From sequence record SRR20825006_1611: a DNA stretch of 44,906 nucleotides; one strand, 5' to 3'. The position numbers and the translations under genes are program-made. Below are positions 1-44,906 of the stretch, piece after piece. Position 1 is the first letter of the stretch. Each line of letters opens with the position of its first letter. The notes beneath the pieces were generated by a model that searched no databases, had not been told where the DNA came from, and saw nothing but the letters and a program-made list of their open reading frames with translations.

Positions 1-72
1 GGCAGAAGCTAGTGCGGCATGATCGTGAACCCGAAGGTCCCGTCGAAACCAGATGATGTTGAGCTCAGACAT
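1..72 (-). CDS. DNA photolyase/cryptochrome family protein, N-terminus only (runs off the left edge)
   Basis: Not in the ORF track. Manual translation from ATG 72 gives MSELNIIWFRRDLRVHDHAALASA; WFRRDLRxxD is the hallmark photolyase N-terminal motif. Confidence 0.9.
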   Translation of the reverse strand, partial: MSELNIIWFRRDLRVHDHAALASA

Positions 73-73
73 A

Positions 74-88
74 GAACAAATATAGAAC
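74..88 (-). promoter_or_regulatory. Alphaproteobacterial LexA (SOS) box GTTC-N7-GTTC overlapping the probable -10 of the photolyase gene
   Basis: Plus strand GAAC-aaatata-GAAC. Minus strand has TATATT (84..79) at -12..-7 relative to the ATG and TAGACT (106..101) 16 bp further upstream. Confidence 0.85.
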
Positions 89-192
89 AAACTTTGCGAG
101 AGTCTATATATTTCTATCAATTGGGGCATTCGTTGCGATCTCGAAACGAATTCAACTTGTGGTTTCTTGAGCTTCGTCCTCTTTACTCATCA

Positions 193-1659
193 ATGCATTT
201 CATGGGTGGTGATGCGGCGTCCGCGCGGGAGAGATTTCCGCAGCATTTGTTTGATGACCTTGCTGAGCCTCCGCCGGACGTGCGTCTGGCGGAAAGGGCA
301 GCGGAGGCGTTCCCTTCCCGATTCCAGGGCATGTCTGCAAAGACAGGACTTGACGAGGCACAGTCTCGTTTCGTCGGTCGGAGCGCGGCCACACTTGGTA
401 TTTTGGGATTGTTTGCGCCCGGGTTGATCCTGACTGGGCTTGGGACGCTCAGCCTGGTCATCTTCGTTCTCATCATTGCGTATAGACTCGCATTGGCGAT
501 CTTTGGGGACAGTCGCGCCTACCTTCTTACCGATCCAGCCTCCCTCTCCTTGTTGCTGCCGGTATATACGATCCTGATAGCGCTCAAGGACGAGGCCGCC
601 TGCATGCCCCAGCTATCAGACAGCCTGATGTCGCTCGAATATCCGCGGCATTTGCTTGATGTGAAACTGTTGTTGGAAGCCGGAGACGACGCAACGAAGG
701 ATGCGATCCATGCTCAAATATGGCCGGAAGGAACCGAGGTTCTGGTCCTGCCCCCCGGCAAGCCACAGACCAAGCCCCGCGCGTTGAATTATGGCCTCGG
801 ACGGGCCCGTGGGGCATTTGTGACCGTCTATGATGCCGAGGACCGGCCCAATCCGGGGCAGCTCATGGAGGCGGCACGCCGGTTTGCGTGGGATCCGGAC
901 CTGGCTTGTGTACAGGCTCCCCTGTCTGGGAATGTGCGCTTCGGTAGTTGGCTGTCCCGACACTGGGCACTGGAGTATGCAATTCAGTTTCATCGGCTCA
1001 TGCCAGCGCTTGCTCGGCTCGGCATGCCCATACCGCTCGGCGGAACAAGCAATCATTTCCGCCGCAGGGCGCTACTTGCGTCGGGCGGGTGGGACGCTTG
1101 GAATGTGACTGAAGATGCGGACCTGGGTCTGCGGTTCGCACGCCTTGGCAAGAAGATTGATGTCATCGCCCCATCAACTGTTGAGCTACCGCCACAGCAT
1201 CTGAATGTCTGGCTTGGTCAGCGGTCGCGATGGTTGAAGGGCTTCGTGCAGACTTGGTTGGTGCTGATGCGCGAACCCGTCACTGCAGCACGTGAAATGG
1301 GGGCGCTGCGCTTTGTCTCAATGCAGCTGACGCTTGGCGCCTCCATTCTGTCTGCGCTCTTTCACCTTCCTTGGCTGGTCTGGTGCGTGGTCTGTATCGT
1401 GTCTCCGGATGCCAACCTAAGCCGCATCAGCTGGGCGATGCTCACCGTTTCTTATGCGGTTGGTGCTGTGACCGCCCTCACAGTGCCGTCGGCTTCCTTC
1501 GCAATACGCATGCGAGACCTTATCACATTGCCATTTTATTGGCCGCTGCAGTTCTTCGCGATGGCGAGAGCCCTCTACAGCTTGGCGCGCAGACCACATT
1601 ATTGGGTCAAAACGCCTCGAGAGGGCGTGCCTGGCGCGGGAGGCGCGCACCAATTCTAA
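193..1659 (+). CDS. Membrane glycosyltransferase family 2 (cellulose-synthase-like superfamily)
   Basis: KPRALN, YDAED (DxD-like), TEDADLG and QRSRW motifs with flanking TM helices. Start is probably ATG 193 or 202, because ATG 19 overlaps the photolyase gene. Confidence 0.85.
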   Translation: MHFMGGDAASARERFPQHLFDDLAEPPPDVRLAERAAEAFPSRFQGMSAKTGLDEAQSRFVGRSAATLGILGLFAPGLILTGLGTLSLVIFVLIIAYRLALAIFGDSRAYLLTDPASLSLLLPVYTILIALKDEAACMPQLSDSLMSLEYPRHLLDVKLLLEAGDDATKDAIHAQIWPEGTEVLVLPPGKPQTKPRALNYGLGRARGAFVTVYDAEDRPNPGQLMEAARRFAWDPDLACVQAPLSGNVRFGSWLSRHWALEYAIQFHRLMPALARLGMPIPLGGTSNHFRRRALLASGGWDAWNVTEDADLGLRFARLGKKIDVIAPSTVELPPQHLNVWLGQRSRWLKGFVQTWLVLMREPVTAAREMGALRFVSMQLTLGASILSALFHLPWLVWCVVCIVSPDANLSRISWAMLTVSYAVGAVTALTVPSASFAIRMRDLITLPFYWPLQFFAMARALYSLARRPHYWVKTPREGVPGAGGAHQF

Positions 1660-1737
1660 CGCTAGGTCAGTGCTTGGCGGTGCTATCTGATGGGCATATG
1701 GTTGGGCAAAGTTCTGTTGCCCCTTCAGGAGTCCGAT

Positions 1738-2952
1738 ATGGCGTATGATGAATCTGTCGATTTAGAGCAATTCCGTGCAGAAACGCGGGAATGGCTTGAG
1801 GAGAATTGTCCGCCGTCTATGCGCACGCCCATGAAGGATGACGAGATCGTCTGGGGCGGTAAGCGCGAAAAGTTCAAGAATCCCGAAGCAAAGCTCTGGT
1901 TGGAGCGTATGGGCGAGAAGGGGTGGACCTCTCCTGAATGGCCAGCGAAATATGGGGGTGGCGGACTTAGCCGCGCGCAGAATCGTGTGCTTCAGGAAGA
2001 GCTACGCCGCATCAAGGCGCGCCCGGCGCTGTTCTCCTTTGGCCTTTGGATGTTTGGCCCGGCCTTGCTTGAGTTTGGCAACGAGGAGCAGAAACTTCGT
2101 TTCATCCCGGACATCGTGAAAGGCAAGACGCGCTGGTGTCAGGGATATTCAGAGCCCGGCGCGGGGTCTGACCTTGCCGACCTTCAGACGCGTTGTGAAG
2201 ACAAGGGCGATCACTACCTGATCAACGGACAGAAGGTATGGACATCTTACGCCGACAAGGCCGATTGGATCTTCTGTCTCGTTCGCACTGACACGAGCGT
2301 GAAGCATGAAGGCATCAGCTTCATTCTGTTCGACATGGAGAGCCCGGGCGTTGAGGCGCGTCCGATCCAGCTGATTTCGGGTGAAAGCCCATTCTGCGAA
2401 ACCTTCTTTTCCGACGTCAAGGTGCCGAAGGATCAATTGGTCGGCGACGTGAATGGGGGCTGGCAGATCGCCAAGCGGCTGCTTCAGTTTGAGCGCTCTT
2501 CAATCTCTGCTGGCGGATTTGGCGGCACGGGAGGCTCCGGCATCCTTGGGCCTGAAGAATATGCGAAGATGCATATCGGTACCGACAATGAGGGACGTCT
2601 CATCGATGGCGATCTACGCGGACGGATCACGGACCACAAGATGTATGCGAAGGCGTTCAATCTAACCGTCCAGCGCCAGGCCGAACAAGCCAAGGCTGGC
2701 CAGCAGGTGGGCCACACAGCTTCCATCCTGAAATATGGTGCTGCCAAGATGAATCAGGATCGTCACGAACTACTCGTCGAGGCGCTTGGAACTGAGGCGC
2801 TTGGCTGGGAAGGGGAGGGCTTTGACCCGTCTGCCAAAAAGGTTACGCGCCAATGGCTTCGCTCGAAAGGCAACTCAATCGAGGGCGGCACGAGCGAGAT
2901 CAATCTCAACGTGATCTCGAAACGCGTACTGGGTCTCAAGGACCACAAATAA
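1738..2952 (+). CDS. Acyl-CoA dehydrogenase (probable catalytic subunit of a heteromeric pair)
   Basis: WCQGYSEPGAGSDLA, INGQKVWTS and SIEGGTSEI motifs; AGGAG RBS before ATG 1738. Confidence 0.93.
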   Translation: MAYDESVDLEQFRAETREWLEENCPPSMRTPMKDDEIVWGGKREKFKNPEAKLWLERMGEKGWTSPEWPAKYGGGGLSRAQNRVLQEELRRIKARPALFSFGLWMFGPALLEFGNEEQKLRFIPDIVKGKTRWCQGYSEPGAGSDLADLQTRCEDKGDHYLINGQKVWTSYADKADWIFCLVRTDTSVKHEGISFILFDMESPGVEARPIQLISGESPFCETFFSDVKVPKDQLVGDVNGGWQIAKRLLQFERSSISAGGFGGTGGSGILGPEEYAKMHIGTDNEGRLIDGDLRGRITDHKMYAKAFNLTVQRQAEQAKAGQQVGHTASILKYGAAKMNQDRHELLVEALGTEALGWEGEGFDPSAKKVTRQWLRSKGNSIEGGTSEINLNVISKRVLGLKDHK

Positions 2953-2954
2953 GC

Positions 2955-3278
2955 ATGTCGTCCACGCAGATCATCATTCTGTTTCTTGGCACACCGTTCA
3001 TGGCCGGAGTCCTGGCTCCGTTTTTCCGTGGGCGCTGGCTTACGCAGGTGGCTGTGTGGACACTTGCGCTGTTGTCGACCCTTGTCGTTGTCTACGTATG
3101 GGCAGGCATGGAGGCAGCGCGCCTCGAATTGACAAACATCCGGCTGGTTCTCGCTGCCAGCGCCCTTTGGAGTACGGCCGGTTTGGCCGGTCTGCTCGTG
3201 GGGCGCGAAGCGGAAAATGTCCGCCGTGATGCAATGAACACCAGGGAAAAACGCAAGGCTTCGGAGATATTCAGATGA
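2955..3278 (+). CDS. Small hypothetical membrane protein (~107 aa, 3 hydrophobic segments)
   Basis: Starts 2 nt after the upstream stop, overlaps the downstream gene by ATGA and fills the gap in the operon. Confidence 0.7.
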   Translation: MSSTQIIILFLGTPFMAGVLAPFFRGRWLTQVAVWTLALLSTLVVVYVWAGMEAARLELTNIRLVLAASALWSTAGLAGLLVGREAENVRRDAMNTREKRKASEIFR

Positions 3279-4411
3279 CGTTCCTTTTGACGGAAGACCA
3301 GGAAATGCTGCGCGACACCGCTATGGCGTTCGCGCGTGACGAAATGCCAGTGACTCGCCTGCGCCAACTGCGCGACAGTGGAGCAAATGGCGTAGACGCA
3401 GAGACACGACAGAAACTCGCCGAACTCGGCTTCTTTGGTGTGATCATTCCGGATGAGCCAGGTGGTGAACACTTCGGCCTGGTCGGACTTGGCCAGGTTC
3501 TGGAAGCGCAAGGCCGTACACTGGCGCCAACACCGGTTCTCCAGACAGCCCTGATCGCGGCCAGCGCCCTGCAGCTGGGCGGCAGCGCAGAACAGCAGGC
3601 GGAATGGTTGCCCAAGATTGCCGGAGGCGCAACCAGTTTTGCCTTGGCGCTCGACGAAACTGCGCATTTCAATCCGCTGGGCGTCGCCACCGAGGCGGAG
3701 AGCAATGGGCAAGGCTACACGTTGAACGGCATGAAGCGGTTTGTGCCGGACGCTCATCATGCCGAGATGCTGATTGTTGTGGCGCGTACCTTTGGCGAAG
3801 CAGGTGACCGTCACGGCCTTACGCTGTTCATGGTTCCGGCGGATGCAAAGGGGGTGTCTATCCAAGCGCTGAACTCCGTCGACTCTCACGGCGCGGCTCA
3901 TGTCGTGCTGGAAGATGTGATGGTTCCGGCAACAGCTGTCATCGGCGCAGTGGACAAAGGCGCAGACGTATTGGAGCCGGTTCTGGACCGGGCGGCGATC
4001 GGCCAGGCGGCGGAAATGCTGGGAAGTGCAGATGCGGCGTTTGAGATGACATTGGAGTACCTCAACAACCGGAAACAGTTCGGCCAACTGATTGGATCGT
4101 TCCAATCATTGCAGCATCGTGCCGCAAAGATGTTTACTGAGCTGGAGCTGACGCGTTCCTGCATTGCGGCTGCGCTGGCGGCCGTTGATGACGGCAAGCC
4201 AAATATTGCGGAACTGGCAAGTCTGGCCAAGGCGCGCGCCGGCGAATTGATTCATCTCGTATCAAACGAGTGCGTGCAGATGCATGGGGGTATTGGCATG
4301 ACGGATGATGCAGACCCTGGCCTCTACATGAAGCGGGCTCGCGTACAGGAAGCGCTCTATGGTTCTGCCAGCTGGCACAGGGATCGCTACGCGCGCCTTG
4401 CTGGATACTGA
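3275..4411 (+). CDS. Acyl-CoA dehydrogenase family protein (PimD/FadE partner-type subunit)
   Basis: LNGMKRFV, RKQFGQLIGSFQSLQH and QMHGGIGMT motifs; the C-terminal IYEGT-type motif is replaced by LYGS. Confidence 0.92.
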   Translation: MTFLLTEDQEMLRDTAMAFARDEMPVTRLRQLRDSGANGVDAETRQKLAELGFFGVIIPDEPGGEHFGLVGLGQVLEAQGRTLAPTPVLQTALIAASALQLGGSAEQQAEWLPKIAGGATSFALALDETAHFNPLGVATEAESNGQGYTLNGMKRFVPDAHHAEMLIVVARTFGEAGDRHGLTLFMVPADAKGVSIQALNSVDSHGAAHVVLEDVMVPATAVIGAVDKGADVLEPVLDRAAIGQAAEMLGSADAAFEMTLEYLNNRKQFGQLIGSFQSLQHRAAKMFTELELTRSCIAAALAAVDDGKPNIAELASLAKARAGELIHLVSNECVQMHGGIGMTDDADPGLYMKRARVQEALYGSASWHRDRYARLAGY

Positions 4412-4426
4412 TCCAGCATTCAACGC

Positions 4427-4468
4427 AAAAAAAGCCGGGAAGGTTACAACCTTCCCGGCTTTCTTTTT
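4427..4468. terminator. Bidirectional rho-independent terminator
   Basis: Perfect 15-bp inverted repeat AAAGCCGGGAAGGTT/AACCTTCCCGGCTTT flanked by A- and T-tracts, between convergent genes. Confidence 0.92.
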
Positions 4469-4489
4469 CTCCCGTGAGGGAAGCAGTGC

Positions 4490-4918
4490 TTAGCCCTTGA
4501 GGACCGAGCCCTTCTTGAGCGCCTTCGCGATCAGGTAATACATTACCGGACGATGCTTTGCGCGAACGGACTTTCCGTACTTTGCAACAGCATCCGCAAT
4601 CGCGGCATCGGCTTTTGCGTCGTCAGTAACGCCAAGCTTCTTTGCGATAAAGCCCTTCTTGATGCGACCCAGCTCTTCCTTGTCGGAAGCAGCAACAGTT
4701 GCGGAATCGGCCTTGTAGATCGTCGGCCCACAGGCTTTGACGGCTGCATCCAGAAGCGCCATGTCAGAGCGTGTCTCACCAACCTTGTCTTTCAGGTCAG
4801 TGATGTACTTCTCCATCAGGACTTCCTTCGGTGAAGGTGCCTTGGCTGGTTTCGTTGTCTTGGGTGCAGCAGCTTTTTTTGGCGCCGCAGCTTTCTTGGC
4901 TTTGGTTGCTTTTGCCAT
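4490..4918 (-). CDS. DUF2853 family protein with Lys/Ala/Pro-rich N-terminal tail
   Basis: GPTIYKADS..V..SD..EL..IKKGFIAKKLG and K.RPVMYYL resemble DUF2853; GAGGAG RBS upstream. Confidence 0.75.
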   Translation of the reverse strand: MAKATKAKKAAAPKKAAAPKTTKPAKAPSPKEVLMEKYITDLKDKVGETRSDMALLDAAVKACGPTIYKADSATVAASDKEELGRIKKGFIAKKLGVTDDAKADAAIADAVAKYGKSVRAKHRPVMYYLIAKALKKGSVLKG

Positions 4919-5200
4919 GGGAGTGTCTCCTCAATGGGCCCGACGGACGGGCGTGTTTAAATTTACGCAGCTCACAACACGAATCAGTTTGAAACGCTGT
5001 TTGAACACTGACCCGTTTTTCCACAGCCTGCCAACCCCTTTTCGGTAGTGCAACAATATCCCTAAGTAGTGCGAGTACAGATTGAATGACCAATATGCCG
5101 TCTTGGGCGGTTCGCTGGAAGCGTATGGATACGATTGATTGACCTCTCTATGCGAGGAGTTCACACCCAATGGCGATACTGGCCGTGAAGTGAGGATAAA

Positions 5201-6790
5201 ATGTTTCGTTACCTGCCTTGGCTCGCAACTGTTCTGCTGCTGGCGCTATGCCTTGTGTTTTGGCGACAGCACAGCTGGTTGATCTACCTCGCTGTCGCCT
5301 TGATCCCTTTGGCCCTGACAGGTCTGTATGATGTGCTTCAGCGTCGACACAGTCTTTGGCGAAACTTTCCGATTTTCGCGCGCATTCGATGGCTCGCGGA
5401 GGAGTTGCGACCTTTCCTGCGTGCCTACATTGTCGAAAGTGAAACGGAGGGGCGTCCCTTCAATCATGAAGAGCGCACATTGGTATATCGGCGTGCAAAG
5501 GATGTTTCGTCCGTTGAGCCGTTCGGCAGCCATCTTGATATCGACAAACCGCCTTATGAATGGCTGGCGCATTCCATAGCGGCGAAACATCCGGAAGAGG
5601 CAAACCCGCGTGTGCTGGTTGGCGCGCCGGAAACATCGCAGCCTTACTCGGCAAGCGTTTTCAATATCTCTGCAATGAGTTTTGGCTCACTCGGCGCGCA
5701 CGCAATTGAAGCCTTGTCACAAGGCGCATCCCTGGGTGGCTTCTATCACGACACAGGAGAGGGTGGCGTGTCACGTTACCACTGTGAGGGCGGCGGCGAT
5801 CTTGTCTGGGAACTGGGCTCTGGATATTTCGGGTGCCGCGCAGCTGACGGATCTTTTGATGCGGCCAAGTTCGCGGACACGGCCTCTGACCCACAGATCA
5901 AGATGATTGAAGTAAAGCTGAGCCAAGGCGCAAAGCCGGGGCATGGCGGCGTGTTGCCGGGAGAAAAGGTAACACATGAGATCGCCGAGGCGCGCGGGAT
6001 CGCAGTTGGACAAACATGCGTTTCGCCGCCCGCGCATTCCTCCTTCTCGACGCCAATCGAGATGCTGGAATTTGTTGCGAGCCTGCGCGAGCTGTCAGGT
6101 GGCAAACCGGTCGGGATCAAGTTTGCTGTCGGCAATCGTTGGGAAACATTGGCCATCTGCAAAGCCATGTTGGAAACTGGGTTGCGGGTTGACTTCATGG
6201 TGGTCGATGGTGGGGAAGGGGGCACCGGCGCAGCGCCTGCTGAGTTTCTTGACCATGTCGGTGCACCCTTGAGACAGGCCCTGGTGCTGGCTCGCAACGC
6301 GCTCGTGGGGACGGGTTTGAAGGGTGATGTGCGGCTTGCCTGTTCCGGTAAACAGATCAGCGCTTTCTCCCTTGCATCTTCCATGGCGCTGGGAGCTGAC
6401 TGGGTGAATACGGCGCGTGGCTTCATGTTCTCGCTCGGCTGCATTCAGTCGCTGAACTGCCACAACAATACATGCCCGACCGGCATTGCGACATCCGACA
6501 AAGCGCGCCAGCGCGGATTGGTCGTGGCCGACAAGGCGATCCGCGTCAGGAACTACCAACGAAATACGGTCAAGGCATTGATGGAGGTTGTTGGTGCCGC
6601 AGGATGTGAACATCCGTCCGAGCTGACCCCGCGCCACGTGATGCATCGCGTGACCGAGGACATCGCCTACACCGCGGAACGCGCCTACCAGCTTGTGCAG
6701 GCCGGACAATTGTTGAATGCCCCGGATGAAACCCAACTTGCGCAAGAATGGCGCATGGCACAGGCCAACAGCTTCCTGCCAGTAAGCTAG
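5201..6790 (+). CDS. FMN-binding glutamate synthase family protein with N-terminal TM anchor
   Basis: SAMSFGSL, DTGEGG, KLSQGAKPGHGG, DGGEGGTGAAP and CIQSLNCHNNTCPTG (CX5CX4C) motifs; no amidotransferase domain; GAGGA RBS. Confidence 0.92.
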   Translation: MFRYLPWLATVLLLALCLVFWRQHSWLIYLAVALIPLALTGLYDVLQRRHSLWRNFPIFARIRWLAEELRPFLRAYIVESETEGRPFNHEERTLVYRRAKDVSSVEPFGSHLDIDKPPYEWLAHSIAAKHPEEANPRVLVGAPETSQPYSASVFNISAMSFGSLGAHAIEALSQGASLGGFYHDTGEGGVSRYHCEGGGDLVWELGSGYFGCRAADGSFDAAKFADTASDPQIKMIEVKLSQGAKPGHGGVLPGEKVTHEIAEARGIAVGQTCVSPPAHSSFSTPIEMLEFVASLRELSGGKPVGIKFAVGNRWETLAICKAMLETGLRVDFMVVDGGEGGTGAAPAEFLDHVGAPLRQALVLARNALVGTGLKGDVRLACSGKQISAFSLASSMALGADWVNTARGFMFSLGCIQSLNCHNNTCPTGIATSDKARQRGLVVADKAIRVRNYQRNTVKALMEVVGAAGCEHPSELTPRHVMHRVTEDIAYTAERAYQLVQAGQLLNAPDETQLAQEWRMAQANSFLPVS

Positions 6791-6941
6791 TTCTGTGATT
6801 TGGCGGGAACCATCTCCGCGCTACTCAGATTTATGGTAGTGCTCACAAAGCGAGCAGGGTGGGGGTTTCTGCACTCAGGTACAGCGCTATGCCTTTGGCA
6901 GTGATGCGTCACGCGTTAGACGGGGTGAGACAGGATGGGCA

Positions 6942-8336
6942 ATGACAGAACATAAAGTTTCAAAAGGCTCACGACTGATCGCAGTCTCAAACCGCACCGC
7001 GGCTGGACAGGAAAGCCGAGCCGGAGGGCTCGCAGTTGCGCTTTGGGATACGCTCGCCGACACACAGGGCCTCTGGATTGGCTGGAGCGGCCGTATTCTC
7101 GACTTTCCCAGCAACCGCGCGAAGCGGTCTGCAGAGGACGGCGTTGAGTTCGCCCTGACTGACTATTCCCGCGACCAGTTTGACGGTTTCTATCTCGGTT
7201 ATTCAAACAGTGTGCTCTGGCCGGTCATGCACAACCGGATTGATCTGGCCGTGTTTGATTCCGCGTATTATCGGTTCTATGTCGAGATCAATGAGAAGTT
7301 TGCGGAAATCGTACGGCACCAGGCAGACGAAGCCGACATTGTCTGGGTCCATGATTACCACTTCCTACTGCTAGGCGACATCTTGCGGGAAGACGGGTGG
7401 CAGGGAAAATGTGGTTTCTTCCTGCATATTCCCTTTCCCGCACCAGAAGTGTTCCGTGCCATTCCGGAACACCGCAAGTTGGCAAAGGGACTTTGTGCCT
7501 ATGACGTGGTCGGCCTTCAGTGCCGCAAGGACCTCGCCAATCTCGCGCAATACCTCGAAGAAGAATTCGGGGCCGAGGAACAGCCGGATGGGAAGTTCAA
7601 AGTAGAGGGCCGCATTGTCCACCTGCTGCACTGTCCTATTGGCATTGATAGTGAGGGCTTTGCTGCGGCGGCAACCAAGGAGCCAGCAGACCGGGCGGCG
7701 ACCCGCCTGTCACGTTTTCTAGGTGAACGCGACCTCGTCATCGGGGTTGACCGGATGGACTATTCGAAGGGTCTGCCGCAGCGGTTTGAAGGTATGGCCG
7801 ACTTGTTCGACCGGTATCCGGAATTACACGGCAAGATTTCGTTCACTCAGATCGCACCGCCCTCACGGTCTGTCGTCGAGGAATACGCCCAGCTTCGTGA
7901 ACAGCTTGATGCGCTGTCCGGACGGATCAATGGCGACTATGGCGACCTTGACTGGATGCCGATCAGATATCTGGCGCGCGGGTACGACCGCGAAGAAATC
8001 GCCGGGCTCTACCGTCTTGCAAAGGCCTGCTTGGTGACCCCCTTGCAGGACGGCATGAATCTTGTTGCGAAGGAGTTTGTCGCCGCGCAAGACCCTCAGG
8101 ACCCGGGTGTTCTGATCCTGTCGCAATTTGCCGGTGCGGCAGAGCAGATGAAGGAGGCGATCATCATCAATCCATATGACAGCTCGGCCATCGCGGAAGC
8201 CGTTAAGCAGGCCATAGAGATGCCGCTCGACGAGCGGCAGGACCGTTGGCAGAAGCTCTTCGACAATATTGCCCAGCAGGACATTAACTGGTGGCGCCAC
8301 CGCTTCATGACGGCGTTTGAGGGCGTTCCTGCATGA
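6942..8336 (+). CDS. otsA: Trehalose-6-phosphate synthase (GT20)
   Basis: VSNR, GGLAVAL, WVHDYH, FFLHIPFP, DRMDYSKG and DGMNLVAKE motifs. Confidence 0.96.
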   Translation: MTEHKVSKGSRLIAVSNRTAAGQESRAGGLAVALWDTLADTQGLWIGWSGRILDFPSNRAKRSAEDGVEFALTDYSRDQFDGFYLGYSNSVLWPVMHNRIDLAVFDSAYYRFYVEINEKFAEIVRHQADEADIVWVHDYHFLLLGDILREDGWQGKCGFFLHIPFPAPEVFRAIPEHRKLAKGLCAYDVVGLQCRKDLANLAQYLEEEFGAEEQPDGKFKVEGRIVHLLHCPIGIDSEGFAAAATKEPADRAATRLSRFLGERDLVIGVDRMDYSKGLPQRFEGMADLFDRYPELHGKISFTQIAPPSRSVVEEYAQLREQLDALSGRINGDYGDLDWMPIRYLARGYDREEIAGLYRLAKACLVTPLQDGMNLVAKEFVAAQDPQDPGVLILSQFAGAAEQMKEAIIINPYDSSAIAEAVKQAIEMPLDERQDRWQKLFDNIAQQDINWWRHRFMTAFEGVPA

Positions 8337-9067
8337 GTAATTCCTCTGTCATGCCGCCGGCGCTTGACCAGGGTGTCGCCTTGTTCCTGGATTTTGATGG
8401 AACGCTGTCTCCGCTTCAGGATGATCCAGATGCCGTGTTTCTGGCGTCAGGTCTGGATTCGGTTCTCATGCGTGTCTCTCAAAAGCTCGATGGTGCATTG
8501 GCAATTCTCTCTGGCCGTGACCTGACAGATTTGTCGAAACGTGTGCCTGATACGCTTTGGAGGTTCGGCAATCATGGCCTGAGATCAGCCGCGCCCGGCG
8601 CGGCAATGACCGAAGGTGTGCCGTCCGCGCCCGAGTCTCTGCTCTCCGGCATCTCATCCGTCGTGGACGTGCATGATGGTGTACGCTTGGAAGAGAAAGG
8701 GCCGGTTCTCGCAATCCACTATCGTGCGGCACCTGAAAAGAGTGAGCAACTCACTCACGAAATCAGTAGCGTAATTTCTCAGTACAAAGATTACTCGTTG
8801 CAATCGGGAAAGATGGTACTTGAGGCAAAGCCGAGTGGGGCCAATAAGGGCGTTTGCCTGCAAGCTGCCATGGAGACTGCGCCGTTCGCTGGGCGCCTGC
8901 CGGTGATGATTGGCGACGACAAGACAGATGAAGACGCCTTCCTTGTGGCCAATAAGCTCGGTGGCTGGTCGATCAAGGTCGGGGAAGGCGAGAGCGCGGC
9001 AAACTATCGGCTGGCGTCTCATCGCGACGTCGCTACCTATCTGGAACAAGTGTTGGGAGAAGTATGA
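8333..9067 (+). CDS. otsB: Trehalose-6-phosphate phosphatase (HAD)
   Basis: FLDFDGTL, LSGR, IHYR and GDDKTDEDAF motifs; ATGA overlap with otsA. Confidence 0.96.
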   Translation: MSNSSVMPPALDQGVALFLDFDGTLSPLQDDPDAVFLASGLDSVLMRVSQKLDGALAILSGRDLTDLSKRVPDTLWRFGNHGLRSAAPGAAMTEGVPSAPESLLSGISSVVDVHDGVRLEEKGPVLAIHYRAAPEKSEQLTHEISSVISQYKDYSLQSGKMVLEAKPSGANKGVCLQAAMETAPFAGRLPVMIGDDKTDEDAFLVANKLGGWSIKVGEGESAANYRLASHRDVATYLEQVLGEV

Positions 9068-10830
9068 GTCTCGATCTGGGAATTGTTGGCAACGGAACCA
9101 TTGCGGGCCTGATCAATGCGCGCGGTGACTATGAGTGGTTCTGCCTGCCACGCTTTGACGGGGAGCCCGTCTTCAACAAGCTTTTGGGCGGTGGCGGTTC
9201 ATTCAGTGTGTGGATGGAGGGCCTGTCCAAGCGTACGCAGTCCTATGACCGAAACACCGCCATCCTGCGCACGCGTATGGAGTCTGAAGATGGCGCCATC
9301 CTGGAGATCGTCGACTTTGCTCCGAGGTTTGAACGCAAGGGTCGCACGTTCCGGCCCGTCAGTCTGGTGCGACGGTTTGAAGTTATCGCGGGCACGCCAC
9401 AGCTGAAAATCTCCCTGACGCCGGAAACTGACTGGGGAGGGCGTCGGCTCAAGCCCATACGCGGTGTCAATCATGTGCGGTTCGTCGATGAAGAGTTTTC
9501 ATTCCGAGTCACGACTGACGCGCCGGTTTCCTATATTCTCACCGAAACAAGCTTCGTTCTAGACAAGGATGTGACGTTTATTCTTGGGGCAGACGAATCG
9601 CTGACAGATTCCCCGAGTGTCATCGCACGCGACTGGGAGGAGCGCACACGTCAATACTGGGCGAAATGGGCGCGGAGCCTGGCCGTTCCGTTCGAGTGGC
9701 AGGATGAAGTTATCCGCGCGGCCATAACACTTAAACTGTGCGTTTTCGAAGAGACTGGCGGCATTGTGGCGGCGCTGACCACGTCCATTCCGGAACATGA
9801 AGGTTCGTCACGCAACTGGGATTATCGCTTTTGCTGGATCCGGGATGCCTATTTCACTGTGACAGCGCTGAACCGGCTCTCAGGCATGGGGACGCTGGAG
9901 CACTATATGAGGTGGGTGCGGAATATTGTGGCGCATTCCAAAGGCGGCCACATCCAGCCAGTGTACGGGATCGGGCTCGAGGCAGACTTGACCGAAGACC
10001 TCGCACCGAACTTGCCGGGCTTCCGCGATTCAGGACCGGTGCGTCGGGGTAATCAGGCCGCCGAACATGTACAGCACGATGTTTACGGCCAGGTCGTACT
10101 CGGCGTCGCGCAATCCTTTTTCGATCACCGGCTGCTTGCGCAGCCCGGCATCGCCGAGTTTGAACAACTTGAGCCCGTGGGCGAGCGCGCATTCGCGGTC
10201 TATGACACACCGGATGCAGGCATCTGGGAGTTCCGGACCATTGCGCATGTCCACACATCGTCGGCGATCATGTGCTGGGCAGCATGCGATCGCCTGTCGC
10301 GTATTGCCGTGCGGCTCGAACTCGACAATCGCGCGGCCTATTGGCGTGAGCGGGCGGACATCATTCACGCCACCATTCTGGAGAAGGCCTGGAGTGCAGA
10401 CGTCGGCGCGTTTACAGCGGCCTTTGGTGGCACCGACCTTGATGCCTCTGTCCTGCTGATGGCCGAGATCGGCTTTCTCCCGGCAGGCGATCCGCGTTAT
10501 GTCGCAACCGTTGAGGCTGTCGACCGCGACCTTCGAATGGGAAACCATGTTTATCGCTACAAGGTCGAGGATGATTTCGGAAAACCGAAGACTGCCTTCA
10601 CGGCGTGTACTTTCTGGTTCATTGATGCGCTCTACCGGGTGGGGCGCGTCGAGGAGGCGCGCGAAATCTTTGAAAGCGTGCTTGCCAGCCGCAATCATGT
10701 TGGATTGCTGTCGGAGGATGTTGATCCGGAGACCGGCGAGCTTTGGGGGAACTTTCCTCAAACCTACTGCATGGTCGGGATAATCAATTCTGCGGCCCTA
10801 CTGAGCAAGCCTTGGGCAGCGGTTACCTGA
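9064..10830 (+). CDS. Glycoside hydrolase family 15 (probable trehalase)
   Basis: CLPRFD, NWDYRFCWIRDA, GIWEFR, GLLSE and GNFPQ motifs; ATGA overlap with otsB. Confidence 0.92.
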   Translation: MSLDLGIVGNGTIAGLINARGDYEWFCLPRFDGEPVFNKLLGGGGSFSVWMEGLSKRTQSYDRNTAILRTRMESEDGAILEIVDFAPRFERKGRTFRPVSLVRRFEVIAGTPQLKISLTPETDWGGRRLKPIRGVNHVRFVDEEFSFRVTTDAPVSYILTETSFVLDKDVTFILGADESLTDSPSVIARDWEERTRQYWAKWARSLAVPFEWQDEVIRAAITLKLCVFEETGGIVAALTTSIPEHEGSSRNWDYRFCWIRDAYFTVTALNRLSGMGTLEHYMRWVRNIVAHSKGGHIQPVYGIGLEADLTEDLAPNLPGFRDSGPVRRGNQAAEHVQHDVYGQVVLGVAQSFFDHRLLAQPGIAEFEQLEPVGERAFAVYDTPDAGIWEFRTIAHVHTSSAIMCWAACDRLSRIAVRLELDNRAAYWRERADIIHATILEKAWSADVGAFTAAFGGTDLDASVLLMAEIGFLPAGDPRYVATVEAVDRDLRMGNHVYRYKVEDDFGKPKTAFTACTFWFIDALYRVGRVEEAREIFESVLASRNHVGLLSEDVDPETGELWGNFPQTYCMVGIINSAALLSKPWAAVT

Positions 10831-10923
10831 TATTGCGCAGTTTGTACGAACGCAGGCTATTGATCATCATGATCGCTGACTGAGTTTGTTGAAACTATCC
10901 AGCGTTTGTGTGTTGCTGGGTCC

Positions 10924-12354
10924 ATGGCTGATGGTGAGGACGTATTCGACGAGATGCATGGATTTGGCGAAGGCGTGCGAGCGCCTTATGCCGGATACAA
11001 TGGCTGGTTTGACAACACGACCCCTTCGGCTCTGCTGAAGAAATCACGGGATGCGCAAACCTTCTTTCGGCGAACCGGTATCACCTTCAACGTTTATGGA
11101 AAATCTGAAGCTGACGAGCGGCTGATCCCGTTCGATCTGGTGCCGCGCATTATCGGCGCCAGCGAGTGGGCCTTGCTGGTTCGCGGCATCGAGCAACGGG
11201 TCAAGGCAATCAACGCTTTCCTGTACGATATCTATCACCGACAGGAGATCGTCCGCGCCGGTCGCCTGCCGGAACACCTTATCCGCGAGAATGACGCCTT
11301 TCTTCCGAAAATGATCGGCTTCGATCCACCGGGAGGGATTTACACGCATATTGTCGGGATTGATCTGGTGCGCACCGGCCCCAACGAATTCTTTGTGCTG
11401 GAGGACAATGCCCGCACGCCCTCTGGCGTGTCCTATATGCTGGAAAACCGGGAGACCATGCTGAAGATGTTCCCGGAACTGTTTGCGCAGATGTCGGTGC
11501 AGCGTGTTTCGGGGTATCCGATGGCGCTGCGGCGTTCGCTCGAACGGTCTGCACCGGCACAGGCCTCGGGCCGACCCACGGTGGCGATCCTTACACCTGG
11601 TATCCATAATTCAGCCTATTTCGAGCATGCCTTCCTGGCGGACCAGATGGGCGTTGAGCTTGTCGAAGGTCATGACTTGCGCGTCGTCGACGGACGGGTC
11701 GCCATGCGAACCACGCAAGGCTACGAAACCATCGATGTGTTGTATCGACGAGTTGATGATGATTATCTCGATCCACTGAATTTCCGCTCGGAATCCATGC
11801 TGGGCGTGGCGGGCATCTTTGATGTTTACCGGGCTGGGGGCATTACGATTGCCAATGCTCCGGGCACCGGCATTGCCGACGACAAAGCGATCTATTCATA
11901 CATGCCGGACATCGTCGAATTCTATACGGGGCAAGCGCCGCTGCTGAAGAATGTGCCGACTTGGCGCTGTGCGGAGAAAGACTCCTTGTCCTATGTGCTG
12001 GAGAATCTGGAAGAACTCGTCGTCAAGGAAGTTCACGGCTCCGGAGGCTATGGCATGCTGGTCGGGCCCGCAGCGAGCAAGAAGGAAATCGCTGCCTTCC
12101 GAAAGAAGCTTCAAGCCAAGCCATCCAATTATATAGCCCAGCCCACATTGGCCCTTTCGACGGTGCCTGTGCTGACGAAAGCTGGCCTGTCACCTCGCCA
12201 TGTCGACTTGCGCCCATTCGTACTTGTTTCATCTGATGGTGTTGAGGTGACGCCCGGCGGATTGACCCGCGTTGCCATGAAAAAGGGATCGCTTGTTGTG
12301 AACTCCAGCCAGGGCGGGGGCACCAAGGATACTTGGGTCCTGAAGGAGGGCTAA
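10924..12354 (+). CDS. Circularly permuted type 2 ATP-grasp protein
   Basis: GITFNVYG, LEDNARTPSGVSY, NSAYFEHAFLA and VVNSSQGGGTKDTWV motifs; first gene of the Anbu operon; start 10924 is preferred. Confidence 0.93.
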   Translation: MADGEDVFDEMHGFGEGVRAPYAGYNGWFDNTTPSALLKKSRDAQTFFRRTGITFNVYGKSEADERLIPFDLVPRIIGASEWALLVRGIEQRVKAINAFLYDIYHRQEIVRAGRLPEHLIRENDAFLPKMIGFDPPGGIYTHIVGIDLVRTGPNEFFVLEDNARTPSGVSYMLENRETMLKMFPELFAQMSVQRVSGYPMALRRSLERSAPAQASGRPTVAILTPGIHNSAYFEHAFLADQMGVELVEGHDLRVVDGRVAMRTTQGYETIDVLYRRVDDDYLDPLNFRSESMLGVAGIFDVYRAGGITIANAPGTGIADDKAIYSYMPDIVEFYTGQAPLLKNVPTWRCAEKDSLSYVLENLEELVVKEVHGSGGYGMLVGPAASKKEIAAFRKKLQAKPSNYIAQPTLALSTVPVLTKAGLSPRHVDLRPFVLVSSDGVEVTPGGLTRVAMKKGSLVVNSSQGGGTKDTWVLKEG

Positions 12355-12357
12355 GTC

Positions 12358-13299
12358 ATGCTGGGCAGGACTGCATCGGGTCTGTTCTGGATGGCCCGGC
12401 TTCTGGAAAGAGCCGAAAATACCAGCCGCCTTGTCGAGGCGGGCTTCCGCATGGCGCTCACCCGGACCCAACCGGGCGAGGAGGAGTGGCGATCTGTGCT
12501 CGTCACTGCTGGCTGTTGTGATGCCTATCTGGCGCGTCATGACACAATCACGGGCGACAAGGTTGCCGATTTCGCTCTGCGAGATCGCAGCAATCCGTCC
12601 AGCGTGATGTCAACGCTGCATGCGGCGCGAGAAAATGCCCGCATGACCCGCACCGCGCTGACGCGGGAAATGTGGGAAGCGATCAATGACTTCTGGATGG
12701 CCGTGCGCGATGCGTTGAAGCGTGCGCCATCCGAGACGGACCTGCCAGAAATCCTGACCATGATCCGCCAGCAGGGCGCGCAGGTAAGAGGCGCGACCAC
12801 AGGCACTATGCTCCGCAATGACATCTATAATTTTATCCTGTTGGGCATCATGTTTGAGCGCGCTGACAATACGGCGCGTATTCTCGATACAAAATACTAC
12901 GTCCTGCTACCGTCCAGCGCCTCGGTCGGCTCGTCGCTCGACAATGTGCAGTGGGAGATGATCCTGAGGTCGGCTTCGGCAGAGCGGTCTTTCCACTGGC
13001 TCAATGGCGGCAACATCACGCCGCGAGCGATAGCCGATTTCCTGATCTTCGACACACGTATGCCGCGCTCGCTGGCCTATTGTTACGACACGATCACCCA
13101 CCAACTGGATTGTCTGTTCCGGCAATATGGCCAACGGCTGGGGACCCATGATCTTGCCGAGTCTCTTGAGGCGAGCTTGACGGCCACGACGATTGAGAGC
13201 GTGTTTGAAAACGGATTGCACGAATTCCTGTCGGACTTCCTGAGGCGGAATGCATCCCTCTCGGCGCAGATCGAAACAGATTTCAGGTTCGCGGAGTGA
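12358..13299 (+). CDS. Alpha-E domain protein
   Basis: MLGRTA..LFWMARLLERAENTSR and a second ERADNTARILD repeat. Confidence 0.93.
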   Translation: MLGRTASGLFWMARLLERAENTSRLVEAGFRMALTRTQPGEEEWRSVLVTAGCCDAYLARHDTITGDKVADFALRDRSNPSSVMSTLHAARENARMTRTALTREMWEAINDFWMAVRDALKRAPSETDLPEILTMIRQQGAQVRGATTGTMLRNDIYNFILLGIMFERADNTARILDTKYYVLLPSSASVGSSLDNVQWEMILRSASAERSFHWLNGGNITPRAIADFLIFDTRMPRSLAYCYDTITHQLDCLFRQYGQRLGTHDLAESLEASLTATTIESVFENGLHEFLSDFLRRNASLSAQIETDFRFAE

Positions 13300-13303
13300 T
13301 GAG

Positions 13304-14104
13304 ATGCGACTGACCGTAGATCATTCATCGACCTACACATACGAACATGGCGTGTCCTATGCGCTCCAGCAGGTTCGCAAACGGCCGATCAGCCTTCCGT
13401 CGCAATCAATCCTGTCTTGGGACGTGTCGATTGAAGGGGCGCACTGGGAAACAAGCTATACCGACCATCATGGAAATCTGGTGGATCTGATCCAGTTGGA
13501 GCCGGACGTCATGAGCGTGTCGGTAAGTGTAAAAGGTGAGGTCGAGACGCATGACACGTCCGGTGTCATGGGGGGGCACAGTCAGCTTGTGCCGCTCTGG
13601 CTTTACCAGCGACCGACCGAACTCACCATGCCGGCGAAAGGATTGCGGGCATTGGCGGGCAAGTTCAGTCGAAGCCCGTCACAAGATATTGGCGTCCTGC
13701 ATGAGTTGATGGTGGAAATTGCGGACAAGGTTGCCTACCGGACCAATGAGACAGACTCGCGCACCACGGCAGAAGATGCGCTGCAGCAGGGGCAGGGGGT
13801 CTGTCAGGACCATGCGCATATATTCATCACGGTCGCGCGCCTGCTTGGCTATCCTGCGCGTTATGTCAGCGGATACCTGATGATGACGGACAGGGTGGAC
13901 CAGGACGCCGGCCATGCCTGGGCGGAGGCTTGGGTCGATGGCCTTGGATGGACGGGGTTTGATGTTTCCAATGGTATTAGCCCGGATGCGCGCTACATAC
14001 AGGTAGCGACTGGCTTGGATTACAGCGACGCGGCCCCCATCAGAGGTTTAGTCTATGGCGCGGGTGCGGAAAATCTCGTGGTTTCCATTCAAGTCCAGCA
14101 GTAA
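13304..14104 (+). CDS. Transglutaminase-like protein
   Basis: Catalytic triad motifs GVCQDHAH, HAWAE and GFD, plus PARYVSGY. Confidence 0.93.
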   Translation: MRLTVDHSSTYTYEHGVSYALQQVRKRPISLPSQSILSWDVSIEGAHWETSYTDHHGNLVDLIQLEPDVMSVSVSVKGEVETHDTSGVMGGHSQLVPLWLYQRPTELTMPAKGLRALAGKFSRSPSQDIGVLHELMVEIADKVAYRTNETDSRTTAEDALQQGQGVCQDHAHIFITVARLLGYPARYVSGYLMMTDRVDQDAGHAWAEAWVDGLGWTGFDVSNGISPDARYIQVATGLDYSDAAPIRGLVYGAGAENLVVSIQVQQ

Positions 14105-14137
14105 AGTTAGTCGAGATATTGATCGGAGAATCATCAA

Positions 14138-14869
14138 GTGACGTATTGCGTTGCGCTTCGGCTTGACCGGGGGCTTATCTTTATGTCGGACACTCGCACC
14201 AATGCGGGCATCGACAACATTTCGAAGTTCCAGAAGATGTTCACATGGGAGGTGCCCGGCGAGCGGGTCATCACCATTTTGACTGCGGGAAATCTCGCCA
14301 CCACGCAGGCCGTGATCAGCCTGTTGGATGAGCGCCTGAAGGCGCCGGAAGAACGAAACCCCAGTATCATGGCAGCTGATACAATGTTTCAGGTTGCCAG
14401 ATTGGTCGGAGACACGGTGAAGGAGGTCATCCGCACGCAGGGCGATGGAGGGCCGGAATCAGAGGCGGCTTTCGGCGCGACGCTCATCGTGGGGGGACAG
14501 ATCTCCGGGATGGAGCCGCGTCTGTTCCTGGTCTATCCCGAAGGCAACTTCATTGAGGCCAGCGACGAAACGCCTTTCTTCCAGATTGGCGAGACCAAAT
14601 ATGGCAGACCGATCCTGCTGAGAGCCTTCAGCCCGGACATGACGTTCGAAGAAGCGGTAAAACTGCTCTACGTCTCATTTGACTCAACACTCAAGGCAAA
14701 CCTCTCGGTGGGGATGCCGCTTGATCTGCAGACGATTGAAAAAGACATTTACAAAGTCACTGAGAAGCGACGCGTCGAAGAGAATGACCCCTATTTCACG
14801 GCGATCTCTTCGCGTTGGGGAGACGCGCTGAAACTGGCTTTCAACTCGCTGCCCGACTATGAATTCTGA
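14138..14869 (+). CDS. Anbu proteasome-type (Ntn-hydrolase) protease
   Basis: MTYCVAL..(Thr1 nucleophile)..SDTRTNAGID, AGNLATTQ, QIGETKYGRPIL; canonical fourth gene of this operon; GTG start with GGAG RBS. Confidence 0.93.
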   Translation: MTYCVALRLDRGLIFMSDTRTNAGIDNISKFQKMFTWEVPGERVITILTAGNLATTQAVISLLDERLKAPEERNPSIMAADTMFQVARLVGDTVKEVIRTQGDGGPESEAAFGATLIVGGQISGMEPRLFLVYPEGNFIEASDETPFFQIGETKYGRPILLRAFSPDMTFEEAVKLLYVSFDSTLKANLSVGMPLDLQTIEKDIYKVTEKRRVEENDPYFTAISSRWGDALKLAFNSLPDYEF

Positions 14870-14875
14870 CTTGGC

Positions 14876-15838
14876 CTAAAAGGTCGGTTCCGGGACATGG
14901 TTGCGGTAGAGCCTCTTGGCGAGCTCGACACGGGCCAGTGCATCCAGGCCCTCAATGTCTGCCTTCAGAGTCGCGTTCAACAGGGGGCGAATGCCGATCC
15001 GGTTGGCGACCTGAATCGCCAGGCCGGGACGGGCATTGAGCTCCAGCAGGAGCGGCCCCTTGGTCTTGTCCAGTACGATGTCGGCGCCGAGATAGCCGAG
15101 CCCGGTTACATCATAGGCCTTTGCTGCCATTTCGAGCATTGTGTCCCAGTGTGGCACCGAGAAATTCCGCAGCGGGTTTGCCGTGTCAGGATGGATGTCA
15201 GTGGTTTTGCCATTCTGCATGCCGCTGAGTGTCTTGCCGGTCACAAGATCCAATCCGACACCAACGCCGCCCTTATGGAGGTTTGCCTTACCGTCAGATT
15301 CTGCGGTCGGCAGACGCACCATGGCCACGGCAGGAATGCCCCGCACGACAATGATCCGGATATCCGGTACGCCGCCGAATGAGATCGGATTGAAGATTTC
15401 GTCGAACTTCACCCGGTACTCAAACATCGCCACATCCGGTTGGCCGCTTAGGCTGTACATGCCCGACAGGATGTTATTGACGTGGAAACGGATGTCTTCG
15501 AGCAGGGCGCGCTGCCCATTGGAACGGCGCCAGCCGCCACGCATTGGCTCCATCAGCACTTGAATCCCATTTCCCTGAGAGCCATTGGCGGGCTTGATGA
15601 CCACGCCATCCGGCTTGTCGAGATAGGATTCCAGATGGCGCATGTGGAACGGGTTGGCGATCACACCATAGAGTTCCGGTGTGGGAATATTGGCTGCGTT
15701 CGCAAGTCGCTTCGTCTCGCGCTTGTCATCAACCAGCCGGATCAGTCGCCTCGGATTGAGCTCATTGACGAGCCGGACATTCCGCTCGTTGATTCCGAGC
15801 AGTCCGGCACGTCGCAATGCCCGGTAGCGTCCGATCAT
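14876..15838 (-). CDS. Alpha-L-glutamate ligase-like (RimK-related) ATP-grasp protein
   Basis: GINERN, VDDK, VIKPANGSQGNGI, GVPDIR, ANLHKGG and LELNARPGLAIQ motifs. Confidence 0.9.
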   Translation of the reverse strand: MIGRYRALRRAGLLGINERNVRLVNELNPRRLIRLVDDKRETKRLANAANIPTPELYGVIANPFHMRHLESYLDKPDGVVIKPANGSQGNGIQVLMEPMRGGWRRSNGQRALLEDIRFHVNNILSGMYSLSGQPDVAMFEYRVKFDEIFNPISFGGVPDIRIIVVRGIPAVAMVRLPTAESDGKANLHKGGVGVGLDLVTGKTLSGMQNGKTTDIHPDTANPLRNFSVPHWDTMLEMAAKAYDVTGLGYLGADIVLDKTKGPLLLELNARPGLAIQVANRIGIRPLLNATLKADIEGLDALARVELAKRLYRNHVPEPTF

Positions 15839-17367
15839 TTCCGGTCATCCAGTTCACGGAAACGGATCAACTCGCTGAGGCGCAGGCCGGTATATTTCCC
15901 CATCAGCAGGCAGATCGCCATGATCACCAGAAGCAGTTCAGGGAAATTGAACATCAGATATTCGACATGCGTGTTGGTCATCACCAGATACGATGCTGCC
16001 GCCACCATGAGACTGCCAATGCCTTGCTTGATGGCCTCTGTAGCTGAGTATTCTTCCCATGCGATCGACATACGCTCGATCGTCATCGTCAGAATGACCA
16101 TGGGGAACAGCGAGATCGATAGACCGATGCGCTGACCGTTATTCGCCATGATCTGGGCGATCACAGCCATACAGATAACAATGAACACAACCACCGTCGC
16201 CAATCGCGGCACCAGCAACAGCTTCAATTTCTCTAGATAGAAGCGCACAGCGAGGCCCAGCGCGATCAGTGCGGTGAACAGGATCACGCCATTCACAAGA
16301 GCGGTTTCACGGAACGCAATTCCGATCAGGACGGGCATGAACGTGCCGAGTGTCTGAAGGCCGATGAACTGACGCAGGAAGACCAGCATCAGAATGCCAA
16401 CCGGGATGGTGACGAGCACCTGATAGACCAGCTGAGTGGTAATGGGCAGTCGGTTGAAGGAGAACCATTGCATGGCCGAGCCTTCTGCTTTGGCGACGCG
16501 CTGCATGACATCCGCCACGTCTGCGTTTACCGGCTGCAGGCTGACTTGCAGGTCCAGGTCCGAAATGCCTTCCGCGCGAATAAAATCATTCGTGCCATGC
16601 CAGATCGTGAAAAATTCTTCGGGGTCCGGGCCGGGGAAGTAGCGTCGATCGGCTCCATCGGCATGGTATTCAAGCCAGTGACGGATTTCGGCCCGTCGGC
16701 GTGCCTGGTCCATGTAAACACCATTAGCGACCCGCGCTGGAATTCCCTGACTTGTCAGCACATCACGTGCGAGTGCAAGGCGGGCGATCTGACGGGTGAG
16801 TGTGGGAGACAAGAGCGCTTCCACCTCATCGACATCGCCGTCCACGAATATCTCTTCCAACACCAGATCGGCGAGAGATTCATCGTCAGCGGATCGCCGG
16901 CGCAGATCTGTCGACCAGACCAGGAAGGCTTGCCGTTCAAGGTCATTCTCGGCTTCAGGCGCGGCGCGGCGCAGCTTGCGCTGCATGCTTTCCGGCAAGG
17001 GGCTAGCGAGCGTTTCGCCGAGCAGGCGCGCGCGGTAGCGGAGCACTTTCCGGTCATTCGGATAGCGGTAAGTCCAGATCGCGGTCCGGCCATCACCCTC
17101 GCGCGCATTCAGGCGCAGACCAAAGGCGCCGTTGTAGAATTGCTCCTGAGACACCCTGCGGTTTTCACTGTTCGATGGAATATAGGTTTCCAGTCGGACG
17201 GGTTGGTTGCTCGTGTCGAAATCGAGGTAGATTTCGAAATCCCATGTGGTCGTCCGTTCGCCGGGCGTCAGGGGATAGTCCAATTGCAGAACTTTGGTTG
17301 CGAATATGCCGAGGCCGATAGCGGCCAGAACCAGCGCAAGTAGTCGGGTATGTGTAAAACTATTCAC
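15835..17367 (-). CDS. Inactive transglutaminase domain fused to a 7TM domain
   Basis: GIPARVANG and HWLEY TGase-like fold without a visible catalytic Cys; C-terminal RQFIGLQTLGTFMPVLI..FPMVILTMTIER TM block. GTG 17367 overlaps the upstream stop. Confidence 0.88.
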   Translation of the reverse strand: MNSFTHTRLLALVLAAIGLGIFATKVLQLDYPLTPGERTTTWDFEIYLDFDTSNQPVRLETYIPSNSENRRVSQEQFYNGAFGLRLNAREGDGRTAIWTYRYPNDRKVLRYRARLLGETLASPLPESMQRKLRRAAPEAENDLERQAFLVWSTDLRRRSADDESLADLVLEEIFVDGDVDEVEALLSPTLTRQIARLALARDVLTSQGIPARVANGVYMDQARRRAEIRHWLEYHADGADRRYFPGPDPEEFFTIWHGTNDFIRAEGISDLDLQVSLQPVNADVADVMQRVAKAEGSAMQWFSFNRLPITTQLVYQVLVTIPVGILMLVFLRQFIGLQTLGTFMPVLIGIAFRETALVNGVILFTALIALGLAVRFYLEKLKLLLVPRLATVVVFIVICMAVIAQIMANNGQRIGLSISLFPMVILTMTIERMSIAWEEYSATEAIKQGIGSLMVAAASYLVMTNTHVEYLMFNFPELLLVIMAICLLMGKYTGLRLSELIRFRELDDRK

Positions 17368-17887
17368 TGTCGTCTTTTTCGCAGCTGCCTTCGGCGATGA
17401 ATGTCGAAGAGGAATCAACAAGCACGCGGGATGCCATGAACTCGCGGCCTACCAGGAAGTCGTACTCGAAATCCTCGCGGTCAGCCAAATTGACTTCAGC
17501 GAGTCCACTGACGCCGCCGATGCAGAGCGGCAAGTGGATGACGGGACGCCGGATGGTTCCGCCGGTTTTCAGCTTGATCAGCGCGAAGCGACGGACATTC
17601 TGGTCATATCGCACTGTGCGACCATTCTTGCCGACCAGACGAAACCGGACCCAGTCATCCTTGCCAGATTTATTGTAGATATGGACGTCACGGGCAAAAA
17701 CAGAGCTTGAATCAGCGCCGGTATCCAGCTTGCCCTTCATCTCCAGGCCGAGCTTGCCGACATAAACATTCTCGACATAGCCCATCACTGCCGGTTCGCT
17801 TGAGCGGTCGCGACTGTCCGCAATGGCGGAAACTATGGGCAGTGAAAGAACGGCCGTTGCGGCCAAGACGTGTCTCAGATACTTCAC
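17360..17887 (-). CDS. Exported retropepsin-like aspartic protease (RimK-associated 'ATP-dependent Zn protease' family)
   Basis: Signal peptide; KLDTGADSSS, RPVI and VNLADR..F.Y..LVGR motifs; start is GTG 17887 or ATG 17920. Confidence 0.87.
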   Translation of the reverse strand: MKYLRHVLAATAVLSLPIVSAIADSRDRSSEPAVMGYVENVYVGKLGLEMKGKLDTGADSSSVFARDVHIYNKSGKDDWVRFRLVGKNGRTVRYDQNVRRFALIKLKTGGTIRRPVIHLPLCIGGVSGLAEVNLADREDFEYDFLVGREFMASRVLVDSSSTFIAEGSCEKDDSE

Positions 17888-18082
17888 GAGAATTCGTTCC
17901 TCTTGCCTCAGGATCGGCATTTTTCGTCACCTAACATGCAAGGCATGCGGGCGATAGCTATCCGATCACTAGGTGGTCCCAAAACGGGACGCAAGGATGA
18001 TTGAATAGTTCCCTTAACAGCCCGATTCCGCCTGAAAAACCTGATTTCGTGGCATTTCTATGGTGAATGCTGGGATCGTCTG

Positions 18083-18098
18083 TGGCCTTGCCTTTGCA
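18083..18098 (+). promoter_or_regulatory. Candidate sigma-54 (-24/-12) promoter upstream of the pfa-like operon
   Basis: TGGCCTTGCCTTTGCA has GG-N10-GC spacing and TTGCA; lies in the divergent intergenic region. Confidence 0.45.
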
Positions 18099-18361
18099 CC
18101 CAAATAGAATGGCGCTTGGCAGGTGTGCCATATCCCGACAAAAATTAACCAAGAATAGAATTTGAAAAAATATCTATTTCAGGTTGCGTTCATTGGCTGC
18201 TGCTTTACAGTAGTTTCTGGAGGGAGAGAGCTGAGTCTGTCTCACGGAACACAGTAGAGGGTTTTGACACGTCTTAGCAGGTGCGTTTCCCTTATCTGTG
18301 TTCAAATGTACGAGTCACGTCCGTCCTCGAAGAAATCGGGGTCAGCAAGCAGGAAGGCTTT

Positions 18362-19879
18362 ATGAGTCTGTCGGTGGATCAGGTTCTGGACCGTGTTCGT
18401 GAGAATGTCGGGCTATTCGTTCGCGACGGTTCCCTGCGAGCGGACGAGCAGGGCGCTCGTTCTGTCACACTTCCTGCAATTTATCCTGAATGGTTGGGGG
18501 ATGCAGCCTTTGCGCAAGCGCATGGCGCGCGCTTCAACTATGTCGTCGGCGAAATGGCCCGCGGGATTGCGACGCCGAAGATGGTGATAGAAGCCGTTCG
18601 CGCGGGATGCGTTGGCTTCTACGGCAGCGCGGGGCTGAAACCTGAAACCATTGAAGAAGGCGTGCGCGAGATCAAGGCTGGTATCGTACCGGGGCAAACT
18701 GCTTGGGGCGCGAACCTGATCCACTCTCCGCAACAGCCGGGCTATGAAGCGCGCGTCGTCGATCTCTTTCTGGCAATGGGAGTCCGGCGGGTGTCGGCTT
18801 CAGCCTATATGAGGCTTTCGCCAGACATCGTCCGTTATACAGCGCTTGGTCTCACACGCAGCGCGGACGGCAAGGTCCAGCGCGCCAACCACGTATTTGC
18901 CAAGGTCTCTCGCGCGGAAGTTGCCACCCAGTTCATGCAGCCTGCGCCTGAAAAAATACTGAAAACGTTGGTTTCTGAAGGGAGCATTTCTGCCGAGCAG
19001 GCCGAACTTGCTTCGAGAGTACCAGTAGCGCTGGATATCACCGCTGAAGCTGACAGTGGCGGTCACACCGACAATCGTTCTGCCGCTCCGCTCTTTTCCT
19101 CGTTGTCTCTGGCGCGAGACCGTGTCGCTGCAGAAACAGGCATAGACGCAAATGCGATCCGTATCGGCCTGGGCGGGGGTATAGCGACGCCACATGGCGT
19201 GGCCGCAGCATTTCAGATGGGCGCAGCATATGTGTTGACTGGCTCCATCAATCAGGCCGCCGTAGAATCCGGCTTGTCTGAACCTGCGCGACAATTGCTG
19301 GCCAAGGCAGGGCCGGCTGATATCGGCATGGCTCCCGCGGCCGACATGTTTGAGCAAGGTGTCGAAGTGCAGGTGCTGAAGCGCGGTACGCTCTTCGCGA
19401 TGCGGGCACGCAAGCTGCACGCGCTCTACAAGTCTGGTATGTCTTTTGAAACCATGGACCAGAAAGATCGCGACTGGCTGGAAGGCGTGCTCGGGGAATC
19501 CTTCCAGAGCGCTTGGGAGCAGACGCGGACCTTCATCTCGGAGTCGAATCCAAAGGAGGCAGCCCGCGCCGAAACCGATGGCAACAAGCGGCTCGCGCTC
19601 GTTGCGCGTCGCTATTTGTTCATGGGGGCTCAATGGGCACGTGATGGTGCTCCTGACCGCGTTTCCGATTACCAGATCTGGTGCGGCCCGGCGCAGGGTG
19701 CGTTCAATGAATGGGTCGCTGGCACATTTCTGGAGCCCATCGAGAACCGCACAATCCGCCAGATCGCCCTGAACCTGATGGAGGGCGCGACGCGTCTGAC
19801 ACGCGCCGGACAGATGCGCGCCTGTGGGATTGGCGTGCCACCCTCAGCGTTCTCCTACACGCCTCGAAAGTTTCTCTGA
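18362..19879 (+). CDS. pfaD: PfaD-family enoyl reductase (FabK-like, FMN)
   Basis: GEMARGIA, NLIHSP, FAKVSRAEVA, EADSGGHTD, APAADMFEQG and DYQIWCGPAQGAFN motifs; AGGAAGG RBS before ATG 18362. Confidence 0.95.
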   Translation: MSLSVDQVLDRVRENVGLFVRDGSLRADEQGARSVTLPAIYPEWLGDAAFAQAHGARFNYVVGEMARGIATPKMVIEAVRAGCVGFYGSAGLKPETIEEGVREIKAGIVPGQTAWGANLIHSPQQPGYEARVVDLFLAMGVRRVSASAYMRLSPDIVRYTALGLTRSADGKVQRANHVFAKVSRAEVATQFMQPAPEKILKTLVSEGSISAEQAELASRVPVALDITAEADSGGHTDNRSAAPLFSSLSLARDRVAAETGIDANAIRIGLGGGIATPHGVAAAFQMGAAYVLTGSINQAAVESGLSEPARQLLAKAGPADIGMAPAADMFEQGVEVQVLKRGTLFAMRARKLHALYKSGMSFETMDQKDRDWLEGVLGESFQSAWEQTRTFISESNPKEAARAETDGNKRLALVARRYLFMGAQWARDGAPDRVSDYQIWCGPAQGAFNEWVAGTFLEPIENRTIRQIALNLMEGATRLTRAGQMRACGIGVPPSAFSYTPRKFL

Positions 19880-19906
19880 TACGATGAATGACAAGGCCAG
19901 CAGATC

Positions 19907-22900
19907 ATGAGCTCAAAAGCTGCCACTCCGATTGCCATTGTGGGCATGGGCGCAATCTTCCCGGGCCGGGGAGACGTGACCGGCTTTTGGCGCGATATTT
20001 TCGAAGGGCGGGATCTGTTGTCCGACGTGCCAGCAAGCCATTGGCTCGTGGATGACTATTATGACTCCGACCCGCTGGCGAAGGACAAGACGTACGGTCG
20101 GCGCGGTGGGTTCATTGATCCAGTTGCCTTCGACCCCCTGACGTTCGGCATCCCGCCCAAAACGATGGAAGGGACCGACACTGCGCAATTGCTGGCACTG
20201 ATCGCGGCCTATGCGACCTTACAGGATATCGAGCGGGACAGTGAAGGCCGGATCGACAAATCCCGCACCAGCGTGATCCTCGGCGTGGCGTCGGCGACAG
20301 AACTGACCGCTCATATGGCAGGCCGTCTGCAGCGCCCGGTCTGGGTCAATGCGATGCGCGAAGCAGGCATGCCAGAAAGCGAGGTTGTCGCACTCGCTGA
20401 GCGGATCGAGAACCATTATGTCGAATGGCAGGAGGCAACATTCCCTGGCTTGCTTGGAAACGTCGTGGCCGGGCGGATCGCCAATCGCTTTGACCTGGGC
20501 GGCAGCAACATGGTCACCGATGCCGCCTGCGCCTCCAGCCTGTCAGCCCTCAGCATCGCCCTGCACGAACTTCGCGCCGGAGACAGCGATACGGTCCTGA
20601 CCGGAGGTGTCGACGCACTGAACGATATCCTGATGTATATGTGCTTCTCGAAAACACCGGCCCTGTCGCCGACGGGCGACTGCCGACCGTTTTCGAATAG
20701 TGCCGATGGTACCATGCTGGGGGAAGGTATTGGCATGCTGGCGCTGCGCCGGTTGGACGATGCCGAGCGCGACGGCAACACGATACATGCGGTAATTCGT
20801 GGACTGGGTGGCGGTTCGGACGGGAAGGGGACGGCGATCTATGCACCGGTTCCTGAGGGACAGGCCCGCGCGCTTAAACGTGCCTATGTTCAGGCCGGAT
20901 ATGGTCCGGAAGCTGTCGACTTGATGGAGGGGCATGGCACAGGCACCAAGGCTGGTGACAAGGCAGAACTGGACGGCCTGCATCTCGTGTTCGGTGAAGT
21001 CAAATCAGACGAACCATGGTGCGCGCTCGGATCCGTAAAATCACAAATGGGGCATTCCAAGGCGGCTGCTGGCGTTGCGAGTCTCGTCAAGACTGTCAAC
21101 GCGCTCAGTCGTAAAGTCCTTCCGCCCACGATCAAGGTTGAGGAGCCCGCGGATGTCATCAAGGAAAGTAGTGCTTTTTACCTGAACACCGAACCCCGTC
21201 CCTGGATCACGACAAAGAAGCGACCGCGCCGGGCATCAGTCAGCTCATTCGGGTTTGGTGGAAGCAATTACCATGTGACCCTGGAAGAATATGTCGGCAA
21301 AACCGCAATACGGCCGTACCGGGTCTTTCCGGCGGAGCTTTTCCTGTTCAGCGCAGACACGCCCGACGCCCTCGCCACAGCAATAGAAGCCAGCGCATCC
21401 GGCGTGGATGACGCATCGCTGGCGTACGCCGCTTCACAAACACATGCGGGCTTCGAATCGAAAGCTCCAGCACGGGCTGCGATCATTGCTGAAACCGCAG
21501 ACGATCTCAAAACCAAGTCGGAGAGTCTCGCAAGCCAGATTCGGGCAGGGGAGGTAGGTATTCGTCCGTTCAAGGCCGATTGCTTTGCCTCATTCGATGC
21601 GCCTGTGGATGGCAAGATCGCCTTCATGTTCTCCGGTCAGGGCAGCCAATATGTCGGAATGGGCTCTGATCTGGCCATGGCGTTCCCGGAGGCTCGGGCA
21701 GTATGGGATCAGGCAGCCAGCCACAAGCGCACGGGCAAGCTGAGGCTCGACAAATTGTCCTTCCCGCCAGCGGCTTTCGATCAGGTTGATTTCGGCGCGC
21801 AGACCCAGACACTGACGGAAATGCAGCATGCCCAGCCAGCCATCGCAGCGGTGGCCTTGTCGCAGCTGGGCCTTCTGTCACAGCTCGGCTTGCAGGCAGA
21901 CATGGCCGCAGGCCACAGCTTCGGTGAGATCATGGCTCTGCATCTGGCTGGCGTGATGGATTCCGACACGGCCCTCACGGTGGCTGCGGAGCGTGGTGCG
22001 CTCATGGCCAAGGCGGCGGGCAACACCAAGGGCGCCATGTTGGCAGTCCAGACCGATTCCGCGACAATAGCGCCGGTATTGAAGAAGATCGGCCAAGGCC
22101 TCGTACTTGCCAATGACAATGGGCCGGACCAGGTCGTTCTGTCGGGTGCGCAAGACATTGTTGAAAAGGCAAGACTGGAGTGCGAAGCGCTTGGCCTGAA
22201 GGCTCGCATGCTGACGGTGGCGACAGCGTTCCATTCGGAGATTGTTGCCGAAGCCGTGCCGCCTTTTGCCAAAGTGCTTGCAAAACAGAAACTGCGCACG
22301 CCGAAGCTTGATGTCTTTGCGAATGCTACGGCGCAGAAATATGACGCCAAGGTCGCAGATCTTCCGGACTTCATATCCGATCAGCTAATCCAGCCGGTTC
22401 GTTTCCGTGAACAGGTTGAGGCGATGCATGCGGCCGGAGCCCGCGTGTTCGTGGAAGTCGGCCCTGGCGGCGTGGTCACGGGGTTGGTCGGCCATATTCT
22501 GGCTGGCAAACCCCATCTTGCGATCTCATTGGATCACAAACGCCGCAATGGCGTGAACCAGTTCCTCCTTGCCATCGCAACGCTCGGCGTCTCAGGCATC
22601 GACCTCGACTATGCCGGCCTGTTTGCAGAGCTTCCGGCCCAGCCGCCAAAGCCCGCGCCCTCCAGGCACGCCGTGAAGATTTCCGGCGGCAATTACAACA
22701 AGCCTTACCCTCCGGCGAATGGTGCGGCAGGCCGCGCTCCATCAAATCCGGAAAGGCCAGCAGTGCTGGAGAGCCCAGCCGCGCAATTCCCATCCACCAG
22801 CAATCCCGTTCAGGCGCAGTCTTCCCCACGCCCCGAGCACAAAGTCCTTCCAGAACAGACAGGCAGTCCTATGACCCAAGACCCATCCTCAAAAGGCCCT

Positions 22901-23839
22901 GAATACGCCGTGCAGCCCCGTTCCTCCGCTGCGCCCGCTGCAACAGTCTCTGAGCGGATCATGCATGAAGTTTCCCAGCGCCATGCAGACTACATGTCTG
23001 CCATGTCGACAGCGCATTCGGCTTTCCTGAATATGGCCGCCCAGATGGCGGGCCAGGCACCCCTCGAACCCGCACGTATTCACGCGCCCGTTGCCTTGCC
23101 AGCTCCTGCTCCAGTGCCAGCGGCGCCGGTCCAACCACAGCCTTCGGTCAGTGATGTGAAGCCAAATGGCGCCTATCGCGAAGTAGAGTCCGCAGCCGCT
23201 CCCGCGCCGATGGCGGTCCCTGTACCCGCGGCCCAACCCGCGCCCCAGCCACAAGCCTCCGTTCAGCCTGCTCCAGTGGTGGCTCCGGCTCCAGCACCCT
23301 CTGCATCAGGGGGAGATTCCATCAGCCTGGTCCGCGGCATCATCGCCGAGAAGACCGGCTATCCCGAAGACATGCTCGAGCCCGACATGGACCTCGAAGG
23401 GGAACTCGGCGTCGACTCGATCAAGCAGGTCGAGATCCTGTCGACCCTACGCGAACGCATGCCAAGCCTGCCAGAGATTGATCCGGAACAGCTCGTGGAG
23501 TTGCGCACGATTGCCGCGATTGCGGGCATGATCGACGCGTCGGGTGTCGCCTCGGCGCCTGTACCAGTAATGAGTGCGGCTCCGGCGGCTGTGACGGCCT
23601 CGTCCAATGGCGGCGTTACGGCCGACACGGTCCGGGCCCTGATCGCGGAGAAGACCGGCTATCCGGAAGACATGCTCGAAGATGACATGGACCTCGAAGG
23701 AGAACTTGGGGTCGACTCGATCAAGCAGGTCGAAATCCTGTCGGCCCTGCGTGACCAGCATCCGGAATTGCCGGAAGTCGATCCCGAAGTGCTGGCGGAC
23801 CTTCGCACCATCCGGGCCATCGCAGATTTTTTTGCGTAA
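19907..23839 (+). CDS. pfaA: PfaA-like iterative type I PKS/FAS: KS-MAT-linker-ACP-ACP
   Basis: KS: DAACASS, HGTGT, GHSK. MAT: GQGSQ, GHSFGE, AFHS. Two ACPs with LGVDSIK. No KR in this frame. Confidence 0.93.
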   Translation: MSSKAATPIAIVGMGAIFPGRGDVTGFWRDIFEGRDLLSDVPASHWLVDDYYDSDPLAKDKTYGRRGGFIDPVAFDPLTFGIPPKTMEGTDTAQLLALIAAYATLQDIERDSEGRIDKSRTSVILGVASATELTAHMAGRLQRPVWVNAMREAGMPESEVVALAERIENHYVEWQEATFPGLLGNVVAGRIANRFDLGGSNMVTDAACASSLSALSIALHELRAGDSDTVLTGGVDALNDILMYMCFSKTPALSPTGDCRPFSNSADGTMLGEGIGMLALRRLDDAERDGNTIHAVIRGLGGGSDGKGTAIYAPVPEGQARALKRAYVQAGYGPEAVDLMEGHGTGTKAGDKAELDGLHLVFGEVKSDEPWCALGSVKSQMGHSKAAAGVASLVKTVNALSRKVLPPTIKVEEPADVIKESSAFYLNTEPRPWITTKKRPRRASVSSFGFGGSNYHVTLEEYVGKTAIRPYRVFPAELFLFSADTPDALATAIEASASGVDDASLAYAASQTHAGFESKAPARAAIIAETADDLKTKSESLASQIRAGEVGIRPFKADCFASFDAPVDGKIAFMFSGQGSQYVGMGSDLAMAFPEARAVWDQAASHKRTGKLRLDKLSFPPAAFDQVDFGAQTQTLTEMQHAQPAIAAVALSQLGLLSQLGLQADMAAGHSFGEIMALHLAGVMDSDTALTVAAERGALMAKAAGNTKGAMLAVQTDSATIAPVLKKIGQGLVLANDNGPDQVVLSGAQDIVEKARLECEALGLKARMLTVATAFHSEIVAEAVPPFAKVLAKQKLRTPKLDVFANATAQKYDAKVADLPDFISDQLIQPVRFREQVEAMHAAGARVFVEVGPGGVVTGLVGHILAGKPHLAISLDHKRRNGVNQFLLAIATLGVSGIDLDYAGLFAELPAQPPKPAPSRHAVKISGGNYNKPYPPANGAAGRAPSNPERPAVLESPAAQFPSTSNPVQAQSSPRPEHKVLPEQTGSPMTQDPSSKGPEYAVQPRSSAAPAATVSERIMHEVSQRHADYMSAMSTAHSAFLNMAAQMAGQAPLEPARIHAPVALPAPAPVPAAPVQPQPSVSDVKPNGAYREVESAAAPAPMAVPVPAAQPAPQPQASVQPAPVVAPAPAPSASGGDSISLVRGIIAEKTGYPEDMLEPDMDLEGELGVDSIKQVEILSTLRERMPSLPEIDPEQLVELRTIAAIAGMIDASGVASAPVPVMSAAPAAVTASSNGGVTADTVRALIAEKTGYPEDMLEDDMDLEGELGVDSIKQVEILSALRDQHPELPEVDPEVLADLRTIRAIADFFA
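23342..23825 (+). repeat. Tandem duplicated ACP domains (300-bp period)
   Basis: atcgccgagaagaccggctatcccgaagacatgctcga.. at 23342 versus atcgcggagaagaccggctatccggaagacatgctcga.. at 23642; near-identical proteins. Confidence 0.92.
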
Positions 23840-23865
23840 GGGGCGGCGGGGCGCCCGCTGCGCTC
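23827..23865 (+). other. Candidate -1 programmed ribosomal frameshift signal
   Basis: In-phase heptamer T_TTT_TTT (23827-33), spacer GCGTAA containing the stop, GC hairpin 23840-23865; the -1 frame is open into the KR ORF. Confidence 0.62.
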
Positions 23866-23949
23866 TCCCGTCCCGTCCCGCCGGCCGTTCCGGTTCCCAC
23901 CTATGAGAGTTTCGTTCGGCTAGTCTCGCCCGGGTTTGCGCAGCCCTGG

Positions 23950-25290
23950 GTGGCCGCTCAGGACCTTTCGGCATGGGGGCCGTTTGCCGTATCGGCTGGG
24001 GCATTGGAGATCGCAACCGAACTGGTTCAGGCGCTCACCGGACGAGGTGCTCAGGCGGACCTTCTGGGCGATAGCGTTCAGGGTGTTCAAACGGTGATCG
24101 TAACCGAAGGCCTTTCGCATTTGCCGGTAACGGAACGACACTGGCAGGTTCTGGACATTTGCAAGCGGCTGTATGCGAGCGGTGCCCGGATTGTGATTCT
24201 GGAGCATGCGGGCGCTGGCGGTTTTGCGCAGCTTTGCGGTCTGAAAGGCCTCTCGCGTACACTCCGTCAGGAATGGCCTGATCGGTCCATAGTAACGTGG
24301 TCACTTCCTGCTGGCGTGTCGCTGAACGCACAGGCTGAACTGGTCCTTGCCGCCGTCGCCTCCAATGCTCCCGAGGCAGATCTTGATGCGGCGGGTACTT
24401 CGGTGATGGAGATCGGCGCCGCACCTAGGCTGGTGCAAGCCGCTCCAACAGATGCAAACGTCTGGTTTGTGCCGGGAGGTGCGCGCGGTGTGACCGCAGC
24501 CTGCGTATCCGAACTGGCGCGTCGACAAGCGGGATCGACCTTTATTCTGGCAGGCCGGTCCGGCATCACGCCCTGGCCAGAAGGATTGCAGCCAACAAGC
24601 GACGTGAAACTTGTCCGGGGTGCGCTGATCTCCGCAGCCAAGGCGCGCGGCGAAAAGCCTGCCTTGCCTTCCATTGATCGTCAGGCGCGCGCGCTGCTGG
24701 CAGGACAGGAAATTCGTCACACACTGGACGTCATCGCGGCGGCAGGGGCGGGGGCTGTCTATTTGCAGGTAGACATGTCGAATCGCGAGAGCGTTCTCGC
24801 CGCCGTTCAGAAGATTACGGCTGAGTGCGGGCCGATTACTGGCCTCGTGCATGGGGCAGGGGTGCTGGCAGATGGGCTTGCCCTGAAGAAGACGCGAGAA
24901 GATGTGGAATATGTCTTCGGGCCGAAGGTCGAAGGCTTGGCAAACCTGATCGCCGCTATCGACCTTTCGCAGCTGCGCCATGTCGGCCTGTTTTCGTCCG
25001 CCTCCGCCGTATTCGGCAATACGGGGCAGAGCGACTATGCGATGGCCAATGCCTGGCTTGGCGCCGTTGCGCGGAAGCTCGCAACGCAACTGCCCGCCGC
25101 GATCGTCAAGAGTTTCTGTTGGGGCCCTTGGGATGGCGGCATGGTCGACGCAACACTGGCGGGACATTTCGCAACACGCGGCATTTCGTTGATTGGCCTT
25201 CAGGATGGCGCGCGCATCTTTGCTGACCAGATTCTTCAGGGAGACAGGCAAGAAATCGAACTATTGATCGGGGATGAGTGGGCAGGATGA
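23950..25290 (+). CDS. PfaA-type ketoreductase (SDR/KR) module; frame open from 23755, possibly translated as a fusion to the upstream ORF
   Basis: GGARGVTAAC Rossmann motif, HGAGVLAD, FSSAS..GNTGQSDYAMAN and WGPWDGGMV. No convincing RBS at GTG 23950 and no C-terminal DH. Confidence 0.88.
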   Translation: MAAQDLSAWGPFAVSAGALEIATELVQALTGRGAQADLLGDSVQGVQTVIVTEGLSHLPVTERHWQVLDICKRLYASGARIVILEHAGAGGFAQLCGLKGLSRTLRQEWPDRSIVTWSLPAGVSLNAQAELVLAAVASNAPEADLDAAGTSVMEIGAAPRLVQAAPTDANVWFVPGGARGVTAACVSELARRQAGSTFILAGRSGITPWPEGLQPTSDVKLVRGALISAAKARGEKPALPSIDRQARALLAGQEIRHTLDVIAAAGAGAVYLQVDMSNRESVLAAVQKITAECGPITGLVHGAGVLADGLALKKTREDVEYVFGPKVEGLANLIAAIDLSQLRHVGLFSSASAVFGNTGQSDYAMANAWLGAVARKLATQLPAAIVKSFCWGPWDGGMVDATLAGHFATRGISLIGLQDGARIFADQILQGDRQEIELLIGDEWAG

Positions 25291-28200
25291 CGGGTGATTG
25301 CCGATTTGAGCCGATTGCTATTGTCGGCCAGGGCTGCGTGCTGCCGGGGGCCATGAGCCCGGCGGAACTTGGCGATCTCGTCTTTGACAAGCGCGTGGTC
25401 TACGGCCCGGTGCCTTCTGAGCGGCTTGGGCTTTCGGAAGCAGATGCAGCTTCCCGAAACTATGTATCCGGAACGGTGCAAGGATTCGAGGATATCTTCG
25501 ATGAGGATCGTATTCCGGTAGCGTGGCGCGCAGCTGCCAGGATCGACCCGGTTTGCGCCTGGTCCGTTCATGCCGCGTTGGATGCGTGGAGCAACGCACG
25601 TCGTCCGAAGGTCCGAAAGGGCCGCGCAGGTGTCTTTGTGGCCAATCTTTCCTACCCAAGCGCGGCGCATGCAGACTATGCCGCACGCCATTGGGCGGGG
25701 CAGGCGCTTTCGGAACCGCTTGCGACGTTCAATGCTTCTCTTCCGCCCCAACTGATCGCTCAGACGCTCGGCCTGTCCGGGCCAGCATTCTCGCTTGATG
25801 CGGCGTGCGCCTCATCGCTCTATGCGCTGGAGATCGCCTGTCGACGGCTTCAATCGCAGGCGATTGATTGCGCCGTCGTTGTCGGCGTCAACGCGGCCGA
25901 CAATCTGATCCTCCATATCGGGTTCGAGGCGTTGAAGGCACTCAGCCCGACCGGCCAGTCACGACCCTTCGTGAAGGGCGCAGACGGATTAGTGCCATCT
26001 GAAGGAGCGGTCTCGGTTGTCCTGAAACGCCTGTCTGATGTGAAGAAGAAGGATGTCGTTCACGGTGTTATCCGGGGCATCGGCCTCTCGAATGATGGTC
26101 GGCGCAAGGGTTTGCTCGCCCCGTCCGGCGAGGGCCAGACTGAAGCCATGACGCGCGCATACACAATGGCGGGCGTGGATCCGAAGAGCGTGTCCTATCT
26201 GGAATGCCATGCGACCGGCACGCCGACTGGTGACGGTGTCGAGGTGCAGGCATCGGCGGACATGTTCGCAGGCAACAAAAATCTCGCCATCGGATCCCTG
26301 AAGGCCAATACAGGGCATCTCATCACGGCGGCGGGCCTGGCCAGCCTCCTCAAGCTGACCGAAGCGTTCAAGCGCGAAGCCCTGCCGCCTACACCGATTA
26401 GAGGTAACCTGATCGAAGTTGCTAGCCGGAACGGTATGACAGTTCTGGGGGAGGCCGCATCGTGGGAGCCGCGTAACGGAATTCGCCGCGCAGCTATTAG
26501 CAATTTCGGTTTCGGCGGCAACAATGCGCATCTGATCCTCGACCAGTATAATCCGGAATCGGATTTGGTTGAGGCGCGGGAGGCCAAGCTGTCCGAGCAG
26601 GACATCGTGATCTGCGGGACAGGCCTGCTGGCGGGTTCTGACCGCGGGGCGGACGCCGTCACGCGCCGCATCATGAACCAGCCGATAAAGCCTGCCACAG
26701 CCTGCCGAAAGGTGGGCGCAGATCCGAAGACTGCGCGAACTCCGCCAACGGATTTGCTTGAGGCGGAACCTCAGCAGCTCGCCATTGTCGATGTGGTGGA
26801 AGAAGCGCTGCAATCGGTAAAGCCTGTCGCATCCGATCGGGTGGGCATTTTTACCGGCATGGGCTGTGCGTCAGATTCGGCGCGTTGGCTGTTTAGAGAA
26901 CGCTTGGCAAATCTGGCAAGATTACCCCGGAACTCCGAGGAGCTTGCCACTGCGCAGGCCCTCGTTGCGCCACCGCTTCATGCAGCCACCGTTCTAGGTG
27001 CCATGGCGAACATGACCGCCAATCGCGTGACCTATGCGCATGATTTCCAGGGCATGGGGTTCTCGGTGTCTGCCGAGGCGGCTTCCGGCCTTGCCGCGCT
27101 GGACCTCGCCGTCGAAGCGCTGCGCTTGGGTCAGCTGGATATGGCCATCGTGGCCGCAGCAGACTTTGCGACCGAACCGGTTCGTGCCGCTGCGCTCGCA
27201 GATATCGGCATTACAGTGCGACCTGGTGACCAAGGTGCGGCCATCGTCCTGAAGCGAAAAGACGACGCTGAAGCCGCATCGGATCGGAACTTCGGGTCTC
27301 TCCATGACGTCAACTGGTCTAAGGGCGGAGCGTCCGAAACAGGCGTCATAAATCGCGTATTCGGCAAGGCTCCTTGCGCCTCGGTCGTGTTCGAACTGGC
27401 CCTGCAAGCGCAGCTCTGCGCACGGGGGCATGTGCTGACGGCGGAAGGCGCGGTGCCGGACATACGGGAAACGTCTCTTCCGGTCGACATCTCGGTTGCA
27501 GCAACGCAGCTCAACACCGTTGGCTCCGTCACATTCGATCCTGCAGATGCGGTGCCCATACCAGATGCGCTGCGGCCGACACCCTTCCTGTTCTGGGCCT
27601 CGGCAAAAGACAAAACGACGCTCGCCGCGCGCGTGGCATCCGGCAAGACAGGGGGCAGGGGCAAATGCCGTATTGCGATGGTTGCGCCCACTGAGGAAGC
27701 GCTCGCTGAACAGTTAGATTCTGCGCAGCAGATGCTGGAGCAGGGCAAAGCCCCTGTCGGCGACGGCGTCCACTTTGGCGAAGGCAAGCCTGAGGGCGAA
27801 CTCGCCTTCATGTTCACTGGATCTGCGGCCGTTTATCCCCGCATGGGACGTGGTCTGCTCTCGGCCTTCCCGGAATTGCGCCAGCGTCTCGCCAAACTCG
27901 ACAAGGCGGACGAGATCGCCCCACTGCTCGCCAAGGCCAGCCTGACGGAATTTGAACAATTGTGCGCTGGCACGCTGATGAGCCAGGCCCACGCAATCCT
28001 GTTGCTGGACCTTCTCGGTCTCAAGCCAGATGCGGCGCTCGGCCTGTCGCTTGGCGAGAGCAACGCGCTGTTCGCTTTCGGCTTCTGGCGTGATCCCGGC
28101 GCTCTGCTGGACGAGATTTCCGATGCCGCCATGTATGAGCGCCATATCGGCGGCGAGTTCGAAACGGCAAAAGAGGCGTGGGGCCCGAACGTCCCGGCGG

Positions 28201-31200
28201 ACTGGACCAATTGGCGTGTCCAGGCGCCGGTTGATGCCGTGAAGCGTGAAGTCGCCAAACATACTGGCGTCGAGATCACGATCATCTATTCGCGAACAGA
28301 CTGCATGATCGGCGGCCCGGCTGAGGCCTGCCGCAAGATCTGTGAAGTTCTTGGGCCCGGCAGCGGCGCAAAGATGCACCAGCATCTGATTGTGCATGCC
28401 AAGGCCATGCGGCCCTTCGCGGAAACGTGGCGCAAGCTGCATACGCGCAAGATGCATGATGGGGACGGGGTGCGTCTCTACGCCAATGCCGTCAATGCCG
28501 CCTATGAGCCGACCAGCGAAACCTCGGCAGATATGCTAACCCGGCAGGCCATCGATACAGTAGATTTTCCGCCTACGGTCGAACAGGCATGGAAAGATGG
28601 CGTGCGCACCTTTGTGGAGCTTGGCCCGCGCGACACGCTGACCGCAGCACTTGGCAATATCCTTGAAGGCAAAGACTACAAGGCGGTCGCCACCGACCGC
28701 ATTGAAACAGCGGACTTGGGACAGGTCGCCGACCTCGCCGCCTTCCTGTTCGCGGACGGGCGCGCTCCCAAGATGAAGCTCATTGCAGGAACGCTGGAGG
28801 ACGGGAGGCGCAACAGGACCGTGCGGCCTGCGCCCTGGGCGCTGACACGCGATGTCCCTTACGCCAGGCCTATTGTTCCGGCCCTAATCCCAACAAGCCG
28901 GATGCCGGTTGCGCCGATTTTGGCCGCCGTGAACTATCCTGCGCCATGCGATTCAAAAGTCAGCACCACGCCGGTGCCATTCCCCGCGCCGCCAGCAGAC
29001 CGACCGCTGCCCGCGCCGCGCAAGGTGACTGCTGGAACAGAGCCACTTCTGCCGCGATCACCCGCAGGACCGCACTGGAACTATCCCGAGATCGAGAAAT
29101 CCGCGCGTGAGAAGATGTCTGACTTCTTCGGCGCCGCATTCAAACCGCAGGACAAATATGCTCGTCAGGTGCGCCTGCCAGCGCCCCCTTTGCTGCTCGT
29201 CGACCGGATCACCGGAATCGATGCAGAGGCCGGAGTCGAGAGTACCGGCATCATCTGGACCGAGACCGATTTGAAGCCGGATCAATGGTTCATCCATGAT
29301 GGCCGGATCCGACCCGGTCCGCTGATCGAAAGCGGGCAAGCTGACCTGACCTTGATCGGCTGGATGGGGGCGGACTTCAAGAACCAGGATGACCGGGTCT
29401 ATCGCCTTCTGGGGTGCGAAATCACATTCCATGAGGGCGGCCTGCCAGAGCCCGGTGAGACGCTACACTTCCAGATCGAGATCACCGGGCACGCGACACT
29501 CGCCGGTGTCCGCATGTTTTTCTTCCAGTATGATTGTATGGCGGGCGACCGCCGCGTCTTCTCCGTGCGAAACGGTCAGGCCGGCTTCTTCAGCGATGAC
29601 GAACTTGCCTCCGGAAAGGGCGTCATGTGGGATCCCGCCAAGGATGCACCGCCTACCGCAGACCCCACGCCATTTGCCGCCGAGGGCGCGAGCCGGAAGC
29701 GAGCTTTCAGTGCCAGAGATCTGGACGCTTACCGGGTCGGCAATGCCTGGGCGTGCTTTGGCGACGGGTTCGAACTGGTGGCCGCGCAGTCACGTCCGAT
29801 CCGTCTGCCGGACGACAGGCTGGCTCTCTTCGATGATGTCAAAGCCTTTGACCCCCATGGCGGGCCGTGGGGCAGGGGATATTTGAAAGCCCGCGCGCAT
29901 GTGCCGGTCGATGCCTGGTTCTATGAGGGTCATTTCCACAATGACCCCTGCATGCCGGGGACGCTGATGGCTGAGGCCGCCGTACAGACACTGGAGTTCT
30001 ATGCAGCGGCCGCGGGCCTGCTGACCGAACGTGACGGGTATGTCTTCGAACCGATGCCGGGCCATATGGCGCAATTCGTCTGCCGGGGGCAGGTCATTCC
30101 GGATACGGACCACGAGGTGACCTATGAGGTCTTCATCGATGAGATCATCGATGGAGAAACCCCGGAAATTTACGCGTCCCTTCTGGCAAGCAGTGACGGC
30201 AAGAAGGTGTTCTATTGCCCGCGCTTCGGCCTGCGCCTGCGCCGTGATTGGCCAGCACCACGCGTCGCCGAAGCACCGATCCGAACCGGGCCGATGGGGG
30301 AGAGTCGGGGTGACCATGATGCGCTGCTAGATTGCGCCAATGGTGCGCCATCGGCGGCCTTTGGCGAAATGTATGATCGGTTCGATTCCGAAGGCATCGT
30401 ACCCAGACTGCCGCAAGAGCCATATCACATGATGACGCGGGTCATCGACGTGTCCACACGGCCGGGCGTGCAGGAAGTTGGCGCAAAAGTTCGCGCCGAA
30501 TACGACATTCCTACGGATGCCTGGTATTTCGAGGACAACAGGAATGGGGCCATGCCCTTCGCCGTCCTGTCGGAGATCGCGCTGCAGCCGTGTGGGTGGC
30601 TCGCCAGCCATTGCGGTTTTGCCTTGTCCGGTAATCTGAAATTCCGAAATCTCGAAGGCGATGGAGTCCTGCATCGCGAGCTCAGCCCAGACGATGGGAC
30701 TATGGTCGTTGAGAGCGAGTTGACGGCCTTCTCCCGTGTCGGACCGATGACCATTGTGACCTTCGGCGTTGTGGTCACGCTAGCCTCAGGCGAACCTGTC
30801 CTGGACCTGACGACCCAGTTCGGATTCTTTCCAGCTGCCGCGCTCGTGCGCCAGGCCGGCCTGTCGGCCAAGCCGCATTTCTCTGCTGCGTTCGACCTGC
30901 CGGGCGAAAAAGTGAAGACGCGCATGATTGAAAAGCGCCTTGCAGGCGGCAAGATGCGCATGCTGGACGCGGTCGACTATTTCAACCCGACCGGCGGAGA
31001 GGCCGGGCTTGGTCTGATCCGGGGCCGCCAAGCAGTTGATCCGAATGCGTGGTACTTCAAGGCGCACTTCTATCAGGATCCGGTCCAGCCGGGGTCGCTC
31101 GGCCTTGATGCGCTCGCACAATTGCTGGCGCACGCCATTCTGCTCAAGGGACTGGATGAGGGCATGAGCGACCCGCACTTTGAAACCATTGCGACCGGCG

Positions 31201-31391
31201 CACCGTTCAAATGGAGCTATCGCGGACAGGTGACGCCCGACAAGAAAGAAGTCGTTACCGTGATGGAGATTGTTTCCATAGAGAACCGCGACAAGGGCTG
31301 GTTGGTCACTGCACGAGGAAGCCTGTGGCGGGATGGCCTGCGTGTTTACGAAGTCGGTCCCTACAGCCTTGCGCTGGTGGACAAAGGCTAG
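25287..31391 (+). CDS. PfaB/C-like fusion: KS-CLF-AT-(pseudoDH-DH)x2 with FabA-type dehydratases
   Basis: KS: DAACASS, HATGT, GHL. CLF: SVSAEAASG (no Cys). AT: GLSLGE. DH: GHFHNDPCMPGTLM and AHFYQDPVQPGSLG. ATGA overlap with the KR ORF. Confidence 0.93.
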   Translation: MTGDCRFEPIAIVGQGCVLPGAMSPAELGDLVFDKRVVYGPVPSERLGLSEADAASRNYVSGTVQGFEDIFDEDRIPVAWRAAARIDPVCAWSVHAALDAWSNARRPKVRKGRAGVFVANLSYPSAAHADYAARHWAGQALSEPLATFNASLPPQLIAQTLGLSGPAFSLDAACASSLYALEIACRRLQSQAIDCAVVVGVNAADNLILHIGFEALKALSPTGQSRPFVKGADGLVPSEGAVSVVLKRLSDVKKKDVVHGVIRGIGLSNDGRRKGLLAPSGEGQTEAMTRAYTMAGVDPKSVSYLECHATGTPTGDGVEVQASADMFAGNKNLAIGSLKANTGHLITAAGLASLLKLTEAFKREALPPTPIRGNLIEVASRNGMTVLGEAASWEPRNGIRRAAISNFGFGGNNAHLILDQYNPESDLVEAREAKLSEQDIVICGTGLLAGSDRGADAVTRRIMNQPIKPATACRKVGADPKTARTPPTDLLEAEPQQLAIVDVVEEALQSVKPVASDRVGIFTGMGCASDSARWLFRERLANLARLPRNSEELATAQALVAPPLHAATVLGAMANMTANRVTYAHDFQGMGFSVSAEAASGLAALDLAVEALRLGQLDMAIVAAADFATEPVRAAALADIGITVRPGDQGAAIVLKRKDDAEAASDRNFGSLHDVNWSKGGASETGVINRVFGKAPCASVVFELALQAQLCARGHVLTAEGAVPDIRETSLPVDISVAATQLNTVGSVTFDPADAVPIPDALRPTPFLFWASAKDKTTLAARVASGKTGGRGKCRIAMVAPTEEALAEQLDSAQQMLEQGKAPVGDGVHFGEGKPEGELAFMFTGSAAVYPRMGRGLLSAFPELRQRLAKLDKADEIAPLLAKASLTEFEQLCAGTLMSQAHAILLLDLLGLKPDAALGLSLGESNALFAFGFWRDPGALLDEISDAAMYERHIGGEFETAKEAWGPNVPADWTNWRVQAPVDAVKREVAKHTGVEITIIYSRTDCMIGGPAEACRKICEVLGPGSGAKMHQHLIVHAKAMRPFAETWRKLHTRKMHDGDGVRLYANAVNAAYEPTSETSADMLTRQAIDTVDFPPTVEQAWKDGVRTFVELGPRDTLTAALGNILEGKDYKAVATDRIETADLGQVADLAAFLFADGRAPKMKLIAGTLEDGRRNRTVRPAPWALTRDVPYARPIVPALIPTSRMPVAPILAAVNYPAPCDSKVSTTPVPFPAPPADRPLPAPRKVTAGTEPLLPRSPAGPHWNYPEIEKSAREKMSDFFGAAFKPQDKYARQVRLPAPPLLLVDRITGIDAEAGVESTGIIWTETDLKPDQWFIHDGRIRPGPLIESGQADLTLIGWMGADFKNQDDRVYRLLGCEITFHEGGLPEPGETLHFQIEITGHATLAGVRMFFFQYDCMAGDRRVFSVRNGQAGFFSDDELASGKGVMWDPAKDAPPTADPTPFAAEGASRKRAFSARDLDAYRVGNAWACFGDGFELVAAQSRPIRLPDDRLALFDDVKAFDPHGGPWGRGYLKARAHVPVDAWFYEGHFHNDPCMPGTLMAEAAVQTLEFYAAAAGLLTERDGYVFEPMPGHMAQFVCRGQVIPDTDHEVTYEVFIDEIIDGETPEIYASLLASSDGKKVFYCPRFGLRLRRDWPAPRVAEAPIRTGPMGESRGDHDALLDCANGAPSAAFGEMYDRFDSEGIVPRLPQEPYHMMTRVIDVSTRPGVQEVGAKVRAEYDIPTDAWYFEDNRNGAMPFAVLSEIALQPCGWLASHCGFALSGNLKFRNLEGDGVLHRELSPDDGTMVVESELTAFSRVGPMTIVTFGVVVTLASGEPVLDLTTQFGFFPAAALVRQAGLSAKPHFSAAFDLPGEKVKTRMIEKRLAGGKMRMLDAVDYFNPTGGEAGLGLIRGRQAVDPNAWYFKAHFYQDPVQPGSLGLDALAQLLAHAILLKGLDEGMSDPHFETIATGAPFKWSYRGQVTPDKKEVVTVMEIVSIENRDKGWLVTARGSLWRDGLRVYEVGPYSLALVDKG

Positions 31392-32059
31392 GCGCACTCG
31401 CTCGCGACGCAAGTGACAATGTCTCCGTGCAGGAAGCACGAAATGTCGAATATGCGATCCGTATGCGATACTTGTCCCTGGGAAGTCTCACCAAGGATGA
31501 GGCTTGCGGATAGGTTGATCGTCGGTGCCCCCATGCGGAATCCCTGACCGGCGGCTTTCATGATGGCCTCCTTGATCGTCCACAGCCTGTAGAATGGGAG
31601 GAGATCGTCGTTAGCGATACCGCTGAATATCTTTCGCTCCGAAGCCGAACACATCATCGGCAGCATCTGTCGCCAATCGATGTCGCGAACCTTTTCGATA
31701 TCAATTCCGACCGCTTTGTCATGAGAGGTGGCGAAGGCAGACCAGCCCCCGGTGCGAGAAATCGACAGATACAGTTCCCGCATATTTCGCAGGGAAGGCG
31801 CCCCGAGCGTATCATGTTCGAGAACTATATCCGCCTTCGCTTGGCCGAGATGATTTGAAAGGCCGGTTCGCACAGCTGCGAATGAGCGTTCCAGATCAAG
31901 ACGTATGTCTGGATCGAACAACTTTCCAAGGCGCGCGTACTCGGTATTTGTGAGGACCGATGACTGCGTCTGTACCTCCGAATGATCCAGAATATACGCC
32001 GAGATGCTCGGCTGCTCCGGCGCGCGGGTCTGAGATGAGGGAATGTCGAGTTGGATCAT
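31388..32059 (-). CDS. Sfp-type 4'-phosphopantetheinyl transferase (PfaE-like)
   Basis: GAPSL, LSISRT, VGIDIE and FYRLWTIKEAIMKAAGQG motifs; convergent 4-bp overlap with the PKS gene; start uncertain. Confidence 0.9.
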   Translation of the reverse strand: MIQLDIPSSQTRAPEQPSISAYILDHSEVQTQSSVLTNTEYARLGKLFDPDIRLDLERSFAAVRTGLSNHLGQAKADIVLEHDTLGAPSLRNMRELYLSISRTGGWSAFATSHDKAVGIDIEKVRDIDWRQMLPMMCSASERKIFSGIANDDLLPFYRLWTIKEAIMKAAGQGFRMGAPTINLSASLILGETSQGQVSHTDRIFDISCFLHGDIVTCVASECA

Positions 32060-32195
32060 GTCAGGCAGGCTGCAAGTGATATACCGGATCAGCGCGGGAA
32101 ATGATCCAATTACAGCCAAGAATATACACACACCGCTTGTTTCCGCTAGAAGTCGGAATGAGCCCGTATATGCACTTCCGGACCTGACATTGACT

Positions 32196-33173
32196 ATGCC
32201 ATCCAGCCTTTCTTACAAGTTTTCGATCGCGCCCATGATGGACTGGACGGACCGGCACTGCCGCATGTTCCATCGGAGCCTGTCGAAACATGCGCTGCTC
32301 TGGTCTGAAATGGTGACGGCTGATGCCGTCATCCATGGAGACCGCGGCCGCTTGATTGGCTTCTCCGAAGCCGAGCATCCCGTCGTCCTGCAACTGGGTG
32401 GCAATGAACCTGCAAAACTGGCGGAGGCTGCAGCCAGCGCCGAGCAGTTCGGCTATGACGAAGTCAACATCAATTGTGGCTGTCCGTCTGACCGAGTTCA
32501 ATCAGGCGCGTTCGGAGCTTGCCTGATGGCGCGGCCGGACGAAGTAGCCGCGTGCGTTGACGCCATGAAAGCCCGCGTGTCCATCCCGGTCACGGTAAAG
32601 TGCCGCATCGCCATTGATGATTTGCCAGCGGAAGAAACCCTGTTCGATTTTGTCGAGAAAGTCAGCGCGGCAGGTTGCGAGGTTTTCACCGTTCACGCGC
32701 GCAAGGCTTGGCTTAAAGGCCTGAGCCCGAAGGAAAACCGCGATATTCCGCCGCTTGATTATGACCTTGTGGCGCGCCTGAAGGCCGTGCGGCCTGACCT
32801 GACCATTATCCTGAATGGCGGCATCACCACAATCGAGGCTTGCCGCGACCACCTCGATACTTTTGATGGCGTCATGCTGGGTCGTGCCGCTTATCAATCC
32901 CCAGCCCTGCTGGGCGAGGTGGATTCCGCATTGTTCGGAGTCGGCGAGCCTGTCTCACCAGAGGTAGCCCTCGACGCGTACCGGCCTTATATGGCAGCGC
33001 GTCTGGAAGAGGGCGTCGGGTTGCATGCGATGACCCGTCATATGCTGGGCCTCTTTAACGGACAGCCCGGCGCGCGCCTCTGGCGGCGAACACTCTCTGA
33101 GAAAGCCGTGCGTAAGGGCGCCGGTCTGGAAGTGTTGGATGAAGCGCTTAGCGCGGTCATGCTCGACGCCTGA
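32196..33173 (+). CDS. dusA: tRNA-dihydrouridine(20/20a) synthase
   Basis: APMMDWTDRHCR, QLGG, NINCGCPSDRVQSG and HARKAWLKGLSPKENR motifs. Confidence 0.96.
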   Translation: MPSSLSYKFSIAPMMDWTDRHCRMFHRSLSKHALLWSEMVTADAVIHGDRGRLIGFSEAEHPVVLQLGGNEPAKLAEAAASAEQFGYDEVNINCGCPSDRVQSGAFGACLMARPDEVAACVDAMKARVSIPVTVKCRIAIDDLPAEETLFDFVEKVSAAGCEVFTVHARKAWLKGLSPKENRDIPPLDYDLVARLKAVRPDLTIILNGGITTIEACRDHLDTFDGVMLGRAAYQSPALLGEVDSALFGVGEPVSPEVALDAYRPYMAARLEEGVGLHAMTRHMLGLFNGQPGARLWRRTLSEKAVRKGAGLEVLDEALSAVMLDA

Positions 33174-33203
33174 TATAAAGCAGGTTCAACTTTTCGGAAT
33201 TTC

Positions 33204-33218
33204 GTTCTTTATTTGTTC
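33204..33218 (+). promoter_or_regulatory. LexA (SOS) box upstream of comM
   Basis: GTTC-tttattt-GTTC ending 45 nt before ATG 33264; a TTAACCAT CtrA-like half-site follows at 33230-33237. Confidence 0.85.
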
Positions 33219-33263
33219 GCAATATTCTGTTAACCATTTGCCCCATGCTGACAGGGGTTGGAG

Positions 33264-34832
33264 ATGGTTTGCAGGGTTACGACGTTTGCATTTGAGGGCG
33301 TAGACGCCCAGCCCGTGGACGTGCAGGTCCAGATGACCGGCGGCCAGCCAGCGTTTCATATTGTCGGCTTGCCGGACAAGGCGGTTGGCGAGAGCCGTGA
33401 ACGTGTCCGGGCTGCTTTTGCCTCCCTTGGGCTCGCACTCCCGCCGAAACGGGTCATCGTGAACCTCGCCCCCGCTGATCTTCCCAAGGAAGGCAGCCAT
33501 TATGATCTCGCCATCGCGCTTGCCCTGCTCGCCATGATGGGCGTGATCCCACCAGACCAGTTGGAGGCCTACGCGGCCATTGGAGAACTTTCGCTTGATG
33601 GCGCGCTGGGCGAAACGCTCGGGGTCCTGCCAGCCGCCATGGCCGCTGAAGGGATGGATTTACAACTCATCTGCCCACAGATTTGCGGCGCTGAAGCAGC
33701 CTGGGCAGGCGGCAGTGTTATTGGCGCAACAGGCCTGATTGCCCTGATCAATCACTTTACTGGCCGCGCTGTTATCAGCCCTCCGCAGCCGGGCGAGCTG
33801 GCAACCCCGCCCGCCGGGCCGGATCTGCGCGATGTGAAAGGTCAGGAAGGTGCCAAGCGCGCACTCGAAATTGCAGCCGCCGGGGGGCACAATCTCCTTT
33901 TTTGCGGCCCGCCTGGGTCGGGGAAGTCCATGCTGGCCCAAAGATTGGCTGGCATATTGCCGCCATTATCTGCGCGGGAATTGCTGGAAGTTTCGCAAAT
34001 TCAGTCGATTGCGGGCCTGTTGGAGCGCGGACGCCTCTCGCGGAGACGACCCTTTCGCGCGCCCCACCATTCGGCCTCCATGGCTGCTTTGGTCGGGGGC
34101 GGAATCAAGGCCAAGCCCGGTGAAGTCTCGCTCGCGCATCATGGCGTGCTTTTTCTTGATGAATTGCCGGAATTCCCCGCAACGGTGCTCGACAGTTTGC
34201 GACAGCCGCTTGAGGCGGGCGAAGCCGTGGTGGCGCGGGCCAACCGGCATGTGCGGTATCCGGCGCGGTTTCAGCTGATCGCTGCCATGAATCCATGCCG
34301 GTGTGGGGGAGGGCCCGGCGCAGCCGCCTGTCGGCGGGGTCCCCGCTGTGCACAGCAATATCAGGCCCGCTTGTCCGGTCCGTTCCTGGACCGGATCGAT
34401 CTCTACTACGACACGCCACCAGTTACCGCCGTTGATCTTGCGCTGCCGCCGCCCTCGGAAGGCTCTGAAGAAGTTCGCGCGCGCGTCGCCCGGGCGCGTG
34501 ACATCCAGACAGAGCGGCTGGGGCATATGGCAAGTGACACGATCCGATCGGTTAACGCCGACACGCCTCTTTCCGAACTGGAAAAGTCGGCAGCGCCTGA
34601 TGAGGCTGGTGCCGCTTTGCTGGCGGATGCCGCTTCGCGGCTGCAACTGACCGCGCGGGGCTACAGCCGGGTGCTCAAAGTGGCACGCACCATTGCAGAT
34701 CTTGAGGGTTGTGACGGCGTGCGGCGGCTTCATGTCGCTGAGGCACTATCCTATCGGCATCGTCCGCCGGGCATGCCCGAGCCAGCCGTATCTGCGGCGC
34801 GCGGCGCTGCAGCCGGGAGCATGGTCGGTTAA
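33264..34832 (+). CDS. comM: YifB/ComM Mg-chelatase-like AAA+ ATPase
   Basis: IVGLPDKAVGESRERV, NLAPADLPKEGSHYDL, GPPGSGKS, RAPHHSAS and LFLDELPEF motifs. Confidence 0.95.
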   Translation: MVCRVTTFAFEGVDAQPVDVQVQMTGGQPAFHIVGLPDKAVGESRERVRAAFASLGLALPPKRVIVNLAPADLPKEGSHYDLAIALALLAMMGVIPPDQLEAYAAIGELSLDGALGETLGVLPAAMAAEGMDLQLICPQICGAEAAWAGGSVIGATGLIALINHFTGRAVISPPQPGELATPPAGPDLRDVKGQEGAKRALEIAAAGGHNLLFCGPPGSGKSMLAQRLAGILPPLSARELLEVSQIQSIAGLLERGRLSRRRPFRAPHHSASMAALVGGGIKAKPGEVSLAHHGVLFLDELPEFPATVLDSLRQPLEAGEAVVARANRHVRYPARFQLIAAMNPCRCGGGPGAAACRRGPRCAQQYQARLSGPFLDRIDLYYDTPPVTAVDLALPPPSEGSEEVRARVARARDIQTERLGHMASDTIRSVNADTPLSELEKSAAPDEAGAALLADAASRLQLTARGYSRVLKVARTIADLEGCDGVRRLHVAEALSYRHRPPGMPEPAVSAARGAAAGSMVG

Positions 34833-34843
34833 ATGAATGCTAA
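34828..34843. promoter_or_regulatory. Candidate CtrA site upstream of the hybrid kinase
   Basis: GTTAA-atgaatg-CTAA, which reads TTAG-N7-TTAAC on the minus strand: one mismatch to TTAA-N7-TTAAC. Confidence 0.5.
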
Positions 34844-34869
34844 AGGCTTTGCGATAAGTCTGCTGCCCG

Positions 34870-36360
34870 ATGACAGACTCACAAAAGCCTCCCGCAAATC
34901 CCGCCAAGCCGGAAGACACCTTCCTGGCAACGGCGAGTCATGAAATTCGCACGCCCCTGAACGGTATTCTCGGCACAGTTTCCCTGTTGCTTGAGACCGA
35001 ACTGGCCCCAGCGCAGCGCGAATATGCCGAGGCGATCAAGATGAGCGGCGGGCGCCTGCTCGATTTGCTTAATAATGTGCTGGATTATGCCCGGCTCGAT
35101 GCTTCTGCAGTGGAACTGGAAGTCGAAAATTTTTGCCCGGTGCGTCTGGGCCGGGAAGTGATCGAATTGCTCAGCCCGCGTGCGCATGCGGCAGGGCTCG
35201 ACCTTGCTGTTCGCGCGCAGCCTTTGCCGATGCCGACCTATTCCGGCGATGCAGGTCGTATACGACAGATCTTGTTCAACCTGGTGGGCAACGCCCTCAA
35301 GTTCACGCGCCAGGGTTCGGTCCTGCTGGATATCGCGGCTCGAACGGATGGGCTCGAATTCCGTGTCATCGACACCGGTCCCGGCATAGCTGAAGCGGAT
35401 CGCGTCCAATTGTTCAGCGCGTTCAAACAATCGGCCACGCAGGATGCTTTCAATGATGGCGGAGTCGGGCTTGGCCTTGCCATCGTCAAGCGGCTGACGG
35501 AGCTGCTGGGTGGACGGGTAGACATTGATGGTGCTCCCGGCCTGGGCACCGCCTTCAAGATATTCCTGCCCCTGGCACGTGCAGACATGCCGTCCACGCA
35601 TGACCTGCCGCAACTCGATATGACCGTTGGCCTCGTCGGTCTCCCGGCCGCCACCACGCTTGCAGCCGCGTCTGCGCTTTCCGGGTCCGAGGCCAGGCCT
35701 TTTCTGATCGACCCAGTCGCGGGGCGTGTGCCCGGTCACGTCGATATATTGTTGATTGGCGCTGATTTACGCGAAAAGCTCGTCAGAGAATTTGCCTGCC
35801 AGCGTCCAACCCTGGTGGTCCTGCGTCCCGAAGACCGTGGCGCGATCGAGCGGTTTCGGAGTCTGGGCTGCACAGGCTGGCTGGTAAGACCGCTGCGCGC
35901 ATTCTCGATTGCAGAACGTGTCTATGTCGTCCAATCAGGTGAGCAGGCGATAGACGAGCCGGAGCAGAAGACAGGGGCAGGGCATGTGCTGATTGCCGAT
36001 GACAATCCGGTAAATGCACTGATCGCACGACGCGCCTTGGAATCGGCCGGTTTTACCGTCACTGTAGCCTCCACCGGAAGCGAAGCTGTGGAGACTGCAA
36101 CGCAAATGAACATCGCCCTCATCCTGATGGATTTGCGCATGCCAGTCATGGATGGCTTTGAAGCCATGCGCCGCATTCGCGACAACGGGTCGGACGTTCC
36201 GATGCTGGCTGTCTCTGCGGAAATGAATCCGAACATCGAGCGACAGGCGCGCGCGGCTGGCGCAAACGGCGTGGCTGCCAAGCCTCTGGATGCCGAGGCA
36301 CTCCGTCGCCTTGCGCTGCACTGGACGAGCGCGCCGGTCCGGCACGAAGGCGCTGCATGA
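34870..36360 (+). CDS. Soluble hybrid histidine kinase HisKA-HATPase-pseudoREC-REC (ShkA-like)
   Basis: SHEIRTPLNG, NLVGNALKFT, DTGPGI and GVGLGL motifs; degenerate REC ending WLVRPLR; REC with DDN, MDLRMP, AKP; no input domain. Confidence 0.88.
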   Translation: MTDSQKPPANPAKPEDTFLATASHEIRTPLNGILGTVSLLLETELAPAQREYAEAIKMSGGRLLDLLNNVLDYARLDASAVELEVENFCPVRLGREVIELLSPRAHAAGLDLAVRAQPLPMPTYSGDAGRIRQILFNLVGNALKFTRQGSVLLDIAARTDGLEFRVIDTGPGIAEADRVQLFSAFKQSATQDAFNDGGVGLGLAIVKRLTELLGGRVDIDGAPGLGTAFKIFLPLARADMPSTHDLPQLDMTVGLVGLPAATTLAAASALSGSEARPFLIDPVAGRVPGHVDILLIGADLREKLVREFACQRPTLVVLRPEDRGAIERFRSLGCTGWLVRPLRAFSIAERVYVVQSGEQAIDEPEQKTGAGHVLIADDNPVNALIARRALESAGFTVTVASTGSEAVETATQMNIALILMDLRMPVMDGFEAMRRIRDNGSDVPMLAVSAEMNPNIERQARAAGANGVAAKPLDAEALRRLALHWTSAPVRHEGAA

Positions 36361-38096
36361 GCGACACCTCAGCGCCAACGCCTCCTGAAGTTCGCGAACC
36401 ATCGCGCGCTGTCCGCGCGCTGAAGGCCCTGAAGGATCGCCGCATGGCGGCTATGCTCATCCTGTCATTTGCTGCCAGCATACCATATGGCGCGGTGGTT
36501 GGTGTCTTGTCGGCCTGGCTTACTCAGGAAGGCGTCGACACAAACACGATCGGTGTGCTCGCGCTGGTCTCTCTGGGTTACTCGTTCAAATATCTCTGGG
36601 CGCCCATGTTTGGCCGCGCTCGAAACGTACCATTTCTGCGCATCGGGGGACGCCGATCCTGGCTGATCGTGTGCCAATCCGTGATCGCTTTGCTGCTGAT
36701 CATCCTGGCCTTTAGCAATCCACCGGAAAATATTGGCCTCGTGGCGCTGATCTGTTTCGTGATCACGCTCATTGGACCGACCCATGATCTGATCCTTGAT
36801 GCCTGGCGGATCGAAGTGGCGCGCTCTGAAGAGGACAAGGACCTCATGTCCGCCCTCTACCAGTTCGGCTACAAGTCCGGCGGTTTCATCTCCGGCTTTC
36901 TCGCCTTGCTGGTGGCCGCACGTGTCGGATGGACCGTGTCCTATGTGATGATGTCGGTGTTCATCGCGCTGACCGTGCTGGGCAGTTTGCTCGCGCCGGA
37001 ACCGGAATCTTCGTCCCGCCCTGATACGAGCCGTATGAGTTTCCTGCCCTCGCTGCGCAGAAAAGTTACTCTTCCGGCCGTGATCGTCGTCGCACTCAGC
37101 TGGCTCATCGGCTTCACGATGATCGGCACTTTTGTCGTGCGCAAGCTGGCCTTGGGCGCAGACATATCCTCGCGGGTGTTCGTTTCCGAACAGGGGCCCG
37201 TCATTGTCTTGCTGACCGTGGTCCTGCCAGCCGTCGTTGCCGCCTTGCTGGTGTTCACACAAAAGGCTGTTGCAACAGAGGCGCCCTTGCTGGTGGCGGG
37301 ACAGAGCCGCGGCGACAAGCTGTTGGCCACCCTGTTTCGGGCGATCTTCGACCCATTGATGGAACTCATTTCCCGGCTCGGCTGGTGGACCATTCTCGTG
37401 CTCGCACTGGCACTGACCTACCGGTTCACCGATGCGGTCTGGGGCTCGTTTGCCTATCCTTTCTATTTGCGCGCAGACCTTGATGCGTTGGGACATACGC
37501 TCGACGATGTAGCCATCGCCTCGAAATTCTTCGGTGTTGTGGCGACCATCCTCGGCTCGCTCATCGGTGCGACGCTGATCGCGGTGCTCGGCCGGATGCC
37601 GGTCTTTTTTGTTGGTGGGATCGTCGCGGCGGCGACCAATTTGCTTTATGCGGACTTGGCGGCTGGCGCGGCGACGGTTGATGCTTTTCTGGCGTTCACC
37701 CATCTTGATGCGCCATTGATCACCTTTGCGGATTGGGCCGCAAAACTCCAGCCTGAGGAAGTGGCAATTGCCTCTGACCAGGGCCAGCGCATGGCGCGCC
37801 TGATGGTGACGATCTTTGCGGAGAACATTGCAGGCGGCTTCGCGCTCGTCGCAATGACGGCCTATCTTACATCAGTGGTCAATCCGCGTTTTGCCGCCGT
37901 TCAGTATGCGTTGCTGGCCTCGCTCACAATGCTGATCGGCACGCTGGGCCGGCCTTGGCTGGGCGAGATGATTGAACAGAACGGGTTCTATGACGTGTTC
38001 ATCATTACCTTCTGGCTTGGGGGTGTTGCGGTCGTACTCAGTGCCATAGAGTGGGGCCGTCAAACCTATCTCAAGCGGTCGGTATCGGCCGGGTAA
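36357..38096 (+). CDS. ampG: AmpG-family muropeptide MFS transporter
   Basis: YSFKYLWAP, GGRRSW, THDLILDAWRIE and FAAVQYALLASL motifs; many TM helices. Confidence 0.88.
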   Translation: MSDTSAPTPPEVREPSRAVRALKALKDRRMAAMLILSFAASIPYGAVVGVLSAWLTQEGVDTNTIGVLALVSLGYSFKYLWAPMFGRARNVPFLRIGGRRSWLIVCQSVIALLLIILAFSNPPENIGLVALICFVITLIGPTHDLILDAWRIEVARSEEDKDLMSALYQFGYKSGGFISGFLALLVAARVGWTVSYVMMSVFIALTVLGSLLAPEPESSSRPDTSRMSFLPSLRRKVTLPAVIVVALSWLIGFTMIGTFVVRKLALGADISSRVFVSEQGPVIVLLTVVLPAVVAALLVFTQKAVATEAPLLVAGQSRGDKLLATLFRAIFDPLMELISRLGWWTILVLALALTYRFTDAVWGSFAYPFYLRADLDALGHTLDDVAIASKFFGVVATILGSLIGATLIAVLGRMPVFFVGGIVAAATNLLYADLAAGAATVDAFLAFTHLDAPLITFADWAAKLQPEEVAIASDQGQRMARLMVTIFAENIAGGFALVAMTAYLTSVVNPRFAAVQYALLASLTMLIGTLGRPWLGEMIEQNGFYDVFIITFWLGGVAVVLSAIEWGRQTYLKRSVSAG

Positions 38097-38122
38097 ACCT
38101 CATTAATACTGGAGGAAGTCTC

Positions 38123-38593
38123 ATGCGTTCAGCCCTGATTGCGTTCGTCATGCCCCTTGCCATATCGACCTGCGGGACTGTTCCGGCCCAACCGGCTGGG
38201 GTGAGCGTCGCGTTGGAAGTTCAGGAGGAGGCAGCCATCACGGCGATGCTTGAGGCGCAAGACGCAGCCTGGAATCGCGGTGATATACCCGCCTTCATGG
38301 ACGGATATTGGAAGTCGCCAGACTTGCGCTTTGCGTCTGGCGGCAACATTGCGCGCGGGTGGGACGCAACGCTTCAACGCTATGAAACACGCTACGATAC
38401 GCCTGAAAAAATGGGCACGCTGGTGACGTCCGACTATGAGATTGAAATTCTGTCGCCCGATGCCGCCATCGCACATGGCCATTGGATGCTCGAAGTCGAA
38501 GGCGACAATCCGTCCGGACTGTACACGCTTGTCCTGCGCAAGATCGATGGCGGTTGGGTGATCATTTCCGACACAACCACGTCAGCGGACTAA
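38123..38593 (+). CDS. NTF2-like (DUF4440/YybH) exported protein, possible lipoprotein
   Basis: AWNRGDIPAFMDGYW and GLYTLVLRKIDGGWVIISD motifs; signal peptide ending ISTC; GGAGG RBS. Confidence 0.85.
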   Translation: MRSALIAFVMPLAISTCGTVPAQPAGVSVALEVQEEAAITAMLEAQDAAWNRGDIPAFMDGYWKSPDLRFASGGNIARGWDATLQRYETRYDTPEKMGTLVTSDYEIEILSPDAAIAHGHWMLEVEGDNPSGLYTLVLRKIDGGWVIISDTTTSAD

Positions 38594-38699
38594 CGGGTTG
38601 CGATGACGCCGACATAAGCCATTCCAAGCCTTGGCAGTCGGCCCAGTTACGGGCAAAACGCCGTGTGGCCTCACGACCGAAGGGGAGCCGGCACAGACC

Positions 38700-39581
38700 A
38701 TGAAACGCGCAACACTCGATTTTGAAACCCATAATTCTGCGCTGGAGCGCGTGATCGAGCGGCCATGGTTCCGGCACCTGGTGATCGCCTTGATCATCGT
38801 GAACGCCGTGATTCTTGGCGTGCTGACCTATCGCGAGACACTGCCCGCGGGTCTTGTCGTGTCGCTCGACGCAGTTGACCAGACGATCACATATGTCTTT
38901 GCGGTCGAGATCCTGCTGAAACTGGTAGTCTATCGGTTGCAATTCTTCCGGCGGGGTTGGAACTGGTTTGACTTCATCGTCATTGGCGTTTCGCTGATAC
39001 CAGGAACTCAGGCATTCGGCGTATTGCGTGCGCTCCGGGTTCTGCGGATTCTCCGATTACTGCATATCGTTCCAATGATGCGCCGGATTACCGAGGCGCT
39101 GATGAAGGCCCTGCCGGGCATGGGCGCCATTTTCGCAGTGCTGGCGCTGATCACATATGTTGCCGCCGTAATGGCGACCAACATGTACGGCAATACCGAG
39201 AATGAAGAGGTCACCGAACTGTTCGGGGATCTGCCGCGTTCGGCCTATTCACTTTTCCAGGTCATGACGATGGATGGCTGGCGGTTCGAAGTTGTCCAGA
39301 AAGTGATTGATGATGGCAATCCCTATGCCTGGATGTTCTTCCTGATCTTCATCTTCATCGCCAGTTTCGCCATTCTCAACTTGTTCATCGCCCTGATTGT
39401 GGATTCGCTCGCGGCCGAACAACAGGCGATCATCGAGGAGGGACTCGACGAAATCGAAGGAGAATTGGAAGGCGAACTCATGACCGCCGAGAAGGAGCGC
39501 GCCGCCGTCCTTTCGGCAATACAGGAGATGCGATCAGAGATCGCCGCCTTGAGAGCCTCGGTTGAGGCGCAGTCAAAGTAG
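38700..39581 (+). CDS. Bacterial voltage-gated cation channel (BacNav-like ion transporter)
   Basis: WNWFDF (S3), LRALRVLRILRLL (S4), P-loop SLFQVMTMDGW, S6 LNLFIALIVDS and a C-terminal coiled coil. Confidence 0.93.
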   Translation: MKRATLDFETHNSALERVIERPWFRHLVIALIIVNAVILGVLTYRETLPAGLVVSLDAVDQTITYVFAVEILLKLVVYRLQFFRRGWNWFDFIVIGVSLIPGTQAFGVLRALRVLRILRLLHIVPMMRRITEALMKALPGMGAIFAVLALITYVAAVMATNMYGNTENEEVTELFGDLPRSAYSLFQVMTMDGWRFEVVQKVIDDGNPYAWMFFLIFIFIASFAILNLFIALIVDSLAAEQQAIIEEGLDEIEGELEGELMTAEKERAAVLSAIQEMRSEIAALRASVEAQSK

Positions 39582-39582
39582 A

Positions 39583-39615
39583 GAAGGCCCGCCCCCGATA
39601 TGTGGGCAGGCCTTC
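39583..39615 (-). terminator. Hairpin/terminator between convergent channel and fasciclin genes
   Basis: GAAGGCCcGCCC..GGGCaGGCCTTC inverted repeat; the U-tract is weak. Confidence 0.6.
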
Positions 39616-39641
39616 AGCATCGCTTCGCTTTGCAGATCACC

Positions 39642-40187
39642 TTAGCCTTTGGGCAGAAGGACCTGGTCGATCACATGGATGACACCGTTGGAGGCCATGA
39701 CATCGGCTTTCACGACGGTGGCGCCATTCACCGTTACGCCGTCGGTGCCATCGATTGCTACGTCGCCATTCAACGTGCTTGCGGTCAGTGTCTTTCCGGC
39801 GAGCTGGTCAGAGGTCACCTTGCTGTCAGCGATCACGTGCAGTTTGAGAATGTCGGCAAGTTGGTGCTTGTTCTCCGGCATCAACAGGGTTTCGACCGTA
39901 CCCTCGGGAAGGGCGGCGAAGGCAGCATCGGTTGGCGCAAACACGGTAAGCGGGCCTTCGCCCTTCAGGGCATCGACCAGACCAGCTGAAGTCGCGGCAG
40001 CCAGCAGCGTGTTGAACTGGCCAGCTTCGGCGGCGGTGTCGACGATATCCATCTTGGACCATTCGCCTTTGACGAGTTCGGCCTCGACATGGCTAGCCAT
40101 GCGATCCTTGGAATACTGACAGGTTTCTGCGAGGGCCGGGGCGGCCAGGAAAGCGAAAGCAGCGGTGAGCGTGAGAAGACGTTTCAT
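39642..40187 (-). CDS. Secreted fasciclin (FAS1) domain protein
   Basis: Signal peptide; FNTLLAA, TVFAPTDAAF and SNGVIHVIDQVLLP motifs. Confidence 0.95.
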   Translation of the reverse strand: MKRLLTLTAAFAFLAAPALAETCQYSKDRMASHVEAELVKGEWSKMDIVDTAAEAGQFNTLLAAATSAGLVDALKGEGPLTVFAPTDAAFAALPEGTVETLLMPENKHQLADILKLHVIADSKVTSDQLAGKTLTASTLNGDVAIDGTDGVTVNGATVVKADVMASNGVIHVIDQVLLPKG

Positions 40188-40248
40188 GATTAGGGGTGTC
40201 CCAATTCAGAAATTTTCCGATGGAACCATATCCATCGATGCCACCCTT

Positions 40249-40274
40249 TACGGGTCGTCCGTCCCGGAGGATCA
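40249..40274 (-). promoter_or_regulatory. Candidate RpoE (sigmaE-ChrR type) promoter of the fasciclin gene
   Basis: Minus strand TGATCC-N16-CGTA(AAG), about 60 nt upstream of the ATG. Confidence 0.65.
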
Positions 40275-40379
40275 GAATCTAAAAAAGAATTCATCTTTGG
40301 AAGTGTGAGCAGGACTTCACGCAACTGTCAGCATGCCGCGCTCCCAAAACTGCCAAAATAGGGTATAGAATTTCCCGAG

Positions 40380-41090
40380 ATGTCTTTGTGGACCCGAGTG
40401 CTTGAGGGCGGACGGCGCCTGTTCGATCCTGACAACTCTGACGGCATGCTTGCCGACGGGGCTGATTTTGCGTGCGCGCCAGATCCGAATGATGTCGGGT
40501 TTACTGCGGCGGTCGTGGGGCTCGGTGCAAAACTTGCCGTAGCTGACGGCACCGTATCGGATCAGGAAATCATGGTGTTTTCGCGCGTCTTCCGCGCCGC
40601 GCCTGAAGATGCCGACAGTGTTCGCCGTGTCTTCAATATCGCCCGCCAGACTGTGCGCGGCTATGAAGGCTACGCTCGCAAGATCGGCCGGAAATACCGA
40701 GACCGCCCATGCTTGCTGGAAGGCGTGCTGGACGGCCTGTTCCAAATCGCGGGTGCGGATGGCGTCGTGACGGCGGATGAGATGGACTATTTGCGCACCG
40801 TATCCGATGCCTTCGGCTTTGATGAGCTGACATTCCGCCGGATCAAGGCCAGCCATTTGGGCCCGGATAGCGACGACCCATACCACATTCTCGGCGTCTC
40901 CCATGATGCAGAGTTTTCCGATATTCGTGCCGCCTATCGTCAGTTGATGTCTGATCACCATCCGGACCGTGTGGTGCAAATGGGCGCACCACGCGAATTC
41001 GAGGATGCCGCGCATGCCAAGGCGGCATCGATTACAGCCGCCTATGCGCAAATTCGGACCGAACGCGGTCTGCTGATCCGGTCGGATTGA
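40380..41090 (+). CDS. TerB-domain / DnaJ (DjlA-like) co-chaperone
   Basis: AKLAVADGTVSDQE and IAGADGVVTADE TerB repeats; J-domain DPYHILGV..HHPD. Confidence 0.9.
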   Translation: MSLWTRVLEGGRRLFDPDNSDGMLADGADFACAPDPNDVGFTAAVVGLGAKLAVADGTVSDQEIMVFSRVFRAAPEDADSVRRVFNIARQTVRGYEGYARKIGRKYRDRPCLLEGVLDGLFQIAGADGVVTADEMDYLRTVSDAFGFDELTFRRIKASHLGPDSDDPYHILGVSHDAEFSDIRAAYRQLMSDHHPDRVVQMGAPREFEDAAHAKAASITAAYAQIRTERGLLIRSD

Positions 41091-41181
41091 GGCATTTCCG
41101 CGAATTCACATAGTATCGGCATGCCATTCCATTGACGGAACGCAGCACTGGCGCCATGTTTGCACTGTAAACGAGAGATTC

Positions 41182-41460
41182 ATGACCCAAGCAGCTTCCA
41201 GTTCCGGCCGTTTCAATATTGCAGACGCATTTTCGAGTGCGATCAGCCTTGTGGCGCGGCTATGTATTGGGCTCTTGCTGGTGCTGTTTGCCGGATTGCT
41301 AGCCGTGATGACCGCTATCGCAGGCGTCTTGCTGGCTTCGGCGGCCTTGTTCATGCGGTATGCTGGCCGGAAGGGCATCCGCCCGCAAGCGCGCGACACG
41401 GCTGAAGAGCCGCTCATTCTTGACGCCCGCCGCACGCCGCGCGGCTGGACTGTCGAATAA
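41182..41460 (+). CDS. Small hypothetical membrane protein
   Basis: Long hydrophobic hairpin and C-terminal ILDARRTPRGWTVE; GAGAG RBS; TTGACG-N17-CATGTT upstream. Confidence 0.7.
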   Translation: MTQAASSSGRFNIADAFSSAISLVARLCIGLLLVLFAGLLAVMTAIAGVLLASAALFMRYAGRKGIRPQARDTAEEPLILDARRTPRGWTVE

Positions 41461-41523
41461 CAACTCCGAATTATCTGGAATTTTGAAACGGATGGGGAGC
41501 CTGAAGCCCCCAAAAGCGCTCGC

Positions 41524-41552
41524 TTGACACTGGAGCGCTACAACTGTAGCGT
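41524..41552 (+). promoter_or_regulatory. Sigma70 promoter with BlaI/CopY-type operator
   Basis: TTGACA-N17-TAGCGT overlapped by the palindrome CGCTACA-ac-TGTAGCG (TACA-N2-TGTA core), directly upstream of a BlaI-family gene. Confidence 0.85.
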
Positions 41553-41579
41553 ACACGTGACTTTGATAGCGAGATTTGC

Positions 41580-41963
41580 ATGTCCCAGCCCAATCCTTCC
41601 GAACTCAGCGTGTTGAAACATCTCTGGTCACATGGCCGGCAAAGCGCACGTGAGGTGCATGATGCCATCGGTCCGGGGCAGGGGTGGAAGCCGTCGACGA
41701 CCCGCACCGTCATTGCCAGGATGGAAGAGAAGGGCTGGGTCAGCCGTCAGGACATGCATGGCATCGCAGTGTATGCCGCCGCTATAGACCGGACCGCCAC
41801 ATTGGGCGGATTGGTCCGTCATCTCGCCCGCCAGGTTCTGGATATGGACGGGCCGTTGCCGGCGGCCTTGTTTGCGGAAAGTCCACACCTCTCCGATGCC
41901 GAACTTGACGAACTCGACGCCATCATCAACGCGGCGGCGGCCGATACGGAGGGCAAGGCATGA
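41580..41963 (+). CDS. BlaI/MecI/CopY family transcriptional repressor
   Basis: SELSVLKHLW, SAREVH, WKPSTTRTVIARMEEKG and LSDAELDEL motifs. Confidence 0.93.
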   Translation: MSQPNPSELSVLKHLWSHGRQSAREVHDAIGPGQGWKPSTTRTVIARMEEKGWVSRQDMHGIAVYAAAIDRTATLGGLVRHLARQVLDMDGPLPAALFAESPHLSDAELDELDAIINAAAADTEGKA

Positions 41964-43870
41964 GCTTGTTCGGACTGATCGCACTCGCCTTTGGTTGGAG
42001 CGCGGCGCTCTGGCTGCTCGCCACCGCGCTTTGCACGCTCAAACCCTCACCCAGGATGGCTCAGGCCATATGGCGCGGCGCTGTAGCTTTGATGTTCGCA
42101 CCATTCCTGGCATCTGCTTTCATGCCGGGCCTGACGCAAGTTGCCGCACAGGCCTTGCCGGACTTGCCGGTCATGGATGCGCTGACGGTCCAGTCTGATG
42201 CCGTCTTTGTTGAAGAATCTACCACAGAATTCCGTATACCGCCGGTTGCGACACTGGTGCTGTGGGCGCTTGTTGCCGGGTGGTTCGTGCGCGCGGTCTG
42301 TTGGGCTGTGGGGCAGGCCAGACTTCAGCGCTTGAAGCAGACATCCCGTCCGGTCATCCGCCCGGTTCGCCACTGGGCCGACGCGATTGGATTGCGGCGC
42401 GTGCCGGATGTGCGGGTTATCCCCCGGGGTGCGCCCTTCCTTGCCGGTATCGTGCGCCCGGTCGTCTTCATACCGGCAGCGCTCATCTCGAAACAACACA
42501 CACCACAAATCATCGTGCACGAACTGGTTCACCTGAAGCGGGGTGACCTGCTGACCCGCCCATTTGACCGTATGGTCGCAGACATATTCTGGTTCTCTCC
42601 TTTTGCCTGGGCCATGCGCGAGCGCCTTGATTATTGGCGCGAGGCGATCGTCGATGAAGAGACCGCCGAGCTGACGGGTGACCGGATCGCCTATGCTCGC
42701 GCCTTGACCCAGGTGGCGCGTCATGCCCGGCCTGCGCTCATCCTGCCGGTTGCAGCATTCACGCTCAAGAAAGAAGGAACCCTCAAAATGCGCTTGACCC
42801 AACTCCTGAGTGAGACCCACCACCGGCCGAAACGTCTTGGCTTGGCAGTCGCGGCAGCGCTGGCGCTCGCGACCCCGCTCGCCTTGGCGCAGGGATCACT
42901 GATCCGGGGCGCCGCCGCGCTGCCGACCGACGCGGTTACATACAGTCATGCCGTGCTGGACAAGGCGAAGCTGACCAGCGCCTTTGGCGTGCGTAAACAC
43001 CCTGTCTCAGGCGAATTGAAACAACATCAGGGCGTCGACTTGGCAGAGGAAGAAGGCAAGCCGATCTATGCGCCGACTTCAGCAATCGTGACCCGCGCAG
43101 AAATGACAAATGGATACGGGAATCTCGTCGAAATCGCTGCGGGTGAGACTGTGCTCCGCTTCGGGCAGTTGAAAGATATCAAAGTGTCACTGGGGGAATC
43201 CGTCTCCGCAGGTACTGTGATCGGCTCGCTGGGCCAGTCCGGCCAAGCCACCGGGCCACACCTGCACCTTGAAGTCTGGCGCGCAGGCCAGGCGGTCGAT
43301 CCGATGGCAGAGCCCGGGCTCATCCTGGCGGACTCCCTGTTCATCACGACAAATTCCGGCGCGAAGGTTCCACAGCCCCCCGCGGCTTCTGTGCCGGATG
43401 CCGCGCCCAAGCCTGCCTCCATCCCGGCTGCACCGCTGGCACCAATCAAGCGCGATGTGGCTTTTGAGGAGATCCGAGGTGAAGTTGGCGGTTGCGAGGT
43501 CATCGCAAACTGGGCCGACACGCGCGAAAAGTCTGCCGTCTGGTTGGCAAGGCTGGATGCATCCAAGGCCGAGAACAAGCTTGCTGGCCTGTCGCTAAAC
43601 GCAAACTGGACGCCTGAGGCTGTGAATTATCCAAGGCCATCCTATCCTGCCGACGCGGCCAAGAAACGACTCAGCGGTGGCTGCATGGTCCTGTTCGATC
43701 TTGGCACTGATGGCGTTCCGCAGAACATGCTCGCAGAATGCACCGATCCGGTCTTCGAATCTTCGGCGGCAGCACTGAAGGGCGCGACGTTCAAACCGCT
43801 TACCAATAAGGCAGGCAAGCCTGTCGACGTCAAAGGCATCACATATCCGATGGAATTCTGTATCGCCTAG
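41960..43870 (+). CDS. BlaR1-like M56 peptidase fused to M23 peptidase and TonB C-terminal domains
   Basis: HELVHLKRGD and FWFSP (M56); HQGVD and TGPHLHLEV (M23); Pro-rich linker; PSYP..A....LSG...V.FD (TonB_C); ATGA overlap with blaI. Confidence 0.88.
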   Translation: MSLFGLIALAFGWSAALWLLATALCTLKPSPRMAQAIWRGAVALMFAPFLASAFMPGLTQVAAQALPDLPVMDALTVQSDAVFVEESTTEFRIPPVATLVLWALVAGWFVRAVCWAVGQARLQRLKQTSRPVIRPVRHWADAIGLRRVPDVRVIPRGAPFLAGIVRPVVFIPAALISKQHTPQIIVHELVHLKRGDLLTRPFDRMVADIFWFSPFAWAMRERLDYWREAIVDEETAELTGDRIAYARALTQVARHARPALILPVAAFTLKKEGTLKMRLTQLLSETHHRPKRLGLAVAAALALATPLALAQGSLIRGAAALPTDAVTYSHAVLDKAKLTSAFGVRKHPVSGELKQHQGVDLAEEEGKPIYAPTSAIVTRAEMTNGYGNLVEIAAGETVLRFGQLKDIKVSLGESVSAGTVIGSLGQSGQATGPHLHLEVWRAGQAVDPMAEPGLILADSLFITTNSGAKVPQPPAASVPDAAPKPASIPAAPLAPIKRDVAFEEIRGEVGGCEVIANWADTREKSAVWLARLDASKAENKLAGLSLNANWTPEAVNYPRPSYPADAAKKRLSGGCMVLFDLGTDGVPQNMLAECTDPVFESSAAALKGATFKPLTNKAGKPVDVKGITYPMEFCIA

Positions 43871-43892
43871 CGCGGACTGGATGACGATGCTT

Positions 43893-43921
43893 GGAACTTT
43901 CTGATCCGCCGACGCGTCTAA
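43893..43921 (+). promoter_or_regulatory. Candidate ECF (EcfG/SigT-like) promoter overlapping a hairpin at 43908-43937
   Basis: GGAAC-N17-CGTCTAA upstream of AGGAGG RBS and ATG 43958; inverted repeat GCCGACGCGTCT/AGGCGCGTCGGC. Confidence 0.5.
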
Positions 43922-43957
43922 TAGCAGGCGCGTCGGCTGTCAGGAGGATTCTCGATC

Positions 43958-44461
43958 ATGGCAAACCCCAAACCGGTCGGGAAATCCACTCCAATCATTG
44001 GGGGTGTACTGACATTTGCCCTGTTTGGAATCCACCGTCTGTTCGTCGGTCAGATATATTCCCGATCCGAGGCGGTGAGCCTTGTGGAGGCGCTGTCGGA
44101 TTCGTCCCTCTATTTCGGATCGGCTATCGCCAGCGCGTCGGCCACGATCCTTGCCCTTATGCTCACCATGCTCGGGATGATGCACAACAGTAGTGCCGAC
44201 ATCGGCATCTGGTTGTTCAAGCGCGTTCGCATGATTGCCTGGTTCGCCACGATCAGCCTGTGCAGCGCTGTGGCGCTTTTGACATTCTCATCCATTCCAA
44301 TCGGGGAATTCGAAGATATCCCGACGAACTGGTATGTGATGTCGTATTACGCCATTGCCACGCTGATGGCTGTGCTGGCGGGTTTGCTGGTGACGAGCAT
44401 CCTGTTGATCCTCGGCGCGGTCCGGTATTTGGTGAATCGGCTGGCGCCTGAAGTCGACTAG
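43958..44461 (+). CDS. Hypothetical membrane protein (4 TM)
   Basis: Strong AGGAGG RBS and four hydrophobic segments; no family recognised. Confidence 0.8.
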   Translation: MANPKPVGKSTPIIGGVLTFALFGIHRLFVGQIYSRSEAVSLVEALSDSSLYFGSAIASASATILALMLTMLGMMHNSSADIGIWLFKRVRMIAWFATISLCSAVALLTFSSIPIGEFEDIPTNWYVMSYYAIATLMAVLAGLLVTSILLILGAVRYLVNRLAPEVD

Positions 44462-44467
44462 TGAGTC

Positions 44468-44906
44468 CTAGCGATCGAACAGTTTCGAAACGCTTTCCTC
44501 GTTCGCGATACGGCGAATGGCTTCGCCCAATAGCGGGGAAATGGGCAGGATGCGGATAGATTCCGATTTGATCGCATCTTCGGACGGCTGAATCGAGTCG
44601 GTCATCACCAATTCGTCCAGCACCGATTTCTCGATCCTCTGAACGGCATTGTTTGAAAGCACGCCATGCGTGACATAGGCAGAAACCGATTTGGCACCAT
44701 GCTCTTTCAGGGCGGCGGCGGCGTTTGCCAGCGTGCCCCCGGAATCACACATATCGTCCAGCATGATGCAGCGCTTGCCGGACACATCGCCGATAATGTT
44801 CATGACTTCTGACTTGCCAGCTTCGGGGCGGCGTTTGTCGACGATGGCAAGGTCGGCCTCCAGTCGCTTGGCCAGCGAGCGGGCGCGCACCACGCCGCCA
44901 ACATCC
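44468..44906 (-). CDS. prs: Ribose-phosphate pyrophosphokinase, 3' part (5' end beyond the window)
   Basis: [26 protein letters not shown] (PRPP-binding), THGVLS and EESVSKLF motifs. Confidence 0.96.

Follow-up and report, generated by a model that had tools for sequence, protein, structure and literature searches.

Few programmed -1 ribosomal frameshifts have been proven in bacterial genes other than those of phages and insertion sequences. Among the described systems, Escherichia coli dnaX (tau/gamma) shares with the Hyphomonas junction analyzed here a chromosomal, non-mobile gene, an in-phase slippery heptamer, a spacer of ~6 nt, a simple stem-loop, a stop codon near the slip site and, as proposed for Hyphomonas, two products per mRNA. 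The dnaX heptamer is A_AAA_AAG, however, whereas that of Hyphomonas is U_UUU_UUY. The dnaX gene also uses an upstream Shine-Dalgarno-like stimulator, none being conserved at the Hyphomonas junction, and its shifted product is the shorter one, whereas the shift in Hyphomonas would add a 485-residue enzyme module. The orfA-orfB pair of IS3/IS911 and retroviral gag-pol are similar in that a -1 shift shortly before the upstream ORF ends yields a longer fusion with an enzymatic part, but these belong to mobile elements and viruses, whereas the Hyphomonas gene encodes a biosynthetic megasynthase and, unlike them, has one sense codon and a 0-frame stop between heptamer and hairpin. With respect to the slip site, some IS elements shift on U_UU.U_UU.C (PMC4066793), and the HIV-1 signal is a U-rich heptamer, U_UUU_UUA, followed by GGG at the base of the stem-loop (PMC4373837), much as in Hyphomonas. 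In E. coli, heptamers of the form H_HH.U_UU.Y are listed with the -1 motifs of highest efficiency (PMC4066793); against this, U_UUU_UUU was much less prone to shifting than A_AAA_AAG in an older study of the same species that PMC5009743 cites. In the literature searched (including PMC5009743, PMC3711429, PMC4066793, PMC4882568 and PMC3098273, with the supplementary tables of genome-wide surveys outside the scope), we found no -1 frameshift reported for polyketide or PUFA synthases, in agreement with a preliminary description of the locus that knew of none for Pfa synthases.

Canonical PfaA proteins, such as those of Shewanella, myxobacteria and actinomycetes, share with the Hyphomonas synthase the KS-MAT-ACPn-KR organization and the neighboring genes for a PfaD-like ER, a PfaC-like KS-CLF-AT-DH2 protein and a PPTase, whereas Hyphomonas has only two ACPs and lacks the PfaA C-terminal region. 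The locus was analyzed in a 44,906-nt stretch of DNA, SRR20825006_1611 (hereafter the window; Table 1), in which these cluster partners of a PfaA-type synthase are all present. The KS-MAT-ACP2 ORF contains the Pfam domains ketoacyl-synt, Acyl_transf_1 and two copies of PP-binding, and matches TIGR02813 (PfaA) with 1011.4 bits (cut-off 1010.1) over profile positions 7-949. The KR ORF matches Pfam KR (1.2e-30) and positions 1913-2267 of the PfaA profile; its AF2 model has a predicted confidence (pLDDT) of 89.7, and Foldseek matched this model to the polyketide synthase ketoreductases 2fr0 and 5ktk with TM scores of 0.68-0.70. The order of KS, MAT, tandem ACPs and KR is thus that of TIGR02813, provided that both frames are read together. 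No C-terminal PfaA region was found past the KR, as the KR ORF stops at profile position 2267 of 2582 and the next ORF opens with a KS. No paper connecting Hyphomonas with pfa genes was found in the literature searched, and the product of the cluster is unidentified.

Table 1. Coordinates of the junction features and of the surrounding cluster in the window
Feature	Position	Strand	Remarks
PfaD-family enoyl reductase gene, first in cluster	18281-19879	+	TIGR02814 pfaD_fam 535.6 bits, cut-off 449
0-frame ORF, KS-MAT-ACP-ACP	19907-23839	+	1310 aa; C-terminus AIADFFA, then TAA
Slippery heptamer T_TTT_TTT	23827-23833	+	In phase as X_XXY_YYZ; T_TTT_TTT or T_TTT_TTC in relatives
-1 frame continuation after the putative slip	23833-25290	+	485 codons + stop; linker and two-subdomain ketoreductase
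Spacer, 6 nt	23834-23839	+	One sense codon (GCG) and the 0-frame stop TAA (23837-23839)
Hairpin, 35 nt; stimulation inferred	23840-23874	+	Begins 6 nt past the heptamer
Y-x-x-x-V-R motif and first KR beta-strand (VRLVSP)	23902-23931	+	Upstream of any canonical start
GTG codon	23950-23952	+	KR frame has no earlier ATG/GTG/TTG; relatives do not keep it as a start
KS-CLF-AT-DH(FabA)x2 gene (PfaC-like)	25287-31391	+	ATGA (25287-25290) couples its ATG to the KR stop
Phosphopantetheinyl transferase gene, PfaE-like, convergent	31388-32131	-	Pfam ACPS 8.8e-14

The junction between the two ORFs reads ...ATC GCA GAT TTT TTT GCG TAA GGG..., and the heptamer lies in the X_XXY_YYZ phase, in which both tRNAs can pair again after a -1 shift. 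It is the only coding A or T run of seven or more in the whole 44.9-kb window. The -1 frame, which has no stop from 23755 to 25290, encodes the KR and reads FFCVRGGGAPAALSRPVPPAVPVPTYESFVR...; between 23767 and the KR (frame end 25290) the sole ATG, GTG, TTG, CTG or ATH codon in this frame is GTG 23950. The preliminary description, made from the sequence alone, had pointed to the heptamer, the stop and the end of the 0-frame ORF, the open -1 frame, the GTG, the ATGA coupling and product lengths of 1310 and 1794 aa (1309 + 485), all of which held on the window sequence. Its central reading, a -1 frameshift fusing KS-MAT-ACP2 to the KR, is supported by every comparative test of its own proposing that was run. 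One of its arguments, that the GTG has no clear ribosome-binding site, proved weak and was dropped because ATG 19907, the start of the KS-MAT-ACP2 ORF, is itself preceded merely by a weak AAGG; Shine-Dalgarno sequences are weak in the Pfa-type cluster of the window.

We consider it very likely (probability roughly 0.85, in the absence of protein, ribosome-profiling or reporter evidence) that the KS-MAT-ACP2 and KR genes of the Hyphomonas Pfa-type synthase are decoded as a unit by programmed -1 ribosomal frameshifting. In the proposed mechanism, two tRNA-Phe would occupy UUU UUU (23828-23833) with the hairpin lodged at the mRNA entrance, 6 nt downstream, and a fraction of the ribosomes would slip back by one base onto U_UUU_UU. 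These would continue with UGC GUA AGG..., through a Pro/Ala-rich linker and into the ketoreductase, and their product would be a KS-MAT-ACP2-KR protein of 1794 aa joined at ...AIADFF|CVR..., while non-slipping ribosomes would read GCG and terminate at the TAA, giving the 1310-aa KS-MAT-ACP2. The slip on the ribosome, its efficiency and the existence of two isoforms that would set the KR to carrier ratio are inferred, and the tuning of ACP:KR stoichiometry suggested in the preliminary description likewise remains an inference.

The evidence for this reading is mainly comparative. The set comprised 43 Hyphomonas-type loci covering the ACP end, which together with the window represent 35 distinct 90-nt junctions, with KR identity as low as 37%. 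Cultured species with the cluster include H. atlantica (L043) and H. polymorpha (L038). Every one of the 43 loci, like the window, has GAT TTT TTY followed by a single codon, then a stop and GGG. Among the distinct junctions the Asp codon is always GAT and the first Phe codon always TTT (35/35 each), against frequencies of 42% for GAT and 29% for TTT pooled from elsewhere in the same genes, and, unlike this fixed GAT TTT, nearby invariant residues use two to five codons each. The second Phe codon is divided between TTT (18) and TTC (17). The slip site thus shows reduced synonymous variation. The 0-frame stop is at the identical codon position in 35 of 35 junctions, and all three stop codons serve there (TGA in 17, TAA and TAG in nine each). 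Heptamer, stop, hairpin and -1 offset are all kept among the orthologs, and none of the Hyphomonas-type loci is plainly fused.

The same comparison bears on the possibility that the offset is an artefact or a sign of decay, that is, an assembly error in the T7 homopolymer or a frameshifted pseudogene. In support of this explanation, homopolymers are error-prone in some sequencing technologies, and one strain (L021, discussed below) has a lesion in the region. Against it, the same -1 offset occurs in 43 of 43 independent loci, the tract being T6C or T7 in all 44 sequences and never in an in-frame version; the downstream KR ORFs are intact (469-518 codons) and conserved; and T7 is crossed without an indel in contigs of two DNA runs and two RNA-library runs from four studies. 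The T8 that would have marked an assembly error was not seen in the independent DNA assemblies, which show T7, and by the evidence of the four runs T7 is no such error. Artefact and decay are, in our view, all but excluded. Phase variation by changes in tract length is unsupported in Hyphomonas, where only T6C and T7 were observed.

A hairpin of conserved architecture follows the slip site, and opens at the first base past the stop in nearly all of the 35 junctions. It consists of 7 bp, 1 nt, 7 bp and a 5-nt loop, followed by the mirror image, with the outer stem GGGGCGG/CCGUCCC in the window, and this architecture is the minimum free energy fold in nearly all 35 junctions, at -17 to -29 kcal/mol. 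In the window the energy is -26.8/-30 kcal/mol, so that folding places a stable RNA structure at 6 nt from the heptamer, within the range of 5-9 nt. The window hairpin taken alone is unexceptional (z-score -1.0; 30 of 200 shuffled sequences fold equally well), and single-sequence folding was dropped as evidence. The case was built on comparison, namely on covariation, invariant synonymous positions and uniqueness. In an alignment of 30 sequences, double (compensatory) changes occur at 10 of 14 pairs and amount to 45 cells, as opposed to 18.2 +/- 3.7 in shuffled alignments, none of 500 of which reached this number; 83.6% of the hairpin cells are paired, versus 52.9-58.3% with slid partners. RNAalifold recovers the outer stem and four inner pairs. 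This covariation shows that the hairpin is maintained by selection. The presence of a hairpin and its 6-nt spacing had been correctly described before, but the pairing then given, GCGGCGGG/CCCGCTGC, differs from the conserved register, which is the one listed in Table 1, and the supposed alternative partner downstream is a local CCGTCCC duplication that is missing from most relatives.

A covariance model of the hairpin gave one strong match per genome in five of five genomes, with the next best match at 22 bits or less, which rules out a repeated element. No Rfam family was found at the junction (two sub-threshold matches elsewhere are due to chance), and searches for a terminator or a promoter at the junction found none.

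Homopolymeric A or T runs are known sites of transcriptional slippage (reviewed in PMC5009743), and an explanation that does not involve slippage of the ribosome is that RNA polymerase slips on the T-run, so that some transcripts gain an extra U. The window does have T7, and minor RNA variants are invisible in contigs. However, in 17 of the 35 distinct junctions the run is just T6 before a C, a short tract for a polymerase to slip on; the run keeps an invariant phase with respect to the 0 frame, a constraint that slippage by the polymerase would not impose; and the covarying hairpin exactly 6 nt downstream is a hallmark of ribosomal frameshifting. The contigs from two RNA libraries also carry T7 without an indel, with the reservation that contigs assembled from public runs mask minor variants and that RNA libraries may carry DNA. 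Transcriptional slippage is therefore regarded as very unlikely.

Coding continuity in the -1 frame and the lack of a conserved KR start constitute a further line of evidence for ribosomal frameshifting. The open -1 frame continues into the KR in 42 of 43 Hyphomonas-type loci. In a 19-locus subset, 18 loci have no -1-frame stop between the heptamer and the end of the KR (1418-1454 nt), while the +1 frame meets a stop within 7-106 nt. The linker has 28, 29, 31 or 32 residues and is always in frame with the heptamer (34 sequences). The first ATG, GTG or TTG after the stop is found at -4, 41, 44, 65, 71/74, 104-122, 224 or 248 nt, so that the first candidate KR start takes at least eight differing positions among relatives and none is conserved. 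The Y-x-x-x-V-R motif is retained (of 34 sequences, 29 have the Y, 33 the V and 28 the R) with varied Arg codons, and in the alignment its counterpart in fused homologs is the RYxLRxV strand; in the AF2 model, residues 30-35 of the KR continuation are predicted to form a strand (pLDDT about 90). In seven of 34 sequences the first start lies downstream of the conserved V-R strand. Given the conserved motif and the modelled strand, the coding sequence likely extends upstream of GTG 23950. The -1 ORF is, by these observations, an extension without a conserved start of its own, its KR function being inferred from sequence and model, and the Hyphomonas KR is likely, again by inference, to be made only through a one-base backward slip at the U-rich site before the hairpin.

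Alternatively, KS-MAT-ACP2 and KR could be two ordinary genes, with the KR started at GTG 23950 in the window and at other codons in relatives, the hairpin serving in mRNA stability, processing or coupling, and the U-run kept for a reason other than recoding. In favor of this view, GTG 23950 exists, an in-frame ATG follows 41 nt after the stop in four loci (L005-L008), the Val codon of the YxxxVR motif is GTG in 19 of 34 sequences, and Shine-Dalgarno sequences are weak throughout the cluster, so that their absence says little. Independent KR initiation in L005-L008 and in the loci with the GTG Val codon remains possible. Furthermore, the nearest relative, Hyphomonas sp. L-53-1-40 (L002/L021; 98% identical), carries a 32-nt deletion (window 23872-23903), by which the outer stem loses its 3' arm, the -1 frame is stopped after 35 nt and the KR falls into the 0 frame behind the TAA. 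This strain can make the KR only from a start of its own or by read-through of the TAA; in at least one strain, then, the signal is either not needed or no longer functional. Against two genes, the start position is not conserved, and in two loci (L029 and L043) the first starts, 248 and 224 nt past the stop, fall within the conserved domain; the sequence before the start shows protein-level conservation while its Arg codons vary, is in frame with the heptamer in 34 of 34 sequences and encodes the first KR strand; and the invariant synonymous GAT TTT would be left unexplained. An instructive comparison is a Chloroflexia MAG (L085), in which a synthase of the same family is also encoded by two ORFs offset by -1. 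There, unlike in Hyphomonas, the two ORFs part within the KR, separating its structural from its catalytic subdomain; stop and start overlap in ATGATGA, and a slippery heptamer is absent. L085 represents an ordinary split with its own start, which the Hyphomonas junction does not resemble. On balance, the two-gene explanation is judged very unlikely.

Outside the Hyphomonas clade, 48 of 56 loci encode ACP and KR without a change of frame. The U_UUU_UUY junctions (36 rows) fall in one clade and represent one origin, but independent -1 junctions with different in-phase slippery heptamers are found at the ACP|KR boundary in five other lineages as well. Two Paenibacillus species have A_AAA_AAG with the KR in the -1 frame. 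Within a Bradymonadales clade, four genomes have an A-run heptamer, A_AAA_AAG in three and A_AAA_AAA/A_AAA_AAC in the fourth (L106), and a fifth has G_GGA_AAC together with a hairpin. A_AAA_AAA is present in an Anaerolineaceae MAG (its own locus only, relatives not being included) and in a SAR324 single-cell genome. Fused relatives of these lineages have no such run; for Bradymonadales, an ancestral poly-Lys linker hit by indels was rejected because none of 15 fused relatives has an A-run there. At the A10 tracts of four loci (L067, L086, L106 and L075), phase variation is a possibility. In Myxococcota, the length of the open frame was a poor proxy for a split, as 12 of 15 loci examined were continuous as far as retrieved. 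A bolder reading, towards which the evidence tilts only slightly, is that -1 frameshifting at the ACP|KR boundary is a solution that PfaA-type synthases have reached repeatedly by convergent evolution, and not an oddity of Hyphomonas.

If the frameshift is real, the two-gene annotation of these clusters is wrong, because the KR start is ill-defined, and heterologous expression would fail or would alter the products if the signal did not function in the new host and the genes had not been fused. The covarying hairpins, available as 30 aligned sequences, would offer a clean natural data set for the rules that govern bacterial frameshift stimulators. The system would also be a natural case in which translation sets the ratio of carrier scaffold to tailoring domain in a megasynthase. 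Under the bolder reading, cells would deliberately produce two carrier forms, one with and one without the KR, at a set ratio and, as hairpin stability rises in the cold, one may speculate that this isoform ratio tracks temperature, the classic trigger of PUFA synthesis.

Profile and domain searches place a compact Pfa-type cluster in the window (see the table). The KS-MAT-ACP-ACP ORF ends ...ATC GCA GAT TTT TTT GCG TAA GGG, with a T7 tract (23827-23833) phased as T_TTT_TTT, and the ketoreductase (KR) lies in the -1 frame, which is free of stops from 23755 to 25290 and contains no ATG, GTG, TTG, CTG or ATH codon between 23767 and 23950. The tract is the sole A/T run of seven or more within coding regions of the 44.9-kb window. 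We consider it very likely (probability about 0.85), in the absence of protein-level or reporter evidence, that a programmed -1 ribosomal frameshift fuses KS-MAT-ACP2 to the KR. The preliminary description had noted the heptamer, the stop and the open -1 frame, and this observation holds in the window sequence, as do its product sizes of 1310 aa and 1309 + 485 = 1794 aa; its interpretation as a -1 frameshift is supported, subject to confirmation at the protein or reporter level. A set of three genes upstream of the cluster has no relation to the frameshift.

Features of the window: Pfa-type cluster, junction hairpin and upstream gene set
Feature	Position	Remarks
ATP-grasp protein; inactive transglutaminase fused to 7TM domain; putative zinc protease (three genes)	14876-17920	minus strand
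PfaD-family enoyl reductase	18281-19879	
KS-MAT-ACP-ACP ORF	19907-23839	1310 aa; PfaA profile TIGR02813, 1011 bits
Conserved hairpin, window copy	23840-23874	
Ketoreductase	to 25290	-1 frame
KS-CLF-AT-DH2 gene	from 25287	start overlaps KR stop as ATGA
Phosphopantetheinyl transferase	31388-32131	convergent

The stretch was found in nineteen public runs from 16 studies, four of which (two DNA and two RNA-library runs, from four studies) were examined as contigs, not raw reads. The contigs of all four span T7 without an inserted or missing letter, which excludes the assembly error (T8) that had been raised as a check on the original proposal. An unedited main transcript would agree with these contigs but remains unproven, since contigs hide minor RNA variants and DNA carry-over may contribute. 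The two ACP domains are near-identical in DNA over ~120 nt (23629-23748 and the upstream ACP copy), so that contigs align to this stretch twice; conceivably, recombination in the tandem repeat could alter the number of ACPs.

Searches of 41 related genomes, together with a scan of one genome per species, yielded 43 Hyphomonas-type loci reaching the end of the ACP gene (L001-L044 except L017, on a contig that ends too early). In all 43, as in the window, GAT TTT TT(T/C) precedes a single sense codon, a stop and GGG; the pattern used for collection introduces no bias into this count, since every locus found has the motif. The loci collapse to 35 distinct junction sequences, with KR proteins down to 37% identity with that of the window. 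Among these the Asp codon GAT and the first Phe codon TTT are invariant (35/35 each) and for the second Phe 18 junctions use TTT and 17 use TTC, the heptamer being slippery with both, against a background in the same genes of 29% TTT among Phe codons and 42% GAT among Asp codons; the remaining invariant residues just upstream of the slip site are encoded by 2 to 5 different codons apiece. Two of these loci with the Hyphomonas-type junction come from metagenome-assembled genomes (MAGs) labelled Granulosicoccus, a gammaproteobacterium (L037), and Pseudomonadota (L027). Their KRs fall within the Hyphomonadaceae KR clade, a placement that points to horizontal transfer or mis-binned contigs.

The fold of the window alone is not beyond chance, as expected of GC-rich DNA (a 64-nt stretch has a folding energy of -30 kcal/mol against a shuffle mean of -27.1, z -1.0), and it is the relatives that carry the case for a signal beyond chance. 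Folded singly, nearly all junctions adopt the same architecture, with energies of -17 to -29 kcal/mol: beginning at the first base past the stop, seven pairs, one unpaired base, seven pairs and a loop of ~5. The outer stem reads GGGRYGG/CCGUCCC and the inner stem varies among subclades. In an ungapped alignment of 30 distinct junctions, standard pairs occupy 83.6% of cells, versus 52.9-58.3% when the 3' partners are slid by 1-3 columns, and both-sided changes occur at 10 of the 14 pairs and in 45 cells, versus 18.2 +/- 3.7 in shuffles (0/500 reach 45), even with three sequences whose hairpin is 3 nt shorter misaligned and so counted against the structure. Unaided, RNAalifold yields the outer stem plus four inner pairs. 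When five Hyphomonas genomes were scanned with a covariance model of the element, each gave a single strong match, in every case at this junction, and none above 22 bits elsewhere. The junction carries no predicted intrinsic terminator or promoter, and the element matches no Rfam family. The hairpin pairing originally proposed, GCGGCGGG/CCCGCTGC, is in a different register from the conserved fold, and the alternative partner proposed with it is a tandem CCGTCCC copy made by a T at window 23876, which is G in L001, a Hyphomonas-type locus, and also in the contigs from each of the four runs examined.

The stretch between the 0-frame stop and the KR is coding, as inferred from sequence and model on four grounds: an open -1 frame, aligned translations, frame-keeping lengths and the KR strand. 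In 18 of 19 loci of one set the -1 frame is open for 1418-1454 nt from the heptamer; the +1 frame shuts within 7-106 nt. Starting at the two Phe, the -1 translations can be aligned through a variable hairpin-encoded part, a near-invariant R-P (CGU CCC of the hairpin 3' arm) and a short linker to Y-x-x-x-V-R-P-V, in which Y, V and R are found in 29, 33 and 28 of 34 sequences and Arg is encoded by CGG, AGA, CGC, AGG or CGT. The distance from the heptamer to the conserved Val is 28, 29, 31 or 32 residues, and length changes have therefore kept frame. Aligned to homologs with fused ACP and KR, the motif falls on the RYxLRxV strand with which their KR module begins. An AlphaFold2 model of the -1 product from the 34-sequence alignment (pLDDT 89.7, pTM 0.88) resembles the complete two-subdomain PKS ketoreductases 2fr0 and 5ktk (TM 0.68-0.70); residues 1-19 are disordered, and the first strand (residues 30-35, 23914-23931, pLDDT ~90) is predicted upstream of Val42, encoded by GTG 23950.

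An independent start of the KR is a rival reading. When the first ATG, GTG or TTG past the slip site was scored in 34 sequences, no conserved KR start emerged: it lies at -4 nt relative to the stop in one sequence, and after the stop at 41 nt in five (ATG in L005-L008, GTG in L026), 44 nt in one, 65 nt in one, 71 or 74 nt in 19 (the motif's own Val codon), 104-122 nt in five including the window, 224 nt in one (L043, H. atlantica) and 248 nt in one (L029). A KR begun at +224 or +248 would miss ~50 conserved residues. The in-frame ATG of L005-L008, placed after the hairpin, counts against frameshifting; the Shine-Dalgarno argument was set aside because in this cluster evidence of this kind is weak for both readings. 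A further exception is the nearest relative, Hyphomonas sp. L-53-1-40 (KR 98% identical), which lacks 32 nt equivalent to window 23872-23903 and with them the 3' arm of the outer stem. Its -1 frame shuts after 35 nt, and an intact 472-codon KR frame is now the 0 frame, right behind TAA; the KR would then need read-through of TAA or the internal GTG, or the cluster is impaired. The deletion could mark progress towards a fused gene, functional loss or a fault of assembly.

The proposed frameshift would have a classical anatomy, in which two tRNA-Phe slip in tandem on U_UUU_UUY ahead of a 6-nt spacer, containing the 0-frame stop, and a stem-loop. Unshifted ribosomes would add one more codon and terminate, releasing KS-MAT-ACP2, and shifted ribosomes would pass through the hairpin, then encoding a disordered linker, into the KR. 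Counting against the reading, U_UUU_UUU proved far less shifty than A_AAA_AAG in an older E. coli study quoted in PMC5009743; a later systematic study (PMC4066793) counts H_HH.U_UU.Y with the most efficient motifs and notes U_UU.U_UU.C in IS elements. Pfa synthases require a PKS-type KR in every elongation cycle. Since a KR query of the nearest genome revealed no second PKS-type KR, the other matches being FabG-like only, the shift is probably not rare, its efficiency being unmeasured. Polymerase slippage on the T-run is a weaker, unlikely alternative: the run has just six T's in half of the junctions, its phase is fixed, and a downstream hairpin is not known to have a role in such slippage.

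Among 56 non-Hyphomonas loci classified from the one-genome-per-species scan, ACP and KR share one frame in 48, the ACP region is absent in two, one is unresolved, one (Chloroflexia) is split inside the KR with an ATGATGA overlap, and in four a stop soon follows an A-run and the KR is in the -1 frame. Two Paenibacillus species, with KRs 47% identical, carry an in-phase A_AAA_AAG at the ACP|KR junction and a -1 KR frame open for >2300 nt: CAA AAA AAA AAG AAC TAA in P. eucommiae (L086, ~2860-2885), and GGA AAA AAG TAG with a hairpin directly after the stop in the other (L104, G063). Twenty Bradymonadales-related loci comprise 15 fused, none with an A-run after the ACP, and five -1 junctions (L105/L067, L106, L108, L109, L120), which read GAA AAA AAA AAG, A10 then C, GGA AAA AAG TAA, GAA AAA AAG TAA and, as the fifth, CTG GGA AAC GCC TAG before a hairpin of -29.5 kcal/mol; the heptamers are A_AAA_AAG, A_AAA_AAC, or G_GGA_AAC with a hairpin. 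An in-phase X_XXY_YYZ heptamer lies 0-18 nt before the stop in all nine non-Hyphomonas cases. Long A10 tracts could instead be mutable or phase-variable sites, an origin that does not easily fit the A6G cases. An Anaerolineaceae MAG (L099; 2246-2258, 2980-2989) and a SAR324 single-cell genome (L075; 2157-2178, 2758-2819) have slip-like A8-A10 sites after the last ACP and a second frame change between the KR subdomains, giving three KR frames overall.

A KR tree of 110 sequences, from a quick search with midpoint rooting and with some long branches, puts the U-type junctions in a single clade (36 rows, SH-aLRT 93); the A/G-type need six changes, at least three forced by well-supported branches, and L120 is placed as the sister of a fused locus. 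A broader Myxococcota sample had the KR in 84 of 301 genomes, and 15 of its loci with short open frames were fetched: 12 are continuous over the fetched extent, one has a +1 break without any signal, and two (L131/G285, L137/G402) have -1 junctions with a C7...G7 hairpin after the stop and no canonical heptamer. For these two, P-site slippage on C_CCU and a KR start at an internal ATG (ARMDVALVP) both remain possible.

Nothing relevant on frameshifting in PUFA synthase, pfaA, ketoreductase, polyketide synthase or Hyphomonas was found in the full-text literature searched. A recoding review, the GeneTack survey, a heptamer survey, a Pfa review and a survey of secondary lipid synthases make no mention of it in their main texts; supplementary tables of candidate families may affect priority. 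As a mechanism this is textbook; its use in this gene family and at a domain boundary is likely to be new, as far as the literature searched shows. The finding is of high interest for the biology of recoding and of megasynthases.
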